Of a stretch of 64,000 nucleotides of DNA, positions 1 through 64,000 are shown in pieces. How positions within the stretch are numbered: the stretch's first letter is position 1; each line of letters begins with the position of its first letter. The stretch covers positions 18,986 through 82,985 of the forward strand of contig JAZQFD010000007.1 in the NCBI GenBank assembly GCA_045539335.1. The letters run 5' to 3'. Source of the DNA: Eubacteriales bacterium (GTDB lineage: Bacteria > Bacillota > Clostridia > Oscillospirales > QAKW01). Made by a program: the position numbers and the translations under genes. The notes beneath the pieces were generated by a model. It was not told the origin of the DNA. It did not search any database and saw only the letters and a program-made list of their open reading frames with translations.

Positions 1-1118
1 TTGGGCGCCTTGAAATTAATGAGATAGCCGATGGCGGCCGTATCCCCATAAGTGGTAATGGCGGTATAGATCAGCCGCTCCAATCCACCGGCAAAGGTGG
101 TGGTGTCAAAGGAATTGGCGGTAAAGCCTTTGGAAACCGTTCCTGCAGGCATACTGTCCCAAGCGTCGTTGACGCCGCCGTGCAGCACCACATAATCAAA
201 ATCCTGATCCTTGCTTTTGAGCAGTTGATCGTGGATCAAGCCATGGCGGTCTTTACGAGCATCCGAAAGGGAGGTGCCGCTTTTGCCGTTGTTGGTGGCA
301 ATGAGGCCGGTGGCCTCAGCGATGCGACCTGCCCAAGCGCTTTTATTTGCGGTATCCCGAGAACCGTAGCAGATGGAATCGCCCACAAAAAGGGCCGTCT
401 TCCCGGTCAGGGGATCTAAGTTGGTTTCAGCATCCGCCGTGGTGAAGGTCTGATTCTTGGTGAGCATAAAAGCATCCTTTACTTTTTCGGAAACATTGAA
501 CTGTAAATAGGTGACACCCTTTGGAACGGTATAGGAATAAATCCGCATACCACTTTCATAAGAAGCCTCTTCTTTGGAAATGGTGGCATTGATGGCCTCC
601 GTGGCTTTTCCGCTGCTGAAGGCAAAGCCGTGTACTCGCTCTGCCGCCGAGGCAGGTCCATAGGTGATGGTCTCTCCTTCTTTTACCGAAATGGCTTCGG
701 AAAGACAAACACCCTTTTGATACCCGCTTTTTCCAAAGATGGAGACTGCCGTATCGGCAGTGGCCTTTTCTTTATTGAAAAGATTTTGCAGCTTAGGCTC
801 TTCATTGGGAGTAGGTTCAGGCTCATCTGGAGTAGGCTTTTGCTGTTCCTGCTCTTGTTCTTGTTCCTGCTCCTCATCGGGAGTATCCGGGGTGGAGGGC
901 TTCTCTTCGGGCGTTTGCGGCGAAGAGGGCTTTTCTTCTTTTTCTTCTTCGGAAGGCTTTTGCTGCTCCGGTTTTGCAGGCTTTTTTTCGTCTTCTTGGG
1001 TTTCCACTTCGGTGTCAAGATCGGCGCCGACTTCAAAATCCTCGGTGTTGTCTTGGCAGGCCGTCATGGTCAGCACCAAAAGAAGGGCGCAGAGCAATGC
1101 AAAAAATCGCTTCATCAT
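1..1118 (-). CDS. Secreted lipoprotein with C-terminal SGNH/GDSL hydrolase domain (C-terminus runs off the window)
   Basis: The minus-strand frame is open from 1118 to position 1; it is absent from the ORF track because no stop lies in the window. It has a lipobox signal [21 protein letters not shown] and an E/P/K/Q-rich linker. [11 protein letters not shown] (GDS block) and HGGVNDA (GxND block) follow. It is a paralog of 1115..2857, and its ATG overlaps the upstream stop (ATGA). Confidence 0.8.
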   Translation of the reverse strand, partial: MMKRFFALLCALLLVLTMTACQDNTEDFEVGADLDTEVETQEDEKKPAKPEQQKPSEEEKEEKPSSPQTPEEKPSTPDTPDEEQEQEQEQEQQKPTPDEPEPTPNEEPKLQNLFNKEKATADTAVSIFGKSGYQKGVCLSEAISVKEGETITYGPASAAERVHGFAFSSGKATEAINATISKEEASYESGMRIYSYTVPKGVTYLQFNVSEKVKDAFMLTKNQTFTTADAETNLDPLTGKTALFVGDSICYGSRDTANKSAWAGRIAEATGLIATNNGKSGTSLSDARKDRHGLIHDQLLKSKDQDFDYVVLHGGVNDAWDSMPAGTVSKGFTANSFDTTTFAGGLERLIYTAITTYGDTAAIGYLINFKAP

Positions 1119-2857
1119 TGAGGCTGTACCTTTTCATAGGTGGCGGGCTTGCAGGGAGTGAGGCTCCGCATCATTTCAATGATGTAGGGCACAACCATTT
1201 TATAGCCCTCGCCGTTCATGTGAATAAAGTCGCCGGTATAGGTTTTATTATTCACATCCATCCGCTGTATCAGTTCATCAATTTCGTTCATGTCAAAGAA
1301 AAGAATGCCCCATTTTTCACAGATCTCTTTGGCAACCTCTAAATATTGGGGAAGATTGCCATAGTTTCCGCTGGGATGGTTGGGGAAGGCGGGGGTGAAG
1401 ATATAGGCAATGGCGGCAGTGTCGCCATAATACTCGATGGCCTTATAAATGGTATACTCCAAACCGCCGGCATAGGTGGAAATTTCGAACTCATCGATAT
1501 CATAGGAATCCGACATGCTGCCCACCTTTCTATTATGAGACATATCATTGATGCCGCCCTGGATCACCACATAGTCGTAGTCATTATTCTTTAAGGTTTC
1601 GAATTGCTTGTAAACAGGCTTTTCATTGGAAATAGTGGAACTGCCTACTCCTGCATTGGTGGCTTCAATGCCGGTTTCTTTCGCAATAAGACCGGAATAA
1701 GCATCGGGGAAGCGGGGAATGCCGGTGATGCCGTTTTTCCAGCCCTCGCAGATGGAGTCGCCCACAAAGAGGGCGGTCTTTTTCTTAAGGGGATCGATCA
1801 AGCTGCTGCCTTTTTCGCCGGTCAGAGTTTCATATTCTGCGGTGTTGAAGGCTTTATTCTTGGTGGCGGCGAATTTGGTTTTCAGTTCATTATCGACCAC
1901 CAGTCGAATGGAGGAAACCCCTTCGGGTACCGTATAGGTATAGATCTTCAATCCCTTTTCAAAGGTGCCTTCTTCTTTGAGAATGCCGCCGTTGATAAGG
2001 GTGGTGGCTTTGCCCTTGGCATCATAACCAAAGGCTTGCACTACCTGTGCCGAAGAAGCGGGACCAAAGGTCAAGGTGTCTCCCTTATTCACAACAATGG
2101 CATGAGAAAGATGCTGTGCAGAGGAGGTCTTCTCTTTGCCGGCCCAATCAATGGTTTTGCCGGTGCTGTCCAAAGCGCCGTCGTAGAGGTTAACGCCGTT
2201 CTTTTGATCAAAATGATAATAATATTCGGTCTCGGTCATTTCCTGACCCTTGGAGATCAAGAACTTCTCGGCATAGCCATCGGGGGCTTTTACCGTCATG
2301 GAACCGGCCGAAGTAGCCTTATAGGAATAAAGACGATAGCCGCCGCCGAATTTATAAACCTCGGTCACAGCGCTCTTGTTCACTCCGCTGCCTCCAAAGG
2401 TGGCAACCTCTTCGGCGGTGATAGGCATGGGGCCAAACCAAACGGTCTCACCTGCCGCCACATCAAAAGCCTTGCCGGCCGTTTGCAGCTTGGTCAGGGT
2501 GGCAATCACCGTGCCGGTGGAGGGGTTTTCTTGTCCGCCATCGGGAGTGGGCTTGTTTGCTTCCTCTTTATTATTGTTGGGTGTTTTATCGTCCGGCTCA
2601 TCGTCGGAAGGCTTTTTGTCAGGATCGGAGTCCGAGGGAGTTTCGTCTTTCTCATCGGGCTTGGAAGGATCCTTGGGATCGGAGTCTGAGGGAGTCTCGT
2701 CCTTCTCGTTGGGCTTGGAGGAAGAATCGTCTTTATCGGTATTGTTGATATCGATGTCTCCGCCCACATCAAAATCCTCTTCTTGAGAGGCACAGCCGGT
2801 CAGCATGGTGATCATCATGGCGATGATCAATAAAAAAACACCCATTCGGTTTGTCAT
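1115..2857 (-). CDS. Secreted lipoprotein, two beta-sandwich-like repeats plus SGNH/GDSL hydrolase domain
   Basis: 580-aa ORF with a lipobox LTGCAS and an acidic D/E/P/S/K linker. SGNH blocks are [17 protein letters not shown] and [10 protein letters not shown]. Its start overlaps the metA stop (ATGA). Confidence 0.85.
2622..2729. repeat. Two imperfect 54-bp tandem repeats inside the acidic linker coding region
   Basis: GGATCGGAGTC(C/T)GAGGGAGT(T/C)TCGTC..GGGCTTGGA(A/G)G occurs twice with a 54-nt period. It encodes [18 protein letters not shown] / [17 protein letters not shown]. Confidence 0.6.
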
Positions 2858-3789
2858 TTTTTCTTTTCTCCTTTGTTGAGTTTAGTCAGATCATAGGGAG
2901 TGGTCTGATATACAAAATAGTTGAGCCAGTTGCTGTACAGCAGGTTGGCGCAGGAGCGCCAGGTAACATTCGGCTTTTTCTTGGGATCGTCGTTGGGAAA
3001 GTAGTTTTTGGGAATGGAAATGGGCTTCCCTTGGGAAAGATCCCGCTGATATTCATTATTGAGGGTCATGGCATCATATTCCGAATGGCCGGTAATAAAG
3101 ATCTGCTTGCCTCGCTTGGTGGAAACGGCGTAAACGCCTGCTTCCTTAGAGGAGGCCAAGATCTTCAGTTCGGGCACCGCCTCAATATCCTCTCGCCGCA
3201 CAGTGGTATGGCGGGAATGAGGAACCATGAAGGTATCATCAAAGCCACGGAACAAAATGGATTTTTTATGATCCAGCTTATGAGGGAAGATGCCAAACAT
3301 TTTTTCCGGCAGAGGCTGTTTGCCGATGCCGAAATGATAGTAAAGACCGGCTTGTGCACCCCAGCAGATGTGGAAGGTGCTGTGCACATGGGTTTTGCTC
3401 CATTCCATAATGGTACAAAGCTCTTCCCAATAGTCCACCTCTTCAAAGGGCAGATGCTCCACCGGTGCGCCGGTGATGATCAGACCGTCGAAGTTGCGAT
3501 CCTTAATGTCGTCAAAGGTCTTGTAAAAGGCCAACAGATGCTCTTCCGAAACATTTTGAGATTCATGGGTTTTGGTGTGAATCAGTTCCAGCTCCACCTG
3601 CAAAGGAGTGTTACCCAACAGGCGGGAAAGCTGCGTCTCTGTTTCAATCTTCTTGGGCATCAGGTTCAAAAGTAAGATCTGCAGAGGGCGCATATCCTGA
3701 GAAAGAGCCCGAGTCTCATTCATCACAAAGATGTTTTCTTTTTGCAAAGTGTCGGCGGCAGGTAAGCCGGCGGGAATTTTAATGGGCAT
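2854..3789 (-). CDS. metA: Homoserine O-acyltransferase (MetA family)
   Basis: 311-aa ORF. The N-terminus [41 protein letters not shown] is the typical MetA signature. Confidence 0.93.
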
Positions 3790-3808
3790 GGGTCATGCCT
3801 CCTGTCGT

Positions 3809-5098
3809 TTATTTTACAAATTCAAGGGCCTGCTCAATGTCGGCGATCAGATCATCGGCGTGTTCCAGACCGCAGGAATATCCAACCAAGTCGCCGGAGA
3901 TACCGCAGGCAATCAGCTCTTGCTCGTTCATCTGGCGGTGGGTGGCGGTAGCAGGATGCAGGCAGCAGGTGCGGGCATCAGCCACATGGGTCTCAATGGC
4001 GGCCACATTCAACTTCTGCATAAAGAGGCTTGCGGCTTCCTTGCCGCCCTTCACGCCGAAGCTGATCACGCCGCATCCGCCGTTTCCGCCCAGATATTTC
4101 TCGGCTTTGGCGTGCTCAGGGTCATTTTTAAGACCGGGATAGCGCACCCAGCTGATTTTGGGATGCTTCTCTAAATATTCGGCGATCTTCAAGGCATTCT
4201 CGCAATGGCGGGGCATCCGCACATGGAGACTCTCAATGCCCAAATTCAAGATAAAGGCGTTTTGAGGAGATTGAATGGAGCCCAGATCTCGCATCAGCTG
4301 AGCGGTGGCTTTGGTGATGTAAGCCCCTTCCAAGCCAAAACGCTCGGTATAGGTCACTCCGTGGTAGCTGTCGTCGGGGGTGCACAGACCGGGGAATTTA
4401 TCGGGATACTTGGTCCAGTCAAATTTACCGGAATCCACAATGCAACCGCCTACTGCCGCACCGTGACCGTCCAGATACTTGGTGGTGGAGTGGATCACGA
4501 TATCAGCGCCCCATTCGATGGGACGGCAGTTGATGGGGGTAGCAAAGGTATTATCGATAATCAGGGGTACCCCGTGGGCATGGGCGGCGTTGGCGAACTT
4601 TTCAATATCCAATACCACCAAAGCGGGGTTGGCAATGGTCTCGCCGAAAACAGCTTTGGTCTCAGGGCGGAATGCAGCGTTAAGCTCTTCCTCGGTACAA
4701 TCGGGAGAAACGAAGGTGAATTCAATGCCCATCCGCTTCATGGTCACCGCAAAAAGATTGTAGGTGCCGCCGTAGATGGTGGAGCTGGCCACCACATGAT
4801 CGCCGTTGCCGGCAATGTTAAACACACTGTAGAATGAAGCCGCCTGACCGGAGGAGGTCAGCATGGCGGCGGTGCCGCCCTCTAAGGCGCAGATTTTTGC
4901 CGCTACCGTATCGCAGGTGGGGTTCTGCAGGCGGGAATAAAAATAGCCGCTTGCCTCCAGGTCAAAGAGCTTGCCCATGTCTTCGCTGGTGGCATATTTA
5001 AAAGTGGTGCTTTGAATAATGGGAACCTGCCGAGGCTCGCCGTTTCCGGGGGTGTAGCCCCCCTGCACACATTTGGTTTCGATTTTTTGATTGTTCAT
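3809..5098 (-). CDS. metY: O-acetylhomoserine sulfhydrylase (PLP-dependent, Cys/Met metabolism family)
   Basis: 429 aa. It shows KCVQGGY..PIIQSTTFKY and HSTTKYLDGHG (PLP lysine motif). Confidence 0.92.
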   Translation of the reverse strand: MNNQKIETKCVQGGYTPGNGEPRQVPIIQSTTFKYATSEDMGKLFDLEASGYFYSRLQNPTCDTVAAKICALEGGTAAMLTSSGQAASFYSVFNIAGNGDHVVASSTIYGGTYNLFAVTMKRMGIEFTFVSPDCTEEELNAAFRPETKAVFGETIANPALVVLDIEKFANAAHAHGVPLIIDNTFATPINCRPIEWGADIVIHSTTKYLDGHGAAVGGCIVDSGKFDWTKYPDKFPGLCTPDDSYHGVTYTERFGLEGAYITKATAQLMRDLGSIQSPQNAFILNLGIESLHVRMPRHCENALKIAEYLEKHPKISWVRYPGLKNDPEHAKAEKYLGGNGGCGVISFGVKGGKEAASLFMQKLNVAAIETHVADARTCCLHPATATHRQMNEQELIACGISGDLVGYSCGLEHADDLIADIEQALEFVK

Positions 5099-5135
5099 AG
5101 TAAGTACCTCCTTGGTAGACTATATATACAGAAAA

Positions 5136-5164
5136 ATTATATCAATATGAATAGGGATTGTCAA
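5136..5164 (-). promoter_or_regulatory. Sigma-70-type promoter for metY-metA
   Basis: The minus strand reads TTGACA (5164..5159), a 17-nt spacer, then TATAAT (5141..5136), about 38 nt upstream of the metY ATG. Confidence 0.6.
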
Positions 5165-5220
5165 TATTGAAAACCATTGGAAAGTGTGATATTCTTTAAG
5201 AAAGAAAGGGGTGTAAACCC

Positions 5221-5790
5221 ATGGAAAAACTATTGCTTCATATCTGCTGTGCCCCTTGTTCGGTGGCCTGTATTCAGCAGTTGCGGGAGGAGGGGATTGA
5301 GCCTACCGGCTTTTGGTATAATCCCAATATCCATCCCTATATGGAATACCGTGCCCGTCGGGACACATTGATCGAATATGCTAAGGCCATCCATCTTGCC
5401 TTGGAGGTGGAGGATGAATATGGATTGCGCTCCTTCACCAAGGCGGTGGCAGACCATCCGGAAAATCGCTGTGCCTATTGCTATGCAGTACGGCTGGAAG
5501 AAACCGCTCGCTATGCCAAGGAGCATGGATTCACCGCCATCGCCACCACCCTCACCGTTTCCCCCTATCAGAATCATCCGCTGATCTTTGAAATCGGGGA
5601 GCGGGTGGCCAAAAAGCATGGAGTGAAGTTCTTGCCCTATGATTTCTCGCCCCGTTTTCGAGAGGGGCAGGCCGAGGCAAGAGCGCAAGAACTTTATATG
5701 CAAAAATACTGCGGCTGTATCTATTCCGAAGAAGACCGCTACCAACAAAAAATCGAAAAAGATAAAAAGAGATTTGGGAAGGCGGAGTAG
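5221..5790 (+). CDS. queH: Epoxyqueuosine reductase QueH (DUF208)
   Basis: 189 aa with LLLHICCAPCS, RCAYCY and CGCIYSE cysteine motifs. Confidence 0.85.
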   Translation: MEKLLLHICCAPCSVACIQQLREEGIEPTGFWYNPNIHPYMEYRARRDTLIEYAKAIHLALEVEDEYGLRSFTKAVADHPENRCAYCYAVRLEETARYAKEHGFTAIATTLTVSPYQNHPLIFEIGERVAKKHGVKFLPYDFSPRFREGQAEARAQELYMQKYCGCIYSEEDRYQQKIEKDKKRFGKAE

Positions 5791-5811
5791 GGAGATGCTC
5801 TCCGCCAAAAG

Positions 5812-5842
5812 AAAAAGGGCCTCCCTTGCGGGTGCCCTTTTT
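5812..5842. terminator. Bidirectional rho-independent terminator (queH / tRNA-Ser)
   Basis: AAAAAGGGCctCCCttgcGGGtGCCCTTTTT is an interrupted GC stem flanked by an A-tract and a T-tract. Confidence 0.55.
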
Positions 5843-5846
5843 CTTT

Positions 5847-5935
5847 TGGCGGAGGGTGTGGGATTCGAACCCACGTGGGATCTCTCCCAAACGGTTTTCA
5901 AGACCGCCTCGTTATGACCACTTCGATAACCCTCC
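5847..5935 (-). tRNA. tRNA-Ser (anticodon UGA)
   Basis: The reverse complement GGAGGGT...GCGGT CTTGAAA ACCGT...GTGGGTTCGAATCCCAC ACCCTCC GCCA has all expected parts. These are a 7-bp acceptor stem, an anticodon loop with TGA, a long variable arm, a T-loop TTCGAAT and an encoded CCA. Length is 89 nt. Confidence 0.92.
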
Positions 5936-5993
5936 CAGCGCCTCATTATTATAATCATTTTTCAATTTTATGTCAAGGGGAGAAAATCGGTTC

Positions 5994-6022
5994 TTTACAG
6001 ATCTTCTTCTTTTTGTTACAAT
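5994..6022 (+). promoter_or_regulatory. Sigma-70-type promoter for srtB
   Basis: TTTACA, 17 nt, then TACAAT preceded by TGT (extended -10). Confidence 0.5.
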
Positions 6023-6052
6023 AATAGAAATGCGAAAAGGAAGGAGCCGACC

Positions 6053-6823
6053 ATGGAAAAGAAGAAAAAGCTTGGTCAAATTTTATATTGGACGGTTTTG
6101 ATTGTGGCCGGCAGTGTCTTTTTGGTGGCCGCTTTTATGGTGGGAAAGTATTTTTACGATGCCCAAAAAAGCGAAAAGCAATTTAATGCTTTGGAGCAGA
6201 TGATTGTGGCGCCTCCGCCGGTGGTGGAGGAAACGCCGATGCCGGAAGAGGAGTTTACCCCCGCTAAGCAATATGGGGCTCTTTATGAGCAAAACAATGA
6301 TTTTGCCGGCTGGATTTCCTTGGAGGGCACGGTTCTGAATTATCCGGTCATGCAGACGGTGGAGAATCCCAATTATTATTTGCGCCGTGGCTTTGATAAG
6401 ACCTATGATTATTATGGGGTGCCCTATGTGGCGGAGCATTGCGATCTTAAAACCTCCGATAATGTGGTGATTTACGGTCATCACATGGACAACGGCACCA
6501 TGTTTTCCCCTTTGAAGAAATATGTTTATAAGGATTTCTGGAATGCCCATCCTACCTTGCGCTTTGATACCATGGAGGAATTCGGCACCTATCAGGTCTT
6601 TGCCGTATTTAAGATCAAGGCCAGCGATTCCTTTGCGTATCATATGTTTGCCGATGCCGCCAATGCGGCGGAATTCGATGCCTTTGTCAGCGAGTGCAAA
6701 AGCCGCTCTCGCTACGATACCGGCATCACGCCGGTCTATGGCGATCGGCTGTTGACCCTCTCTACCTGCGAGTATTCTCAAACCAATGGGCGCCTTGTGG
6801 TGGTCGCCAAAAAAATTGCATAA
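6053..6823 (+). CDS. srtB: Class B sortase
   Basis: 256 aa with an N-terminal TM segment. It shows NNDFAGWISLEGTVLNYPVMQ, VIYGHHM and the catalytic LTLSTCEY motif. Confidence 0.88.
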   Translation: MEKKKKLGQILYWTVLIVAGSVFLVAAFMVGKYFYDAQKSEKQFNALEQMIVAPPPVVEETPMPEEEFTPAKQYGALYEQNNDFAGWISLEGTVLNYPVMQTVENPNYYLRRGFDKTYDYYGVPYVAEHCDLKTSDNVVIYGHHMDNGTMFSPLKKYVYKDFWNAHPTLRFDTMEEFGTYQVFAVFKIKASDSFAYHMFADAANAAEFDAFVSECKSRSRYDTGITPVYGDRLLTLSTCEYSQTNGRLVVVAKKIA

Positions 6824-6830
6824 ACAAACG

Positions 6831-6862
6831 AAGTCCTGCCGAAAGATCGGCAGGACTTTTAG
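6831..6862 (+). terminator. Rho-independent terminator after srtB
   Basis: AGTCCTGCCgaaagatcGGCAGGACTTTT. Confidence 0.7.
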
Positions 6863-6927
6863 TTTTTTTTCACCCTGCCTTTGCTCCTTACATAGAATGA
6901 AACAGCACATAAAAAGGAGCCATTCTT

Positions 6928-7179
6928 ATGATAAAGATACAGACCCTTGCTACTCTGAGGCAAGGGCAAGAAGGGAGGGTGCTTTCCTTGGAGAATACGG
7001 GAAGCATTCGCCGGCGGTTATTGGATCTGGGACTGATTGAGGGAACAGCGGTTATTTGCCTAGGCAGCAGCCCCGGCGGAGGGATGCGTGCCTATCGGAT
7101 CCGGGGTGCGGTGATTGCCCTTCGGAAAGGGGATAGCGAAAAGGTATTGATCGAAGGGGTGGAGATGGATGATGAATGA
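6928..7179 (+). CDS. feoA: FeoA family iron transport protein
   Basis: 83 aa with an SH3-like FeoA pattern L..L..G..G.V..L...G..RRRLLDLGL..G. It overlaps feoB by 11 nt. Confidence 0.88.
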   Translation: MIKIQTLATLRQGQEGRVLSLENTGSIRRRLLDLGLIEGTAVICLGSSPGGGMRAYRIRGAVIALRKGDSEKVLIEGVEMDDE

Positions 7180-8962
7180 GGCAACCGTGATTGCCCTGAT
7201 GGGCAATCCCAATGTGGGGAAAAGCACGTTATTTAATGCCTTGACCGGGATGCACCAGCATACCGGAAATTGGCCGGGAAAGACGGTGGAGGTGGCCAAA
7301 GGTTCTTTTGGCGCCTACACGCTGGTGGATCTTCCCGGTACTTATTCTTTACATGCCCATTCTCCCGAAGAAGAGGTAGCCAGAGATTTTCTTTGCAGTG
7401 GGCAGGCGGCGGGGTGTATTGTGGTGTGCGATGCCACCTGCTTGGAGCGGAATCTGAATTTGGCTCTGCAGACCATGGCCCTTTGCCCCAAGGTGCTTTT
7501 ATGCCTGAATTTAATGGATGAGGCCGCCCGTAAGGGCATTAAGGTGGATCTTCCCCTTTTGGAACAGAGGCTGGGGGTGCCGGTGGTGGGGGTGACTGCC
7601 CGCAAAAAGAAAAGCCTTGCCGCTCTTTGCCGGCGGCTGGAGGAATGGGTCGAAGCTCCCGCTCCTGTCTTGGAGCAGCCGGAAGATCCTATTGCTGCCG
7701 CCGAAGCCCTTTGCAAAGAAGTGGTGCGGCAGGAAAAGGAACGTCCTCTCTTGGGAAAATGGGATCGTTTTTTTACCGGGAAATATACTGCCTATCCCAT
7801 GATGATCGCTCTTTTGGCGGTGGTGCTTTGGCTGACTATGGTGGGAGCCAATTACCCGTCGGAATTGCTTTCAGAGGCTTTTTTCCATCTGGAGGAGTGG
7901 CTGACCATTTGGCTGGAAAGATGGAATGTACCCCCTTGGTTGATCGGCGCTTTGATTCATGGGGCGTTTCGGGTGCTGGGCTGGGTGGTTTCGGTGATGC
8001 TGCCGCCCATGGCCATCTTTTTCCCCCTCTTTACCCTGTTGGAGGATGCAGGCTATCTGCCTCGTATCGCTTATAATTTAGACGGCGCTTTTCAAAAATG
8101 CCGTGCCTGCGGCAAGCAGGCGCTGACCATGTGTATGGGCTTTGGTTGCAATGCGGTGGGGGTGACCGGATGCCGCATCATCGATTCTCCCAGAGAGCGG
8201 TTGATCGCCATTTTGACCAATAGTTTTGTGCCCTGCAACGGTCGTTTCCCCACCCTCATTGCGCTGATCACCATGTTTTTTGTGGGAGTGCGGAGCGGAG
8301 CGCTGGGGTCGGTGGCTTCGGCGGGCTTGCTGACGGCGTTTATCCTTTTAGGAATCCTGGTGACCTTTGGCGTCTCCCGCCTTCTTTCGGAGACCTTGCT
8401 CAAAGGGTTGCCCTCCTCCTTTACCTTAGAGCTCCCACCTTATCGTCCCCCTCAGATCGGCAAGGTTTTAATCCGCTCGGTATTGGACCGCACTCTCTTT
8501 GTGTTGGGCAGGGCAGCGGCGGTGGCGGCGCCTGCAGGGCTGATTCTTTGGCTCCTTGCCAATGTTACTCTGGGGGAGATAAGTCTGCTTTCTCATGTTG
8601 CGGGGTTTTTGGATCCCTTGGGGCGGTTATTGGGGATGGACGGCGTGATCCTCATGGCCTTTCTTTTGGGTTTCCCTGCCAATGAGATTGTGTTGCCTAT
8701 CATTTTGATGACCTATCTCTCCCAAGGCACCTTAACGGAGATGGGGGATCTTTTTGCCATCAAGGAGATTTTGGTTGCCCATGGTTGGACGGCCACCACT
8801 GCTCTTTGCACCCTGCTTTTTTCTTTGTTTCATTGGCCCTGCTCCACCACCCTGCTGACGGTAAAAAAAGAAACCGGAAGCTGGGGCTGGACGGCGGTGG
8901 CGGCACTGCTGCCTACTTTTGTGGGTGCGCTTCTTTGTTTTTTTCTTCAGTTGGTTTTTTAA
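7169..8962 (+). CDS. feoB: Ferrous iron transporter FeoB
   Basis: 597 aa with the G-domain motif GNPNVGKSTLFNALTG, followed by a polytopic membrane domain. Confidence 0.93.
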   Translation: MMNEATVIALMGNPNVGKSTLFNALTGMHQHTGNWPGKTVEVAKGSFGAYTLVDLPGTYSLHAHSPEEEVARDFLCSGQAAGCIVVCDATCLERNLNLALQTMALCPKVLLCLNLMDEAARKGIKVDLPLLEQRLGVPVVGVTARKKKSLAALCRRLEEWVEAPAPVLEQPEDPIAAAEALCKEVVRQEKERPLLGKWDRFFTGKYTAYPMMIALLAVVLWLTMVGANYPSELLSEAFFHLEEWLTIWLERWNVPPWLIGALIHGAFRVLGWVVSVMLPPMAIFFPLFTLLEDAGYLPRIAYNLDGAFQKCRACGKQALTMCMGFGCNAVGVTGCRIIDSPRERLIAILTNSFVPCNGRFPTLIALITMFFVGVRSGALGSVASAGLLTAFILLGILVTFGVSRLLSETLLKGLPSSFTLELPPYRPPQIGKVLIRSVLDRTLFVLGRAAAVAAPAGLILWLLANVTLGEISLLSHVAGFLDPLGRLLGMDGVILMAFLLGFPANEIVLPIILMTYLSQGTLTEMGDLFAIKEILVAHGWTATTALCTLLFSLFHWPCSTTLLTVKKETGSWGWTAVAALLPTFVGALLCFFLQLVF

Positions 8963-9009
8963 GGAAACGCTTTTGCATATCACATGAGGCAATTTGCTCT
9001 CAGGATCGA

Positions 9010-9038
9010 TTGACACCCCTTTTTGGTTATGCTAAAAT
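9010..9038 (+). promoter_or_regulatory. Sigma-70-type promoter for sdaA
   Basis: TTGACA, 17 nt, then TAAAAT. Confidence 0.55.
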
Positions 9039-9069
9039 AGAAGAAATAAAAGCATTCGGAGGATAATAA

Positions 9070-10269
9070 ATGGAATCCTTAGACCAACTTTATAAAATCG
9101 GCAGAGGTCCCTCCAGTTCCCATACCATGGGGCCGGAGCGTGCCTGCATGATTGTTTCCAAAAAGTATCCCGAAGCCGATGGCTTTCGGGTGGTTTTATA
9201 CGGTTCTCTTGCCAAAACCGGCAAAGGCCACGGCACCGATGAGGTGATCCGCCGCACCTTTTTGCCCCTCCCTTGCGAGGTGGTCTTTGATCTGGAAAAG
9301 ACGGATCTGCCTCATCCCAATACCATGGAACTTTTTGCCTATCGGGGGGAGACCCTTTTAGGGCAGGAGCGGGTGCTCAGCGTAGGAGGCGGCAGAATCG
9401 CCTTTGAGCAGGATCCTGCTCAAAAAGCGCCCTATGTTTATCCTCACCAGAGTTTTGAGGATATTGCCGCCTATTGTAAGGTCAATCGCCTGCGGCTGTG
9501 GCAGTATGTGGAGCAGGTAGAGGGCAAGGAGATCTGGAACCATCTGCAAACCGTTTGGACGGCCATGAAGGCGGCGGTGGAGCGAGGTTTGGAGGATGAA
9601 GGCACCCTTCCCGGCGGCTTGGAGGTGCAGAAAAAAGCCAAGTATCTTTATAATATGCAGCATATTGATGAGTCTGCCGAGACCCGAGAGAACCGAGTGG
9701 TCTGCTCCTATGCCTTTGCGGTCAGCGAGCAGAACGCTTCGGGGGAAACGATTGTGACCGCTCCCACCTGCGGTGCCTCGGGCGTGGTGCCGGCGGTGCT
9801 GTATTATCAACAGCAAAAGCATGGCTTTTCCGATTTTGAGATCTGCAAAGCCTTGGCCGCCGGCGGCATCATCGGCAATCTGATCAAGACCAATGCCTCC
9901 ATTTCCGGTGCGGAGGCAGGTTGTCAGGCCGAGATCGGCACTGCCTGCGCTATGGCATCTGCCGCTTTGGGTGAGCTTTTTAATTTGCATCTGGATAAGA
10001 TCGAATATGCCGCCGAGATCGCTATTGAGCACCATTTGGGGCTGACCTGCGATCCCATCGGCGGCTTGGTGCAGATTCCCTGCATCGAGCGCAATGCAGT
10101 GGCGGCTATGCGTGCCATCAATGCGGTGAATTTGGCCAGTTTTTTGAGCAGTACCCGCAAGATTTCGCTGGACAAGGTCATCATCGCCATGCGCCGTACC
10201 GGTCGGGATATTCATTCCGCCTATCGGGAGACCAGCGAGGGCGGTTTGGCGGCCTTGGGGCTTGAATAA
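9070..10269 (+). CDS. sdaA: L-serine dehydratase, iron-sulfur dependent, single-chain form
   Basis: 399 aa with [16 protein letters not shown] at the N-terminus and [14 protein letters not shown] in the alpha-type domain. Confidence 0.88.
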
Positions 10270-10274
10270 AGTGG

Positions 10275-10303
10275 TTGATTTTTAAAATTGATAGTGTTAT
10301 AAT
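10275..10303 (+). promoter_or_regulatory. Sigma-70-type promoter for thrS
   Basis: TTGATT, 17 nt, then TATAAT with a TGT extended -10. Confidence 0.55.
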
Positions 10304-10350
10304 ATCAAAATAGCGTATTTGCTAAATAAATGATGTGTGGTGAAAAAGAA

Positions 10351-12285
10351 ATGCAAGTTAAAGTAAACGGTCAGATGATCGAATTGGAAGCGGGTAAAAC
10401 GGTTTTTGATGCCGCCTTTGCTCTGGATCCTGCTGTCGCTCGGGAAGCACTCTGCTGCCTGGTGGGCGAGGAAGTGCGGGAATTGACTTATGTTCTCTCG
10501 GAAGGGGATGAGGTCACTACCCTGACTTTTGCCGATGAGCGGGCAAGAAAGGTCTTCTGGCACACCACATCCCATCTGTTGGCGCAGGCAGTGAAGCGGT
10601 TGTTCCCCGCAGCCAAATTGGCCATCGGCCCCGCCATCGATACCGGTTTCTACTATGATTTTGAGGTAGAGACTCCCTTTACGGCTGATGATCTGGTGAA
10701 GATTCAGGCTGAGATGAAGAAAATTGTGAAGGAGCGCCTTCGCTTGGAGCGCTTTGAGCTTTCTGCAGAGGAAGCCAAAGACCTGATGAAGGACGAGCCT
10801 TATAAACTGGAGCTCATTGAGGAGCATGCCGGTAAGGGAGAGAAGATCTCTTTCTACCGTCAAGGGGATTTCACCGACCTGTGCGCCGGTCCCCATCTCT
10901 TTGATGTTTCCAAGATTAAAGCCATCGCTCTTTTAAGCTCCACCGGTGCTTATTGGAGAGGAGATTCCAACCGTACCATGCTCCAAAGAATTTATGGTGT
11001 GTCCTTCTTAAAGGCCGCCGAATTGGAGGAGCATTTGGCTCAGTTGGAGGAAGCCCGTAAGCGGGACCATAATAAATTGGGTCGTGAGCTGGAGTATTTT
11101 ACCACCTCCGATGTGATCGGTCAGGGTCTGCCCATTTTGCTACCCAAAGGTGCCAAGGTGATTCAAACCCTCCAACGCTGGGTGGAAGATGAAGAAGAAA
11201 AGCGGGGCTATCTTTTGACTAAAACTCCCCTGATGGCCAAGAGCGATCTCTATAAGATCTCCGGCCACTGGGATCATTATTTGGACGGTATGTTTGTGCT
11301 GGGGGATCCTGCGGATGAAACCAAGGAATGCTTCGCCATGCGTCCTATGACCTGCCCCTTCCAATATCAAGTGTTCTTAAATCGGATGCGGTCTTATCGG
11401 GATCTTCCCATGAGATTGGGCGAGACCTCCACCCTTTTCCGTAATGAGGAAAGCGGCGAGATGCACGGGCTGATCCGTGTGCGTCAGTTTACCATCTCCG
11501 AGGGCCATTTGATTCTGCGCCCCGATCAGCTGGAAGAAGAATTCAAGGGTTGTTTGGAACTGGCAAAATATTGCTTGGAAACCGTTGGAATGCTGGAGGA
11601 TTGTACCTTCCGTTTCTCTCAATGGGATCCCAATAATACCGAAAAATACATCGGCACTCCCGAACAATGGGATGAAGCCCAAGGAATTATGGGCAAGATT
11701 CTGGACGATCTGGGTGTGGACTATACCATCGGGATCGACGAAGCGGCCTTCTATGGTCCTAAACTGGATATTCAATATCGCAATGTATTCGGAAAAGAGG
11801 ATACCATCGTAACCATTCAGGTGGATCAGTTGCTGGCAGAGCAGTTCGATATGTCTTATATTGATCAGAACGGTCAGAAGGTTCGTCCTTATATTATCCA
11901 CCGTACCTCTTTGGGATGCTATGAGCGTACGCTGGCTTATTTGATTGAGAAGTATGCCGGTGCTCTGCCTACTTGGATGGCTCCCACGCAGGTGAAGGTA
12001 CTGCCCATTAGCGAAAAGACCTTGGATAAAGCAGAGGGTGTCTATGAGCAACTGCGCAGAGCAGGTCTGCGGGTGGAACTGGATGAGCGCAATGAGAAGA
12101 TCGGTTATAAGATCCGGGAAGCTCAGCTTCAAAAGATCCCCTATATGGTCATTATCGGCGAAAAGGAAGCCGAGGCCGGCACCCTTTCGGTGCGTAGCCG
12201 CCATGATGGTGATCTGGGCACCATGCCGGTTGAGGAGTTTATCGCTCTAATTCGGGATGTTATCGATACCAAAGCCAAAAAGTAA
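10351..12285 (+). CDS. thrS: Threonine--tRNA ligase
   Basis: The ORF is 10330..12285. I prefer the ATG at 10351 (MQVKVNG, start of the TGS domain). It contains the HTTSHLLAQA editing-domain motif and a class II catalytic core. Confidence 0.93.
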   Translation: MQVKVNGQMIELEAGKTVFDAAFALDPAVAREALCCLVGEEVRELTYVLSEGDEVTTLTFADERARKVFWHTTSHLLAQAVKRLFPAAKLAIGPAIDTGFYYDFEVETPFTADDLVKIQAEMKKIVKERLRLERFELSAEEAKDLMKDEPYKLELIEEHAGKGEKISFYRQGDFTDLCAGPHLFDVSKIKAIALLSSTGAYWRGDSNRTMLQRIYGVSFLKAAELEEHLAQLEEARKRDHNKLGRELEYFTTSDVIGQGLPILLPKGAKVIQTLQRWVEDEEEKRGYLLTKTPLMAKSDLYKISGHWDHYLDGMFVLGDPADETKECFAMRPMTCPFQYQVFLNRMRSYRDLPMRLGETSTLFRNEESGEMHGLIRVRQFTISEGHLILRPDQLEEEFKGCLELAKYCLETVGMLEDCTFRFSQWDPNNTEKYIGTPEQWDEAQGIMGKILDDLGVDYTIGIDEAAFYGPKLDIQYRNVFGKEDTIVTIQVDQLLAEQFDMSYIDQNGQKVRPYIIHRTSLGCYERTLAYLIEKYAGALPTWMAPTQVKVLPISEKTLDKAEGVYEQLRRAGLRVELDERNEKIGYKIREAQLQKIPYMVIIGEKEAEAGTLSVRSRHDGDLGTMPVEEFIALIRDVIDTKAKK

Positions 12286-12292
12286 TAGTGAG

Positions 12293-12332
12293 CGGCACCG
12301 TTTCGCCAAGGCTTGACGGTGCCGTTTTCTTT
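12293..12332 (+). terminator. Rho-independent terminator after thrS
   Basis: CGGCACCGT...ACGGTGCCG followed by TTTTCTTT. The 3' arm overlaps the next promoter's -35 element. Confidence 0.7.
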
Positions 12333-12342
12333 ATGCTATAAT
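12313..12342 (+). promoter_or_regulatory. Sigma-70-type promoter for the 630-aa membrane protein gene
   Basis: TTGACG, 18 nt, then TATAAT. Confidence 0.5.
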
Positions 12343-12370
12343 CGGTTTATTAAAGAGTTGGAGGGCGATT

Positions 12371-14263
12371 ATGTATTCTTATTTGTTTTCCGCCTTGGGC
12401 GTTTGTGTGTTGGCTTTTGCCATCCTAAAAGCTGTGCAAAAGCGGCATAATACCGGCAAGTGCATCTCCTCTATTGTGCTCGGCATCTTCTTTACCTCCT
12501 TTTTGATGGTGTTGCCGACCCAATGGGGCAAGCCGGCAGAGGAGGTGTTTTTTAAGCCCTCCCATGATATTTTGTCTGCTCTGCTTTACAGTTTTAAGGT
12601 GTTGGGCGGGCGGCAGGATATCGGCCAACTGGAGACCATCGCCTTGCCCACGGTGCTCAAGGGCATTTATATCGGGCTCAATTATGGCACCTTTGCTCTG
12701 GCGCCCATTCTCACCTCCGGCTTGATTTTATCCTTTTTCGGGAATTTCGGTGAGAAAATTCAGTATGCTGTGCGGTTTTTCCGCCATTGCCATATCTTCT
12801 CGGAGTTGAATGAAAATGCCATCGCCCTGGCGAAGGGCATTGCCGCCAATGAAAAGGGCGCCTGCCTGGTCTTTTGCAATACCAAAGGTGCGAATGAAGC
12901 CTTGGCAGAAGAAGCCAAAAAGATCGGCGGGGTGCTGCTGTATTCCTCCTGCGATAAACTGCGGGTAGTCTTTCGGTATAAAAAACATCAATACTATCTC
13001 ATTGGCCAGGAAGACCGCAATATCAACGACGCTGTTACTTTGATTCAAAAGTATCAAGCGGACCGTACCCATCGCATCACCATCAATGCCTTTGCTCAAA
13101 ACGGCGCTAATATTAAGGTGGTAGAGGCCTTGGATCAAGGGCGGATCGAACTGCGGTTTATGGATGAGATTGCCCTCTTTTGCAATCACCTGCTCCATGA
13201 GCATCCTCTTTATGAGCATGCCATGTTGCAAGAGGATGGCTCCCGCCTGATCTCCGTGTTGCTGATCGGCGGCGGGCGCACCGGTCTGCAGATGCTCAAA
13301 ACGGTGGTATGGGCAGGGCAGATCGAAGGCTATCGCTTGAAGATTCAAGTCTACGATCAAAAAGCCCCCATCATCGAAGAAGAACTGTATGCCATGTGCC
13401 CCGAGCTGAAAAACTATAACATTGAGTTTATTAAAGCAGATGTGCAGCATGCTTCTTTTGAATCCATTATCCAAGAGAAAAGTGCCGATGCCACCTATGG
13501 CGTCATCGCCATGGGGGATGATGAGCTGAATCTGATTGCTGCCGATCGGATTCAAGGAGTGTTGCGTCGGGTAAAGAAATTTGAGAAAACACCGCCGTTG
13601 TTTGTGCGGGTGCGGGCAGGAATGAAAGCCAAAAACCTTTCCGATACCTCCTATCTGGAGCAGCGAAATATCACCCTTTTCGGCACCATCGATACCATCT
13701 ATTCCGAAAAGACCTTATTAAATACCGAATTGGAAAAGCGAGCCTTGGCGGTGCATCTTTGCTATAATAAAGCGTTGGATCTTTCGCCGGAGGACCCTGC
13801 CTATCAAAAGGCGGTCAACCGCTATCTTACCTCGGAATATAATCGCCGCTCCTCCATGGCCGCCGCCCTTCATCAGGATGCCAAGCTTCATAGCGCCGCT
13901 TTGTTGAAGGAGCAAGGGCTGGAATCCAAGGAGATTTTGGATCGGCTGTATCGCAATGAGCACCTTCGCTGGATGGCCTTTATGCGCAGCGAGGGCTATC
14001 GCACCACCGATTCCAAGACCATGACCCTCTATGCCCCCAAAACCGGCAGAGATCGGGATGATCTTTCCAAGCTTCATCCCTGCATTATTGATTGGGATCA
14101 GTTAGATGCGCTTTCTGCCCACTTCAATCAGTTGGGGCTTTCTTCGGAGCCGGTGGACTTTAAGGAGTACGATGAATTGATCGTCAATCGCATTCCCAAA
14201 ATCTGCGAAGTGGCGGCCGCCTTGCCGTCAGGAGGAACCTATGTATACACCGAAACCCATTGA
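12371..14263 (+). CDS. Membrane protein with Rossmann-like modules and a C-terminal RyR-like domain (function unknown)
   Basis: 630 aa with about 4 N-terminal TM helices and a glycine-rich LLIGGGRTGLQMLK loop. The C-terminal NEHLRWMAFMRSEGYR...KLHPCIIDWDQLD..K.YD parallels the RyR-domain pattern of the next gene. Confidence 0.7.
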   Translation: MYSYLFSALGVCVLAFAILKAVQKRHNTGKCISSIVLGIFFTSFLMVLPTQWGKPAEEVFFKPSHDILSALLYSFKVLGGRQDIGQLETIALPTVLKGIYIGLNYGTFALAPILTSGLILSFFGNFGEKIQYAVRFFRHCHIFSELNENAIALAKGIAANEKGACLVFCNTKGANEALAEEAKKIGGVLLYSSCDKLRVVFRYKKHQYYLIGQEDRNINDAVTLIQKYQADRTHRITINAFAQNGANIKVVEALDQGRIELRFMDEIALFCNHLLHEHPLYEHAMLQEDGSRLISVLLIGGGRTGLQMLKTVVWAGQIEGYRLKIQVYDQKAPIIEEELYAMCPELKNYNIEFIKADVQHASFESIIQEKSADATYGVIAMGDDELNLIAADRIQGVLRRVKKFEKTPPLFVRVRAGMKAKNLSDTSYLEQRNITLFGTIDTIYSEKTLLNTELEKRALAVHLCYNKALDLSPEDPAYQKAVNRYLTSEYNRRSSMAAALHQDAKLHSAALLKEQGLESKEILDRLYRNEHLRWMAFMRSEGYRTTDSKTMTLYAPKTGRDRDDLSKLHPCIIDWDQLDALSAHFNQLGLSSEPVDFKEYDELIVNRIPKICEVAAALPSGGTYVYTETH

Positions 14264-14519
14264 CACCTCCAAAATCCTCTTATCGGAGGATTTGGAGCAG
14301 CTCACCGAGAAGATTGCCGAAAATGTCCATGAAGTGTGGGCAAAGGGGCGGATCCAAGAGGGATGGACCTATGGAACGGTGCGGAATGATGCCAAGAAGG
14401 AAACCCCTTGCTTGGTTCCCTATGCCTGCCTGCCCGAAAATGAAAAAGACTATGATCGCCACACCGCCATGGAAACCCTGAAGGTGATTTTATCGCTGGG
14501 TTATAAAATTGAAAAATAG
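14241..14519 (+). CDS. Free-standing RyR (ryanodine-receptor-type) domain protein
   Basis: 92 aa with IAENVHEVWAKGRIQEGWTYG...PCLVPYACLPENEKDYDR..A.ETLK. The RBS is AGGAGG. It overlaps the preceding gene by 23 nt. Confidence 0.75.
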   Translation: MYTPKPIDTSKILLSEDLEQLTEKIAENVHEVWAKGRIQEGWTYGTVRNDAKKETPCLVPYACLPENEKDYDRHTAMETLKVILSLGYKIEK

Positions 14520-14552
14520 GGATAGACTGATAAAAGAAAGGAAGAGGATACT

Positions 14553-15155
14553 ATGGATCAGCAAGCCTTTTTTAAATTAACATACGGATTGTTTGTTCTC
14601 TCGGCTAAAGAAGGGGAGAAGGACAACGGTTGCATCATCAATACTGTTATGCAGATCACCGATACCCCCAAGCGGTTGGCGATTGCGGTGAATAAAAGCA
14701 ATTACACCCATGATATGATTTTGTCCACCGGCATATTTAATCTTTCTTCGCTTACGGAGCAGGTGCCTTTTTCCGTCTTTAAGCAGTTTGGTTTCCAAAG
14801 TGGGCGAGAGGCGGAAAAGTTCAGTGGCTCAGAACCCCGCACTACTAATGGCATTGCTTATTTGAAGGAGTATACCAACGCCGTTTTTTGCTGTAAGGTT
14901 TATGAGACGGTGGATTGCGGCACCCATACCCTCTTTTTGGCAGAGGCGGAGGATGCCTTGGTTTTGTCGGATGAGCCTTCGGTGACCTATGCTTATTACT
15001 TTGAGCATATTAAGCCCAAGCCTCAGAAGGCGGGGGAGAAAAAGAAATACGTTTGCGAGATTTGTGGCTTTGTTTATGAAGGGGAGGAACTTCCAAAAGA
15101 TTATATCTGTCCCTTATGTAAACACGGTGCAGAGTATTTCTCGGAAATAAAATAA
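14553..15155 (+). CDS. Flavin reductase domain fused to rubredoxin (Hrb-like)
   Basis: 200 aa with an N-terminal flavin-reductase-like fold (LTYGLFVLSAKEGEKDNGCIINTV). The C-terminal YVCEICGFVY...YICPLCKHG supplies two CxxC pairs. Confidence 0.85.
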   Translation: MDQQAFFKLTYGLFVLSAKEGEKDNGCIINTVMQITDTPKRLAIAVNKSNYTHDMILSTGIFNLSSLTEQVPFSVFKQFGFQSGREAEKFSGSEPRTTNGIAYLKEYTNAVFCCKVYETVDCGTHTLFLAEAEDALVLSDEPSVTYAYYFEHIKPKPQKAGEKKKYVCEICGFVYEGEELPKDYICPLCKHGAEYFSEIK

Positions 15156-15182
15156 GGCTGGTATTGACCAGCCTTATTTTAT
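15154..15182. terminator. Bidirectional terminator between convergent genes
   Basis: AAGGCTGGtattgaCCAGCCTT flanked by A/T tracts. Confidence 0.7.
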
Positions 15183-15544
15183 TTATCTCTGGGTTTTGTA
15201 AAGAGTGCAAAAAGAACGCCGAAGCCAATGGCGGCGGCAATGCCGCCGGCGGTGGTCTGCAACCCTCCGGTAAAGGCGCCTAAAAGCCCTCGGGCATTCA
15301 CCGCCTGCTCCACTCCCTTGGCCAGTGAATAGCCAAAGCCGGTTAAAGGAACGGTGGCACCTGCCTGTCCGAAATCCACGATTTTCTCATAAATTCCCAA
15401 AGCGGTCAGGGCAACGCCGCCGGCGACGTAAAGGACCACAATCCGTGCCGGCGTCCAGTTGGTTTTGTCTATGAGGATCTGCGCCAGTGCGCAAAGAACG
15501 CCACCGGTTAAAAAGACCTGCAGATAGATCATCCAAGAACTCAT
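15179..15544 (-). CDS. spoVAE: Stage V sporulation protein AE (SpoVAEB-type)
   Basis: I use the internal start MSSWMIYLQVFLTGGVLC (121 aa). Its ATG overlaps the spoVAD stop (ATGA). The PLTGFGYSLAKGV motif is present. Confidence 0.88.
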   Translation of the reverse strand: MSSWMIYLQVFLTGGVLCALAQILIDKTNWTPARIVVLYVAGGVALTALGIYEKIVDFGQAGATVPLTGFGYSLAKGVEQAVNARGLLGAFTGGLQTTAGGIAAAIGFGVLFALFTKPRDK

Positions 15545-16557
15545 TGGGCTTCTCCTTTCAAATGGATCAGATGGGCAATGGCAGGAATGGATTCTCCCTG
15601 CATCACCGAAAGAGGGCTCATCAGAGCACCGGTGGAAAGAAAGAGTACATTCTTCCATTCTCTCTTTTGGAGCTTGGGCAGTACATAGGCGGTCAGCACC
15701 GCAGCGCTGCAGCCGCAGCCGCTACCGCCGGCGTGCATATCCTGGGTGTCCCGATGGTAGATCAAAAGCCCGCAATCCTGATAATGGCTTTGAAGATCGA
15801 CCCCCTCTTTTTTGGCAAGTTCGATCACCACCTCTGCACCGATGGAGCCCAGATCCCCCGTGAGGATCATGTCATAATCCTGAGGGGTGGTTTTGGTTTC
15901 CTTTAAATAATCCAAAATCAGCCGCAAGGCCGCCGGTGCCATGGCACCGCCCATGTTGTTCACATCGGTGACCCCCATATCCCAAATGGCCCCAAAGGCG
16001 CCTCCCTCTAAGCGAATGGGAGAGGGCTCAACCGAGAGAATCAAGGCGCCGGAGGCGGTAACGGTGTGTTGGGCAGAGGGTGGGCGTTGACCGCCGTATT
16101 CCAAGGGAAAGCGATATTGCCGCTCGGCAGTGCCGAAATGGGAGGAGGTCAGCGCCCCTGCCAGATGGGTCAGCCCCGCCTCTATGGAAAGGGCGCCGAT
16201 CAGGGTAGAGAGTGCCATGGTGGAGCAAGCGCCGTAGAGTCCGATATAGGGCACTCCGCAATCTCGAAAGCTATAGGCGGAGCTGATGCATTGGTTGAGA
16301 AGATCTCCTGCTCCCACCAGTTCCAAGTCCTCTTTTTTCACGCCCGCCCGCCGTAGCGCATGATCCAGTGCCACCTGTTGAAGATGCACCTCGGCCTGCT
16401 CCATGGTTTTTTTGCCGCAGTAAAGGTCTTGCTCAATGCTGTCAAAGAGCCCGCCTAAAGGGCCTTCATGCTCTTTGGCACCTGCCACATTGCCCCAGCC
16501 GGCAATATAAATCTTTTGATCAAAGGAAAAACTGTATGTTCCGTGTCGTGTTGCCAA
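15541..16557 (-). CDS. spoVAD: Stage V sporulation protein AD (thiolase-like)
   Basis: 338 aa with a TTG start and a GGGGAG RBS. It shows YIAGWGNVAGAKEHEGPLG..FD and GGSGCGCSA. Confidence 0.9.
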   Translation of the reverse strand: MATRHGTYSFSFDQKIYIAGWGNVAGAKEHEGPLGGLFDSIEQDLYCGKKTMEQAEVHLQQVALDHALRRAGVKKEDLELVGAGDLLNQCISSAYSFRDCGVPYIGLYGACSTMALSTLIGALSIEAGLTHLAGALTSSHFGTAERQYRFPLEYGGQRPPSAQHTVTASGALILSVEPSPIRLEGGAFGAIWDMGVTDVNNMGGAMAPAALRLILDYLKETKTTPQDYDMILTGDLGSIGAEVVIELAKKEGVDLQSHYQDCGLLIYHRDTQDMHAGGSGCGCSAAVLTAYVLPKLQKREWKNVLFLSTGALMSPLSVMQGESIPAIAHLIHLKGEAQ

Positions 16558-16624
16558 GATTGTTCACTCCCCGCATTGTTTTTCCTTTGTATTTTTTGCA
16601 AAGATCTGCCATTTATGCAATAAA

Positions 16625-16657
16625 ATAACGGTACTCAAATGAGCACCGTTATTTTTA
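16625..16657. terminator. Hairpin terminator between the GGGtGRT-gene remnants and spoVAD
   Basis: AACGGTaCtcaaatgaGcACCGTT with T-tracts on both sides. Confidence 0.55.
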
Positions 16658-16665
16658 TAAAGAAT

Positions 16666-16870
16666 CTTACTTGAGAACTTCCATAACAGCAACGGCACAA
16701 GCCACGGTCATATGCTGCCCGTGGGCTTGATTCCCTTTAAAAGATAACACCCCTGCAGTTACCTGCAGGGGTGTTGACGGCTGTTCTCTTATTTGAGAGC
16801 TTCCATTACAGCAACGGCACAAGCCACGGTCATACCAACCATGGGGTTGTTACCGGCGCCGATGAGACCC
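16666..16870 (-). repeat. Direct repeat (left copy): 45-bp old remnant, hairpin terminator and 82-bp copy of the GGGtGRT gene 3' end
   Basis: It is colinear with 20788..21005. Positions 16789..16870 encode GLIGAGNNPMVGMTVACAVAVMEALK*, identical to the live C-terminus, with 6 nucleotide differences that are all synonymous. Confidence 0.9.
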
Positions 16871-16894
16871 CTGTTTTGTATGTTTAACAGTTAT

Positions 16895-17704
16895 TTATTT
16901 GATATGTTTACGGTAACGGCAAGGCGAAAAGCCTGTATGTTTTTTAAAAAGTTTTGAAAAATACGAATAATTATCAAAACCAACCATCTCCGCAGTCAAG
17001 GTAACACTGTGATTTTTATTACATAAAAGTTCCTTTGCAGTTTCAATCCGTTTGGCTGTAATATATTTGTTTACGGTGCATCCGTAAGAATCGCGAAAAG
17101 CCTTATATAGCGCATTTTTAGAAACGAACAGTTGCGTGCAAAGTTTTTCCAAAGATAATTCTTCAGATAAATTTTTTTCGATATAATCGGTAGCACGGTT
17201 AATTAAATCTCCAAAATCAACCTCTATAGCATTTTCCAGCAAAACATAAGACAATAAGTGGATTAAAGAAGAAATTTGATCTTCTGACAAATACGTAAGC
17301 TGTTTGTAATGCTTTTTTATATCTGCAACATCATCAACCCAATCCAACAATCCGTCTATATGCGATGCGTCTTTTTTGAACCTTATTCTGCCAATCATAA
17401 CAAAACCGACTATCACATCATTTTTAAGTATCGGAACAGCGGTATCTAACACACCAGCATGGCAAACGCAGGAAACCGCCCGTCTTGTCACGGCGCATTT
17501 TTTATACATTTCAATGTCTGAATGATAGCATTTTGCCCTGCCGATATCGTTTTTTTGAATTTTGTGGCAGTAAGAGGGAATACCCTTTTCACAAACATAA
17601 ATCGTGTTATACTTAATATCAGCCACGCACATACTTATATTTGTAATTGTGCAAATACAGTCAATTATTTCTTTAAGTTGTTCCAAATGATAAGTTGTTT
17701 TCAC
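16895..17704 (-). CDS. AraC-family transcription regulator with N-terminal PocR-like sensor domain
   Basis: 269 aa with a GTG start. The N-terminus is Cys/His-rich (YCHKIQ..AKCYHSD..CVCHAG). The C-terminus has the AraC HTH (SLEKLCTQLFVSKNALYKAFR...GFDNYSYFSKLFKKHTGFSP). Confidence 0.85.
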   Translation of the reverse strand: MKTTYHLEQLKEIIDCICTITNISMCVADIKYNTIYVCEKGIPSYCHKIQKNDIGRAKCYHSDIEMYKKCAVTRRAVSCVCHAGVLDTAVPILKNDVIVGFVMIGRIRFKKDASHIDGLLDWVDDVADIKKHYKQLTYLSEDQISSLIHLLSYVLLENAIEVDFGDLINRATDYIEKNLSEELSLEKLCTQLFVSKNALYKAFRDSYGCTVNKYITAKRIETAKELLCNKNHSVTLTAEMVGFDNYSYFSKLFKKHTGFSPCRYRKHIK

Positions 17705-17844
17705 AAGTTCACCCTCTTGCCTTTATTTTATAATATCAAAATCAAATTGTCAATTTTTTCATTTTAGGGAAGATAGTGCAAAAACAGAGGCAAATACTGA
17801 TTTAATATTCAGGTCAAAAGTTTTATAATGAAAAGGGTGATAAA

Positions 17845-18699
17845 ATGAATACTTTTCTGCTGATTGCTGTAATAACGGCTAACCTTTTTCAATCGATTTT
17901 CCAAAAGCATTATAACAAAAGAACAAAAAAACGAGGCACTTACATATTTAATTCAATATTCACATTAAGTGCCTGTATTCTTTTTGTTTTTACAAACAAT
18001 AAGGGTTTTCATTTTGAAAGGGCATTAATTCCATATATACTGGGATTTGCCGTGGCATTTGGCTCGGCAATTTTATTCACTTTTCTTTCTATCAGACAAG
18101 GGTCTCTTTCACTTACAACTTTGGCAACCTCTTACTCACTTATTATCCCCACATTATACGGACTGCTTTTTTTAAACGAAAATTCCAACATATTTTTATA
18201 CATAGGTTTTGCCTTATTGGTATGCAGTTTGTTTTTGCTCAACAGTAAAAACGACGGCGGTAAAATCAACCTTAAATGGATAATTTTCGTTTTGATTGCC
18301 TTCGTTGGAAATGGTATGTGCGCAACTATACAAACCGCACAGCAACTGCGTTTTGGCGGACAGTATAAGGGGGAATTTATGATTTCGGCTCTAATTATAG
18401 TGTCTGTTTTCTTCTTTATGCTAAGTATAATAAAAGAAAAGGCAGATTTGATACCATGCTTAAAATCCAACCTTGTGTTTATGGTACTTACAGGAATTGC
18501 CAACGGATTGGTTAACCTGTTTGTTATGTTTCTTGTGTCACGAAAAATGCCAACTTCAATTATGTTTCCCATAATATCGGGCGGTGGAATCGTTCTTACA
18601 ACAACGGTTTCTGTAATTATTTATAAAGAAAAATTAAGTATTAAGCAATACTTTGGTTTGCTGCTTGGTATCGCTTCGGTAATATTTATGAATTTATAA
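17845..18699 (+). CDS. DMT-superfamily (EamA-like) transporter
   Basis: 284 aa with about 10 hydrophobic helices in a two-half arrangement. Confidence 0.7.
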   Translation: MNTFLLIAVITANLFQSIFQKHYNKRTKKRGTYIFNSIFTLSACILFVFTNNKGFHFERALIPYILGFAVAFGSAILFTFLSIRQGSLSLTTLATSYSLIIPTLYGLLFLNENSNIFLYIGFALLVCSLFLLNSKNDGGKINLKWIIFVLIAFVGNGMCATIQTAQQLRFGGQYKGEFMISALIIVSVFFFMLSIIKEKADLIPCLKSNLVFMVLTGIANGLVNLFVMFLVSRKMPTSIMFPIISGGGIVLTTTVSVIIYKEKLSIKQYFGLLLGIASVIFMNL

Positions 18700-18728
18700 T
18701 CGCAAGGATTTAAAAGGAGAGATTTAAT

Positions 18729-20633
18729 ATGTATAAAATTTCGGTTCCTATAATGGCGACAACAATCACAGAGAATAACAAAAAAGATTACCTCGCGTTA
18801 TTCAAAAACGCAGGTGCATCACGAATTTTTATAGCATTGCCCGATTACGCTATACCGCCCACACTTGGCGAAAACATAGCATTTTTTAAACAGAACGGTT
18901 TTGAGGTCGGCGTTTGGTTAAGCACTATCGGACACGGTTTTGTTCTTAGTCATACCGACGATGTGACCGACCTTAAATTCACCGCTATCACGAATATTGA
19001 GGGTGAGGAGCGCCCACAGGCCAACTGTCCGCTTGATGAAAATTTCAGTGACTTCATTGCCCGCCTTGTTGCCGACATTGCTAAACTTGGTCCCGATATT
19101 GTAATGTTGGATGATGATTTTCGCCTATCACAACACGGAAAGCATCTGTGTTGCGCCTGTAAAAATCATCTTAACCGCATCAGCGAAATTCTCGGAGAAA
19201 ATATCACCCGCGAGAAAATCAAGCCGTATATCTTATCGGGAAAAGCAAACAAATACCGTGACGCTTGGTTAAAGGCGCAAAGTGACAGTTTAATTGAATT
19301 TTCAAAGCATATTCGGGCCGAAGTTGATAAGGAAACGCCTGATGTAACGGTATGTGCTTGCATGGCTTGTGCACCATGGGATGCAGACGATTTGGATGTT
19401 GCCGAAGTTGCACGAATACTTGCCGGTAATCATCAGCCCATCCTCAGACTTACGGGTGCGCCGTATTGGGCAACACAACAGCGTAAATACCCGCTTATAG
19501 CCGTATTTGAGATTGCCCGTATGCTCGCTTCTTTCGTTCAAAACCAAGGGTTTGACCTGATGAGCGAAGGTGATGTATATCCCCGACCACGTTATACCTG
19601 CCCCGCTTCATATTTGGAACTTTACGATGTCGTAACCCGCGCCGATGGCGGTTATAACGGAATTCTTAAATATATGTTTGACTATGTTGCGGGTCCGGAT
19701 TTTGAAACAGGATACCTTAAACTGCATAATGATAACGCTTCGTTCTACAAGAAACTTGCAAAAATGTTCCCTAACGGCGCAAATGCGGGTGTTCGAATAA
19801 TTACCAATCCGCACACAATGAAAAATGCCGATCTGGATATTTCCGCACCGAAAATTTATTCGCCTGTACCACAAGATGGCGCTATGCTGGGTCTTTGCGG
19901 AATTCCTACGATATATCGCGGCAAGGGTGTTTGCAACTCTGTATTTGGAGAAAATGCAAGAGCATTTAACCTTGAAGAACTCGGTACAGGCACCATTATC
20001 GATGCCGTTTCTGCTATGATTTTAACCGAGCGTGGCATTGATGTGGGATTAAAGTCATTTAACAAATTAAACACTCGAAACATCGCTTTTCTATGCACAA
20101 AAAACTCCGAGCACAATTCACTTATCACCAACGGAAATGTCAGAGTTTTAGATGCAGTTCTTAAAGACAGCGCAGAGCCGGTGTTATTCTCAGTAGAAAA
20201 AAACGAGTTAGTACCATTCGCATACCGTTATGAAAATGCTAATGGTGAGCGCTTTTTGGTATTCCTGTTTGAGGGCGCTTCTATTTACGACCACGACAGG
20301 GGTATCGCTTGGTCAGGATTAAACAAAAACTATGCCACACAGGAAATACTGATTGATTCTATACCGTGGCTCGCAAAACAGCCCCTACCCGCATATTGCG
20401 CTTTAAATCCCGAAGTTTATATTATGTGCGAAAAGGATAACGATACCATGAGCGTCGGTGTCTTCAACTGTTTTGCCGACCCGCTTACAAACCCCATTAT
20501 TATGCTGGGAGAAAAATATTCCCGCATCGAATGTTTAAACTGCGAAGCAATGCTGGATGGCAATAAGGTTACTATTACAAATAAACTTCATGCCTTCTCC
20601 CACGCAGTATTCCGTTTATACAAAGATATCTAA
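18729..20633 (+). CDS. Hypothetical 634-aa cytoplasmic protein (possibly a TIM-barrel carbohydrate-active enzyme)
   Basis: Long ORF with a strong AAGGAG RBS and no signal peptide. I do not recognise the family. Confidence 0.6.
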   Translation: MYKISVPIMATTITENNKKDYLALFKNAGASRIFIALPDYAIPPTLGENIAFFKQNGFEVGVWLSTIGHGFVLSHTDDVTDLKFTAITNIEGEERPQANCPLDENFSDFIARLVADIAKLGPDIVMLDDDFRLSQHGKHLCCACKNHLNRISEILGENITREKIKPYILSGKANKYRDAWLKAQSDSLIEFSKHIRAEVDKETPDVTVCACMACAPWDADDLDVAEVARILAGNHQPILRLTGAPYWATQQRKYPLIAVFEIARMLASFVQNQGFDLMSEGDVYPRPRYTCPASYLELYDVVTRADGGYNGILKYMFDYVAGPDFETGYLKLHNDNASFYKKLAKMFPNGANAGVRIITNPHTMKNADLDISAPKIYSPVPQDGAMLGLCGIPTIYRGKGVCNSVFGENARAFNLEELGTGTIIDAVSAMILTERGIDVGLKSFNKLNTRNIAFLCTKNSEHNSLITNGNVRVLDAVLKDSAEPVLFSVEKNELVPFAYRYENANGERFLVFLFEGASIYDHDRGIAWSGLNKNYATQEILIDSIPWLAKQPLPAYCALNPEVYIMCEKDNDTMSVGVFNCFADPLTNPIIMLGEKYSRIECLNCEAMLDGNKVTITNKLHAFSHAVFRLYKDI

Positions 20634-20685
20634 CAGTGAATCATTTTTGGCTCCGTAAAATCCATCACAATTCATATAAAAAAGC

Positions 20686-20733
20686 AGACACATCATTCTT
20701 GAAAACTCAAAAATGATGTGTCTAACTTTTTTT
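20686..20733 (+). terminator. Rho-independent terminator at the island's right end
   Basis: AGACACATCATT...AATGATGTGTCT (12-bp stem) followed by a T-tract. Confidence 0.7.
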
Positions 20734-20787
20734 AATGTTAAATTTTTATAATAGGTCTTTTACAAGTTGCCGAAAGCCTTACAAAAC

Positions 20788-21005
20788 CTTATTTATTAAG
20801 TGCTTCCATTACAGCAACGGCACAAGCCACGGTCATATGTTGCCCGTGGGCTTGATTCCCTTAAAAAGATAACGCCCCTGCGGTTTAACCGCAGGAGCGT
20901 TGACGGCTTGGTAATATTGATACTTACTTCAAAGCTTCCATTACAGCAACAGCACAAGCCACGGTCATACCAACCATGGGGTTGTTACCAGCGCCGATGA
21001 GGCCC
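20788..21005 (-). repeat. Direct repeat (right copy): 45-bp remnant, hairpin terminator and live 3' end of the GGGtGRT gene
   Basis: It is colinear with 16666..16870. The remnant 20789.. encodes MTVACAVAVMEALNK*. The hairpin 20871..20901 serves as terminator of the live gene. Confidence 0.9.
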
Positions 21006-21922
21006 ATCATTTCTACGTGAGCGGGAACAGAAGAGGAGCCGGCGAACTGAGCGTCACCGTGCATTCTGCCCATGGTATCGGTCAGACCGTAGGAAGCGGG
21101 GCCTGCAGCCATGTTATCGGGATGCAGGGTTCTGCCGGTACCGCCGCCGGAAGCAACGGAGAAATACTTCTTATCGTTCTCGCCGCACCATTTCTTATAG
21201 GTGCCGGCAACAGGATGCTGGAAGCGGGTGGGGTTGGTGGAGTTACCGGTGATGGAAACATCCACGTGCTCGTGTTTCATAATGGCAACGCCTTCGGAAA
21301 CATCGTTTGCACCATAGCAGCGAACTTTTGCCTTATCACCATCGGAATAAGCGGTGGTGTTCACAATCTTCAGCTCGCCGGTATAGAAATCATAGTCAGT
21401 CTCTACATAGGTGAAGCCGTTGATTCTGGAGATGATGTAAGCGGCATCCTTGCCCAGACCGTTTAGGATAACCTGCAGGGGCTCCTTACGAGCCTTATTA
21501 GCAGTTCTGGCAATACCGATAGCACCTTCGGCAGCAGCGAAGGACTCATGGCCGGCCAGGAAGCAGAAGCACTTGGTTTCTTCTTCCAGCAGCATAGCAG
21601 CCAGATTACCATGGCCCAGACCTACGCTTCTGGTCTCGGCAACGGAGCCGGGGATGCAGAATGCCTGCAGACCGATACCGATGTCTCTTGCAGCATCGGG
21701 AGCGGATTTATCGCCATTCTTCAGTGCGATGGCAACGCCCAGGGTGTATGCCCAGCAAGCGTTTTCAAATGCGATGGGCTGAACGCCCTTCACGATGGAG
21801 GCAACATCAATGCCTTTGGACAAGCAAAATTCATTTGCCTCATCCAAGGTAGCAAAACCATACTGCTCCAGTACGGGCTGGATCTTGCCGATTCTTCTCT
21901 CATAACCTTCAAAAGTAGCCAT
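20924..21922 (-). CDS. GGGtGRT-family protein (uncharacterised conserved family)
   Basis: 332 aa containing SVASGGGTGRTLHPD. The RBS is a strong AGGAAGGAGG. Confidence 0.85.
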   Translation of the reverse strand: MATFEGYERRIGKIQPVLEQYGFATLDEANEFCLSKGIDVASIVKGVQPIAFENACWAYTLGVAIALKNGDKSAPDAARDIGIGLQAFCIPGSVAETRSVGLGHGNLAAMLLEEETKCFCFLAGHESFAAAEGAIGIARTANKARKEPLQVILNGLGKDAAYIISRINGFTYVETDYDFYTGELKIVNTTAYSDGDKAKVRCYGANDVSEGVAIMKHEHVDVSITGNSTNPTRFQHPVAGTYKKWCGENDKKYFSVASGGGTGRTLHPDNMAAGPASYGLTDTMGRMHGDAQFAGSSSVPAHVEMMGLIGAGNNPMVGMTVACAVAVMEALK

Positions 21923-21939
21923 TGATTCTTCCTCCTTCC

Positions 21940-22632
21940 TTATTCTTCTCTGGGATCGATGTACTTGACCGCTTCATCGAAACGACCGTAGGTGCCTACG
22001 TTCTTCTCATAAGCATCCTTGGGGTCAGCGCCCTTGCGGATCATATCCATCATCTTGCCCAGGTGAACAAACTGATAACCGATGCACTCATTATTGGCAT
22101 CCAGAGCCACTTTCAGAATGTAGCCTTCTGCCATTTCCATGTAGCGAACGCCCTTTACTTTGGTGGCAAACATGGTACCGATCTGAGAACGCAGACCCTT
22201 ACCAAGATCTTCCAAAGAAGCGCCGATGGGCAGACCGTTCTCGGAGAAAGCGGTCTGGGTGCGACCGTAAACCAACTGCTTGAAGATCTCACGCATTGCT
22301 ACGTTAATAGCATCGCAGACCAGGTCGGTATTGAGCGCTTCCAGCAAGGTCTTGCCCTGCAGAATCTCAGCGGCCATAGCAGCGGAGTGGGTCATACCGG
22401 AGCAGCCCAAGGTCTCAACCAGAGCCTCTTCGATAATACCTTCTTTAACGTTCAGGGTCAGCTTGCAGCAGCCCTGCTGAGGTGCGCACCAGCCGATACC
22501 GTGGGAAAGACCGCTGATATCGCTGATTTGAGTAGCTTTTACCCATTTGCCCTCTTCGGGGATGGGAGCGGGACCATGATGGGGACCCTTGGCTACCACG
22601 CACATACTTTCAACTTCATGTGAGTAGTTCAT
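21940..22632 (-). CDS. NifU/IscU-N-terminal-like Fe-S scaffold-type protein with extra C-terminal domain
   Basis: 230 aa. WCAPQQGCCKL and TLGCSGMTHSAAMAAEILQGKTLLEAL resemble the IscU cysteine motifs. It lies 17 nt upstream of the GGGtGRT gene. Confidence 0.75.
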   Translation of the reverse strand: MNYSHEVESMCVVAKGPHHGPAPIPEEGKWVKATQISDISGLSHGIGWCAPQQGCCKLTLNVKEGIIEEALVETLGCSGMTHSAAMAAEILQGKTLLEALNTDLVCDAINVAMREIFKQLVYGRTQTAFSENGLPIGASLEDLGKGLRSQIGTMFATKVKGVRYMEMAEGYILKVALDANNECIGYQFVHLGKMMDMIRKGADPKDAYEKNVGTYGRFDEAVKYIDPREE

Positions 22633-22674
22633 GATGGTTCTCCTTCCATTTAATATCTTTTCACAGACAGATTT

Positions 22675-22703
22675 ATTATAAAGTATTTTATTAAAACTTT
22701 CAA
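22675..22703 (-). promoter_or_regulatory. Sigma-70-type promoter for the NifU-like/GGGtGRT pair
   Basis: The minus strand reads TTGAAA, 17 nt, then TATAAT. Confidence 0.55.
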
Positions 22704-22725
22704 GCCTTTTGGCAGAAAAAACACG

Positions 22726-22758
22726 AAAAAAGGGCGGGGTTAACCCCGCCCTTTTTTA
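22726..22758. terminator. Terminator hairpin at the agcS 3' end
   Basis: AGGGCGGGGttaaCCCCGCCCT with A/T tracts. The stop codon sits in the loop. Confidence 0.7.
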
Positions 22759-24149
22759 ATCTTTTGTTGTTTCTCATATTCTTTGAGGGCAGTAAGGGCC
22801 GGTTTGCAACCGGGAACGATGACTGCAAGGTTCACCACCGTCATCAAAGCGATGCCCACATCACCCAACTCCCACACAGATTCATAAGCGGCAATTCCGC
22901 CGATAAAGAGCATCACCAAGGCAATGATCTTATAAGCGGTTTGACCTGCCCATTTATCGCCAAACAAAAAGGCAACATTGGGGCGAGCATAAAAGAGCAC
23001 GCCGATAAAGGTGGAGAAGCAGAAAAGGAACAGCACAATGGCAATAAACACCACACCAAAGGAGCCCAGATGATAGTTCATGGCCCCTTGGAGAATGCCG
23101 ATGCCCTCTGCGCCTGCAATGGCTTCTTCGGGCACCAGCAGCATGATAAAAGCAGTGCAGCTGCAGATGACAATGGTATCGATAAAAACGCCCAAGGATT
23201 GCAAAAGCCCCACCTTAACCGGTTCTCCATCGGCGGCTGCTGCGGCGCAGGGAGCAGAGCCGGAGCCTGCTTCATTAGAGAACAGGCCTCTTTTCACACC
23301 GTTCATCAACACAGCGCCGAATCCGCCGGCGGCCATCTGACGAAGACCGAAGGCTTCTTCAAAAATTCGCTCAAACACACCGGGTAAGAGGGTGATATTT
23401 TTAAAGATGATAAAGAGAGTGATGCAGAAATAGGCGGCCGCCATAATGGGAACGATAATGTCCAGCACCTTTACGGTGGCATTCTTCCTTAACACGATCA
23501 CGGCTGCAAGAGCCACCACAATGGCGGAGGTGATCCAAGGGGAGATATGAAAAGCATTGTTGAAAGAATCGGTTACCGAGTTTCCGATTACTTGGCTGAT
23601 ACCACACCAGCAGATCAGACCCGAAACAGCGAAAAGAACCGCCAAAATGGATTTATTAAAGGGGATCTTAAACCGACTCTTAATGGTATTTTGAATGTAA
23701 TAAGCAGGGCCGCCCCGATAACCGCCATAAAGGGGATCAGGTTCTTTATGTAGCTGGGCAAGAGTGGCTTCAATAAAAGCGGAGGCAGAGCCGATCAAAG
23801 CGGTGACCCACATCCAGAAAACCGCACCGGCACCGCCGGCTGAAATGGCGGCCACAACCCCCATCAGGTTGCCCATGCCCACTCGAGTGGCGGTGGAGAC
23901 GATCAGCGATTGCCAGCCGGAGATGGCACCTTCTTTTTTAGCGTTTTTTTCCGTGGAAACCCGAATCATCTCGGGAAAGAGCCGCACCGGAAGCACCTTG
24001 GTGCGAATGGTGAAATAAATCCCGGCAGGAATCAGCAAAAGCACCAGCAGGGAAAGTCCCAAGGTTCCGCCGCCGGGCAGAGGAATGGTAATGAGATCCC
24101 CCCAAAGGGCATTATACACAGCATGAATGATGTTGATAATAAAGTCCAT
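22740..24149 (-). CDS. Alanine/glycine:cation symporter (AGCS family)
   Basis: 469 aa, polytopic. The typical AGCS motifs LFSNEAGSGSAP and GGPAYYI are present. Confidence 0.9.
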   Translation of the reverse strand: MDFIINIIHAVYNALWGDLITIPLPGGGTLGLSLLVLLLIPAGIYFTIRTKVLPVRLFPEMIRVSTEKNAKKEGAISGWQSLIVSTATRVGMGNLMGVVAAISAGGAGAVFWMWVTALIGSASAFIEATLAQLHKEPDPLYGGYRGGPAYYIQNTIKSRFKIPFNKSILAVLFAVSGLICWCGISQVIGNSVTDSFNNAFHISPWITSAIVVALAAVIVLRKNATVKVLDIIVPIMAAAYFCITLFIIFKNITLLPGVFERIFEEAFGLRQMAAGGFGAVLMNGVKRGLFSNEAGSGSAPCAAAAADGEPVKVGLLQSLGVFIDTIVICSCTAFIMLLVPEEAIAGAEGIGILQGAMNYHLGSFGVVFIAIVLFLFCFSTFIGVLFYARPNVAFLFGDKWAGQTAYKIIALVMLFIGGIAAYESVWELGDVGIALMTVVNLAVIVPGCKPALTALKEYEKQQKIKKGRG

Positions 24150-24185
24150 ATAGGTTGTTTCCTTCTTGTTATTTTAATACAAACT

Positions 24186-24647
24186 CTATTCTTGGTATTG
24201 AAGCATGTCGGGTGTCCAGTTTAAAAGCACTTCCGCCATGGCGGAAGCCTCTTTTTTGGCACCCTCCGGATCATGCTCTAAGTAGTTGCCGCATTCCACC
24301 GAGGTGGTGCCGGGGATTTCTCCTTCATAGGCGGCAATAAAGTTCATGGAGTCCCGCACCAAGGCAATGGCCTTCTCATGGGAGAGGGTATCCCGCACCA
24401 AAAGATAAAATCCGGTGCGACAGCCCATGGGCCCCACATAAAGAATGGCATCCTGATAGGCAGAGTTGCGGACGTAGGTAGCAAAAAGATGCTCCATGGT
24501 GTGCATGGCGGCGTTCTCTAAATACACCCCGCCGTTAGGCTTTTTCATGCGGATGTCATAGGTGACCACATCACCGTCCACCCGAGAAAGGTACATCCCT
24601 CGCTCCAGAATATCATGGTTTACCGTAAAGCTGGCAATTTTTTTCAT
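24186..24647 (-). CDS. luxS: S-ribosylhomocysteine lyase
   Basis: I use the internal start MKKIASFTVNH (153 aa), which overlaps the nagA stop (ATGA). HTMEHLFATY (metal site) and GCRTGFY motifs are present. Confidence 0.9.
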   Translation of the reverse strand: MKKIASFTVNHDILERGMYLSRVDGDVVTYDIRMKKPNGGVYLENAAMHTMEHLFATYVRNSAYQDAILYVGPMGCRTGFYLLVRDTLSHEKAIALVRDSMNFIAAYEGEIPGTTSVECGNYLEHDPEGAKKEASAMAEVLLNWTPDMLQYQE

Positions 24648-25768
24648 TGGTCGGCACTCCATACACAGTTGCCTCCCACAAAGGTGGCACGAATGTTGCA
24701 TTCTTCATCCATCAGGATAAAGTCTGCAAAAGTATCCGGCAAAAGAGTGCCCATTTGATGGCCGATGCCTAAAAGGCGGGCGGGATTTTCCGTTGCCATC
24801 ATCAGTGCTTCAGGAAGGGTTACCTCCCCGTAGGCGGCCATATTGCGAACCCCCTCATTGAGCTTCAGCACTGAGCCGGCCAAAGTACCGTCCAAAAGCC
24901 GAGCTTGCCGATCATGAACCTCCACCGGCTGACCGCCTAAGGCATAGCGACCGTCGGGCAGGCCGCCGGCTTCCATACAGTCGGTAATCAGGCAGATCCG
25001 CTCCTTCTTTAAGCGGGTGAGAATGGGGAAGAGATGGGGGCTTACATGGATGGTATCGGCAATCAATTCGATATAAGCATCCCCCTCCAAGGCGGCGCCG
25101 ATCACTCCGGGATCCCGATGATGCAGAGGCGGCATGGCGTTGAAGAAATGGGTGGTGCTCATGGCACCGGCATTATAGGCGCTTTTGGCAATGTCATAAG
25201 TAGCGGTGGTGTGACCCACAGAGGGAACAATATTTTTTGCCCGAAGTGCCTTGGCAAAGGCGTTGCCTTCATCCTGCTCGGGAGCATAGGAGACGATCTT
25301 GATCACATCCTCATAAGGCTCTACCATGGCCATTTGCGGGGCAACGATATAATCGCCGTTTTGAGCGCCCTTTTTGGCAGGGTGAATGAAGGGCCCTTCC
25401 ATATGGCAGCCCAGCACCCGAGCGCCCGTACTTTCCTTCATGGCGGTGCGAATCCGCTCCATGGCGGTGGCAATGGTCTCCTGATCCATGGTCATGGTGG
25501 TGGGCAAAAAGGCGGTTACGCCGTTTTTGATCAATTCCTCCGAGGCCTTTTCGGGGGAGTGGGTCATGGTATCCTCACCGAAATAGCCGTGAATATGCTG
25601 ATCGATCAAGCCGGCGGAAAGGTAAAGGCCGCCACCGTCGATAATCTTGGCATCTTGGGGAATCTCATGGGCAACGCCGATGATCTTGTCACCTTCAAAT
25701 AAAAATACCGATTCGGGCAGGATCTTGCCCCCTCGAACGATTTTGACATTTTTAACAGCAGTCATCAT
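24644..25768 (-). CDS. nagA: N-acetylglucosamine-6-phosphate deacetylase
   Basis: 374 aa, amidohydrolase fold. It shows GLIDQHIHGYFG and HTTATY motifs. Confidence 0.88.
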   Translation of the reverse strand: MMTAVKNVKIVRGGKILPESVFLFEGDKIIGVAHEIPQDAKIIDGGGLYLSAGLIDQHIHGYFGEDTMTHSPEKASEELIKNGVTAFLPTTMTMDQETIATAMERIRTAMKESTGARVLGCHMEGPFIHPAKKGAQNGDYIVAPQMAMVEPYEDVIKIVSYAPEQDEGNAFAKALRAKNIVPSVGHTTATYDIAKSAYNAGAMSTTHFFNAMPPLHHRDPGVIGAALEGDAYIELIADTIHVSPHLFPILTRLKKERICLITDCMEAGGLPDGRYALGGQPVEVHDRQARLLDGTLAGSVLKLNEGVRNMAAYGEVTLPEALMMATENPARLLGIGHQMGTLLPDTFADFILMDEECNIRATFVGGNCVWSADQ

Positions 25769-26364
25769 TTTTTCAACCTCTTTTCAATGGTTTCGGTTAC
25801 ACGGTGCAAAGCGGGAGCCACCAACAGGTTGACCGCCAGTTCTGCAATAAAATTCAGCGCCACACCGGCAAAAATCATCAGGAAAAACATCCAGCGAGGG
25901 GTCTCGGCGGGGATGGCGCCAAAGGTTCCTGCGCTGATAATGGTATCGGCAATAACCGTGCATCCCCCAACAAAGAATAGGGTGTTGATAACAGGGGCTG
26001 CTGCAGCGGCCGTAAAGAGAGCGACGGTTTGATTTTTCTTAGCGATCAATTTATAGAAAAACCCGGCGCCCATTCCTGCCAGTGCTCCTTTGCCCACGCA
26101 GATGACCACCGTCATCACCGGAGAGAGGGGAAGCAGGGATTGCGCCATGGGCTCGCCTAAGGTAATTAATCCGAAGGCCAGCCCTAAAAAGCCGCCGGCC
26201 AAAGGCCCTTGTAAGACCCCGCCCAATACAATGGGGATCAGTACTAAACTAATGCTGACCGGGCCGATTTTGATATTATTACCAACCATCTGCAAAACGA
26301 TGGTCAGCGCCAGCAAAATGGAAAGTTGAACTAATTTGCGGGTGTGTTGCTTGGTAGTGCTCAT
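25765..26364 (-). CDS. ECF-transporter S (substrate-capture) component-like membrane protein
   Basis: I use the start MSTTKQ behind an AAGGAG RBS (199 aa). It has 5-6 TM helices and is small and Gly/Ala-rich. It overlaps the nagA start by 4 nt. Confidence 0.65.
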   Translation of the reverse strand: MSTTKQHTRKLVQLSILLALTIVLQMVGNNIKIGPVSISLVLIPIVLGGVLQGPLAGGFLGLAFGLITLGEPMAQSLLPLSPVMTVVICVGKGALAGMGAGFFYKLIAKKNQTVALFTAAAAAPVINTLFFVGGCTVIADTIISAGTFGAIPAETPRWMFFLMIFAGVALNFIAELAVNLLVAPALHRVTETIEKRLKK

Positions 26365-26447
26365 AATTATTTCTCCTTGAACATAGGGTTCACCATATTT
26401 TAACATTTTAAATAATAAAAAGCAAGTGGAATCGGTGAAAACGTCGG

Positions 26448-26476
26448 TTGACTTTTTTCGTCGGGTGACTTATAAT
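26448..26476 (+). promoter_or_regulatory. Sigma-70-type promoter for the AsrC-like/ABC operon
   Basis: TTGACT, 17 nt, then TATAAT, 29 nt upstream of the ATG. Confidence 0.6.
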
Positions 26477-26504
26477 TTCTATAGAAAACGCAGGAGGAAC
26501 CATT

Positions 26505-27416
26505 ATGATCAATCAAACATTTCCCCCTTGTACCGTTGCCCCTGAGGAAGTGGCTCGGGTAAAAGGGTTGGGCTTTTTAAGAGATAAAACCACCCCCGAT
26601 TGCTTCAATGGGCGGGTCATCACCCGCAATGGTAAAGTTACTGCCGCAGAACTGCGGGCAGTAGCAGAGGCCGCCGAGCGGTTCGGAAGCGGCTATGCCG
26701 CCATGACCTCTCGCCTTTCCATTGAAATTCAAGGGATTGCTTTTGAGAATATCGAGCCTTTGTGTGCCTATCTGGCAGAGCATGGGCTGGAGATCGGCGG
26801 CACCGGCCCCAAGGTGCGACCTGTGGTGTCTTGTAAGGGTACCACTTGTACTTTTGGATTAATTGATACCTTCGGTCTGTCTGAGGCGATCCATGAGCGC
26901 TTTTATAAGGGATATCGGGATGTGAAGCTGCCTCATAAATTTAAGATCGCCGTGGGCGGTTGCCCCAACAACTGCGTCAAGCCCGATATCAATGATATCG
27001 GCATTGTGGGTCAGCGATTGCCCAAGGTGGATTTGAGTCTTTGCAAGGGGTGCAAAATTTGTCAGATCGAAAAGGCTTGCCCCATCGGCAATGCAAAGCT
27101 GATAGACGGTAAGATTTGTCTGGATACCGATTGCAACCGTTGCGGTCGATGCATCGGAAAATGCCCCTTTGGCGCCGTTGGCGAGGAGCGGGTCGGCTAT
27201 CGGATCTATATCGGCGGGCGCTGGGGTAAAAAAGTGGCCCGTGGCTTGCCTTTGAGCGTGATTCTCACCTCCAAGGAGCAGGTGCTGGAGGTCATTGAGC
27301 GAGCCATTACTTGGTTTAAAGAAAACGGTACTCCCGGTGAGCGCTTTGCCGATACCGTTGCCCGCATGGGATTTGAGCAGGTGGATGCCGCCTTATTGAA
27401 AGGATTCAAGGAATGA
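26505..27416 (+). CDS. Sulfite/nitrite-reductase-family Fe-S protein with ferredoxin insert (AsrC/DsrA-like architecture)
   Basis: 303 aa. It shows GGCPNNCVKPDINDIG, then CKGCKICQIEKACP and CNRCGRCIGKCP (two 4Fe-4S motifs). Confidence 0.65.
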   Translation: MINQTFPPCTVAPEEVARVKGLGFLRDKTTPDCFNGRVITRNGKVTAAELRAVAEAAERFGSGYAAMTSRLSIEIQGIAFENIEPLCAYLAEHGLEIGGTGPKVRPVVSCKGTTCTFGLIDTFGLSEAIHERFYKGYRDVKLPHKFKIAVGGCPNNCVKPDINDIGIVGQRLPKVDLSLCKGCKICQIEKACPIGNAKLIDGKICLDTDCNRCGRCIGKCPFGAVGEERVGYRIYIGGRWGKKVARGLPLSVILTSKEQVLEVIERAITWFKENGTPGERFADTVARMGFEQVDAALLKGFKE

Positions 27417-28345
27417 AAAAACAGCTTGTTGCGTGGCTGATGCTGCTGATGCTGCTTTTAAGCGGCTGTGCCTCCTCTCAAGAGGAAGAAAAAGCACCCA
27501 TTCTCTATGCCTTCAGCGATGATACCGGCAATATTGTAGGCTTTACCAAGCAACCGAAAAAAGTGGCGGTGCTGTTTTCTTCCTATGCGGAGATCTGGGA
27601 TTTGGCCGGTGGTGAGATCGCCATTTCGGTGGGGGAGAGTGTGGAGCGTGGCTTTTGCGATGCCGATACCCTTTTGGTGGATGGCGGTGCCGGCAAAACC
27701 ATCGATACCGAATTATTGCTCTCTTATCAGCCGGATTTTGTGATCGGCTCAGCTGATATTGCCGCCCATGTGGAGGCGGCGGAGCTTTTAAAAACTGCAA
27801 AAATCCCTTGCGCCTTATTTCGGGTAGAGGAATTTAAGGATTATCTGAGAGTACTGCAGGTCTGCACCGATATTACCGGCGATTCCGATGCCTATATCAC
27901 CCATGGAGCAAAAGTAGAAGAAAAGATCGATGGGCTGGTGAAAAAATATGCCGATGAGCAAGGCCCCAAGATCCTCTTTATCCGCTCCGGCTCCGGCGCA
28001 AGCTCTGCCAAGGCAAAAACCGCCGATCAGCATTTTGCGGCGGCCATGCTGGAGGAGTTGGGTGCAGAGAATATTGCTGAAACTGCCCCCATTCTCTTGG
28101 ATGGATTGAGCTTAGAGGAAATTTTGAAAGAAGATCCCGCTTATATTTTTATTTCCACCATGGGAGAGGAGCAGGCGGCCAAGACCTATATGAACAGCCT
28201 TTTGGAGCAACCTACCTGGCAAGCCCTTTCGGCCGTGAAGGAAGAAAAGGTCATCTACTTGGAAAAGGATTTATTCCAATATAAGCCCAATGCTCGCTGG
28301 GCAGAGGCTTATGAATATTTGGCAGGAGTATTATATGAATCGTAA
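27413..28345 (+). CDS. ABC transporter substrate-binding lipoprotein (FecB/BtuF-type, iron-complex or corrinoid)
   Basis: 310 aa with a lipobox LLSGCAS. The ATG overlaps the upstream stop. Confidence 0.8.
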   Translation: MKKQLVAWLMLLMLLLSGCASSQEEEKAPILYAFSDDTGNIVGFTKQPKKVAVLFSSYAEIWDLAGGEIAISVGESVERGFCDADTLLVDGGAGKTIDTELLLSYQPDFVIGSADIAAHVEAAELLKTAKIPCALFRVEEFKDYLRVLQVCTDITGDSDAYITHGAKVEEKIDGLVKKYADEQGPKILFIRSGSGASSAKAKTADQHFAAAMLEELGAENIAETAPILLDGLSLEEILKEDPAYIFISTMGEEQAAKTYMNSLLEQPTWQALSAVKEEKVIYLEKDLFQYKPNARWAEAYEYLAGVLYES

Positions 28346-29321
28346 ACAATGGGCGCCGCTGATTTTAGCGGCGCTGTTGCCTTTGGTCTGCTATATGGCC
28401 CTTCGGGTGGGCAGTACCCAACTGTCGGCCGCAGAATTCCTTGGCGGGCTTTTGAAAAAAGAGGGCTTTTTCACCGAGAGCCTTATTTTATATGAGATTC
28501 GCCTGCCTCGCCTTTTTGGGGGCTTGATTGCCGGCGGCGGGCTGGCACTATCGGGCTTATTGCTGCAAAAGGTCACCGGCAATGATCTGGCAGGCCCGAA
28601 TATTATCGGCGTTAATGCCGGTGCCGGTCTTGGGGTGATGCTGACCCTCTTTTTTGCCCCCGCTTTGGTGTTGTGGCTGCCGGTTTCTGCCTTCTTTGGG
28701 GCCTTTTTGACCACCCTTTTGATTGTAACAGTGGCAGAAAGGATTGATGGTTCCAAAGCCACCGTGATTTTGGCGGGCGTGGCGTTCAGTGCTCTTTTGA
28801 GTGCAGGAATTTCCTTTCTTTCCCTTTTGGATACCGATGTACTGGCCTCTTATAACCATTTTTCCATCGGAGGTCTTGCAGGGGTGCAAGGAAGGGAACT
28901 ATGGCTTCCTGCCCTGCTGATTGCCCTTTGCTTTGGCGGTGCGATGATCTGGGGAGGGCGCATCGAGTGTCTGACCTTGGGTGATGAGGTGGCCGCCTCT
29001 TTGGGAATTCGGGTACGGCTGTTAAGGGTGTTTTGCCTGATTCTGGCCAGCGCAACTGCGGCGGCTGCCGTCAGCTTTGCAGGACTTTTAGGCTTTGTGG
29101 GGCTGATGGTGCCCCATATGGCACGGCGCCTTGCCCATGGCTTTCGCCATGAGGCGGTGGTCTCTCTTTTGCTGGGCGGAATGCTGGTGACCCTTGCCGA
29201 CCTTTTGGGGCGGATCGTGGTGGCACCCTCGGAACTGCCGGTGGGAATCCTTACCGCCTTGTTGGGCGCACCCTTCTTCTTCTATCTTTTGATCAGGAGG
29301 AAGCAAGATGCTGAAATTTAA
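28335..29321 (+). CDS. FecCD/BtuC-family ABC permease
   Basis: I use the start MNRKQWAPL (328 aa). The protein is polytopic and carries a GPNIIGVNAGAGLG motif. Confidence 0.85.
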   Translation: MNRKQWAPLILAALLPLVCYMALRVGSTQLSAAEFLGGLLKKEGFFTESLILYEIRLPRLFGGLIAGGGLALSGLLLQKVTGNDLAGPNIIGVNAGAGLGVMLTLFFAPALVLWLPVSAFFGAFLTTLLIVTVAERIDGSKATVILAGVAFSALLSAGISFLSLLDTDVLASYNHFSIGGLAGVQGRELWLPALLIALCFGGAMIWGGRIECLTLGDEVAASLGIRVRLLRVFCLILASATAAAAVSFAGLLGFVGLMVPHMARRLAHGFRHEAVVSLLLGGMLVTLADLLGRIVVAPSELPVGILTALLGAPFFFYLLIRRKQDAEI

Positions 29322-30042
29322 TGGCGTTTCCGTTACATTGGGAAATAAGAATATTTTGAAAAATCTCGATTTTTCCTTGCAAGAGGGGGCGCTCACCGTA
29401 CTGATCGGCCCCAACGGCAGTGGAAAATCCACCCTTCTGAAAGCGGCGGCAGGTCAACTGCCCTATGCCGGTGAAGTTTTTTTGGCGAAGCAATCTTTGA
29501 AAAACCAAAGCCCCAAAGAGCAGGCCAAGGTGCGGGCTTTGTTGCCCCAGCATCTGCCGGTGGCACCTTTGTCGGTTTTGGAATTGGTGGAAATGGGGCG
29601 CACCCCTTATCGCTCCTTGGGCGCAAGACTGACCCAAGAGGATCAATCCTTAATGGAGAAGGCTCTTTCAACCGTCGGTTTGGAGGGGCTGGAGCACCGT
29701 CGCTTAAAAGACCTTTCCGGCGGAGAACGCCGGCGAGCCTATCTTGCTATGGTATTGGCGCAGGATGCTCCATTTTTGATGCTGGATGAACCTACCGCTT
29801 ATCTGGATATGGAGCATGCAAGGGAGCTTTTGCAATTACTTCGCTCCCTGCAAAAGGAGCAGCGAAAAACCTTATTGGTGGTTCTTCATGATCTGAATGC
29901 CGCCTTGGAGGTGGCCGATGAGGTGCTGATTTTAGATCATGGAGCTTTAGTTTTCCAAGGAACTCCTGCTGCCTGTAAAGAAAGCGGCCAAATAGAGAAA
30001 ACCTTTGGCGTGGAGCGGAAAATCAAAGAAATTTACCAATAA
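29308..30042 (+). CDS. ABC transporter ATP-binding protein (FecE/BtuD-type)
   Basis: 244 aa with Walker A GPNGSGKST, signature LSGGERRR and Walker B FLMLDEP. Confidence 0.9.
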   Translation: MLKFNGVSVTLGNKNILKNLDFSLQEGALTVLIGPNGSGKSTLLKAAAGQLPYAGEVFLAKQSLKNQSPKEQAKVRALLPQHLPVAPLSVLELVEMGRTPYRSLGARLTQEDQSLMEKALSTVGLEGLEHRRLKDLSGGERRRAYLAMVLAQDAPFLMLDEPTAYLDMEHARELLQLLRSLQKEQRKTLLVVLHDLNAALEVADEVLILDHGALVFQGTPAACKESGQIEKTFGVERKIKEIYQ

Positions 30043-30070
30043 AAAAAGACCCGAGAGGGTCTTTTTTTAT
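30042..30070. terminator. Bidirectional terminator (ABC operon / metH)
   Basis: AAAAAAAGACCCgagaGGGTCTTTTTTT. Confidence 0.75.
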
Positions 30071-30080
30071 TGGTGTAAAT

Positions 30081-32441
30081 TTACACTTTGCCATAGAATC
30101 GCTGAGCAATGCGGATGGCTTCCATGGCGTCGGCACCGTAAGCGTCGGCATGGATCATCTTGGCATATTCCTCGGTGAGCACAGCACCGCCTACCATAAT
30201 AAAGGCATCCGGCAGTTGGGCTTTGATCAGGTCGATGGTTTCGGCCATGGCGGGAACGGTGGTGGTCATCAAAGCGCTTAACCCAATCAGTCTGCAACCG
30301 CTTTTTTGCGCAGCGCTGAGAATCTCTTGGGGAGCCACATCTCGGCCAAGATCCCTTACCGAAAAGCCATAACTCTCTAAAAGGACCTTCACAATGTTTT
30401 TGCCGATATCGTGAATGTCGCCTTTCACCGTGGCCAAAAGAACGGTACGGTCACGGTCTTGAGCGGCGGGGGGCAGTTTTTCTTTTACCACCTCAAAAGC
30501 GGAAGAGGCCGCCTCGGCGCTCATTAAAAGCTGGGGAAGATAGACCTTTCCCGTTTCAAAATCGGCGCCGATCTCTTGAAGGGCGGGGAGCAGATGCTCA
30601 TGAATGCAGGTCAGAGGCGGGCAGGTCTTCAAAAGGGCTTTGGCGGAGGAGATGGCCTCCTCCTTCATTCCTTTCACGATCGCATAATGCAGAGAAAGCT
30701 GCTTGGGTGTCGGGACGGGGGCAGAATCCTGCCCATCGGTATAGCGAATATAATCGCCGCAGGCGGGATCCAGTCCATGCAGCGCCCGATAGGCATAATA
30801 AGTATCCATCATCCCTTGGGAAAAGGGATTCATAATGGCGCAGTTGAGCCCCTGCTCCAAGGCGCAGGCAAAGAAAGCAGAATTGATTTTTTCTCGGGCA
30901 GGCAGGCCAAAGGAGATATTGGAGACCCCCAGAGAGGTATGGAATCCATCCTCCTTTAGGAGCTTTAAGGCTTTTAGGGTGACCAGAGCCGCCTCGTGAT
31001 CAGAAGAGACGGTCAGCGCCAGAGGGTCGATGATCAGTTGGTGCTTTTCAATACCGTATTCTGCGGCCGTTGCGGCAATTTTTCGGGCAATGGCCAGCCG
31101 TTCCTCGGCCGTGGCGGGAATGCCCTTTTGATCCATGGTCAGGGCAATGACGGCGCCGCCGTATTTTTGAACCAAGGGAAAGATGGCATGCATACTTTCT
31201 TCTTTTCCGTTGACCGAGTTGATCAGAGGCTTGCCGTTATAAATCCGCATGGCTTTTTCCAAAACAAGGGGGTTGGCAGAATCTAATTGCAAGGGCAGAT
31301 CGGTCACCGCCTGCAGGGCGGCAACGGTCTTTTCCATCATTTCAATTTCATCGATCTCCGGCAATCCCACATTCACATCCAGAATCTGCACTCCTGCATC
31401 GGCTTGCCGCACTCCTTCTCCAAGAAGGTATTGAAGATCTCCTTGCCGCAAAGCCTCTTTTAGCTTGGGCTTGCCGGTGGGGTTGATCCGCTCACCGATC
31501 AGCAACGGCTCGGCGGCGATTTCCAACCCATGGGTATAAGAGGAGATTAGCGTTTTTGCCTTATGAGCAGGCGGAATATAGGGGAGGTGTTTGGTTTTCT
31601 CGATGGTTTTTTGCAGGTAAGCAGGGGTGGTGCCGCAGCAACCGCCCAAGAGGCAAGCCCCCTTTTGAGCAAGGGTCACCATTTCATCGGAGAATTCCTC
31701 GGCGTCCACATGAAAGACGGTTTTTCCATTCTCCACCTGAGGCAGACCGGCATTGGGGTTCACAATGAGAGGCACCGAGGCATAGATCGCCAGTTCCTCC
31801 ACGATGGGAGCCATCTGGGCAGGCCCCAAGGAGCAATTCAGCCCCAGAGCATCGACGCCAAGCCCCTCCAAAAGTGCCACCATGGCAGCAGGCGTGGCGC
31901 CGGTCATTAGTTTTCCGCTTCCATCGTAAACATTGGTCACAAAGACGGGCAGGTCGCTTTCTTCCTTGGCGGCCAGTACTGCCGCCTTGGTTTCATAGCT
32001 ATCGTTCATGGTCTCAATGAGGATGCAATCGGCCCCATGCTTTACCGCCAATTTCACATTGGCGGCATAAAGCGCCACCGCCTCCTCAAAGGGCAGATCT
32101 CCCAAAGGCTCCAAAAGCCGCCCGGTGGGGCCCATATCAAAGGCGATAAAAGCATCCTCTTTGCCTTCTGCCGCCTTTTTGGCGCAGTCCATGGCGGCGG
32201 CAATGAGCGTGTCATAATTTTCATACTTATCCCGATTGATCCCGAAGGTATTGGATTTGATGATGTTGCAGCCTGCCTCCAGATAGGCGGAATGCAGGGC
32301 GGTGATCTTTTCGGGATGGGTTAAGTTCCATTCCTCCGGCGGTGTGCCGGCGGGAAGGCCTAAGCTTTGGAGCACCGTTCCGGTGCCTCCGTCAAAATAA
32401 AGCCGCTTGGTTTTAATCAGAGTTCTTAATTTATTGTTCAT
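30081..32441 (-). CDS. metH: Cobalamin-dependent methionine synthase lacking the activation domain
   Basis: 786 aa with Hcy-methyltransferase, pterin-binding and B12-binding modules. The GDIHDIGKN motif (DxHxxG) is present. Confidence 0.92.
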   Translation of the reverse strand: MNNKLRTLIKTKRLYFDGGTGTVLQSLGLPAGTPPEEWNLTHPEKITALHSAYLEAGCNIIKSNTFGINRDKYENYDTLIAAAMDCAKKAAEGKEDAFIAFDMGPTGRLLEPLGDLPFEEAVALYAANVKLAVKHGADCILIETMNDSYETKAAVLAAKEESDLPVFVTNVYDGSGKLMTGATPAAMVALLEGLGVDALGLNCSLGPAQMAPIVEELAIYASVPLIVNPNAGLPQVENGKTVFHVDAEEFSDEMVTLAQKGACLLGGCCGTTPAYLQKTIEKTKHLPYIPPAHKAKTLISSYTHGLEIAAEPLLIGERINPTGKPKLKEALRQGDLQYLLGEGVRQADAGVQILDVNVGLPEIDEIEMMEKTVAALQAVTDLPLQLDSANPLVLEKAMRIYNGKPLINSVNGKEESMHAIFPLVQKYGGAVIALTMDQKGIPATAEERLAIARKIAATAAEYGIEKHQLIIDPLALTVSSDHEAALVTLKALKLLKEDGFHTSLGVSNISFGLPAREKINSAFFACALEQGLNCAIMNPFSQGMMDTYYAYRALHGLDPACGDYIRYTDGQDSAPVPTPKQLSLHYAIVKGMKEEAISSAKALLKTCPPLTCIHEHLLPALQEIGADFETGKVYLPQLLMSAEAASSAFEVVKEKLPPAAQDRDRTVLLATVKGDIHDIGKNIVKVLLESYGFSVRDLGRDVAPQEILSAAQKSGCRLIGLSALMTTTVPAMAETIDLIKAQLPDAFIMVGGAVLTEEYAKMIHADAYGADAMEAIRIAQRFYGKV

Positions 32442-33018
32442 CTTGAATCCCCATAATGGCTGTAATGGATTTGGTGGGGATCATCAAAAGGCTTTGATTG
32501 AGATGAATCCCCAAATGCTTGCGTGCGTCCAAAAAATCTAAAAGGGCCGGCTGAATGGCCAGTTCCAGATCCCCGTATCCGGGGCTGAAGCGAGGGGCAC
32601 AGCGCAGAGCCCCCTTGAGTTCTGCCTCCGCTCGATCACAGGCGGCCTCTGTCAAAGCAGAGCCGATTCCATCGGCAATAAAATGCTCGGCGGTGGAGGT
32701 GGCGGCAAGGCGGGCCAACAGGCGATCAATTCCCATGCCCGTCGTTACCGCAAAGACAAACGCTTCCGAGCAACCTTCCAAATTCTTGGAAAGATTTTGG
32801 CTGTGAATGGGGCCAAAGCCCAGATCCAGCGTCTTTCCCTCTCGCAGAATGGGCACCCGCTTGCCGCAGTAGCCGCAGTCGGCAAAAGAAAGAAGGTTTT
32901 TGATTCCGGCCTCAATGGCACCGTCGGTATAGCCCCGCCGCACCTGCAGGCGGGCAGCAAGCTCACCGATCTCAAGGGTTAAGGCATGGGCAGGAATTTT
33001 ATTAAAAAAGGTGGTCAT
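32431..33018 (-). CDS. Methionine synthase activation (SAM-binding) domain protein
   Basis: 195 aa located between metF and metH. It overlaps both neighbours (4 nt and 11 nt). Confidence 0.75.
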   Translation of the reverse strand: MTTFFNKIPAHALTLEIGELAARLQVRRGYTDGAIEAGIKNLLSFADCGYCGKRVPILREGKTLDLGFGPIHSQNLSKNLEGCSEAFVFAVTTGMGIDRLLARLAATSTAEHFIADGIGSALTEAACDRAEAELKGALRCAPRFSPGYGDLELAIQPALLDFLDARKHLGIHLNQSLLMIPTKSITAIMGIQDEQ

Positions 33019-33875
33019 TTGATGATCTCCGAAAGGTTGGCTTGAATGGCGGCGGCCACATCCGGCTTGTTCATGGAATAAACGTGCACCGCATTGATGC
33101 CGTTGGCCAAAAGGTCAATGATCTGCTCGGTGGCATAGGCGATACCCGCCTGCTTCATGGCAGCAGGATCGTCGCCATAGCGATCTACAATGCGAATAAA
33201 CCGCTGGGGCAAGGTGCTGGCGGAAATGGAGCAGATTCGCTTGATCTGGGCGGCGTTGGTCACCGGCATAATGCCGGCCACCACCGGCACATTCAGCCCC
33301 GATCGCATCATGCGATAGAGAAAATTATATAAAATGTGATTGTCGAAAAACATTTGCGTGGTCAGGAACTCACAGCCCTTTTCTACCTTGCATTTTAAGT
33401 AATCCAGATCGGCATTGCTGTTGGGACTTTCGGGGTGGCATTCAGGATAGCAGGCGCCACCGATGCAAAAGCCGCCGAAATCTCGAATTTCCTCTGCCAG
33501 ATCTGCCGCATAGCGAAAAGAAAGATCCTTGGCTCCCATTCCTTCCGGCAGATCCCCTCTCAGGGCTAAGATATTCTCAATTCCCCTTGCCTTCAGATCT
33601 GCAAGCTGATTGCGGATGGTTGTGCGGGTAGCAGAGATGCAGCTTAAATGAACCAAAGGAGTCGTGCCGTTTTGCAAAAGCTGCTGTGCAATATCAAAGG
33701 TATAGCCGCAGGTAGAGCCCCCTGCGCCGTAGGTGACGCTGATATAGCTGGGATTCAGGTCGGAAATGGCATGGGCGGCTGATGCCACCTGCTCAAAGCC
33801 ATCACTGCTTTTGGGTGGAAAAACCTCGAAAGAAAGGCTGGGCTTAGACCCGTTGATGCGATCAATGATTTTCAT
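33015..33875 (-). CDS. metF: Methylenetetrahydrofolate reductase
   Basis: I use the start MKIIDRINGSKPSLSFEVFPPK behind an AAGGAG RBS (286 aa). Confidence 0.9.
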   Translation of the reverse strand: MKIIDRINGSKPSLSFEVFPPKSSDGFEQVASAAHAISDLNPSYISVTYGAGGSTCGYTFDIAQQLLQNGTTPLVHLSCISATRTTIRNQLADLKARGIENILALRGDLPEGMGAKDLSFRYAADLAEEIRDFGGFCIGGACYPECHPESPNSNADLDYLKCKVEKGCEFLTTQMFFDNHILYNFLYRMMRSGLNVPVVAGIMPVTNAAQIKRICSISASTLPQRFIRIVDRYGDDPAAMKQAGIAYATEQIIDLLANGINAVHVYSMNKPDVAAAIQANLSEIIK

Positions 33876-33973
33876 GGATATCAACTCCTTTATAATATTT
33901 AATATTATCACAATCAGCATCAGATTGCAATATTTTTCCCCCCTGCATCATAAGTAATAAGGGGTGAAAGAAG

Positions 33974-35455
33974 ATGAATCATCGTAAACTGATCGAAAAT
34001 GCAGCACTGCTCACCGGAACCGGCTTGGTTTTGCGGGCGGCAGGAATGCTTTTAAGAGTTTTAATTGCCAATGTCATGGGGGAGGAGGGAATGGGGCTTT
34101 ATTCCCTGACCTTCACCGTTTATAATCTCTTTATTACCGTTGCTCAATCGGGGATCGGCATCGCCGTCACCCGTCTGGTAGCCCAGCATCTGGCACTCAA
34201 AGATGAGCGACGGGTCAAGGGCGCCATGCAGGCTTGCCTTCTTTGGGCCACCCTTTTAGGCACCCTCTCAGGGGTGGCTCTTTTTATCAGTTCCGGCTTT
34301 TTGGCTGATCGGTGGATCGGCAATGTAGGGTGTGGCCTTGCCTTAAAAATGTTGGCCTTTTCTTTGCCTTTTATGGCGGTCTCCGGCTGCTTTTCGGGGT
34401 ATTTTGTGGGGCGCCGTCAGGTAAAGCCCACCTGCCTTGCTCAAACCATGGAGCAGGCGGTGCGGCTGGCGGTGGTGGCAATTGTGGTGGCCTTGTTTCG
34501 CTGGGCAGGCAATGAGGTGCTTTTATCCATGATCGTGTTGGCCAATACCCTGTCGGAGGGGGTCTCCTGCCTCTTTTTGGCGATCCTCTGCAAACGTCAG
34601 CGCCCCTTCGGCACCCCCATTCCTCCCGAAAAAGGGGCCATTCGGCGCATTGCCTTGCCGGTGGCGGCTTCCCGCTACCTTTCCACCGCCCTTCATTCCA
34701 CCGAAAACATGCTGATTCCGGTGGCTATTGCCCATTATGCAGGGGAGTATTCAGTAGGGCTTGCGCAGTTTGGGGCGTTAAAAGGAATGGCGATTCCCTT
34801 GCTCTTTTTCCCCGCCTCTTTCTTGACGGCGCTTTCCTCCCTGCTGGTGCCGGAGGTAACCGATTCCGCCGCCAGAGCCGATTGGCGTGCTACCCGTGCC
34901 ATTGTGGGACGGGCGCTGACCGTGACCGCCACCCTTTCGGTGATGATCAGCGGCATCTTTTTTCTTTATAGCGACTTCTTGGGAACGACTCTTTTTCACA
35001 GCCAAACCGTTTGCATGATGCTGAAGGTTTTGGCACCCATCACTCCGTTTATGTATATGGATACCATCGCCGATGGGCTTTTAAAAGGCCTTGATCGCCA
35101 AAGCGCCGCCCTGCGGAATAATACGATTGACTCCATTTTGCGGATTCTCTTGATTACCGTCACCGTACCCAATTTTGGGATTAAGGGTTTTTTGGGGGTG
35201 ATGGTATTCAGCAATATTTTGATTGCCTCCTTGAATATCGGCACTCTGCTTCAAACCTGCAAATGGAGCCTTCAATGGAAGGATTGGATCTTAAAGCCCC
35301 TTTGCGGAGTGGGGCTTGCCACCGCCCTTTGGGCACTGCTGCCCCATGGAGAAAACCTTCTTGGGGTTCTTTTGGGGATGGCTCTTTGGTGTTTAATGTA
35401 TCTTTTGTTGACACTTCCTGTAAAAAAAGATATAATGAAAATGAAAAAGAAGTAG
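33974..35455 (+). CDS. MOP-superfamily flippase (SpoVB/MurJ-like)
   Basis: 493 aa with about 14 TM helices. The N-terminal pattern is LLTGTGLVLRAAGMLLRVLIANVMGEEGMGLY. Confidence 0.8.
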   Translation: MNHRKLIENAALLTGTGLVLRAAGMLLRVLIANVMGEEGMGLYSLTFTVYNLFITVAQSGIGIAVTRLVAQHLALKDERRVKGAMQACLLWATLLGTLSGVALFISSGFLADRWIGNVGCGLALKMLAFSLPFMAVSGCFSGYFVGRRQVKPTCLAQTMEQAVRLAVVAIVVALFRWAGNEVLLSMIVLANTLSEGVSCLFLAILCKRQRPFGTPIPPEKGAIRRIALPVAASRYLSTALHSTENMLIPVAIAHYAGEYSVGLAQFGALKGMAIPLLFFPASFLTALSSLLVPEVTDSAARADWRATRAIVGRALTVTATLSVMISGIFFLYSDFLGTTLFHSQTVCMMLKVLAPITPFMYMDTIADGLLKGLDRQSAALRNNTIDSILRILLITVTVPNFGIKGFLGVMVFSNILIASLNIGTLLQTCKWSLQWKDWILKPLCGVGLATALWALLPHGENLLGVLLGMALWCLMYLLLTLPVKKDIMKMKKK

Positions 35456-35466
35456 GAGGGAGCCCC

Positions 35467-36030
35467 GTGAAAGAACGCCTGTTAAAACATTTTGAAGAGG
35501 TCCCCATTGTGGCGGCCGCTAAAAGTGAGGATGAATTGGAGCAATGCCTTAAAAGCCGCAGCAGTGTGATTTTTTTGCTCTTCGGCAATATCTGCAATGT
35601 GGCAGAGCTGGTGCGGCGGGTGAAGGCCGTCGGTAAAATCGCCATTGTGCATCTGGATCTGATCGAGGGGCTGGCCCCGAAGGATGTCAGCGTGGATTTT
35701 ATCGCCACTGCCACCGAGGCCGATGGGATTATTTCCACTAAAAGCTCGGTGATCCGCTATGCCAAGCAGCGGGGTCTTTTGACCATCCAGCGGTATTTCT
35801 TGCTGGATTCCCGTGTGCTGGACAATCTTTTCCGCAATAGCTCTCCCGCCGACTTTTTGGAGGTTTTGCCCGGAGTCATGCCCAAGATCATCCGTCAGCT
35901 GACCTCCACCATCGATCAGCCGTTGATCGCCGGCGGCATGATTCGGGATAAAGAAGATGTGCGGGCGGCCTTGGCGGCCGGCGCAGTGGCGGTTTCTTCC
36001 ACCAATGATCAGGTTTGGTTCGGCGAATAA
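35467..36030 (+). CDS. GlpP-family (glycerol-3-phosphate responsive antiterminator-like) protein
   Basis: GTG start behind an AGGAGG RBS (187 aa). It shows PIVAAAK..EL, VHLDLIEGL, and LPGVMPKII..L...I..PLIAGG.I. Confidence 0.75.
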   Translation: MKERLLKHFEEVPIVAAAKSEDELEQCLKSRSSVIFLLFGNICNVAELVRRVKAVGKIAIVHLDLIEGLAPKDVSVDFIATATEADGIISTKSSVIRYAKQRGLLTIQRYFLLDSRVLDNLFRNSSPADFLEVLPGVMPKIIRQLTSTIDQPLIAGGMIRDKEDVRAALAAGAVAVSSTNDQVWFGE

Positions 36031-36040
36031 AGGAGTTACT

Positions 36041-37642
36041 ATGAAACTAAAATTTTTAGGCGCAGCCCATGAAGTGACCGGCTCCTGCACTCTTTTAGAG
36101 GCGGCAGGAAAACGCATTCTGATTGATTGCGGTATGGAGCAAGGGGCTGATATTTATGAAAATTGCGATCTGCCCATTTTGCCTGCCGAAGTGGACATGG
36201 TCTTACTGACCCATGCCCATATTGACCATTCCGGCAAGATTCCCATGCTGGTTTCTCAAGGCTTTCAAGGGGAGATTTATGCCACCGGTGCCACCGTGAA
36301 GCTTTGCAGCATTATGCTGCAGGATTCTGCGCATATTCAGGAGCAAGAAGCTCTTTGGCGCAATCGCAAGGCTCAGCGCTCCGGCGGGCCGGAATATGTA
36401 CCTCTTTATACAGTGGAAGATGCCATGCATACCATGAGCCTCTTTGTGCCCTGCTCTTACCAAAAGGAATATGTCCTCGCAGAGGGGATCACCATTCGCT
36501 TTTTGGATGCCGGTCATCTGATGGGCTCTGCCAGTATTGAGATTACCGTGGTGGAAGAGGGCCAAAAGCATGTTCTGCTCTTTTCCGGCGATTTGGGAAA
36601 TGTGGGCCGTCCCTTGATTCGAGATCCCCAAAAGCCTTCCTATGCCGATACGGTGATTATTGAATCCACCTATGGAAATCGCCTCCATGGTGAGCGCAAA
36701 GATTACATCGGTCAGCTGACCGCCGTCCTGCAAGAGACCTTTGATCGGGGCGGAAATGTGGTGATCCCCTCCTTTGCCGTGGGCAGAACCCAAGAGTTTT
36801 TGTATCTGCTTCGGGAGATCAAGGAAAAAGGAATGGTAACGGGGCACGATGGGTTCCCGGTCTTTGTGGATAGCCCGCTGGCCGCCGAAGCCACCCGCAT
36901 CTATTTCGATGATCTCACCGAGTATTATGATGAAGAAATGCTGGCGCTCATTGAGCGGGGCATCAACATTCTGGAGTTCCCCGGTCTGCAAATTGCCGTC
37001 ACCTCCGAAGAATCCATGGCCATCAATGAAAATAAAACCCCCAAGGTCATTTTGTCGGCCAGCGGCATGTGCGAGGCGGGGCGGATTCGCCACCACCTGA
37101 AGCATAATCTCTGGCGGGCAGACAGTACCATCCTTTTTGTGGGCTATCAGGCTGAAGGTACCATGGGGCGTCTGCTGCAAGATGGTGCCGAGACCGTAAA
37201 GCTCTTTGGCGAAACGGTGCAGGTGCAAGCAAAAATCGCCACCATGGATGGCATCAGCGGTCATGCCGACCAAGCCATTATGCTGGATTGGCTGGGGGCT
37301 CTGCAGAATAAACCGACCCGTGTCTATGTGAACCATGGCGCCGATGAGGTCTGCGATGAGTTTGCCGCCACCATCACTCAGCGCTTGGGCTTTCCGGCCA
37401 CCGCTCCCTATAACGGTGCAGTTTATGATCCCCTTGCAGACAGTCTGCTCCAAGAAGGGAACCGCATTCGTCTGGAAAAGAAAAAGCCCGCCCAAACCAA
37501 AGCAGATCTGGTCTTTGACCGTCTCTTGTCCGCCTGCAAGCGTCTGCTGAAGGTAGCCGAGTCCATGCGGGGGAGAAGCAACAAGGAGTTAGCCAAATAC
37601 GCAGATCAGGTAAATGCCCTCTGTGACAAAATGCAAAAATAA
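36041..37642 (+). CDS. MBL-fold beta-CASP ribonuclease-like hydrolase
   Basis: I use the start MKLKFLGAAHEVTGSC (533 aa). The HAHIDHSG motif is present, and ISGHAD (beta-CASP motif C) lies near the C-terminus. Confidence 0.85.
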   Translation: MKLKFLGAAHEVTGSCTLLEAAGKRILIDCGMEQGADIYENCDLPILPAEVDMVLLTHAHIDHSGKIPMLVSQGFQGEIYATGATVKLCSIMLQDSAHIQEQEALWRNRKAQRSGGPEYVPLYTVEDAMHTMSLFVPCSYQKEYVLAEGITIRFLDAGHLMGSASIEITVVEEGQKHVLLFSGDLGNVGRPLIRDPQKPSYADTVIIESTYGNRLHGERKDYIGQLTAVLQETFDRGGNVVIPSFAVGRTQEFLYLLREIKEKGMVTGHDGFPVFVDSPLAAEATRIYFDDLTEYYDEEMLALIERGINILEFPGLQIAVTSEESMAINENKTPKVILSASGMCEAGRIRHHLKHNLWRADSTILFVGYQAEGTMGRLLQDGAETVKLFGETVQVQAKIATMDGISGHADQAIMLDWLGALQNKPTRVYVNHGADEVCDEFAATITQRLGFPATAPYNGAVYDPLADSLLQEGNRIRLEKKKPAQTKADLVFDRLLSACKRLLKVAESMRGRSNKELAKYADQVNALCDKMQK

Positions 37643-37780
37643 AAATCGCTGAAAATGGCGGGTTGCTCCGTTTTTCCATCTCGGCGTATCGACACCCTTC
37701 ATTCAAAGAAAGAATCCATTGCATTCGGTTTGAGCGTTATTAAGCAAATGAAAACTGGTGCGGAAACAAAAAATTAATAA

Positions 37781-37807
37781 AAGCCTCCCGCCAGGGAGGC
37801 TTTTTTG
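37781..37807 (+). terminator. Rho-independent terminator
   Basis: AAGCCTCCCgccaGGGAGGCTTTTTT, about 140 nt after the stop of the MBL gene. Confidence 0.75.
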
Positions 37808-37886
37808 ACTTTACAACCCATAAAATATATAGTATAATTATGCTGTATGATTATGAGACTATCTCTTGCAAAGGAGATTTTGACCA

Positions 37887-39203
37887 ATGAGTGAGAATAA
37901 TAAGCGAAATATCACCGGTTCTTATCCCGGCGCAGGCGGCGGGACCAACCGTCCCAAGCGGGTGAATCCCACCGGCTCTTATCAAAGAAAAAAGCGGTTT
38001 CCTGCAGAGCCTGTTCAGGAAAAGCCGATCCTTTGGGATGAGAAAATGGGAGCCCAAGAGCCTGTTATTGAGGCGGAAAAGGTCGAAGAGAAGCCGGCCG
38101 CCCCCAAGAAAAATAAAGCTCGGTTGAATGGCGCATTCTGGAAAGAAATTCTAAATAAATACTGGAAAACCCTGGCATTTTATTCTTGCGTGCTGGTGGT
38201 CAGTATTGCGCTGGCAAGCTGGGTTTGCCACATTGGGAATGAACTGCTGGGCTTGGTGCGTCCGGATAAGGAATATACCGTTCAGATTGCCGAAAACAGC
38301 AGCACCATGACCATCGCCAAGGAATTGAAAAAAACAGGGATCATCGATCACCCTTATGTATTCCGGCTTTATTGCAAGCTCAAAAAGGCCGATGGTGCCT
38401 TCAAATTTGGCGAATATACTCTTAACAGTCGGTGGGATTATAATCGACTGATCTCCTCTCTGAAGCGGTCTCCCTCCAATAAGACCGCCGTATCCTTTGT
38501 GATCGAAGCGGGGGATACCCAGGCAGATTTTGTTGCCAACCTTTGCGACACCCTCAAGTATTTGGAGCGAGAGGAACTGGAGGATGTACTGCAGAACTAT
38601 GATTTTTCCGATTATTCCTTCCTAAAAGGCCTTTCCAAGCGCAATGCTCGGCTGGAGGGATATCTTTATCCGGATACTTATGAAATGTATTCAGGCGAAT
38701 CCGCCTTAGCAGTGGTTCAGCGGATTTTGGATCGCTTCCAAGAAAAAGTGCTCACCGAAGAAAACCGCAAGAAGATGGATGCCTCCGGCTATAGCGTGGA
38801 TCAACTGATCACGCTGGCCTCTGTTTTGCAAAAAGAGGGCGGCAATGCCATGGCCAAGGAGGCAGGAGTTTATTTCAACCGCCTGAAGGATCAGGCCTAT
38901 CCCTATCTGGAATCCAGTGCGGCGGTAGCCTATGTGTTGCCCGCCGGCAGTGCCGTCACCGCCACGGAGATTAAAATCAACGATCCTTATAATACCTATC
39001 GATGGGCAGGGCTGACCCCCGGTCCCATCTCCAATCCGGGCGCCGATGCCATTGCTGCAGTGCTGACGCCGGAATGGTCCGATTATAAATATTTTGCCGT
39101 TCAGGGCGATGGGGCAACCCTCTTTGCCGTGGATTATGCAACGCACCTGAAAAATTTGAAAGTAACCGGCGAGGGTGCCCGGGGAACGGGGACGATCCTT
39201 TGA
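37887..39203 (+). CDS. mltG: Endolytic murein transglycosylase MltG (YceG-like)
   Basis: 438 aa with a basic N-terminus and one TM helix. It shows YPDTYEMY and DPYNTYRWAGLTPGPISNPG. Confidence 0.88.
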   Translation: MSENNKRNITGSYPGAGGGTNRPKRVNPTGSYQRKKRFPAEPVQEKPILWDEKMGAQEPVIEAEKVEEKPAAPKKNKARLNGAFWKEILNKYWKTLAFYSCVLVVSIALASWVCHIGNELLGLVRPDKEYTVQIAENSSTMTIAKELKKTGIIDHPYVFRLYCKLKKADGAFKFGEYTLNSRWDYNRLISSLKRSPSNKTAVSFVIEAGDTQADFVANLCDTLKYLEREELEDVLQNYDFSDYSFLKGLSKRNARLEGYLYPDTYEMYSGESALAVVQRILDRFQEKVLTEENRKKMDASGYSVDQLITLASVLQKEGGNAMAKEAGVYFNRLKDQAYPYLESSAAVAYVLPAGSAVTATEIKINDPYNTYRWAGLTPGPISNPGADAIAAVLTPEWSDYKYFAVQGDGATLFAVDYATHLKNLKVTGEGARGTGTIL

Positions 39204-39205
39204 GT

Positions 39206-40402
39206 ATGGAACTGCTTGCCCCTGCGGGCAATTTTGAAAAACTGCGCTATGCCCTAGCCTATGGCGCCGATGCGGTCTATGGAGCCTATCGCTCTTTTGG
39301 CTTACGAGCCGCCGGCGATAATTTTGATGAAGAGGGCTTAAAAGAAGCCATTGAGTATTGCCATGAGCGTGGCAAGAAAATGTATATCACCGTCAATATT
39401 TATCCCACCTCAGAGGATCTGAAGGCCTTGCCCGCTTTTTTTGAATTGCTGGAAGCCTTAAGACCCGATGGAATGATTATTGCCGATCTCGGGGTGATGA
39501 CCTTGGCCAAGCAGTATGCACCCCATGTTCCCATTCATGTGTCCACCCAAGCCAATGTCACCAATGCAGAAACCGCTAAGGTTTTGGCCTCCTTGGGCGC
39601 CAAACGGATCGTTTTGGCAAGAGAGATGCCCTTAGAGGAAATCAAGACTTTGCGGAAGGCGCTGCCTCAAGAGGTGGAGCTGGAGGTATTTGCCCATGGG
39701 GCAATGTGTATCTCCTATTCCGGTCGCTGCCTTTTATCGGCGGCCATGACCGGCCGCAGTGCCAACCATGGTGCCTGCGCCCATCCTTGCCGCTGGAATT
39801 ATGCGCTGATGGAAGAGCAGCGCCCCGGCGAATATTTTCCCATTGAGGAAGACGGCCGAGGCACCTATATTATGAACTCCAAAGACCTTTGTCTCATTGA
39901 ATACTTAAAAGAATTGGAAGAGGCAGGGGTTGCGTCTCTCAAAATCGAGGGGCGGATGAAAAGCTTTTATTATGCCGCCTGTGTCAGCCGTGCATATCGC
40001 AAGGCGCTGGACGATCTTTCGGCAGGCAAGCCCTATGATCCTCTGCTGAAAGAGGAATTGCGAGCCGTTTCTCATCGGGATTACACGGCGGGCTTTTTCT
40101 TTGGCGATCCGGGGAAAGAAGCCCAAGAGCCTGAAAACGGCGGTTATATCCGGCAAACGGATGTGGTGGCGGTTGCCACCCAAGAGCCGGGGCTTTTTAT
40201 TCAGAAGAATAAGTTTTCCAAAGGGGAGACCTTAGAGGTCTTATCCCCTGTGGGAGATCCTTATGAAATTTTGGTGGAAGAGCTTTTGAATGAGGCGGGG
40301 GAGCCCATCGAAAGTGCGCCCCATGCCCAAATGAAGGTGCGGCTTCCTTTGAATCTCCCCCTTTACAGTATTTTACGCAGAAACAGAAAGGCAATGTTAT
40401 GA
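39206..40402 (+). CDS. Peptidase U32 family protein
   Basis: [25 protein letters not shown], the typical U32 N-terminus. [19 protein letters not shown] is also present. Confidence 0.88.
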
Positions 40403-41412
40403 GCAAAGTGACCATCCCTGCCGGCTACCGTCCGGCATTATCCCTATATGATACTCAAAAGGCCATCGGTCTGATCAAGCGGTTGTTTGAAGATATGCTT
40501 TGCGGCGCACTGAATCTGCGGCGGGTGTCTTCGCCGCTGTTTGTGCCCTCGGACTCCGGCCTCAATGATAACCTCAATGGCGTGGAGCGCCCTGTTTGGT
40601 TTGATGTGAAGGATACCGGCAGCAATGCAGAAGTGGTTCATTCCTTGGCCAAATGGAAGCGTCAGGCCCTGAGAGATTATGGCTTTCAGCATGATACCGG
40701 CCTTTATGCCGATATGAATGCCATTCGGCGGGATGAGGAACTGGACAACCTTCATTCCATTTATGTGGATCAATGGGATTGGGAGAAGATCATCTCCGAA
40801 GAGGAGCGAACCAAGGAATACTTAAAATCAGTGGTCGATAAGATCGTTGGTGCCATCTGCGATACCGAGCAGACCCTGCGCATCATGTTCCCTCAGCTGA
40901 ATGTACGCCCTGCCTTAAAGCGGGAGGTTACTTATATTACCACTCAGGAACTGGAGGATCGTTATCCGAATCTGAGTGCCAAGGAGCGGGAAAATGCCAT
41001 TGTGAAGGAGTGCGGCGTGGTCTTTTTGATGGAGATCGGCGGAAAGTTGAAATCCGGCAAGCCTCATGACGGTAGAGCTCCGGACTATGACGATTGGACC
41101 TTGAATGGCGATATCCTTCTTTGGAATGATACCCTGCAGCAGGCCTTCGAGATCTCTTCCATGGGCATTCGGGTCAGCCCCGAGAGTCTGGCTGAGCAGC
41201 TGAAGATTGCCGGCTGCGAGGATCGGCGAGAGTTGCCCTTCCATAAAGCCCTTTTGGCAGGAGAATTACCCCTGACCATCGGCGGTGGCATTGGTCAAAG
41301 CCGCCTTTGCATGCTGCTGCTGGGCAGTGCCCATATCGGCGAGGTGCAATCCTCTATTTGGGATGAGAAAACTCTGAACACCTGCAAAGAGGCAGGCATC
41401 CCCATCCTTTAA
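40399..41412 (+). CDS. asnA: Aspartate--ammonia ligase
   Basis: 337 aa with [16 protein letters not shown] and [16 protein letters not shown]. The ATG overlaps the upstream stop. Confidence 0.92.
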
Positions 41413-41416
41413 TGAA

Positions 41417-41453
41417 AAAAGCTCCGTTAGAGGAATCTCTAACGGAGCTTTTA
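41417..41453. terminator. Bidirectional terminator
   Basis: GCTCCGTTAGAGgaatCTCTAACGGAGC, a 12-bp stem with flanking A/T tracts. Confidence 0.75.
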
Positions 41454-41466
41454 CTTTATTCATGGT

Positions 41467-41880
41467 TTATTTTCTTTTTTTGGATTTAAGGGTGAGGAGC
41501 ACTCCTCCGATGCTGCCGATCAAAAGGCCGGAAAAGGTATATACGTAAATAAAGTAGTCCATGAATTGATCATACCAAAAGGTGGAGATCAATTCTTGGT
41601 CATCGGGGAGATTGACCACGCATTCAAAGGTCCAGCTCAGTTCTTGGGTCAAGCGAATGCCATGAAGGACCAAAAGCCCTGCCACCGGCAGCAGCATTAA
41701 AAGCAGTACCCAAGGCTTGCGCTTTTTCCATAAGGCAAGAGCAATAAACACCCCTGCCGCCAAAACCACACTCAGGAGGATGATCATCAGATCCTCCGGA
41801 ATGGCTTGGCTTTTAAAAATGCCCAAGAGGGAAAGGATTCCCCCCACCCCCGCCAAAAGGGCGCCGATTATCTTCTTCAT
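41467..41880 (-). CDS. Small integral membrane protein, unknown function
   Basis: 137 aa with 4 predicted TM segments. The ATG overlaps the stop of the upstream LamG-phosphoesterase gene. Confidence 0.6.
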   Translation of the reverse strand: MKKIIGALLAGVGGILSLLGIFKSQAIPEDLMIILLSVVLAAGVFIALALWKKRKPWVLLLMLLPVAGLLVLHGIRLTQELSWTFECVVNLPDDQELISTFWYDQFMDYFIYVYTFSGLLIGSIGGVLLTLKSKKRK

Positions 41881-43541
41881 TGCTCATCACTTTCTACCGG
41901 CACTTTCTTCTTTTTGAGAAGAAAGAAGGAAACGGCGGCAACCGCAATGACTAAAAGGCCGCCAATACCGATCCAAAGCCAAGGAGTAGAGGATTCTTTA
42001 TCTAAAAGATCCAATTCAAAGGAGAATTGATTTTCCGATAAGTAGAAGGCCTTTCGGTCGGTGGAATAATGCTCCACTTCAACCTTTCTTCCGTCCTGGG
42101 AGAAGTAAAGCATGGTCACCACGCCGATCCCGTCCAGATCATGGTCGGCGCTTTGGGGATTGATCATCATTTGGGTCACGGTATTGCCGCAATCTCCCTG
42201 AACTTGAGACAGGGCAATCTGTGTGCTTCCGTTTACGTGCCCGCAAAGGACCAAGGTGATGTTTTCGTGTTTACGAATCAGCTTTTCCCAGATTTCCTGA
42301 CCACTGTTGCCATTTTTGTTTTCTTTTGTAGAGGCGATCTCTCCGTTACTAGTGAGATAATGATGGGTGCTGATGATCACATTTCGATCGGGATGAGCGG
42401 CGATCACCTCGTTTGCCCATTCCAGCGCACTATCGGACACATTGTAGTCCAGTGCCATGCTCATATAAGGAATATCCCCCACCTCAAAGCAAGAGTAACT
42501 GTTGAGCATATTTTCATTGAAACAGCCGTGAGTCTCCTCATATTCGGAATAGTCAAACATCAATTTGAAATCTTTTGCCTGATCGTGGTTCCCACGTACT
42601 ACTGTATAGGGAAGCTTACCGGTAAGGCGATCAAAGCAAGGCCAGATGTTGGTCCATTCACGATCACTGCTTCCATGGGTCAGATCTCCTACAGTGAATA
42701 AATGCTTGATGTTTTTCTCCTCGATGTTTTCCTCGATCCAATCAAACATAGCGGTGAGCTTTTCCGGATGCAGGTTGGTGAGCCATTGGGGATCGCCTAA
42801 AACGGCAAAAGAGAAAGAATAATCCTTTGCCGGCTTTTTATCGGCCACCCAAATGCTTTTTAAAATCATGTCGTTTTTATTGCCGCTCTTATCGGGGATC
42901 ACCTCGGGCCGTCCCCCTGCGGAAAGATCATAGGCCATCATCAGCCCATCCTGATCCAAGGTACCGGTAGAATCGGCGGCGATTTCTTGGGCAGTACGCA
43001 GATCACTGTAAAGAGCGGCGTTTTTTAAAGCACCCTTAAAGCGGCCGCGATTGGCACTTCGATCATCGGTGGCAAGGCCAAGGGAATAATGAAGGGCAAC
43101 CTCTCCGGGAAATTCCTGAACCATGGAGTCCACCGCTTCACCGTTGATATAGCAGGTAACGGTATCGGTTGCCTGATCCAAAGTAATGGCAAGATGAATC
43201 CATTCGCCGGTAAACACATTCACATTGGTAAAGGAAGCGCTTTTTCCGCCGTCGTCTTCATTGGAAAGAAAAAGATAGGGGTGTCCTTCGGTGGTAACGC
43301 CGAAAACTAAGCCGGAAGTTGTGGAAGTCATGTAACTGCCGAAGATGACGTTGGGGTCTTCACATTCGGTGTCAACAGGAAACTTCAAGGTCGCTTCGTA
43401 AGTGGTCGGCAGTTGAGCGGGCAGCTCCTTGGTATAGTATTGATACTCAGGGTCAAAAACCATTCCTTCTTCCTCTGCCGTCGCTACCGGGCAAACCAGA
43501 AGAAGCGCCAGCACTAAAAAGATTGCACTGATTCGTTTCAT
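41877..43541 (-). CDS. Secreted LamG/ConA-like lectin domain plus calcineurin-like metallophosphoesterase, with C-terminal TM anchor
   Basis: I use the start MKRISAIFLVLALLLV behind an AAGGAG RBS. It shows FTGEWIHLAITLD..CYINGE (LamG-like). The phosphoesterase motifs are GDPQ, GDLTH, GNHD and CGHVNG. The C-terminus is WLWIGIGGLLVIAVAAVSFFLLKKKK. Confidence 0.8.
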   Translation of the reverse strand: MKRISAIFLVLALLLVCPVATAEEEGMVFDPEYQYYTKELPAQLPTTYEATLKFPVDTECEDPNVIFGSYMTSTTSGLVFGVTTEGHPYLFLSNEDDGGKSASFTNVNVFTGEWIHLAITLDQATDTVTCYINGEAVDSMVQEFPGEVALHYSLGLATDDRSANRGRFKGALKNAALYSDLRTAQEIAADSTGTLDQDGLMMAYDLSAGGRPEVIPDKSGNKNDMILKSIWVADKKPAKDYSFSFAVLGDPQWLTNLHPEKLTAMFDWIEENIEEKNIKHLFTVGDLTHGSSDREWTNIWPCFDRLTGKLPYTVVRGNHDQAKDFKLMFDYSEYEETHGCFNENMLNSYSCFEVGDIPYMSMALDYNVSDSALEWANEVIAAHPDRNVIISTHHYLTSNGEIASTKENKNGNSGQEIWEKLIRKHENITLVLCGHVNGSTQIALSQVQGDCGNTVTQMMINPQSADHDLDGIGVVTMLYFSQDGRKVEVEHYSTDRKAFYLSENQFSFELDLLDKESSTPWLWIGIGGLLVIAVAAVSFFLLKKKKVPVESDEQ

Positions 43542-43571
43542 TATTTTTGTCTCCTTATAATTCAAATCCAT

Positions 43572-43708
43572 TGGTTAAAGATCTTCTTTGGTACCGGCAA
43601 TTTGAAGACATCGGAGCCTTCTGAATTTCCCGGGGAAGGCTTGGTTTAAAAGAGGCTCAAAAGGGTTCCTCCCATTCCTGCCGAAAGGGCGCCGGTTATC
43701 TTCTTCAT
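43572..43708 (-). pseudogene. Decayed, truncated copy of the small membrane protein gene
   Basis: The minus strand reads MKKITGALSAGMGGTLLSLF*, versus MKKIIGALLAGVGGILSLLGIF in 41467..41880. Nucleotide homology continues with indels, then stops. Confidence 0.65.
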
Positions 43709-45441
43709 TATTTATCGTTTGCTACAGGCGCTTTCTTCTTTTTCAGCAGAATCAAGAGGACTCCGGCGGCGATCACTACGGTTGCTCCGCCAATACCGAT
43801 CCAAAGCCAAGGAGTAGTGGATTCTTTGTCTAAAAGATACAATTCAAAGGAGAATTGGTTTTCCTCCAAAAAGTAGGCCTCTTCCACAGTAGAATAATGC
43901 TCCACCTGTACCTTAGAACCATCTTCAGAAAAGTACAGCATGGTTACAATCCCCACTCCGTCCAGCTCACGGTCTATGCGCTGAGGATTGATGATCATTT
44001 GGGTAACGGTGTTTCCGTGAACGCCTTTTTCCTGAACGGTTTTAATCAGATCGGTGGTGTAAATATGTCCGCAGAGGACTAAAGTGATATTTTGGTGCTT
44101 GCAGATGAGTTTGTCCCACATATCGGCGCCGTAGTTGCCGGAAGAAGAGGTATCAACCGCTTCCTCTTCATCCTCGTCGAGGTTACTTGTAGCGGTGCTG
44201 GAGGTTCGATTGCCTAAATTATTCATGTAACTATGGGTCATAACAATTACATTGCGGTCCGAATGCTCGGCAACAACGCCGTTTGCCCATTCCAATACCT
44301 CATCGGAGGGCATATAATCCAATGCCAAGATCAGGAAAGGAACATCGCCCACATCAAAGCATTTATAAGTATTCAGCATGGTATCGTCAAAGGTACCGTC
44401 TACAGTGGAGCCGTATTCTTCAAGAGAAATATTCTTTGTAAACTGTTTCTTGGAATCGTGGTTGCCACGAATCAGCGAGTAGGGAACAACATCGTTTAAT
44501 TCTTCCAAGGCTCCTTCAAACATCATCCATTCGCCGGAGCTGTTTTTATGAGTAAGATCTCCCAAAGTAAACACCCGTTGAATCTTCTTTTCTTCCGTGT
44601 TTTCTGCAATCCACATATACATAGACATCAGTTTTTCCGGGTTGCGTTGGGTCAAATACTGAGGATCCCCCACAACGGCAAAGGAGAAAGCATAATCCTC
44701 TACCGGCTCTTTTTCGGTGATCCAGCGATGTTTCAATTGAAGGTCGAATCCGTTTCCGCTTTGATCGGAAATGGTTTCGGGCAGGGAATCGGCTCCATAT
44801 TGGCTCAGATCATAGGAAACCAGCAAACCTTCGGCGGCTGATGTTCCTGCATAATCAGCCGCAATTTCATCGGCGGTGCGGATGTCGGAATAAAGGGCGG
44901 CATTGCGAATGCTGCCTTTAAAATAAAATTCATTCAGTCTTTGGTGATCGCTGCCAAGACCCAATGTATGGAGCATCTGCACAGTTTCGGGAGATTCGGC
45001 AGTAATGGTTTGCTTTAGTTGACCGTTGATATAGCAGGAGAGAGTGCCGCCTGCAGAATCCTTTGCGATGGCAATATGGACCCATTCTCCGGTATATACA
45101 TTGATTTGATCAAATTCATAGTAATGATAGGCTTTTTGGTCATCCACAATGATTAGCCCGGGGGTGCCGCCATCATCGATTCGAAATTGAAAGCCCGGAA
45201 CACTTTTTACCTGGTAATTGCCCAGAATCGCACCGCCCTTTTTTTCAGGATCATAGTCGGCGGGGAACTGAACGGTGGCCTCATAGGTGGCAGGTAATGT
45301 GGTCAACAGGTTTTCGGTGCGGTAATAATCTTCGGCGTGAAAGGTCATTCCCTCGGCGGTGGTTTCCGCCGTTACCGAAATGCCTGCTGTACAGGCCAGC
45401 AGAACGGTTAGCATCAAAAGAGTTGAAAGTATGCGTTTCAT
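43708..45441 (-). CDS. Paralogous LamG-like plus metallophosphoesterase protein with C-terminal TM anchor
   Basis: 577 aa with the same architecture and motifs (GDPQ, GDLTH, GNHD, CGHIY; WLWIGIGGATVVIAAGVLLILLKKKK). Confidence 0.8.
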   Translation of the reverse strand: MKRILSTLLMLTVLLACTAGISVTAETTAEGMTFHAEDYYRTENLLTTLPATYEATVQFPADYDPEKKGGAILGNYQVKSVPGFQFRIDDGGTPGLIIVDDQKAYHYYEFDQINVYTGEWVHIAIAKDSAGGTLSCYINGQLKQTITAESPETVQMLHTLGLGSDHQRLNEFYFKGSIRNAALYSDIRTADEIAADYAGTSAAEGLLVSYDLSQYGADSLPETISDQSGNGFDLQLKHRWITEKEPVEDYAFSFAVVGDPQYLTQRNPEKLMSMYMWIAENTEEKKIQRVFTLGDLTHKNSSGEWMMFEGALEELNDVVPYSLIRGNHDSKKQFTKNISLEEYGSTVDGTFDDTMLNTYKCFDVGDVPFLILALDYMPSDEVLEWANGVVAEHSDRNVIVMTHSYMNNLGNRTSSTATSNLDEDEEEAVDTSSSGNYGADMWDKLICKHQNITLVLCGHIYTTDLIKTVQEKGVHGNTVTQMIINPQRIDRELDGVGIVTMLYFSEDGSKVQVEHYSTVEEAYFLEENQFSFELYLLDKESTTPWLWIGIGGATVVIAAGVLLILLKKKKAPVANDK

Positions 45442-45454
45442 TTTTTATTTCTCC

Positions 45455-47599
45455 TCATAATTCAAATTCAACGGTTAAAAGGTCTTCCTCTTTAGCACTG
45501 TGGCCTACCAACAGTTGGAAGGCGCCGGGCTCTACCACCCGTTCCTCTTTGCGGTTGACCAAAGAGAAATCCATACGGTTGAGTTTGAATTCCACCGTTT
45601 TGGTTTCCCCTGCTTCCAATTCCACCTGTTTAAAGGCGATCAACTGGCGCAAGGGGGTCAGTACCGAAGAAACCATGTCTCGGAAATAGACCTGCACCGT
45701 CTCCAGACCCGCCCGATCGCCGGTGTTGGTCACCTCTACCGTGGCAGTAAGGGTGTCGGCATCAAAGGTCAGATTGTCATAAGCAAAGGTGGTATAGGAA
45801 AGACCTTCGCCGAAGGTAAAGAGAGGGTCTTTGGGCAGGTCGCAATACTTGCCTTCCACATACTGGCCGTTGCTTTTGCCGTGCCAGCCCAGAAGATGAT
45901 TGTAGTAAACCGGCATCTGCCCCGAGTGATAGGGGAAGGAGATGGGCAGGCGGCCCGAAGGGTTCAATTTGCCCAAGATGGCTTCCGCCACCGCCGTTCC
46001 TGCATGGGCACCACCGTTAAAGGCGATGACCAAGGCATCGGAGCCTTCCGCAATTTCGGGAATGGCCAAGGGCTTGGAGGCTACCAATACCGTCACAATG
46101 GGCTTGCCCAGTGCTTTCAATTGATAAAAGAGTTCTAATTGCTTGCCCGAAAGCTCCAGCTTGGCTCGGTCTTTTTTCTCGCCGATCTGGCAATGCTCAT
46201 CGCCAACCACATAAACGATTACATCGGCGCCTTTGGCGGTCTCTACTGCACCGGCAAGATCATCCGCTTCGCTTTCCATCGGTCCGCAACCGTAAGCATA
46301 GGTCACGGTAGCACCCAAGGCTTCAAAACCCTCTTTTAAGGTCACATAGGGGCGCTTGCCCGGATGGTCCGGCTTGGGCAGGGGATGGCTGAAATAGGTC
46401 CAGTCCCCGTATTGGGCCCTTACATCATCGGCATTCTTGCCGATGAGGGCGATTTTTTCGCTGCCCTTTAAGGGGAGCAGATTTTCATTTTTCAAAAGGG
46501 TAATGCTGCGGCGGGCGGCCTTCAGCGCCGCCTCTTGGTGGGCCTGACAGCCGATGCAATGGGCAACGCCCGCTTTGGCGGGCTTTTCAAAAAGCCCCAT
46601 CTTAAATTTAATGGTCAGAATATGGCGAACCGCCTCGTCGATCAGCGCCTCATCCAGCTTGCCTTCTTTTACCATCTGAATGGCGGGCTCGTAGAATTCG
46701 GGGCTGTTCATCATCATATCGTTTCCGCCCTCGGTGGAGAGAATGGCGGCTTCCTCATAGTTTGCGGCAACATATTGCTTCTCTACCAAGCTGGCATTGT
46801 TTTTCCAGTCGGTGACCACAAACCCTTCAAAGCCCATCTCATCCCGCAAAATATCCTTTAACAGGTGGTCGTCGGTGGTGGTAACGGTACCGTCCACCGA
46901 GCCGTAGGCAGTCATAAAGGTGGCGCAACCGGCATCCACCGCCTTTTGGAAGGGGGGCAAAAAGACCTCCCGAATCTTGCGGTAGGAAACCTCGGAATCA
47001 TAAGCGTCTCGGGCGCCGGTGGCCTCGCCGTAGGCAATAAAGTGCTTGGCGCAGGCTAAAATGCTGGTATCGTCGGCCAGATTTTCGCCCTGATAGCCTT
47101 CAATGGTGGCGGCGGCCAGCTCGCCCACTAAGTAAGGATCCTCGCCAAAGGTTTCATTCACCCGTCCCCAGCGCAGATCTCGTGCCAGGCAAAGCAGGGG
47201 AGAAAAGGTCCAATGCAGACCGTCGGTAGCCACCTCTCGAGCGGTTACCCGCCCCATCTCTCGGGCAATCTCCCGATCCCAGGAGCAGGCGCAAGCCAAC
47301 TGGGTGGGGAAAATGGTTCCATCTTCATTCAAGGAATGTCCCCGCACTGCATCGATCCCGAAAACCACCGGTATCCCTAAGCGGCTGTTGCAGGCGGCCT
47401 CTTGAATCTTGCGGGCATCCTCACCCAATACGTTCAAGAAAGAGCCCACACCCTTTTTGGCCCATTCCACCGCTTCTTCCACGCCCATTCGCTGTTGCTG
47501 GGTGTTGGAGGCACAGGGTAATTGCATCATTTGCGCAACCTTTTCTTCCAGGGTCATCTGTTGCAGCAAATCTTCCACACGTTGTTTGATGTTGTTCAT
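45455..47599 (-). CDS. Glycoside hydrolase family 3 beta-glucosidase
   Basis: 714 aa with KVAQMMQL, GFEGFVVTDW (nucleophile Asp) and a C-terminal FnIII-like domain. Confidence 0.9.
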   Translation of the reverse strand: MNNIKQRVEDLLQQMTLEEKVAQMMQLPCASNTQQQRMGVEEAVEWAKKGVGSFLNVLGEDARKIQEAACNSRLGIPVVFGIDAVRGHSLNEDGTIFPTQLACACSWDREIAREMGRVTAREVATDGLHWTFSPLLCLARDLRWGRVNETFGEDPYLVGELAAATIEGYQGENLADDTSILACAKHFIAYGEATGARDAYDSEVSYRKIREVFLPPFQKAVDAGCATFMTAYGSVDGTVTTTDDHLLKDILRDEMGFEGFVVTDWKNNASLVEKQYVAANYEEAAILSTEGGNDMMMNSPEFYEPAIQMVKEGKLDEALIDEAVRHILTIKFKMGLFEKPAKAGVAHCIGCQAHQEAALKAARRSITLLKNENLLPLKGSEKIALIGKNADDVRAQYGDWTYFSHPLPKPDHPGKRPYVTLKEGFEALGATVTYAYGCGPMESEADDLAGAVETAKGADVIVYVVGDEHCQIGEKKDRAKLELSGKQLELFYQLKALGKPIVTVLVASKPLAIPEIAEGSDALVIAFNGGAHAGTAVAEAILGKLNPSGRLPISFPYHSGQMPVYYNHLLGWHGKSNGQYVEGKYCDLPKDPLFTFGEGLSYTTFAYDNLTFDADTLTATVEVTNTGDRAGLETVQVYFRDMVSSVLTPLRQLIAFKQVELEAGETKTVEFKLNRMDFSLVNRKEERVVEPGAFQLLVGHSAKEEDLLTVEFEL

Positions 47600-47708
47600 G
47601 GCTTATACCTCTCTTGTGGGGAAAAGTTTTCTTTATTATATCAATAAATAAATAGGAATACAAGTCAAAGCGCCCAAAAAATCCGACATTTTGTCCCCCC
47701 TCCTCTCA

Positions 47709-47737
47709 TTGACGGATTCCTGAAGTTTTGATACAAT
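47709..47737 (+). promoter_or_regulatory. Sigma-70-type promoter for the 376-aa gene
   Basis: TTGACG, 17 nt, then TACAAT. Confidence 0.5.
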
Positions 47738-47770
47738 AAAAATATAAAAATAAATTGTGAGGAATAGCCC

Positions 47771-48901
47771 ATGCTTGAGAAATTCAAATTGAAGAATACC
47801 GTTTGTTGTGAACTGCTGTTTGTGGTGCCGCCCGTTGGAATGCTCCTTGTTGGCGTGGCGGCGGTGGTGTTGACCCAAGCCCATGTGGTAGGCGTTGGGG
47901 TGTTGCTGGCTTCCATGATCGGAACTTTAGTTTATATTGTGCGCTCCCTGTCGCTGATCTTCAGTGCGGATATTACCTTGAGCTGTTTAAGGAATTGGCA
48001 AAAGGATCGGCTGTGGTACCGCACCTCTGCCAATGGGACAACCCGCAAAGAGGCTGAAGAGATCATAAGTGCCCGCCTTTTGAAATGGGGAAATCGGCAA
48101 GACCCCATGGGTGAGGCTCTTTTGATGAGGCATAAAAAACGCCGTCCCTTCACCGGCTTTTATAAGGTGGTGGATCAAGGGGTACTGCTTTATAGCGTAG
48201 AGCGGCTGACCGAATCGGTTTACCAAAAAATCATGGCGGAAGCCAATGGGGCGGCAAAGGCCATAAAAGAAAAGGGAGAGGATACCGCCTCTGCGGTGGC
48301 GGTGATCCTTTTGGCAGATCGGGTGGAGCGTGCCGTGTTGAATCAGGTGCGTAAGACCCCCGATTATGAAGATTGGATCGTTTTGCCTTGTGTTTTTGAT
48401 GCCGCTTCTCAGCAATATCATCTGGACGGGTTGTATGACTATAGCTTGTTTGGAAAACCGGTGAAAAACGATGCCTTGGATTTACTGGTTAAAACCGTCT
48501 TTGGCGGAGCCCTTCCTTTAGAGGAAAATAATCAGATGGATTATTCCAATCCCATTGCCCAGTGGCAGGAGAAGACCATGGCGGATCTGATTTTGGATTT
48601 TAAGGAAGAAAACCAAAAAGAAAAGAAGTTCATTGAAGAGGCCGCCCAACAATTAAAAGATGGTCAGCTTCTTTACCATGAGGAAAACTTCTACTTAAAG
48701 CACGCTGACCGCTTGGCGGTGTATACAGCCTTTTTGGATGAAGAGGAGCCCCAAAAGGTCTATGTGATGACCGATCTGAATTGGAGCTATCCCAAGCCCC
48801 TGCCCATCTCCAAAAAGGATCAGGAGATCCTCAAAGAGATGGTTCGTGCCCACTATTCCGCCCAACAAATTGAGGTGGAATTTGATGATAACGATCAGTA
48901 A
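47771..48901 (+). CDS. Hypothetical membrane-anchored protein
   Basis: 376 aa with two N-terminal TM helices, host-like GC and a GAGGAA RBS. I do not recognise the family. Confidence 0.6.
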   Translation: MLEKFKLKNTVCCELLFVVPPVGMLLVGVAAVVLTQAHVVGVGVLLASMIGTLVYIVRSLSLIFSADITLSCLRNWQKDRLWYRTSANGTTRKEAEEIISARLLKWGNRQDPMGEALLMRHKKRRPFTGFYKVVDQGVLLYSVERLTESVYQKIMAEANGAAKAIKEKGEDTASAVAVILLADRVERAVLNQVRKTPDYEDWIVLPCVFDAASQQYHLDGLYDYSLFGKPVKNDALDLLVKTVFGGALPLEENNQMDYSNPIAQWQEKTMADLILDFKEENQKEKKFIEEAAQQLKDGQLLYHEENFYLKHADRLAVYTAFLDEEEPQKVYVMTDLNWSYPKPLPISKKDQEILKEMVRAHYSAQQIEVEFDDNDQ

Positions 48902-48966
48902 AACGATCAAAAAAACAGCTTCATTAATCGGCAGTGTGGTATAATGAAATAAAGGAGTGTGATATT

Positions 48967-49779
48967 ATGAAAAAACTATGCGTTGTTTTATCGCTCATGT
49001 TGATTATCCTTTCCCTATCCGCATGTAATGCTATACCACAAACCAACGATTCAGACAATTCCACCGCTCTGGATGGGATCAATGATGACACAAAGAACAG
49101 TTATGAATATATAATAGAAGATGGAACCGCCGCTCTGGATGGGATCAATGATGACACAAAGAACAGTTATGAATATACAATAGAAGATGGAACCGCGACA
49201 ATTATCTCCCATCAATATAATCCCGAGGAAAATGAAATTGTAATTCCGGAAAAAATCGAAGGGAGTATTGTTACCGCTATTGAGAAAAATGCCTTTTATC
49301 AGCACAAGAACACCATTTCGATTGTTTTACCATCCGGTTTAGAAAGAATAGACGGGGGCCCTTTTTATAGGTGCTATTCGTTAAAAACCAGTTTTGTTCC
49401 CCAAAATGTCAAAAGCATAAACGGAAATCCATATTTCCGTTGTTCCTCCTTGGAAACTATAACTGTGGATACGAAAAACCCTTATTTTTGCGATGATAAT
49501 GGCATCTTGTTTAACAAGGACAAAACGACGTTGATCGCATATCCCGAGGGAAAAACAGATGAAAGCTATACCATTCCTAAGACGGTAACAAGAATCGAGG
49601 GAGGCTCCTTTGGCTACCACACCGGAATTAAAAAACTGTATATTTTTTCAAATGTTACGGAGCTTCCCGACTACAATATGTTTGTTTATCCTCAAGATAT
49701 CAAAATATATGTTGAGGCAGGCTCTGCTGCGGAAGAATATGTAAAAAAGTTTGATTTGAATTTTGAAATCATCAGTTGA
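48967..49779 (+). CDS. Leucine-rich-repeat (BspA/LRR_5-type) surface lipoprotein
   Basis: The start is MKKLCVVLSLMLIILSLSACNA. Repeats of the type I..IEKNAFY.C..L..I.LP..L..I occur, and the RBS is AAAGGAG. Confidence 0.8.
   Translation: MKKLCVVLSLMLIILSLSACNAIPQTNDSDNSTALDGINDDTKNSYEYIIEDGTAALDGINDDTKNSYEYTIEDGTATIISHQYNPEENEIVIPEKIEGSIVTAIEKNAFYQHKNTISIVLPSGLERIDGGPFYRCYSLKTSFVPQNVKSINGNPYFRCSSLETITVDTKNPYFCDDNGILFNKDKTTLIAYPEGKTDESYTIPKTVTRIEGGSFGYHTGIKKLYIFSNVTELPDYNMFVYPQDIKIYVEAGSAAEEYVKKFDLNFEIIS
49064..49195 (+). repeat. 66-bp tandem duplication (x2, 65/66 identical) inside the LRR lipoprotein gene
   Basis: It encodes ALDGINDDTKNSYEY(I/T)IEDGTA twice. Confidence 0.9.
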
Positions 49780-49822
49780 ACAACAAGCAAAAAGGCTTGA
49801 CCGGACGGTCAAGCCTTTTTCA

Positions 49823-49945
49823 TTAGAACAAAGTCGTTATCCAATAAATAATCCCATACACCACACTGGCCACGGTGCCGTAGGCAATGACGGGTCCGGC
49901 GATGGTGAAAATTTTGGCACCAAGACCAAGAATGAAGCCCTCTGC
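49823..49945 (-). pseudogene. Detached copy of the last 39 codons plus stop of spoVAC (copy A)
   Basis: It encodes EGFILGLGAKIFTIAGPVIAYGTVASVVYGIIYWITTLF*, identical to the live gene. There are 16 nucleotide differences, all at third codon positions. Confidence 0.9.
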
Positions 49946-49981
49946 TTGTGGTCAAGTAGGACCCATTAGTTTTGGAAAACA

Positions 49982-50010
49982 TTTACATTAAAACAGCGAG
50001 GTGGTATAAT
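49982..50010 (+). promoter_or_regulatory. Cassette promoter (module A)
   Basis: TTTACA (49982), 17 nt, then TATAAT (50005), 21 nt upstream of the ATG at 50032. Confidence 0.55.
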
Positions 50011-50031
50011 AAAAATAAAGGAGTTAATGCT

Positions 50032-50418
50032 ATGAAGAAGCTTATCTGTGTTTTTTTATTTATGTGCTTACTTTTTGCAGGTTGCCAAAATCAAAACTCA
50101 AATGAGAATTGGGGCAGTTTCACCGCCGAAAAAGCATATAGCTATGATCAAAAATACTATGCCATCCAAAACTCAAAAGAAATGGACGATATTTCTTTTA
50201 TAGAAGTTGTAATATATAACGGCAAAAATGAAATGGTATACACTTTCACACCTGCCCGTGCCTCTGATTTTTGGGGGATATGTTGGGAAAAAGACACCTA
50301 TAATATTTGGATTCAATCAGCAGATATTGGTATAATTTGTTACTCTTATGATAATGAAATGTGGACTGAGAACAATACTGCGGTCCGTCCTGACTATATT
50401 ATTTCAAAATACGATTAA
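50032..50418 (+). CDS. Small lipoprotein, unknown function
   Basis: 128 aa starting MKKLICVFLFMCLLFAGCQN (lipobox), AT-rich. Confidence 0.7.
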   Translation: MKKLICVFLFMCLLFAGCQNQNSNENWGSFTAEKAYSYDQKYYAIQNSKEMDDISFIEVVIYNGKNEMVYTFTPARASDFWGICWEKDTYNIWIQSADIGIICYSYDNEMWTENNTAVRPDYIISKYD

Positions 50419-50462
50419 ATCATCTTATTAAAAGGCTTGACCGGACGGTCAAGCCTTTTACA

Positions 50463-50585
50463 TTAGAATAATGTTGTTATCCAATAAATAATCCCATAAA
50501 CCACGCTGGCCACGGTGCCGTAGGCAATGACCGGCCCGGCGATGGTAAAAATCTTGGCACCAAGGCCGAGGATGAAGCCCTCTGC
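50463..50585 (-). pseudogene. Detached copy of the spoVAC 3' end (copy B)
   Basis: It encodes the same 39-aa peptide plus stop. All differences from the live gene are synonymous. Confidence 0.9.
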
Positions 50586-50622
50586 TGCTGTCAATATAGG
50601 ACACAGTGATTTCACAAAAATA

Positions 50623-50651
50623 TTTACATTAAAACGGCGGTGCGGTATAAT
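50623..50651 (+). promoter_or_regulatory. Cassette promoter (module B)
   Basis: TTTACA, 17 nt, then TATAAT, 21 nt upstream of the ATG at 50673. Confidence 0.55.
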
Positions 50652-50672
50652 GAAACAAAAGGTGGTGGAAAA

Positions 50673-51992
50673 ATGTTTGTCTTTGCTTTTGTTTTGTATG
50701 CAGTCGCAATTAGTTTTATTGCAAACAGCTATGCAATAGTTCAGCAAGAACTGCAAAGCTTGTTTGTTTTAATACCTGTTTTTCTTTTTGTAAATATTTT
50801 TGCAGGTTGTTTATTATTAAAAACAAAAAGAAAATCTCTTAAAATTTGCTGTCACGGTACAGTACTGTTAGTTTCATTTTACATATCTATAATTGTATCT
50901 GCTATTTGTCAAATTGTTATTGCAATAAAGACGATTCCAAACGATTATATGTTATTTGTTTGGAGTCTGGTATTTTGCATTTGTGTTAATTTCGTTATCT
51001 TTTGGAACGGAATTATTTGTGTATATCTGACATCAACACAATTAGGCATTAAAATAAGGGTTATTGGTATCGTTTGCGGTATGATACCTATAGCAAACTT
51101 AGTTACTTTATTTTTTATCATCAAAACCACTATTACAGAATGTTTGGTTGAATCAAAAAAAGAAAAAATCAACAAACAACGGCATGACCTAAAAATTTGC
51201 GCCACAAAATATCCAATCCTTTTCGTTCATGGTGTCTTTTTCCGTGATACAAAATACTTCAATTACTGGGGAAGAATACCGGGTGAATTAGAAACAAACG
51301 GTGCAACAATATTTTATGGCAATCACCACTCCGCTTCATCGGTGGCTGACAGTGCCGCTGAATTAAAATCACGCATCACAGAAATACTTTCTGAAACAGG
51401 GGCGAAAAAACTAAATATAATCGCTCATTCTAAAGGTGGTCTTGATTGCCGTTATGCAATTTCAAAACTCGGCATCGCCGATAAGGTTGCTTCTCTAACT
51501 ACAATAAACACTCCGCACAACGGTTGCTTGTTTGCCGATTATCTGCTCAGCAAAATACCGTCATCCACAAAAAACAAGGTGGCAGACACCTATAATTCAA
51601 CACTTAAAAAATTCGGTGAGCCAAATCCTGATTTTCTTGCGGCGGTCAATGATTTAACCGATCACTACTGTAAACAACTGAATGTTGAATTAGCAACACC
51701 ACCAGAGATTTACTGTCAAAGCGTCGGTTCGGTACTAACAAAAGCTACAAGCGGTAAATTTCCTCTAAATCTTTCATACCATTTGGTTAAATATTTTAGC
51801 GGCGAAAATGACGGCCTTGTAGGTGAAACATCGTTTAAGTGGGGAGAAAATTATATTCTTTTAAGGCCAACTGAAAAACGAGGCATATCTCATGGTGATA
51901 TGATTGATCTTAACAGACAAAATTTCAAAAGTTTTGATGTAAGAGAATTTTATGTAAATTTAGTAAGCGATCTAAAAAATAAAGGGTTTTAA
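50673..51992 (+). CDS. Membrane-anchored alpha/beta-hydrolase (lipase/esterase class with AHSKGG nucleophile elbow)
   Basis: I use the start MFVFAFVLYAV (439 aa). There are about 5 N-terminal TM helices. PILFVHG and IIAHSKGGLD follow. Confidence 0.75.
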   Translation: MFVFAFVLYAVAISFIANSYAIVQQELQSLFVLIPVFLFVNIFAGCLLLKTKRKSLKICCHGTVLLVSFYISIIVSAICQIVIAIKTIPNDYMLFVWSLVFCICVNFVIFWNGIICVYLTSTQLGIKIRVIGIVCGMIPIANLVTLFFIIKTTITECLVESKKEKINKQRHDLKICATKYPILFVHGVFFRDTKYFNYWGRIPGELETNGATIFYGNHHSASSVADSAAELKSRITEILSETGAKKLNIIAHSKGGLDCRYAISKLGIADKVASLTTINTPHNGCLFADYLLSKIPSSTKNKVADTYNSTLKKFGEPNPDFLAAVNDLTDHYCKQLNVELATPPEIYCQSVGSVLTKATSGKFPLNLSYHLVKYFSGENDGLVGETSFKWGENYILLRPTEKRGISHGDMIDLNRQNFKSFDVREFYVNLVSDLKNKGF

Positions 51993-52029
51993 CGCAAAAG
52001 GCTTGACCGATTTGGTCAAGCCTTTTTCA

Positions 52030-52152
52030 TTAGAACAAAGTCGTTATCCAATAAATAATCCCATACACCACACTCGCTACGGTGCCATAGGCGATGACCG
52101 GCCCGGCGATGGTGAAGATCTTGGCGCAAAGACCAAGAATGAAGCCCTCTGC
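52030..52152 (-). pseudogene. Detached copy of the spoVAC 3' end (copy C)
   Basis: It encodes the same peptide except for one replacement (GLGAK to GLCAK). Confidence 0.9.
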
Positions 52153-52189
52153 TTGTGGTTAAGTAGGACCCATTAGTTTTTGAAAAATA

Positions 52190-52218
52190 TTCACATTAAA
52201 TCAGCGGTGCGGTACAAT
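52190..52218 (+). promoter_or_regulatory. Cassette promoter (module C, weaker match)
   Basis: TTCACA, 17 nt, then TACAAT. Confidence 0.4.
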
Positions 52219-52238
52219 GAAATAAAGAGGTGATACTA

Positions 52239-52358
52239 TTGAAAAAATATATTCTTTGTTTCTTTACTGTTTATTTAATATTTTTATCCGGTTGTTCTTT
52301 TTACAGTTCTTTCAGATCAATGATAAAGAGCGTAGCGCCGCGGGTGGTGGGCTCATAG
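52239..52358 (+). pseudogene. Truncated cassette ORF: lipoprotein signal peptide only
   Basis: TTG-start MKKYILCFFTVYLIFLSGCS. The frame then runs into the antisense of the convergent GC-rich gene and stops after 39 codons. Confidence 0.55.
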
Positions 52359-53962
52359 CTGACGGTGGCGATGATATAAAGCTTTCCGTTGCTTTCATGG
52401 GCCACCGGGTAGTGGCAGGCGGGCGCATTTTGGGTGGCAGTGGGTTGGCCGTCGAAAAGGATCTGCTTACGGGTGAATTTTTCGCCCCGGGGCTCGGTGA
52501 AATAGATGGCCAGGCAGGAGCGGTCGGGGCGGTCAATATTGGCCACCAGATACTTTCTGCCGTCTGCAAGATTTCCTGCATACATTTTGGAGTTGACATA
52601 GGGAATATCGTGGCTGTAGGCCTCGCTCCAGCTTTCGCCCAGATCCTCGGAAAGATAGAGGAGGGGAACCTTTCGCCGATCGTTGCGGTTGAACATATAC
52701 AGCCGATCTCCCGCCTGCATTACCGAGATCTCGGGATGGCGCAGATTGGTGCCGTCGGGCAGGTCCCCGTTTTCAGCGATCTTTACCAATCGCCATTCAG
52801 CGTCGATCTTTCCGCTGTCGGAGATCAATACGGCAGGGGTATTGGGGAAGCCGTCCAATTCGCCCACCCGGCCCGGAAGCATCAGCTTTCCGTTGGGAAG
52901 AGCCACCACATTGGTGTTCAGCTTGAAGGGAATGGGGCGGGACCATAAAAACTCAAATTTCCCTGTATCATTATTCAGGCGGAAGAGATCCAGAGAATGG
53001 ATATGGTCGGGGGCAACCATTTGGTTGACCAGCAGATAGAGGGTATCATCGCAGATGCCGTAGACCGGCGGGCAATAGATGATCTTTTTGGCTTGGTCTT
53101 CGCAGAGCAGCTCCAGCCGACTCCAGGTCTTTCCGCCGTCATAGGAGCGCTTGCCGTAGATGGGGGTATAACCCTGCAGTTCGAATTTATGGCAATGGTA
53201 CCAGGAGGCATATAAAACACCGTGGTATTCAATGATCGCCGCCTCATGGAGAAAGCGGAATTGGCGGTTCGGCTCCTGCACAGAGATCTTCTCGAAAGGA
53301 AGATCAAGTTCTTGCAGTGTGGGGCCCATCATAGAAAGGAAGGGGTATTTTTTGGCCGAGAGGATATCGTTGAATTCATAGAAATCATGAAGATGAATTC
53401 CCGAGTATTGGCTCTTGAAGGCGGTGGGAGAAAGCCCCACTATCTTAGTGAAGACCTCGGTGAAATAGCTGACATTATTGAAGCCATAGGTAATGGCGAT
53501 ATCGGCGATCTTTTCATCGGTGGTGAGGAGCCTTTTGATGGCGGCCTCCAATCTCTTCTGGGTGCGGAAGGTATTGACCGAAACACCGTATACGCTCTTG
53601 AACAGATGGCACATATAGTAATAGCTGATATTGATCTCTTTGGCGATCTCTTCAATGCTGATGTCTTCGGTCAGATGAGCGTTGATATAGGTGACCACCC
53701 GCTGGATCAGGTCGTTTTCAAGGCTTCGGGTGTTGGTTCGCCCTGCCTTCACAATATCAATGATCGCGGTCAGGATCTCTGCGTCGCAGCCTTCGGTTTC
53801 GTTGAATTCGGCGATCTTGGCATCCAGCTGGGGCTGATAAATGTTGCTTCGCTCCAGGCAGTCCAATTTGAAGTATTCAAAAACCGCCATAATGATATCG
53901 CTTTTTTCAGTATTCTCGATGAGGTATTCGGCGATAACTCGGTTGCAGCTTTTGTTGTTCAT
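52301..53962 (-). CDS. AraC-type HTH regulator fused to a BNR/sialidase-like beta-propeller
   Basis: 553 aa. The AraC HTH lies at about residues 95-190 (SIEEIAKEINISYYYMCHLFKSVYG...GFNNVSYFTEVFTKIVGLSP). Asp-box motifs SYDGGKTWS and SEDLGESWS follow. GC is host-like (57% spot count). Confidence 0.8.
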   Translation of the reverse strand: MNNKSCNRVIAEYLIENTEKSDIIMAVFEYFKLDCLERSNIYQPQLDAKIAEFNETEGCDAEILTAIIDIVKAGRTNTRSLENDLIQRVVTYINAHLTEDISIEEIAKEINISYYYMCHLFKSVYGVSVNTFRTQKRLEAAIKRLLTTDEKIADIAITYGFNNVSYFTEVFTKIVGLSPTAFKSQYSGIHLHDFYEFNDILSAKKYPFLSMMGPTLQELDLPFEKISVQEPNRQFRFLHEAAIIEYHGVLYASWYHCHKFELQGYTPIYGKRSYDGGKTWSRLELLCEDQAKKIIYCPPVYGICDDTLYLLVNQMVAPDHIHSLDLFRLNNDTGKFEFLWSRPIPFKLNTNVVALPNGKLMLPGRVGELDGFPNTPAVLISDSGKIDAEWRLVKIAENGDLPDGTNLRHPEISVMQAGDRLYMFNRNDRRKVPLLYLSEDLGESWSEAYSHDIPYVNSKMYAGNLADGRKYLVANIDRPDRSCLAIYFTEPRGEKFTRKQILFDGQPTATQNAPACHYPVAHESNGKLYIIATVSYEPTTRGATLFIIDLKEL

Positions 53963-54116
53963 AATAAAAACCCTCCCATCTGCTTTTATTGTATCAAAGG
54001 GGAGGGCTCTTTTCTATAACAAATTTGTCTTGTTGATGATCCCGACAGACTGCAGAAAACGATGGCTTTATTCTTTTAAATAATAAAGAATATTGAATGA
54101 CTAAGAAATAAGAAAT

Positions 54117-54551
54117 TTAAAACAAGGTTGTGATCCAATAAATAATCCCATACACCACGCTGGCCACGGTACCATAGGCGATGACGGGGCCGGCGATGGT
54201 GAAGATCTTGGCGCCCAGGCCGAGGATGAAGCCCTCTTGCTTAAATTCCATGGCGGCGCTGGTGATGGAGTTGGAAAAGCCGGTGATAGGGATGATGGAG
54301 CCGCCTCCGGCGAATTTACCCAATTTATCATAGACGCCAATAGCGGTGAGCAGTGCTCCCAAAAAGACCATGCAGATGGGCAGCCACAGCCGCACCTCCT
54401 CCCGATGCAACCAGTTGCCCAAAAGATCGGCAATGGCCTGTCCGATGCAGCAGATGATGCCGCCCACCCAAAAGGCATTGATGCAATCCTTCAGAATGGG
54501 AGAGTTGGGGGTCTTTTTTTGGAGATAGGCATTATATTCTTTTTTATCCAT
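54117..54551 (-). CDS. spoVAC: Stage V sporulation protein AC
   Basis: I prefer the start MDKKEYNAYLQKKTP, which has a GAGGTGA RBS 6 nt upstream (144 aa). It has 4 TM helices and the PITGFSNSI motif. Confidence 0.88.
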   Translation of the reverse strand: MDKKEYNAYLQKKTPNSPILKDCINAFWVGGIICCIGQAIADLLGNWLHREEVRLWLPICMVFLGALLTAIGVYDKLGKFAGGGSIIPITGFSNSITSAAMEFKQEGFILGLGAKIFTIAGPVIAYGTVASVVYGIIYWITTLF

Positions 54552-54568
54552 AACATTCACCTCAAAAA

Positions 54569-54597
54569 AAGTATGTCCTCATGCAATAAAAAAATGC
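54569..54597 (-). promoter_or_regulatory. Candidate forespore (sigma-G/F-like) promoter for spoVAC
   Basis: The minus strand reads GCATT, 17 nt, then CATACTT. From memory the sigma-G consensus is about TGAATA-N17/18-CATACTA. Confidence 0.3.
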
Positions 54598-54620
54598 AGT
54601 CATCAAGACTGCATTTTTTA
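54587..54620 (-). terminator. Rho-independent terminator after the ABC ATPase gene
   Basis: The minus strand reads ATGCAGTCttgatGACTGCAT followed by TTTTTT. Confidence 0.7.
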
Positions 54621-55184
54621 TGTTTCACTGCTTAAGGGAAGAATCTGCGCCTGCAGAAGCTCCGCTTCTTCTTTCAGGTGGGTTACCATCAAAATGGCGC
54701 CCGTCCATTCCTTTAAAATCAGGTCGGCGGTGAGGCGCTTGGTATCATCGTCCAGTCCGTTGAAGGGCTCATCTAAAATCAAAAGGGAGGAGGGGGTGCA
54801 AAGGGCTCTTGCAATGGCGACTCGGCGGCGCATTCCGCCGGAAAGTTCCTCCGGATACTGGTGTAAATTTACACCAAGACCCAACGAAGTCAGGAGTTTC
54901 GTTGCTTTTTCTTCGTTTTTGGTAGCAAGAGCGGTATTTTGCAAAACCGTCTTATGAGAGAGCAGGCGATCCTCCTGAAACACCGCCGCAATGGGGAGAG
55001 AGGCTTGTAATACTGCTCCTTTTTGGGGCTTTTCCAAGCCCATGATCAGGCGCAAAACGGTGGTTTTTCCACAACCGGAGGGACCCATCAGCGCAAGGTG
55101 CTGACCCTCCTTTATGGTTAGGGAAAAATCCTTTAGTACAACGGTATCTCCATAGGAGAAAGAAACACGGTCCAGTTGAATCAT
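54618..55184 (-). CDS. ABC transporter ATP-binding protein (NitT/TauT-type, short form)
   Basis: 188 aa with Walker A GPSGCGKTT, LSGGMRRR and LILDEP. Confidence 0.88.
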   Translation of the reverse strand: MIQLDRVSFSYGDTVVLKDFSLTIKEGQHLALMGPSGCGKTTVLRLIMGLEKPQKGAVLQASLPIAAVFQEDRLLSHKTVLQNTALATKNEEKATKLLTSLGLGVNLHQYPEELSGGMRRRVAIARALCTPSSLLILDEPFNGLDDDTKRLTADLILKEWTGAILMVTHLKEEAELLQAQILPLSSET

Positions 55185-55942
55185 TGCTTTTTCTCCTTCC
55201 AGATGAAATGTAAGAGCAGTTCCAGCCCCAAAGAGAGCAGGGCGATGACGGCGGTAAGGGCAAAAACGGTGGGGGATTCCAAATCATATTTGGCGCTTTG
55301 GAGCAGATCGCCCAAGGAATAATCGGGGCGGCTGATGACCTCGGCGGCAACCCCGCTTTTCCAAGCAAAGCCCAAGCCGGTGACGCAGGCGGTGCGGAAA
55401 TAGGGAGAGAGGGCCGGCAGGCGGATCTCCTTCCACAGCCGCAGGCGGGAGAGCCCCAAAACCCTGCCCATCTCCAATTCCTTGATATCGGTATTGTCCA
55501 TGCCGGTGCGAAGGTTGCCCCAAAAGAGAGGCACCACCATCAAAAAGGCGATAAAGACCGGCAGATAGGGCGTTTCCACCCACACATAGGCCAAAATGAT
55601 AAAGGAGGCCACCGGCACCGAGCGAATCAGGTGCAAAAGGGGGGAGAACAGCCAATCAAAAAGGCCATAGCGATGGGATAAAATCCCCCCTAAGGTGCCC
55701 ACGGTTGCTGCCAGTAAAAAGCCATAGAGAATGCGCAGCATGGAAAGGGCGGCCGCCTTCCAAAAGGCAGGCTCTGCTACCAAAGCGAGAAGCGCCTGCC
55801 AAGTGGCGGCGGGGGTGGGGACCAGCAGCTCTTTATTGATGAGAGCGGCAATTCCTGCCCATAACACCACCCAAAGAAGGGCGCCCAGAGTCTTTTTGAC
55901 CCAAAGGGGAATATGGAATTGTTTGTTCTTCCATTTACGCAT
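55181..55942 (-). CDS. ABC transporter permease (NitT/TauT/ThiX-type)
   Basis: 253 aa with 6 TM helices and an EAA-like loop (LSRLRLWKEIRLPALSP). Confidence 0.85.
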   Translation of the reverse strand: MRKWKNKQFHIPLWVKKTLGALLWVVLWAGIAALINKELLVPTPAATWQALLALVAEPAFWKAAALSMLRILYGFLLAATVGTLGGILSHRYGLFDWLFSPLLHLIRSVPVASFIILAYVWVETPYLPVFIAFLMVVPLFWGNLRTGMDNTDIKELEMGRVLGLSRLRLWKEIRLPALSPYFRTACVTGLGFAWKSGVAAEVISRPDYSLGDLLQSAKYDLESPTVFALTAVIALLSLGLELLLHFIWKEKKQ

Positions 55943-56777
55943 TTAAAAAGTCCTTTAATTCTTTTAATTTTGATTGGGCATCGGTGCGTCCCAATTGATA
56001 TTGCGCCTCCAGACGGGCGGGATCTCGCTCCATTCTGCCGATTCCCAAATCCTTGGTGGGGCGGATCACAAAAAGCTCTCCCGCCGCCTCCAAGCCTTCG
56101 ATTTCTTCCACCGTTTTATTATAGAGCAGATGGCGGTTGGCCAAGGTCTCCAAAAAGGCGGGATATTTTCGATACATCCACTTGGCAAGGGTCAGATTCA
56201 TGGGCTTTTTCCGATAGCCGGCAGGCTGGGTCAACACTACCACCCGCTTGTTATAGCCCAGCTCCTTTGCCGCTTGGATGGGGATACTGTCGGCCACGCC
56301 GCCGTCCAGCAGTTTTTTGCCGTCGATCTCCACAATGGTAGAGACCATGGGCATGGAGGCCGATGCCCGAAGATAATCCATTTCTTTCTTCAGATCGGTA
56401 CAGCGAGGATAAATCGCCTTGCCGGTTAAAAGATCGGTGCAAACGGGATAATAGGCCGTTTTGCAGTTGGCAAAGGTCTCATAATCAAAGGGATCCAGCC
56501 GATCGGGCAGATCATGGTAGCAGAATTGCTCGCCCACCAAGCTGCCGGTGGTCAAAAGAGAGTAAAAACTCATAAAATTTTTATGGCGGCTGTATTTTTT
56601 ATAGTAGCGAATGGTGCGCCCCGGTTGATTGCCTAAATACACACTGCCGTGAATGGCACCGGCGGAGACCCCCAAAAGCCCATCAAAGGAGAGGCCTTCC
56701 TCCATAAAGACGTCCAATACGCCGGCAGTATAAATGGCACGCATGGCGCCGCCTTCTAAAACCAGTCCAGTTTTCAT
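55935..56777 (-). CDS. Patatin-like phospholipase
   Basis: 280 aa with LVLEGGAMRAIYTAGV (GGxR) and GVSAGA (GxSxG). Confidence 0.88.
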   Translation of the reverse strand: MKTGLVLEGGAMRAIYTAGVLDVFMEEGLSFDGLLGVSAGAIHGSVYLGNQPGRTIRYYKKYSRHKNFMSFYSLLTTGSLVGEQFCYHDLPDRLDPFDYETFANCKTAYYPVCTDLLTGKAIYPRCTDLKKEMDYLRASASMPMVSTIVEIDGKKLLDGGVADSIPIQAAKELGYNKRVVVLTQPAGYRKKPMNLTLAKWMYRKYPAFLETLANRHLLYNKTVEEIEGLEAAGELFVIRPTKDLGIGRMERDPARLEAQYQLGRTDAQSKLKELKDFLNA

Positions 56778-56822
56778 TGGCTCAAAAAAACTCCTTCCCG
56801 TTAACCGGGAAGGAGTTTGGAG

Positions 56823-57764
56823 TTATTTTGCGTCGTAGTAGAAATCTGCTTCAGGCAGCTTGCCGCCCACCGCTTTGGGGTTGGCGTCAAAGAGTACCTT
56901 CAGATAGCCGCTGAGGCCTTTCTCCATTTCTTTACCGGTTACATAGGTAATATTACAATAGGGGATCGCCTTCTCCGCAACAGCAGCCTTGGGGATAATC
57001 TTATAGGTTTCGCAAAGGGTTGCAGCCTCGGCAACATTGTTGTTGACCGCTTCAATGGAATCTTTATAGTTTCCTAAAAAGGCTTCCACGGTCTTGGGAT
57101 TGGCTTTGAGATATTCATCTCGAACCACCAAGCAACCCATCATTAACTGATCGTCGGGGCTGACCTTATCCCACTCGGCAGTCATATCCAAAGCGATCTT
57201 AAAATCGGTTTTGGCTTGCACAGTGGTGGCAACCGGCTGAGGAACCATGGCGATCTCGGCTTCGCCGGAGCCCATCTTGGCGGTCAGCTCATCGTTGTTG
57301 GCGGCAAACTTAATGGTGGCCTCCACATTGTTTTTAGCCAAGAGATATCTCAACACATATTCGGGATTGGCGCCCTCGCCCATGGCGTAGATGGTCTTGC
57401 CGTTGAGATCGGCCATGGTCTTGACCGTTCCGGTTTTATCCATCATATAAAGCACGCCCAAGGTGTTGACGCAAAGAACGGTTACCTCTCCATTCAACTT
57501 ATTGTAGAGAGCGGCGGCCGCATTGGTGGGCAGAGCGGCGATATCGGCCTCTTTGCTGGAAAACTTGCCGATCACGGCGGTGGCATCGTCTGCAATCTGC
57601 ACCTTATATTTGTCCATCACATGAACCATGCCCACGCCGGTGGGACCGGCAATGGCATAAACATTGGGGGCCACCTCCGGCGCTTCTTCTTTACAGCTGG
57701 TGAACATCATTGTAGCACAAATCAACGCTAAAATCAAACAAAATACTCTTGTGAACTTTTTCAT
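56823..57764 (-). CDS. ABC substrate-binding lipoprotein (NMT1/THI5-like)
   Basis: I use the start MKKFTRVFCLILALICATMMFTSC (lipobox). The ATG overlaps the crp-family gene stop. Confidence 0.8.
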   Translation of the reverse strand: MKKFTRVFCLILALICATMMFTSCKEEAPEVAPNVYAIAGPTGVGMVHVMDKYKVQIADDATAVIGKFSSKEADIAALPTNAAAALYNKLNGEVTVLCVNTLGVLYMMDKTGTVKTMADLNGKTIYAMGEGANPEYVLRYLLAKNNVEATIKFAANNDELTAKMGSGEAEIAMVPQPVATTVQAKTDFKIALDMTAEWDKVSPDDQLMMGCLVVRDEYLKANPKTVEAFLGNYKDSIEAVNNNVAEAATLCETYKIIPKAAVAEKAIPYCNITYVTGKEMEKGLSGYLKVLFDANPKAVGGKLPEADFYYDAK

Positions 57765-58387
57765 ACGTTTCCCTCCCGATACCATTTGGCATCTTTTTTG
57801 AAAATTTCTTTTTTCTCCGTTAACTGCTCCAGCGTGCGATACAGGCTGGTTCTGCCGATGTTGAGCTCCTTTGCCAGAGAGGAAAGCCCTCCGGGAAAGA
57901 GGATCTCTCCATCGGCGGCGGTATGGTTTTTAATATATCCCATCAGCCGCTCCTCCACCGAGCCTTCGGTGTATAGCCGGATCTTATCGTTCAAGTATAA
58001 GATCCGCCGGTGCAGAAAACGAATATAATTCATCGAGATCGCAGGTGATTGCTCCATCCATTTTTCCAAAAGCGTTTCTTCAATGAATTGAAGCTTCACC
58101 CGAGAAAGGGCGGTAATGGTGGAGGCATATCGGGCGCTTCCGAAAAGGGCGGTCACGCCGAAAACATTGCCTGCTTCCAAGGTTCTTACCCGAGCGCCGC
58201 TATGGGAGCAAACAGAGATTCGCCCCTCCAGCACCACCGCAAAGGCACGGGGGAAATCCGATTCACTGTAGATCGTGGTTCCCTTTTCAAAGACCTTGGG
58301 CGGAGCAAGCATCTTCAGACAGTCTTGAACGGTATTTTCCGGCAAGCCTTGCCATAAAAATAAATTGTTAAGAATGTCCTGTTTCAT
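57761..58387 (-). CDS. Crp/Fnr-family transcription regulator
   Basis: 208 aa with a cNMP-binding-like beta-roll and a C-terminal HTH (SLAKELNIGRTSLYRTLEQL). Confidence 0.88.
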   Translation of the reverse strand: MKQDILNNLFLWQGLPENTVQDCLKMLAPPKVFEKGTTIYSESDFPRAFAVVLEGRISVCSHSGARVRTLEAGNVFGVTALFGSARYASTITALSRVKLQFIEETLLEKWMEQSPAISMNYIRFLHRRILYLNDKIRLYTEGSVEERLMGYIKNHTAADGEILFPGGLSSLAKELNIGRTSLYRTLEQLTEKKEIFKKDAKWYREGNV

Positions 58388-58405
58388 ACGACAACCTCTT
58401 TAAAC

Positions 58406-58421
58406 TGTTCCATTTGGAACA
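58406..58421. promoter_or_regulatory. Perfect palindrome TGTTC-N6-GAACA, candidate Crp/Fnr-family operator
   Basis: TGTTCCATTTGGAACA lies between the predicted -10 element and the RBS of the crp-family gene. Confidence 0.4.
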
Positions 58422-58433
58422 CTTTTCATCCAT

Positions 58434-58462
58434 ATTATACCATGGCCTTTTTCAAATGTAAA
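58434..58462 (-). promoter_or_regulatory. Sigma-70-type promoter for the crp-family gene
   Basis: The minus strand reads TTTACA, 17 nt, then TATAAT. Confidence 0.55.
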
Positions 58463-58520
58463 CCCCAAAATGCAAAAAAATGCGGAAGGAATAAACCTCC
58501 CGCATTCTTTTATTCGTTTT

Positions 58521-58712
58521 TTATGCAATGGCTGCGTTGATCTTCTCCAGCAGGGCGTCCACATCGGCACCGTGCACCGCACAAGCCTGCTCAATGCTCT
58601 CGCCTCTGGCAGAGGGGCAGCCCAGGCAATGCATGCCGATCTCTAAAAAGAGGGCGGCAGTCTGGGGATAATTATCCAGCACTTCAGCAATAATGGTATC
58701 CTTGGTAATCAT
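58521..58712 (-). CDS. DUF1858 / hybrid-cluster-protein-associated redox disulfide domain protein
   Basis: 63 aa with TIAEVLDNYPQTAALFLEIGMHCLGCP. Confidence 0.8.
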   Translation of the reverse strand: MITKDTIIAEVLDNYPQTAALFLEIGMHCLGCPSARGESIEQACAVHGADVDALLEKINAAIA

Positions 58713-58793
58713 GAAAAAGGACCTCCTTTTTTGAATTTCTGTAACTATTATAGCTGATTTTTCGAAAAATGCAAAGGGATTTTTGTTTTTTGG

Positions 58794-58822
58794 TTTACAT
58801 TTCCTTTGAAAAGTGTTATACT
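58794..58822 (+). promoter_or_regulatory. Sigma-70-type promoter for femX-like gene
   Basis: TTTACA, 17 nt, then TATACT with a TGT extended -10. Confidence 0.5.
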
Positions 58823-58867
58823 AAGATGAATTATTATGGATTAATATGTTCAAAAGGAGAATTTCCT

Positions 58868-59926
58868 GTGGAATTATTAGATTTAAAGAACCCTGCCGCT
58901 GTGGCAGAATATGAAGCTTTTTTGGAGAGCCATCCCAAGGGTCACTTTGCCCAATCGGTGGAATGGGCAAAGCTGAAGACCGAATGGGAGTTTGAGGCTG
59001 TCATCGAGCGTAATGAAGAGGGCACCATTATCGGCACCATGGGTCTTTTGATTCGTAAGGTACCCGGCACCGCCATTATGTATTCCTGCCGTGGCCCTGT
59101 TTGCGATCTCCATGATGAAGCGTTGGTGGAGAAGCTGGTCAATGCCGCCGGTCAGGTGGGCAAAAAGTATCATGCCTGCTCCTTGAAGATCGATACCGAT
59201 ACCTCGGTGGAGGATGAGGAGTTTTGGAAGATCTGCCGGAAGCTGGGCTTCTCCGAGCCCAATCATTCCAAGAATTTTGAGGGGATTCAGCCCCGCTTTG
59301 TGTTCCGCCTGTATCTGGAAGGGCGCAATGAGGAAGAAATCTTGGCCTCCTTCCAGCAAAAGACCCGCTATAACATTCGGGTGGCTGTTAAAAAAGGCGT
59401 AGAGGTTCGCCTCTGCGGTGAAGAAGCCTTGCCCGATTTCCATCGCATCATGGTGACCACCGGCTCTCGGGACAATTTTGTGGTTCGTACCGAGGAGTAT
59501 TTCCGTCGGATGATGCGGGCGCTGGGCGAGCATGCTCGCCTCTACATGGCCTATCTGGATGGAAAAGCCATCGCCGGCACCCTTGCCATTGGTTATGGGG
59601 ACAAGGTGTGGTATCTTTACGGTGCTTCCTCCAATGAATACCGCAATGTGATGCCCAATTATCTGCTCCAATGGGAGATGATCAAATGGGCCATTGAGCG
59701 GGGGGCAAGAGTGTATGATTTCCGTGGCGTATCCGGCGATCTGAGTGAGGACAATCCTCTTTACGGTCTTTATCGCTTTAAGCGTGGCTTCAACGGGGAG
59801 TTTACCGAGTTTATCGGAGAGATGGACAAGGTGTATAATCCCTTGATGCTTCGCTGGTCCAAGTGGGGCAGTAAGGTATATCGCCGCATCAATATGGTCC
59901 TCTTTAGATTGAAGCATCGAAAATAA
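58868..59926 (+). CDS. FemAB-family peptidoglycan branch aminoacyl-transferase
   Basis: I prefer the GTG at 58868, 8 nt after AAGGAG (352 aa). It shows HFAQSVEWAKLK, TRYNIRVAVKKGVEV and LYGASSNEYRNVMPNYLLQWEMIKWA. Confidence 0.85.
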   Translation: MELLDLKNPAAVAEYEAFLESHPKGHFAQSVEWAKLKTEWEFEAVIERNEEGTIIGTMGLLIRKVPGTAIMYSCRGPVCDLHDEALVEKLVNAAGQVGKKYHACSLKIDTDTSVEDEEFWKICRKLGFSEPNHSKNFEGIQPRFVFRLYLEGRNEEEILASFQQKTRYNIRVAVKKGVEVRLCGEEALPDFHRIMVTTGSRDNFVVRTEEYFRRMMRALGEHARLYMAYLDGKAIAGTLAIGYGDKVWYLYGASSNEYRNVMPNYLLQWEMIKWAIERGARVYDFRGVSGDLSEDNPLYGLYRFKRGFNGEFTEFIGEMDKVYNPLMLRWSKWGSKVYRRINMVLFRLKHRK

Positions 59927-61002
59927 TGGCGAGACTGATTGTTGAAAAATCAAATATTATCGAGAATTACCGCCTGCTTTCAGAGCGGGTGGGGGTTCCT
60001 GTGATCCCGGTGCTGAAGGCCAATGGCTATGGTTTGGGTGCCGAGGGTCTTTTCGAGATTCTCAAAGACCAAGGGATTTCTCTGATGGCGGTCAGCCGTC
60101 TGGAGGAGGCCTTGCCCCTTTGCGGGCGGGAGGTGGAGATTTTAGTCCTCTCCTGCGGCAGAGGAGAAGCCTATGCCAAAGCCCTTTTGGAGGCAGGGGT
60201 GACTGCCGCTTTGGATGATCTCTCCTTTGCCAAGACCCTCTCGGCTCTGGCAGAAGAAGCGGGCCAAACCATGCGGGTTCATCTGAAGATCGATACCGGC
60301 ATGGGTCGCTTTGGCTTTCAGCCTTGGGAGATTAAGGAAATGGCAGAGATCTTTTCCCTGCCTGCTTTGGAGGTTTGCGGTATCTTTACCCATTGCCATT
60401 CCGCCTTTTTGGAAAATGGCTCGGCAGAGGAGCAACGCCAGCTTTTTGAAGAAGCTCTTTCGGCGCTGGAGGCAAAGGGGATTTCGTTGCCTCTGTGCCA
60501 TATGGCCAATTCTTCTGCCGCTTTAAAAGGCCTCTGCCTTTATGATGGAGTTCGAATCGGATCGGCCTTAACCGGTCGGGTGCCCTTTGCCACCGATCTG
60601 CCCTTGAAAAAGGTCGGGCGCTTTGAAGCGGAGATCTTGAGCATTCGCACTCTGCCTGCCGGCAGTAATCTGGGCTATGGCAGTGTGTATAAGCTGAAAA
60701 AGGATACCAAGGTGGCGGTGGTGGCCGCCGGCGCTCAGGACGGTTTGTTGCGAAGCAAGGAGCCGGATCTCTTCCGCTTTTTGGATTGCTGCCGTTATTT
60801 ATATCATGATCTTTTGCTCTTTTTCAAAAAGCCTCGCCGTGGGGGACGGGTCGGTGGAAAATTTGCGCCCATGTTGGGCAGACCCGCCACCGGTCATAGC
60901 TTTTATGATGTAACGAATATCCCCTGCCAAGAGGGGGACTATATGGTGTTGGATGTGGCCCCCTTAAGAGTGGATGCCACTGTGGAGCGGATCTATGAGT
61001 AA
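59926..61002 (+). CDS. Alanine-racemase-family PLP enzyme
   Basis: 358 aa with VIPVLKANGYGLGA (PLP lysine). The start overlaps the femX-like stop (TAATG). Confidence 0.75.
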   Translation: MARLIVEKSNIIENYRLLSERVGVPVIPVLKANGYGLGAEGLFEILKDQGISLMAVSRLEEALPLCGREVEILVLSCGRGEAYAKALLEAGVTAALDDLSFAKTLSALAEEAGQTMRVHLKIDTGMGRFGFQPWEIKEMAEIFSLPALEVCGIFTHCHSAFLENGSAEEQRQLFEEALSALEAKGISLPLCHMANSSAALKGLCLYDGVRIGSALTGRVPFATDLPLKKVGRFEAEILSIRTLPAGSNLGYGSVYKLKKDTKVAVVAAGAQDGLLRSKEPDLFRFLDCCRYLYHDLLLFFKKPRRGGRVGGKFAPMLGRPATGHSFYDVTNIPCQEGDYMVLDVAPLRVDATVERIYE

Positions 61003-61927
61003 ATTATTAGGAAACCCCGAGATTCGGCGGGAACTGAGCAAGGAGCATTTTGCCCATGCTTATTTGATCGCCGGCGAGGCGGGGATGGGAAAAAAGACCT
61101 TGGCTCGCTTGCTGGCCGAAAAGCTGACCGGCGATACCAAGGGGGCTGTCCTGCGGGATGAGCATCCCGATGTTCTTTGGCTGGCGCCTAAGGAGAAGGG
61201 CAAGCAGATCCCGGTGGATGAGGTGCGTGCCTTTCGGGGGGAGGCTTATGTGCTGCCCAATCAGTCCCCCAAAAAAGTATTGATCATCGATCAATGCGAT
61301 TGCCTCAATGAAAGCGGGCAAAATGCCATTTTGAAGATTTTGGAGGAGCCTCCCGCCCATGCGGTGTTTTTATTGCTGGCAAGCAGTCGGGAAGCCATGC
61401 TCCCTACCATTCGCTCCCGTTGCGTCATTTGGGAGATGCAGCCGGTAGGGGAGGCTGAAGGCGTTTCCTTTTTAAAAGAGCGTTTCCCCGAGGAAGAGCG
61501 GGTGGCTACCCTATTGAAGGCCGCCGGCGGAAATCTGGGAAAGGCCATGGACTATCTGGAAGGAGGCACCTTGCTGACCTATGGGGAAGTGGGCGTGCGC
61601 TTTTTGGGCAAGCTTTGCCGCAGTAAGCGGCTGGAGGCCGATCAGATTTTAAGCGGCCTGCCCAAAGGGGATTTTTCCTGCTTTTTGGATAGCTTTTCTC
61701 GGCTGTGTCGAGACTTTCTTTTATATAAGACCGGCAGTGGCGAGGAAAATATTGTTTTTTTGGAAAGTGTCTTGCAAATCAAGGCATTTTTAGGTAGAAT
61801 GAAGCTGGAGCAGCTTTATAAAATGGCGGCGTTGACGCTGGATTGTAAAACCGCTCTTTCGGAAAACGGCAATGAAAATTTAGTAAAAACTTGGTTCATT
61901 GCAGAGATGGGAGAATTATTAAGTTGA
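60995..61927 (+). CDS. holB: DNA polymerase III subunit delta'
   Basis: I use the start MSKLLGNPEI (310 aa). It shows HAYLIAGEAGMGKKTLA and ILKILEEPP. Confidence 0.88.
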   Translation: MSKLLGNPEIRRELSKEHFAHAYLIAGEAGMGKKTLARLLAEKLTGDTKGAVLRDEHPDVLWLAPKEKGKQIPVDEVRAFRGEAYVLPNQSPKKVLIIDQCDCLNESGQNAILKILEEPPAHAVFLLLASSREAMLPTIRSRCVIWEMQPVGEAEGVSFLKERFPEEERVATLLKAAGGNLGKAMDYLEGGTLLTYGEVGVRFLGKLCRSKRLEADQILSGLPKGDFSCFLDSFSRLCRDFLLYKTGSGEENIVFLESVLQIKAFLGRMKLEQLYKMAALTLDCKTALSENGNENLVKTWFIAEMGELLS

Positions 61928-62790
61928 CCAATATTGTTGGTGTTCGTTTTAAAGAAAACGGCAAAATTTATTATTTTGACCCCAAGGGTCTTGCGCTGAA
62001 GCAAGGAGACTTTTGCGTGGTAGAAACCGCTCGTGGCACCGAGTGCGGCGAGGTGGCCATTGCCCCCAAGGCAGTGGAAGATTATGAGGTGGTGCAGCCC
62101 TTAAAGCCGGTACTGCGCATCGCTGATTCGGTAGACCATCGGCAGATGGAAAAGAATCGTGCACGGGAGAAGCGTGCCGCCGAGATCTTTGTGGAAAAAG
62201 GAAAGAAGCATCGGCTGGAAATGTCGCTGGTGGATGTGGAATATGCCTTTGATGGCAGTAAGATCATTTTCTTTTTCACCGCCGAAGGGCGTGTGGATTT
62301 CCGTGAGCTGGTAAAGGATCTGGCCTCGGTCTTTAAGACCCGCATCGAATTGCGCCAAATCGGCGTTCGGGATGAGTGCAAAATGATGGGCGGCATCGGC
62401 ATGTGCGGCAGACCCTTCTGCTGCAGTCAGTTCTTAAATGATTTCAGCCGTGTGACCATCAAAAGCGCCAAGGATCAGGGTTTGCCTCTGAATCCGGTGA
62501 AGATCAGCGGTGTTTGCGGTATTCTGATGTGCTGTCTTAATTATGAGGAAAGCACCTACCAAGAGCTCAATAAGCATCTGCCCAAGGTGGGCGCTCAGGT
62601 AGAAACCCCCAATGGAAAGGGGACCGCCGTCGAGGTGGCCACTCTGACCGGTAAAGTAAAGGTTCGCTTTGTGGCCGAGGATGGGAATGTGACCTTTGAG
62701 ACCTATGATGCCAAAGAATTGAAATTTCAAAAGCCCCCTCGCCCCCAGCAAAAAGAAAATAAGAAAGAAAAAGAACCGATCCAAGAGTAA
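61924..62790 (+). CDS. ricT: PSP1-domain protein (YaaT/RicT, stage 0 sporulation)
   Basis: The TTG start overlaps the holB stop. It shows VGVRFKENGKIYYFDP and MCGRPFCCSQFL. Confidence 0.85.
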   Translation: MTNIVGVRFKENGKIYYFDPKGLALKQGDFCVVETARGTECGEVAIAPKAVEDYEVVQPLKPVLRIADSVDHRQMEKNRAREKRAAEIFVEKGKKHRLEMSLVDVEYAFDGSKIIFFFTAEGRVDFRELVKDLASVFKTRIELRQIGVRDECKMMGGIGMCGRPFCCSQFLNDFSRVTIKSAKDQGLPLNPVKISGVCGILMCCLNYEESTYQELNKHLPKVGAQVETPNGKGTAVEVATLTGKVKVRFVAEDGNVTFETYDAKELKFQKPPRPQQKENKKEKEPIQE

Positions 62791-62801
62791 AAAAATTGTA
62801 A

Positions 62802-63035
<234 letters not shown>

Positions 63036-63050
63036 GCGACATAATGAAAT

Positions 63051-63088
63051 AAAAAAACAACCGCTCTTCGGAGCGGTTGTTTTTTTAT
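63051..63088 (+). terminator. Rho-independent terminator after ferredoxin
   Basis: AACAACCGCTCttcgGAGCGGTTGTTTTTTT. Confidence 0.8.
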
Positions 63089-63162
63089 TTATGAAGATTC
63101 CCTCTCAGCTCTTTATTTTAAGGGCGGTTTATGTTAGAATAGAAAAAAGGAGTTGATGGCAG

Positions 63163-63840
63163 ATGAGCCGAATATTATTGGTGGAGGATGATCGCAGCAT
63201 CATCAGCTCCCTTTCTGCATTTTTGCAGGAGGAGGGCTTTGAGGTGGAAGGCGCTGTTGGGCAAAAGAGCGCCCTTTTAAAAATGGAAGAAGGCGCTTAT
63301 GATCTGGTGCTGCTGGATGTATCTTTGGCCGATGGAAATGGCTTTGCCGTTTGCTCCGCCATTAAAAAGAATTATGACACGCCGGTGATCTTCTTAACCG
63401 CCAGCGGCGATGAATATAGCGTGGTCACCGGCTTGGATCTGGGGGCCGATGATTATATCAATAAACCCTTTCGCCCTCGGGAGCTGATCTCCCGCATTCG
63501 AAATGTTCTTCGCCGCAGAAGTCGGGGCAATGCGGCTTTGGAATTGGGGGATCTGCGAGTGGATCCCGATAAAGCAATCGTTACCAAAGGGGGAAAAGAA
63601 TTGTTTCTCTCTCCTTTGGAGTATCGCTTGCTTTTGGTGTTTCTCAATCATCGGGGGGCGGTGCTCTCCCGCACTCAGCTTTTAGAGGAGATCTGGGATA
63701 TGGCGGGGGAATATGTCAATGATAATACCCTCACCGTCTATATTAAGCGCCTGCGGGAGAAGATCGAAGAGGATCCTCAGAATCCCGCTCTTATCCGCAC
63801 CGTCCGTGGAATCGGATATAAGGTAGGTGAGGAAGGGTGA
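63163..63840 (+). CDS. OmpR-family response regulator
   Basis: 225 aa with a receiver domain (LLDVSLADGNG) and a winged helix (IRTVRGIGYKV). Confidence 0.92.
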   Translation: MSRILLVEDDRSIISSLSAFLQEEGFEVEGAVGQKSALLKMEEGAYDLVLLDVSLADGNGFAVCSAIKKNYDTPVIFLTASGDEYSVVTGLDLGADDYINKPFRPRELISRIRNVLRRRSRGNAALELGDLRVDPDKAIVTKGGKELFLSPLEYRLLLVFLNHRGAVLSRTQLLEEIWDMAGEYVNDNTLTVYIKRLREKIEEDPQNPALIRTVRGIGYKVGEEG

Positions 63841-64000
63841 GTCGGTTTTCCGATCCGGAATTAAAAACCTTTCGACTTCGCTATATCATTGTGGCGGCTT
63901 TGGCGGCGGCAGGAGGTTATTGGTTGGCTGATACGGCGGGGCTGATCTTTGGCCTGTATATCAGCGGAAGCTTTTTGTTGTTGGTTTTGATCCAAAACCG
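63837..64000 (+). CDS. Sensor histidine kinase, N-terminal part (runs off the window)
   Basis: The GTG overlaps the regulator stop (GTGA). An open frame with TM segments follows, in the usual position for the partner kinase. Confidence 0.6.
   Translation, partial: MSRFSDPELKTFRLRYIIVAALAAAGGYWLADTAGLIFGLYISGSFLLLVLIQN

Follow-up and report, generated by a model that had tools for sequence, protein, structure and literature searches.

Results

Within a 64-kb stretch of DNA (the window, meaning the whole stretch analysed), a 3.9-kb island lies between spoVAD and a conserved gut-bacterial gene, that for a GGGtGRT protein, flanked by two colinear units of ~205 bp (16667–16870 and 20789–21005; Table 1). 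The GC content of the island is 38.1%, against 50.0% in the rest of the window and 53–56% in the neighbouring genes; the AT-rich character reported in the initial annotation thus stands, whereas its value of about 60% for the flanks was too high.

Table 1. Positions of the island, its flanking units and the target gene in the window
Feature	Position	Strand	Details
Hairpin T0, then T-rich run, between fragment A and spoVAD	16619–16655	-	predicted -20.5 kcal/mol
Spacer and fragment A	16667–16745	-	fragment A at 16667–16711, 45 nt, MTVACAVAVMEVLK then stop
Terminator hairpin T1, past copy B	16746–16775	-	13 pairs; predicted -26.6 kcal/mol
Copy B, detached 82-nt gene end	16789–16870	-	GLIGAGNNPMVGMTVACAVAVMEALK then stop; distal att repeat, holds second intact core
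Second intact core	16838–16854	-	GGTAACAACCCCATGGT, inside copy B
PocR-sensor AraC-type regulator (cargo)	16895–17704	-	269 aa; Pfam PocR 9.9e-24, HTH_18 2.5e-20
EamA/DMT-type transporter (cargo)	17845–18699	+	284 aa; Pfam EamA 2e-08
634-aa protein (cargo)	18729–20633	+	predicted GH42/GH164-like three-domain glycosidase fold
Element-side arm with family hairpin	20685–20788	-	stems 20687–20722 (inverted repeat I1), 18 pairs; predicted -29.7 kcal/mol
Fragment C, detached 48-nt gene end	20789–20836	-	MTVACAVAVMEALNK then stop; sequence, alignment with relatives
Spacer'	20837–20870	-	GGGAATCAAGCCCACGGGCAACAT and adjoining bases; 95% identical to left spacer
Terminator hairpin T1', just past live stop codon	20871–20901	-	14 pairs, then T-run; predicted -25.7 kcal/mol
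Copy D, 82-nt gene end	20924–21005	-	GLIGAGNNPMVGMTVACAVAVMEALK then stop; gene-side att repeat; repeat finder, alignment
Putative recombination core	20973–20989	-	GGTAACAACCCCATGGT, codons G-N-N-P-M-V, inside copy D
Live GGGtGRT gene	20924–21922	-	332 aa; ORF list, Pfam PF14057 1.8e-193; integration target

The cargo comprises the three genes named in the initial annotation, with the PocR-AraC gene divergent from the other two. The 634-aa protein had no match in Pfam or NCBIfam, has >1600 homologues and gave an AlphaFold2 model with a pLDDT of 89.2, whose best Foldseek matches were GH42 beta-galactosidases and a GH164 beta-mannosidase (E 1e-21, TM about 0.6); a GH42/GH164-like glycosidase is predicted from this model. 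The three-gene module is kept in other genomes, in unrelated contexts and with GC contents like those of the hosts, and we regard the cassette as foreign and of a carbohydrate (sugar-utilisation) type. At the distal end, the PocR stop codon is just 24 nt away from copy B, so any P-arm is gone. As noted initially, the island carries no recombinase: neither an integrase nor a remnant of one was found in it, and tblastn detected no integrase like that of a related element (L047, below) anywhere in the window. The case for site-specific integration of the island therefore comes from the homology of its end.

Alignment of the two units (MAFFT) matched 179 of 204 ungapped columns (87.7%), with additional indels of 9 nt and 1 nt, which bears out the identity of ~88% first estimated by eye. 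A repeat finder resolved the pairing into three colinear segments (16671–16760/20796–20885, 91%; 16759–16782/20885–20908, 83%; 16788–16883/20923–21018, 89%), offset by 4125–4135 nt. In gene orientation (minus strand), both units run through the parts originally described, namely an 82-nt gene end, a terminator hairpin, a spacer and a 45–48-nt fragment, and their homology breaks off sharply at 16870/16871, as first reported, and at 21005/21006. Copy D is the last 82 nt of the live gene, as had been claimed of the right-hand copy, and the Pfam match of this ORF is to GGGtGRT. Alignment also upheld the reading that all six differences between copies B and D are synonymous; one block of 38 nt is fully identical. 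Stem changes between T1 and T1' are compensatory, which, together with the synonymous differences, suggests that the units were functional while they diverged, each in a lineage of its own. A block of ~70 nt, which begins in the terminator tail, spans the spacer and reaches the fragment start, is ~96% identical between units, whereas the adjoining sequence is far more diverged. Spacer' and the beginning of fragment C can form a hairpin (predicted -18 kcal/mol); by eye, spacer' resembles the att core region, of which it may be a scrambled version. No further copy of the ~205-bp unit, the existence of which the initial annotation had left to a search, occurs elsewhere in the window, and a scan for its spacer gave no further match.

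The gene-proximal end of the island consists of an AT-rich arm with a hairpin, GACACATCAT-N16-ATGATGTGTC, which is bordered by a T-run on either side and probably terminates transcription in both directions. In other genomes and in metagenomes, this hairpin lies 50–180 nt past the stop codon of GGGtGRT or of a detached fragment, often with a Xer-like tyrosine integrase directly after it. The same hairpin follows the GGGtGRT end in L012, L013, L022 and L039, and variants do so in L047, L035 and L044. When fragment C and the arm were aligned with the gene end and arm of L047, L035, L013, L039, L022 and L012, the hairpin and arm of the window aligned with the region from the GGGtGRT stop codon to the integrase in L047, L035 and L013, as well as with L039, L022 and L012, and fragment C stood directly upstream of the arm, where relatives with an integrase have the live gene end. 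In a set of 80 species not chosen by hairpin presence, the hairpin was found in 7 loci and its outer stem co-varied (GACA/TGTC, GACC/GGTC, CTCC/GGAG and GCCA/TGGC).

Metagenome and viral scans, which required an exact stem and hence give counts ascertained on it, yielded 122 hairpin loci; a GGGtGRT end or fragment was present in 50 of them and an integrase like that of L047 in 35, with 25 loci having both, and the gene end lay ≤260 nt from the hairpin in 44 metagenome or viral loci. The integrase was full length in 15, truncated in 5 and absent in 14 of the 34 metagenome loci that could be assessed. In L047, L035 and 15 metagenome loci, the gene end is followed directly by a tyrosine integrase. 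That of L047 belongs to the Phage_integrase family (4.2e-31), has a SAM-like N-terminal domain and lacks an arm-binding domain; its nearest NCBIfam models are XerA, XerC and XerD, yet it falls under every cut-off. Elements at exactly the same place, bounded by detached GGGtGRT 3' fragments, were found in other species. L047 is a 10-kb element with duplicated gene ends of 70+ nt (97% identity), L163 a 2.2-kb element with 192-nt ends (100%) and an integrase reduced to a 54-aa stub, and L119 has 94-nt ends (99%) and two tandem modules without integrase. L022 is a barnase/barstar mini-island with a duplicated gene end, and L188 shows the order live end, 1.2 kb, fragment from the core on, hairpin and integrase stub. 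The family members examined showed no conjugation genes. These loci represent a common family of integrating elements, not described before, with the tail of the GGGtGRT gene as their constant target.

The putative core, GGTAACAACCCCATGGT, is the sole sequence shared by all the identical attL/attR blocks in the window, L022 and L047, and the detached fragment of L188 begins at it. This 17-mer falls inside the 38-nt identical block and occurs just twice in the window, in copies B and D. From these sequence comparisons, we infer that it contains the crossover site. Strand exchange may occur in or near GGTAACAAC-CCCATG-GTTGGTAT, in which imperfect inverted arms flank a 6-nt centre and which encodes the invariant residues G-N-N-P-M-V; if so, L047-type integrases should recombine a substrate with GGTAACAACCCCATGG.

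An empty site, in which spoVAD would come right after GGGtGRT, had been expected among related genomes and was found in none of the relatives compared. Downstream of GGGtGRT relatives lie other genes, and the gene upstream of spoVAD relatives encodes a metallophosphatase. The alternative that all relatives carry the island did not hold either: relatives lack it, and the best island-free analogue, L005, has the gene end, a homologous terminator, a spacer and a degenerate fragment. T1 is homologous to the terminator 3' of the live gene in L005; T0 is possibly the original terminator of the GGGtGRT gene.

Discussion

The island is probably a decayed, non-autonomous derivative of this site-specific integrative family, lacking a recombinase and attached at the 3' end of the GGGtGRT gene. 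Integration there with restoration of the reading frame, as the initial annotation proposed, is supported by the elements with detached fragments and integrases at the same site elsewhere. Loci with a truncated or missing integrase are as common as intact ones, which makes a decayed derivative the simplest reading, and the shared arm and hairpin, with integrase decay in relatives, make the island best read as a member resembling a cis-mobilizable element (CIME). An intact member, in gene orientation, comprises the gene with an att of ~66–100 nt reaching to the stop codon, an AT-rich arm of ~60–100 nt, the conserved hairpin, a Xer-like tyrosine integrase with cargo, and a detached gene-end copy before host DNA resumes. 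Such an element brings a replacement gene end, so that the reading frame is restored, and a terminator hairpin as well. In the window, the interior including the integrase would have been lost or replaced, leaving the three-gene cassette, the arm, the hairpin and two intact cores. The island would be immobile alone, although its excision by a related integrase acting in trans is conceivable.

Simple att duplication does not account for the 205-bp repeat: the putative core lies only in the 82-nt parts, and the 45-nt fragments, which lack it, reflect an older or separate event. Nested with the terminator and spacer, they may be the scar of an earlier gene-end replacement, and the same 45-nt-fragment scar is seen in L005 without an island. 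Its presence on both sides would be best explained if the incoming DNA, perhaps an element of composite or accreted make-up that came from a related donor, already held a diverged copy of the scar; in that case the whole 205-bp unit would flank the island after one recombination.

Two properties of the flanks count against a family origin: the 205-bp homology, which includes non-coding DNA, exceeds the usual att of the family and would arise equally well by RecA-dependent recombination, and the window repeats are 88% identical, as against 97–100% for attL/attR of L163, L119 and L047. They are what a Campbell-type event would leave, in which a circle from a related donor, carrying the cassette and a 205-bp unit, recombined with the resident unit via RecA without a site-specific integrase. 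The missing integrase in island and window and the occurrence of the unit as ordinary host DNA in L005 also fit this route. We nevertheless consider it unlikely, as the gene-proximal end has the typical arm and hairpin of the integrase elements, and the left homology limit (-82) is near the att limits of the family (-93, -94 and -99 in L047, L119 and L022). Moreover, homologous recombination is inefficient at 88% identity over 200 bp, and such a circle would itself have to be generated in the donor, most simply by excision of an element of this kind.

Even less probable is that a hairpin element with the cassette integrated at the core and that the B–T1–spacer–A parts were then copied to the proximal side, by ectopic gene conversion or template switching through the gene-end homology on both sides, to form the second unit. 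Fragment C does sit just where an element-supplied gene end belongs, directly before the arm, 36 nt of it are identical to copy B, and the ~96% block stands amid far more diverged neighbours. However, several compensatory terminator stem pairs and the 9-nt indel would require long divergence after copying, and purely synonymous differences between the non-functional copy B and copy D are unexpected under in situ decay. A duplication created by joining strain variants in a metagenome assembly is the least credible account: the source resembles a MAG-type contig and is the only genome available for its species, but collapsed or duplicated reads would not give copies that differ by indels and are 88% identical, and the proximal junction has the architecture typical of the family. 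An independent Logan contig (L081, SRR14289618), 98.8% identical, covers positions 16841–20730 and thus crosses the junction of copy B and the island, which argues against the misassembly that the initial annotation had kept in view.

Comparison with known systems

Tyrosine integrases place islands and prophages in the 3' ends of tRNA, tmRNA and protein genes, with long attP/attB identity (SLP1, pSAM2, and the Dehalococcoides ssrA islands of PMC3146451). As in these, the direct repeat in the window is a duplicated target 3' end with a replacement end on the element, and anomalous base composition, patchy distribution and decayed copies recur; in contrast, the window repeat is compound (82-nt end, 45-nt end and terminator), its copies are 12% diverged and the integrase is absent. 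There is also a resemblance, and only that, to integron cassette arrays: a tyrosine recombinase gene lies beside an insertion point that is fixed and follows a strongly expressed gene, and L119 has stacked cargo modules, each closed by a conserved imperfect palindrome. Unlike in integrons, every module includes part of the target gene in duplicate, the cargo comes with a regulator and terminators of its own, and the integrase scores 55.7 bits against an integron-integrase cut-off of 265.

CIMEs and tandem accretion at the fda 3' end, in the ICESt1/ICESt3 family of Streptococcus thermophilus, are defined in PMC5704250 (citing Pavlovic 2004 and Bellanger 2011). Shared with these are the insertion in the 3' end of a protein-coding gene with the frame restored, the kinship to integrase-bearing elements at the same site, and tandem arrays with internal att copies, here in relatives of the island (L119, L188, L210/L211). 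The GGGtGRT target, the Oscillospiraceae-like Clostridia as hosts, the small, Xer-like rather than ICESt-type integrase and the extra older scar in the window flanks differ, as does the absence of conjugation genes from the examined family members, and mobilisation in cis or in trans is putative here. The island is of a known kind, whereas its target site and element family are new.

Structure of the island and its flanking repeats

The 3.9-kb low-GC island beside the GGGtGRT gene is probably a decayed member of a family of elements found at the end of this gene, where it would have arrived by site-specific recombination. In gene direction (minus strand), the locus runs from the GGGtGRT gene through its live 82-nt end (D), terminator T1′, a spacer, gene-end fragment C and an AT-rich arm with a hairpin to three cargo genes, and then through the detached gene end B, terminator T1, a second spacer, fragment A and hairpin T0 to spoVAD. 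The two units of about 205 bp reported in the initial annotation were recovered by a repeat finder, as three colinear pieces spaced 4125-4135 nt apart, and by global alignment, in which 179 of the 204 ungapped columns match (87.7%) and there are two indels, of 9 nt and 1 nt. B and D, which are attL/attR-type direct repeats duplicating the 3′ end of the target gene, were 93% identical; the alignment bore out that their six differences are all synonymous, and those between the stems of T1 and T1′ are compensatory pairs. With the closest GGGtGRT locus (L001) as outgroup, the six sites were too few to give a direction of origin between B and D and sent mixed signals. The claim of a restored reading frame also held, since the GGGtGRT ORF is full length and covers positions 1-327 of 327 of the Pfam GGGtGRT model. 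The GC content of the island was 38.1% versus 50.0% in the rest of the window, for which the earlier figure of about 60% was too high.

Features of the island locus and its surroundings (window positions)
Feature	Position	Strand
Threonyl-tRNA synthetase gene	10342-12282	
630-aa ORF	12371-14263	+
Hairpin T0	16619-16655	-
Fragment A, MTVACAVAVMEVLK*	16667-16711	-
Fragment start, able to pair with left spacer	16690-16711	
Left spacer	16712-16745	
Terminator T1	16746-16775	-
B, detached 82-nt gene end	16789-16870	-
Putative core in B, GGTAACAACCCCATGG	16838-16854	
634-aa protein gene	18729-20633	+
Arm + family hairpin	20685-20788	-
Inverted repeat of family hairpin	20687-20722	
Interval between hairpin and stop of C	20723-20788	
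Fragment C, MTVACAVAVMEALNK*	20789-20836	-
Fragment start, able to pair with right spacer	20815-20836	
Right spacer	20837-20870	
Terminator T1′	20871-20901	-
D, last 82 nt of live gene incl. stop	20924-21005	-
Putative core in D, GGTAACAACCCCATGG	20973-20989	
GGGtGRT ORF	20924-21922	-
230-aa protein gene, upstream of GGGtGRT	21940-22632	-

Within the units, a 70-nt block from the terminator tail through the spacer to the first 27 nt of the 45-nt fragment was approximately 96% identical, the neighbouring sequence being far more diverged. The spacer (AAGCCCACGG) is able to pair with the fragment start (CCGTGGCTT), with a predicted energy of −18 to −19 kcal/mol. ORFs of 51-53 aa reading through the units were rejected as coding because neither their frames nor their sequences are conserved between the two copies. 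A shufflon-like system of C-terminal variation built from the four gene-end copies was likewise rejected: the variants differ by 1-2 residues, and neither an invertase nor a recombinase is present. The search for other copies of the 205-bp unit proposed in the initial annotation gave none further in the window and, with the unit's spacer as query, 0 hits in the metagenome scan.

A family of elements at the GGGtGRT gene end

Several of the 80 GGGtGRT loci obtained by scanning one genome per species carry, further downstream, detached copies of the 3′ end of their own GGGtGRT gene. One of them is L047, where an AT-rich arm and a hairpin come after the gene, and then a 315-aa tyrosine recombinase (11141-12088; Phage_integrase 4.2e-31, SAM-like N-domain), about 9 kb of accessory genes (WYL regulator, resolvase, Cro/C1 HTH protein) and a gene-end fragment of at least 70 nt at 97% identity. 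An integrase 68% identical to that of L047 occupies the same place in L035, and its first 42 codons only are left in L013. The hairpin GACACATCAT-N-ATGATGTGTC occurs in L012, L013, L022 and L039, with co-varying variants in L035, L044 and L047, so that its carriers make up 7 of the 80 species, always with the hairpin less than 400 nt from the stop. The same family hairpin is present in the window as an inverted repeat 67 nt past the stop of fragment C, and C together with its arm aligns with the gene end and arm of the other loci.

Metagenome and viral scans with the exact hairpin as query yielded 122 loci, of which 50 bore a GGGtGRT end or fragment, 35 an L047-like integrase and 25 both. The gene end lay within 260 nt of the hairpin in 44 loci, at a distance of 48-183 nt; the integrase formed a decay series across the 34 of these with enough sequence, being full in 15, truncated in 5 and absent in 14. 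In L163, a 2.2-kb element, perfect repeats of 192 nt enclose an integrase stub of 54 aa; in L188, the live end is followed by a 1.2-kb insert, a fragment starting at GGCAACAACCC, the hairpin and an integrase stub. L119 comprises two tandem integrase-less modules of fragment, hairpin and cargo with 94-nt repeats, and in L138 the hairpin precedes a fucosidase, GH43-like, oxidoreductase and AraC cassette without integrase. As for the window, its island was correctly described as free of recombinases, its genes being AraC, EamA and the 634-aa gene only; no integrase stands beside the att site, and tblastn with the L047 integrase and resolvase found no match in the 64-kb window. Matches of the L047-type integrase in phage records were all below 30% identity, and against NCBIfam the family integrase fell under every cut-off.

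Some loci showed further arrangements. At L012 (10999-11200), the live gene end is followed, after 15 nt and no terminator, by a 48-nt detached gene end (92% identical), the arm and the family hairpin, an architecture like that of the window; the gene end seems to have had its final 45-51 nt replaced repeatedly and independently. L022 has a 1.2-kb islet whose only genes (11451-12031) are a barnase-type ribonuclease and barstar (Pfam 4e-12 and 2e-18), a toxin/immunity pair at the same att site. L210 and L211 lie on one IMG/VR contig (UViG_3300018878_002442; 32 kb, classed as viral, with large ORFs), which carries two modules of GGGtGRT fragment, hairpin and integrase, the integrases being 86% and 64% identical to that of L047; the att/integrase module may therefore also serve prophages and can accrete in tandem. 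L054 (1857-8431) has a 6.4-kb island 3′ of GGGtGRT, bounded by a much longer detached fragment that aligns over at least 156 nt, up to the contig end. Neither hairpin nor integrase was seen in that island, which possibly was inserted there by another mechanism.

Putative att core

The starting points of the detached fragments are −82 (window), −93 (L047), −94 (L119), −99 (L022), −66 (L188) and −192 (L163). Between attL and attR, the window, L022 and L047 each have identical blocks, which coincide across the three only over GGTAACAACCC; L188 also bears an isolated GTAACAACCCGATGGTT scar. The 17-mer GGTAACAACCCCATGGT, the putative crossover site, has exactly two occurrences in the window, in D and B, both of which retain an identical 38-nt block containing it; the distal arm is at most 24 nt. 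Its surroundings, GTAACAAC-CCCATG-GTTGGTAT, consist of inverted arms matching at 6/8 positions around a 6-nt centre, a layout that would suit a Xer-like enzyme lacking an arm-binding domain. Both 45-nt fragments, A and C, start downstream of the core, and the spacer before them (GGGAATCAAGCCCACGGGCA) resembles a scrambled core.

Relatives and synteny

An empty site, in which GGGtGRT is followed by spoVAD, had been predicted and was not found among the 80 GGGtGRT loci or the closest spoVAD relatives: neither the cassette at the GGGtGRT site nor spoVAD downstream occurred in any related locus (0/80 each). Synteny is broken at the locus, and the predicted site therefore could not be found. In L001 (99% aa and 82% DNA identity), 3.6 kb of unrelated DNA separates GGGtGRT from the threonyl-tRNA synthetase orthologue that follows it; the stretches compared are L001 11000-14620 and window 12283-20923. 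In L085 and L087, the closest spoVAD relatives, spoVAD is preceded by GH3 and metallophosphatase genes, with orthologues at window 41982-47590; directly upstream stands the metallophosphatase gene (orthologue of window 41982-43541), not GGGtGRT. The island stands at a synteny breakpoint (window 16557 vs 41982). Exact look-ups with the GGGtGRT, SpoVAD and 634-aa proteins of the window found no second genome of the species on record, and the nearest SpoVAD homologue outside the window's own contig was 85% identical, so no same-species genome was among the matches. L005 has a live gene end, a homologous terminator, a spacer, a degenerate gene-end fragment and another terminator, with no island; the compound unit is thus older DNA of the host locus, and L005 is the nearest approach to an empty site.

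The gene upstream of GGGtGRT encodes a 230-aa protein with a weak NifU/IscU-like stretch (23.5 bits). Across the 80 loci it almost always adjoins GGGtGRT (73-100% aa identity), which suggests that the two work as a pair, perhaps with a link to Fe-S or redox chemistry. The 630-aa ORF between the threonyl-tRNA synthetase gene and the spoVA block had no Pfam match.

Cargo genes

The island encodes a PocR-AraC regulator, an EamA transporter and a 634-aa protein. The last had no Pfam or NCBIfam match and has more than 1600 homologues, all unnamed. An AlphaFold2 model built from 24 homologues (pLDDT 89.2) matched GH42 beta-galactosidases and one GH164 beta-mannosidase in Foldseek (E ~1e-21, TM ~0.6) at a sequence identity of only 10-13%; a GH42/GH164-like glycosidase fold of three domains, the N-terminal one being a TIM barrel, is thus confidently predicted. 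The 634-aa family was always seen with the PocR-AraC regulator and EamA transporter, and the same three-gene module occurs in unrelated neighbourhoods of other Clostridia at a GC content matching the host (49% in L082, 37% in L083/L084). Therefore, the cassette is an ordinary sugar-type module that came to this genome from a lower-GC donor. In L081 (1004-1858), the island's EamA gene is broken into two ORFs, and in L088 (1229/1230), a 92-95% identical copy, EamA is largely deleted (window 18120-18680 missing), so the cargo is decaying in some strains.

Origin of the island

If the island descends from the GGGtGRT-end family, its proximal end would be the family arm and hairpin, the cores in D and B would have remained intact, and the interior would now hold cargo only; restoration of the frame would follow from the gene end that the element side brings. 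The older scar, composed of terminator, scrambled core and 45-nt end, is present on both flanks at 88% identity; the DNA that came in would have been a composite whose related donor already had this scar, so that one recombination would leave the whole unit on both sides. Given this identity and differences that are only synonymous or compensatory, a composite donor would be the simplest explanation.

A RecA-mediated Campbell insertion through the 205-bp homology would also use the two units, but an element-derived circle is still needed to supply the arm and hairpin, and we consider this route unlikely. A simple integration after which the scar was copied ectopically to the proximal side is very unlikely. 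An assembly artefact is scarcely credible: L081, an independent Logan contig 98.8% identical to the window, covers 16841-20730 and reproduces the left junction between B and the island, so that on this side, at least, the structure did not arise by accident in assembly. The closest island homologues (L081, L088, L089) are short contigs ending in or before the repeats, by which only the left junction can be confirmed. Modules ending in a gene-end fragment and hairpin (L119, L138, L188, L210/L211) bear on another reading, in which this pair is the recombination module of a cassette-stacking platform and the island is one of its exchangeable modules, not a dead remnant. A Xer-like integrase behind the very highly expressed GGGtGRT would then capture and accrete self-contained cargo modules, such as sugar-utilisation operons, barnase/barstar and surface proteins; we regard this as unlikely. 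As a variant, the unit of about 125 nt (gene end, terminator, scrambled core) may be a miniature non-autonomous insert, the gene end having been struck twice.

Implications and comparison with known systems

Islands at gene 3′ ends are well described (PMC5704250), as are the att-flanked remnants to which they decay and their accretion in tandem, and no new mechanism is revealed here. GGGtGRT, a conserved gene of unknown function reported in gut and rumen metaproteome studies, was not found as an integration site in any paper; thirteen papers were found to name the protein, several of these being metaproteome or proteome studies; the target gene is apparently new and the element family apparently undescribed. 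The compound repeat is unusual and explained only in part. If elements land repeatedly at the GGGtGRT 3′ end across Oscillospiraceae-like Clostridia, a detached GGGtGRT tail with the CATCAT hairpin would be an annotation marker for islands, prophages and fossils in poorly studied gut anaerobes. The finding also accounts for local synteny breaks and shows sugar-utilisation cassettes, including a large unannotated GH42/164-like family, moving between lineages of differing GC content.

Between the repeats there are only three metabolic or regulatory genes and no phage structural or replication genes, and a prophage was rejected. A transposon or IS insertion was also rejected, there being no transposase, no inverted repeats at the island ends and a duplication of 205 bp. 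Compared with integron arrays, the family integrase scored 55.7 bits against TIGR02249 (cut-off 265) and is not of the IntI type; integron cassettes are attC-bounded and promoterless at attI, whereas the family modules have duplicated target-gene ends and their own regulators. The island shares gene-end repeats, a restored frame, foreign GC content and absence from relatives with tyrosine-integrase genomic islands, although it has no integrase gene, which is present in L047, L035 and 15 metagenome loci. Like a CIME (PMC5704250), in which the integration and transfer genes have been lost, the island is without them; and as a CIME descends from an integrase element at the same site, the arm and hairpin of the island are homologous to those of L047, L035 and L013.

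Follow-up and report, generated by a model that had tools for sequence, protein, structure and literature searches.

Beside the sporulation gene spoVAC, in the 64,000-nucleotide stretch of DNA analysed here (the window), lies an array of small gene cassettes that lack recombinase genes. On balance, such mini-cassettes appear to accumulate by repeated site-specific integration at the boundary between codons 108 and 109 of spoVAC, and the enzymes that insert them are probably serine recombinases from a large mobile element located elsewhere. This reading draws on features seen directly in the DNA: the anatomy of the units, their fixed breakpoint, a conserved junction motif (the "P arm") that also adjoins recombinase genes, and the horizontal spread of the units.

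Anatomy of the array

Three modules of ~240 bp and one half module divide unrelated AT-rich open reading frames (ORFs) near spoVAC. The initial annotation had proposed that the three share one layout, which is borne out by two families recovered with a repeat finder: a 213-nt family (49807-50019, 50447-50659 and 52014-52226; 76-83% ungapped identity) and a 121-nt family, 87-90% identical, whose four copies (49823-49943, 50463-50583, 52030-52150 and the live spoVAC end at 54117-54237) bound the units. Each module consists of a hairpin, the last 39 spoVAC codons, a motif of ~26 nt abutting codon 109 and a sigma-A-type promoter.

48921-48966, plus strand: distal half module, limited to a promoter-like -35/-10 and an RBS
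48967-49779, plus strand: cargo ORF1, lipoprotein with BspA-type LRR_5 repeats (Pfam)
49790-49819, unstranded: terminator hairpin 1, predicted bidirectional intrinsic, -21.4/-22.0 kcal/mol
49823-49943, minus strand: spoVAC 3'-end copy 1, codons 109-147 plus stop, translation exactly the live C-terminus
49944-49969, minus strand: junction motif (P arm) 1, in spoVAC sense CTAATGGGTCCTACTTGACCACAAGCA followed by GAGGG
49982-50010, plus strand: predicted cassette promoter 1, TTTACA-17-TATAAT with TG, then RBS (promoter scan)
50032-50418, plus strand: cargo ORF2, 128-aa lipoprotein, homologous cassette in locus L004
50430-50459, unstranded: predicted terminator hairpin 2, -21.9 kcal/mol
50463-50583, minus strand: spoVAC 3'-end copy 2 (121-nt repeat)
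50584-50609, minus strand: junction motif 2, in spoVAC sense CACTGTGTCCTATATTGACAGCAGCA followed by GAGGG
50623-50651, plus strand: predicted cassette promoter 2, TTTACA-17-TATAAT (promoter scan)
50673-51992, plus strand: cargo ORF3, membrane-anchored alpha/beta-hydrolase or lipase (Pfam)
51996-52025, unstranded: predicted terminator hairpin 3, -20.6 kcal/mol
52030-52150, minus strand: spoVAC 3'-end copy 3 (121-nt repeat), one non-synonymous change, G to C
52151-52176, minus strand: junction motif 3, in spoVAC sense CTAATGGGTCCTACTTAACCACAAGCA followed by GAGGG
52190-52218, plus strand: predicted cassette promoter 3, TTCACA-17-TACAAT (promoter scan)
52241-52300, plus strand: cargo ORF4 remnant, lipoprotein signal peptide truncated right behind its lipobox by the next gene's end
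52301-53962, minus strand: AraC-HTH/BNR_2 gene of host-like GC in the slot adjoining spoVAC (Pfam, GC)
54117-54560, minus strand: live spoVAC, 147 aa, PF03862 (Pfam, E 7e-42)
~54212-54262: putative attachment site centred on the codon 108/109 boundary

The slots contain 27-42% GC against 45-60% in the flanks, in agreement with the AT-richness described earlier. Pfam finds no family for ORF2; ORF1 contains a 66-bp tandem duplication. The half module, also recognized in the initial annotation, begins 20 nt past the stop of a flanking 376-aa ORF and aligns with the full modules from the -35 region onward; it holds neither junction motif nor spoVAC fragment, and the array of locus L052 ends in the same kind of half module. 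At the other end of the window array, the AraC-HTH/BNR_2 gene stands in place of the rest of ORF4 and its hairpin, and the live spoVAC has no hairpin; homologues of this gene recur next to spoVAC in 22 other loci.

The module hairpins are predicted to be strong bidirectional intrinsic (rho-independent) terminators. On either strand, all three fold at -20.6 to -22 kcal/mol (z -6 to -9) as stable GC-containing stem-loops followed by a T run, and their stem variants keep pairing by compensatory change (GGCTTGCC/GGCAAGCC, TGCTTGACC/GGTCAAGCA and GGCTCGCC/GGCGAGCC). The module promoters of the initial annotation prove to be the three best promoter-like sites within 48700-54700; each cassette has a high-scoring -35/-10 of its own, and transcription would run towards the end of spoVAC rather than from it.

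The colinearity of the copied block with the live spoVAC end, claimed from inspection, holds in formal alignment. It does cover the last 39 codons plus stop, beginning always at codon 109, but its extent is that plus 1 nt and not the 123 bp given before. The window copies diverge almost exclusively at synonymous sites (12/12, 16/16 and 14/14 differing codons), the single non-synonymous change lying in the third copy.

Distribution and spread of the cassettes

A hairpin scan of species-representative genomes yields at least 120 loci, nearly all from Oscillospirales, the hosts being Oscillospirales metagenome-assembled genomes (MAGs) of anaerobic gut bacteria. Many gut Clostridia carry the same cassettes. 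Fragments of the spoVAC C-terminus occur in 53 of the 120 loci, in arrays of up to 5-6, and these 53 loci hold 68 units, none with a recombinase. The breakpoint is fixed: more than 90 fragments all begin at codon 107-109. The 39 codons plus stop are kept in 70 of 93 fragments, and pN/pS is 0.22 among fragments versus 0.20 among live ends; because the copies are under purifying selection, each would have evolved as a working gene end. In the live genes, 3'-end identity is ~0.70 regardless of 5' divergence, whereas in canonical operons it tracks that divergence. Fragment decay does not rise with rank in the array.

Other cargo is found between the same modules in more than 50 further species. 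Where different species share a cargo gene, their units match in length (651/651/653, 955/955 and 1471/1472/1472 nt) and are 81-96% identical; the 5' parts of the live spoVAC in those genome pairs reach only 51-62% identity. Identical cassettes recur in different genomes and species with other neighbours and at other array positions. From the window, the ORF2 cassette is 77% identical to its L004 homologue over the whole unit, and the ORF3 cassette is also present in L052 (84% nucleotide identity), L062 and L029. The horizontal spread of discrete cassette units is evident from sequence comparison, and cassettes shared across genomes support the earlier idea of an array with several slots, in which constant junction modules separate exchangeable cassettes. 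Neither circular cassettes nor within-species empty/occupied polymorphism was seen in the collections searched, which cover species other than that of the window.

The ~36-bp spacer of the initial annotation is not neutral: in different species its first ~26 nt recur as a conserved motif that had been missed. Regardless of the sequence upstream, this P arm (TG.GTCCTA..TTGACA..AGCA) lies directly against codon 109 in 77 of 93 fragments, and together with the first bases of codon 109 it is likely to constitute the recombination site. The standard promoter stands at a near-constant distance from it in 43 of the 93 junctions and is absent at the right ends of the recombinase-bearing elements described below.

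Serine recombinases beside the same motif

A Pfam scan of all 55 window ORFs that reach 100 aa reveals no recombinase, transposase or relaxase, and tblastn with serine and tyrosine integrases finds no match in the window, in line with what had been reported for the 64 kb. Two tyrosine integrases used as tblastn queries match nothing in the window or the 120 loci, and no recombinase lies within the 64-kb window or the 120 genome loci of 8 kb each. The initial annotation had asked whether a recombinase gene is consistently linked to the modules. In 13 viral or metagenomic contigs (L121-L123, L145, L146 and L174-L181) the same P-arm motif follows, by 10-400 bp, three tandem large serine recombinase genes, with further cassettes downstream of the triplet. 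The triplet ORFs carry Resolvase, Recombinase and Zn_ribbon_recom domains.

In these related contigs the triplet ends a mobile element of at least 41 kb, and such large elements stand gene-proximal in the arrays. In L122 the displaced spoVAC fragment continues into spoVAD; a native operon was therefore the target. A walk of 41 kb leftwards along the element passes ParM-like, RecD2-like, YqaJ, DUF3854, UmuC-like, sigma/HTH_16 and AbiE genes (precomputed Pfam marks), with no relaxase or type IV secretion system (T4SS) seen, and does not meet the element's left junction, where a live spoVAC would be followed by the element-borne gene end. Distant homologues of the third recombinase gene (LSR3; 32-37% identity) have no adjoining spoVAC fragment.

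Proposed model of integration

A cassette, read in the direction of spoVAC, comprises codons 109-147 plus stop, a bidirectional terminator, one cargo gene on the opposite strand, a sigma-A-type promoter and a P arm of ~26-45 nt. On integration, its copy of the gene end would become the live end, so that spoVAC stays intact, and the old end would be pushed outward behind the P arm; repetition would leave a ladder of spoVAC-end copies with the newest cassette presumably nearest the gene. The most likely enzyme would be the large serine recombinase triplet, supplied in trans by the ≥41-kb element, whose target site and P arm are those of the cassettes. We infer that these recombinases catalyse the reaction and that crossover falls at or near the invariant GA of codon 109; no pseudo-palindrome was found to mark its centre. 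Each integration may regenerate both site types, since attL resembles attB and attR resembles attP, and the same reaction could then add, remove or shuffle cassettes.

Action in trans is an assumption of the model, because neither the window nor the 120 loci contain a recombinase. Irregular units also count against it, the most distal having no P arm and the one adjoining spoVAC no hairpin, as does the gene of host-like GC that takes the place of most of ORF4. Further points against the model are a left element junction beyond the reach of the 41-kb walk, the lack of a pseudo-palindrome at the crossover, fragment decay that does not grow with rank, and the lack of circular cassettes or within-species polymorphism in the collections searched. 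Nor does the model account for the entry of a new gene between the standard promoter and terminator.

Alternative explanations

Homologous recombination might by itself build such arrays. One ancient partial duplication of the spoVAC end would have made the module, and RecA-dependent crossing-over or transformation, with the ~240-bp modules serving as portable homology arms, would let arrays grow, shrink and swap between genomes, no site-specific enzyme acting on the cassettes. In its favour, the 70-90% identity between modules across ~240 bp suffices for homologous exchange, the arrays have no linked recombinase, descent from a single duplication could equally fix the breakpoint, and fragments swapped into the live position would likewise be filtered by selection. 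We nevertheless regard this account as unlikely, since homology explains neither the need for the motif nor the entry of elements into naive operons: the ~26-nt motif is kept even where the adjoining sequence of cassettes is unrelated, it is shared with the end of recombinase-bearing elements inserted at the same nucleotide, including in the native spoVAC-spoVAD operon, and unit lengths agree exactly between distant hosts. Improbable, too, is that each unit is the remnant of a large recombinase-bearing element after internal deletion, never mobile alone, and the array a record of serial insertions. Large elements do insert at this site, gene-proximally, and deletions or truncations are visible in window ORF4 and in truncated fragments elsewhere; against this, the near-constant spacing of the standard promoter from the P arm and its absence from the right ends of recombinase elements fit poorly, and identical small units with different neighbours and array positions in different species are not expected from independent deletions.

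An integron-type reaction, in which the motif folds single-stranded like attC and a tyrosine recombinase (IntI-like or Xer-like) is encoded elsewhere, has very little to recommend it. Arrays of single-gene cassettes are an integron hallmark and within the motif TGNGTC-N6-7-GACNNCA forms an imperfect inverted repeat in which one base may bulge; yet the motif's predicted fold (-2 to -5 kcal/mol) is no better than that of shuffled sequences (z -0.5 to +0.4), covariation of the inverted-repeat pairing is inconsistent, the outer pair being broken in 2 of 4 motif variants, no tyrosine recombinase occurs in the window or loci, the enzymes adjoining the motif are serine recombinases, and the cassettes bear their own promoters. 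That the repeated modules are mis-joined reads is scarcely credible: repeats of ~240 bp can confuse short-read assemblers, and many related contigs, many of them ~5.6 kb, break near modules, but the 10-13% divergence between copies follows codon structure, and more than 50 assemblies made independently in different projects show the same architecture.

Relation to known systems

By analogy, the array seems to work like staphylococcal SCC composite islands or integrons. The initial annotation knew of no described system with this layout; while the literature searched indeed holds no link between spoVAC and cassettes or serine recombinases, the system is less unprecedented than was stated, because SCC composite islands, including ccr-less pseudo-SCC elements, are a described functional analogue (10.1101/336396, PMC3900703). 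The enzymes of SCC are large serine recombinases; their likely counterparts here are those of the 13 related contigs, with none in the window. Both systems use one position close to the 3' end of a conserved gene, which is left intact, and both build tandem stacks in which every element is flanked by a repeat of the target. Many of the stacked elements have no recombinase genes and depend on others, as is presumed here. The target differs (spoVAC codon 109 here, rlmH in SCC), as do the length duplicated (120 nt of coding sequence plus terminator, against ~15-20 nt), the units (0.5-1.5 kb with one gene and a standardised promoter/terminator module, against multi-kb islands) and the recombinases, here a triplet on a ≥41-kb element. 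SCC proper, which sits at rlmH/orfX in Staphylococcaceae and carries ccr genes, does not describe an array that targets spoVAC in Oscillospirales MAGs.

With integrons the array shares order, mostly single-gene cassettes of unrelated and largely unknown functions, one conserved short site each, horizontal sharing between species and insertion beside a fixed platform. It differs in having no IntI tyrosine integrase, a site without an attC-like fold, its own promoter and terminator in every cassette, with transcription that does not start from the platform, and a platform formed by sporulation-gene coding sequence that every insertion rebuilds. Having neither a tyrosine integrase nor an attC that folds nor a promoter common to the cassettes, the array is not an integron. 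The spoVAC fragment, previously seen as standing in place of attC, is better read as the target gene's own 3' end after displacement, a situation known from islands that target tRNA genes or rlmH.

Like the elements of the 13 contigs, streptococcal integrative conjugative elements with a serine integrase triplet have three large serine recombinase genes in tandem at their extremity, beside the attachment site, and integrate site-specifically inside protein-coding genes (PMC4701971). They disrupt their targets mutT, traG and hsdM, whereas here a 3' end brought by the element repairs the target, and satellite mini-cassettes are not described for them (PMC4701971). Within the 41 kb covered here, which stop short of the element's left end, no conjugation module was seen.

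Islands at the 3' ends of tRNA, tmRNA or protein genes carry a copy of the gene's end, restore the gene on insertion and leave the displaced end as a direct repeat; the regenerated site is reused, giving arrays, and integrase-less elements such as CIMEs are mobilised in trans. They differ from the present system in their tyrosine integrases, larger size and lack of a standard expression module. Serine-recombinase elements that target sporulation genes are also familiar in Firmicutes, namely skin/SpoIVCA in sigK and SPbeta/SprA in spsM, which resemble this array in both respects; these split the gene, and excision in the mother cell restores it. The target here, spoVAC, is a forespore (germ-line) gene and, unlike sigK and spsM, stays whole throughout, since it receives a replacement end.

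spoVAC ends repeated in the window

Two nested repeat families are recovered from the window by a repeat finder: a 213-nt family with three members and, within it, a 121-nt family whose fourth member is the end of the live, minus-strand spoVAC. The three-module pattern described in the initial annotation is therefore real, and its claimed colinearity with the spoVAC end is preserved in a MAFFT alignment, where the likeness to the live gene ends exactly at ...GAAGCCCTCT, codon 109 in the minus-strand reading. The features concerned are the following.

49807-50019, 50447-50659 and 52014-52226: members of the 213-nt family (modules)
49944-49969, 50584-50609 and 52151-52176: junction motif, found nowhere else in the window
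54117-54237: fourth member of the 121-nt family, end of the minus-strand ORF 54117-54560
54117-54560, minus: spoVAC (SpoVAC, PF03862, E 7e-42)
52301-53962, minus: AraC-HTH/BNR_2 protein gene, between module 3 and spoVAC
ORF1: LRR_5 lipoprotein
ORF2: protein of no family
ORF3: alpha/beta-hydrolase

Several further observations of the annotation are borne out. The modules separate unrelated ORFs, the fourth being cut after its lipobox; their promoters are the top three sigma-70-like sites within 48700-54700, and the half module (promoter and ribosome-binding site) aligns with them from the -35 region on. The slots are AT-rich, with 27-42% GC against 45-60% in the surroundings. No recombinase, transposase or relaxase was found by a Pfam scan of the 55 window ORFs with 100 aa or more, and serine and tyrosine integrase queries had no match in the window by tblastn. 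The module hairpins reach -20.6 to -22 kcal/mol on both strands (z -6 to -9), and Rfam recognizes no known RNA family in the modules. The spacer of about 36 bp is present but is more than a spacer, as it begins with a motif conserved far beyond this genome.

Differences among the four copies of the spoVAC end affect 10-16 of 120 positions and are nearly all synonymous (12/12, 16/16 and 14/14 of the differing codons; copy 3 has a single non-synonymous change). These copies are not decaying pseudogene scraps, each having diverged as a functional gene end. Codon-aware divergence, together with more than 50 independent assemblies, rules out an assembly artefact.

The window shows no sign of present-day activity. 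Because the unit adjoining spoVAC (52151-54116) is without a hairpin and a gene of host-like GC truncates ORF4 past its lipobox, this unit was likely rearranged after its formation. The distal unit stops at its promoter and has no arm; the array end of another locus, L052, is likewise a promoter without an arm, with a degenerate hairpin and a GC-rich palindromic insert beyond it. Older junctions evidently decay.

The AraC-HTH/BNR_2 fusion gene (BNR_2 being a sialidase-like fold) recurs in 22 other loci (cluster 1), adjoining spoVAC or within arrays, in either orientation and in many species, and may represent either a common cargo or a long-standing neighbour. Elsewhere in the window, spoVAD (PF07451) and spoVAEb (PF03862) lie at 15197-16557 on the minus strand, 37.5 kb from the stand-alone spoVAC. 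As the three genes retain the orientation and order of the canonical operon, the operon was split in this lineage, and housekeeping genes including metH, MTHFR, asnA, a beta-CASP RNase and GH3 occupy the DNA between its parts. Just upstream of spoVAC (54582-54679, minus), a resemblance to the L20 leader that falls below the Rfam threshold (32 bits; gathering score 58.7) is probably due to chance. Inside ORF1, a 66-bp tandem duplication (49061-49192, 97% identical) repeats a 22-residue peptide downstream of the lipoprotein signal.

A fixed breakpoint and a conserved arm

The module extends well beyond this genome. A scan for the hairpin AAGGCTTGACC-N3-6-GGTCAAGCCTT in one genome per species returned at least 120 loci, nearly all of them, among the matches listed, in Oscillospirales MAGs (Oscillospiraceae, Acutalibacteraceae, Faecousia and others). 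Among the same listed matches, the hairpin follows a full spoVAC in 67 loci and C-terminal fragments in 53; the breakpoint is fixed, every fragment in those 53 loci starting at residue 107-109, and 23 loci hold at least two fragments, with a maximum of 5-6 per 8 kb.

When the fragments are lined up at codon 109, the sequence directly upstream of its GAGGG reads AA....TG.GTCCTA..TTGACA..AGCA. This arm is conserved: it is present in 77 of the 93 fragments among the matches listed, also where the sequence farther upstream is unrelated, and live genes have ordinary codons 100-108 in its place. Around codon 109, no pseudo-palindrome centre gives a signal above background.

The fragments are under selection. 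Among the matches listed, 70/93 retain the 39 codons and the stop, and their pN/pS of 0.22 equals that of live ends (0.20). In the live genes of the array set, identity of the 3' end is flat at ~0.70 irrespective of 5' divergence (among the matches listed); in canonical spoVAC-spoVAD operons it follows 5' divergence. Such flatness fits live ends derived from a common mobile pool. Fragment decay shows no trend with array rank, and comparison of the window's spoVAC with its nearest relatives reveals no clear mosaic break at codon 109.

Single-gene units shared between species

Consecutive gene ends enclose 68 units of 463-4230 bp; in 44 of these a single ORF reaches 90 aa, and it is antisense to spoVAC (both counts among the matches listed). 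The cargo is mixed and includes regulators, DUF6442, M28 peptidases, serine dehydratase, YitT, HAD and GDSL hydrolases, and many proteins of no family. Since PADLOC finds only scattered matches, it does not consist mainly of known defence genes.

The proposal that ORFs are exchanged between constant modules gains support from units that carry the same cargo in different species, with lengths of 651/651/653, 955/955 and 1471/1472/1472 nt and identities of 81-96%. As the live spoVAC genes of these genome pairs are only 51-62% identical over their 5' parts, the units are discrete and horizontally mobile, and are transferred whole. The lipase cassette of the window (ORF3) is found in L052 (84% nucleotide identity), L062 and L029, and the ORF2 cassette in L004. 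Exact-sequence look-ups for four window proteins gave no match.

The arrays are lineage-restricted. A metagenome search with the SpoVAC N-terminus (residues 1-107) retrieved 80 loci, almost all of them canonical spoVAC-spoVAD-spoVAEb operons without fragments; its best match was 75% identical, on a 1.7-kb contig.

A serine recombinase triplet beside the motif

While the window is devoid of recombinase genes, the linkage that the annotation proposed to look for does exist in related contigs. In five of five contigs, three found by a motif scan of IMG/VR and two by a search with the third recombinase gene, LSR3, the motif and a spoVAC fragment follow three tandem ORFs of ~550 aa at a distance of 10-400 bp; the ORFs tested (L122) have Resolvase, Recombinase and Zn_ribbon_recom domains. 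The arm adjoins serine recombinase genes whose insertion point is the nucleotide of the cassette breakpoint. Homologues of LSR3 with 66-79% identity, on ENA contigs of up to 49 kb (L174-L181), have the same motif junction, followed by recombinase-less cassettes each with its own spoVAC fragment; in one such cassette the ~45-nt arm hardly differs from the post-recombinase arm of L121. Distant homologues (32-37% identity) have no adjoining spoVAC. In L122 the displaced fragment continues directly into spoVAD, so a native operon was the target. The three junctions of the window share ~26 nt with post-recombinase junctions and diverge upstream, and the live spoVAC is unlike them across this whole stretch (alignment A2).

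Leftward from the triplet, the element carries a DUF6870 gene, Tn916-like regulatory genes (sigma70_r4, HTH_16), then HTH_3, an AbiE toxin-antitoxin pair, a ParM-like gene, DUF3854, a RecD2-like helicase and YqaJ, and farthest left AAA_5/CobT_C-like genes, two UmuC-like genes, YolD, Hfq, HPr and repressor-like HTH genes. The element measures at least 41 kb, a walk from LSR3 across 41 kb of its genes reaching neither spoVAC nor a left junction. Look-ups of the ParM-like protein led to sister elements with tyrosine integrases. These (L265-L268) share with the triplet-bearing L174-L181 and with L269-L271 a near-identical backbone of ParM-like (~90% identical), RecD2-like, YqaJ, DUF3854, sigma and HTH_16 genes; integration modules have therefore been swapped.

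Many triplet-bearing contigs are ~5.3-5.9 kb long, which suggests that assemblies break at repeats flanking the DUF6870-plus-triplet block. Four triplet contigs tested have no terminal overlap indicating circles. Hairpin matches L124-L144 from IMG/VR belong to a single unrelated phage family without spoVAC, and were set aside; their terminator has the same 11-bp stem (AAGGCTTGACC...GGTCAAGCCTT) and is probably unrelated or convergent. The spoVAC genes of viral contigs L262 and L263 lie in unrelated contexts.

Proposed mechanism

We consider it reasonably probable that cassettes integrate site-specifically at codon 108/109 of spoVAC. Read in the direction of the gene, a cassette would comprise codons 109-147 and the stop, the terminator, an antisense cargo gene, the promoter and the P arm. 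Integration would couple the gene end brought by the cassette to the 5' part of the live gene and leave the prior end behind the P arm; repeated integration would yield an array whose units nearest the gene are the newest. The triplet would act on cassettes in trans, with the crossover presumably at the invariant GA of codon 109. Crossover at a GA is known for Tn5397/TndX and Tn4451/TnpX.

Homologous recombination can shuffle and resize arrays, and probably contributes, but alone it accounts neither for the conserved arm nor for entry into naive operons. If the units were instead decay remnants of large elements, the recurrence of identical small units would go unexplained, as would the fixed spacing between arm and standard promoter in 43/93 junctions among the matches listed.

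Under site-specific integration the right half-site would be spoVAC sequence in both partners, so each event would regenerate attB-like and attP-like sites, and a single reaction could suffice to insert, remove and rearrange self-expressed single-gene cassettes with no directionality factor. Whether this amounts to a serine-recombinase counterpart of the integron, a platform for cassette capture and expression inside the spoVAC coding sequence of gut Oscillospirales, is a tentative and rather doubtful extension. The three recombinase paralogues may serve one kind of half-site each (gene-side, cassette-side and shared), and the standard promoter/terminator module would give any captured ORF immediate expression and insulate spoVAC.

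The carriage of a spare gene end has a possible rationale. The forespore, in which the spoVA genes are expressed, is the germ line, and sporulation-time excision there would lose the element; skin-type elements are excised during sporulation in the mother cell. The spoVAC cassettes bring a replacement gene end instead, and would have no need to split the gene.

Relation to known systems and significance

The nearest working analogue is the SCC composite island (10.1101/336396, PMC3900703). In both, elements that include recombinase-less passengers accrete in tandem at a site close to the 3' end of a conserved gene; the serine recombinases of SCC have a counterpart in the triplet of the related contigs. 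Serine integrase triplets at element ends are known from streptococcal ICEs, in which the targets mutT, traG and hsdM are disrupted (PMC4701971). The resemblance to integrons in function that had been pointed out holds for cassette size, single self-expressed genes and pooled cargo but not for membership: an integron-type mechanism was rejected on integron-defining tests, and attC-like folding of the junction motif is no better than that of shuffled sequence. The region belongs to neither the SCC nor the integron family.

That no described system has this layout is true insofar as the literature searched contains no paper linking spoVAC to cassettes, integrons, hotspots or serine recombinases; it is less so in view of SCC composite islands. 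The proposed process, in which non-autonomous elements accrete site-specifically, is a known one. The spoVAC target with its 120-nt coding replacement and the standard promoter/terminator module are unusual and hitherto undescribed features, as are the integron-like scale and the likely dependence on a recombinase triplet.

If the mechanism is correct, abundant and mostly uncultured gut Clostridia stockpile single genes and spread them across families by cassettes, with an enzyme class other than that of integrons and with expression solved by a promoter and terminator per cassette; the cargo seen includes lipoproteins, lipases, regulators, small membrane proteins and many unknowns. It would also represent a third mode of mobile DNA in a sporulation gene, neither disruption nor excision and restoration but the carriage of a spare end, which would suit a gene expressed in the germ-line forespore. 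The ~26-nt motif, the site at spoVAC codons 100-118 and the triplet together make up a candidate tool for site-specific integration in Clostridia, and the motif is a simple probe to mine metagenomes for cassette cargo.

Two minor features concern the modules of other genomes. In several species, GC-rich palindromic REP-like inserts (CGGGCGGATG..CATCCGCCCCTAC.., GTAGGGGCG..) lie between the stop codon of the spoVAC fragment and the hairpin (L004 3457, L010 1629, L024 2291, L002 456, L034 6163 and others), and may be a small mobile repeat colonising modules. A second breakpoint ~33 nt into the fragment, between ..AAGATGTT and CTCCTGTT.., is common to three species (L024 ~4798, L059 ~5376, L099 ~3836) and suggests a further element or a recombination hot spot inside the fragment.
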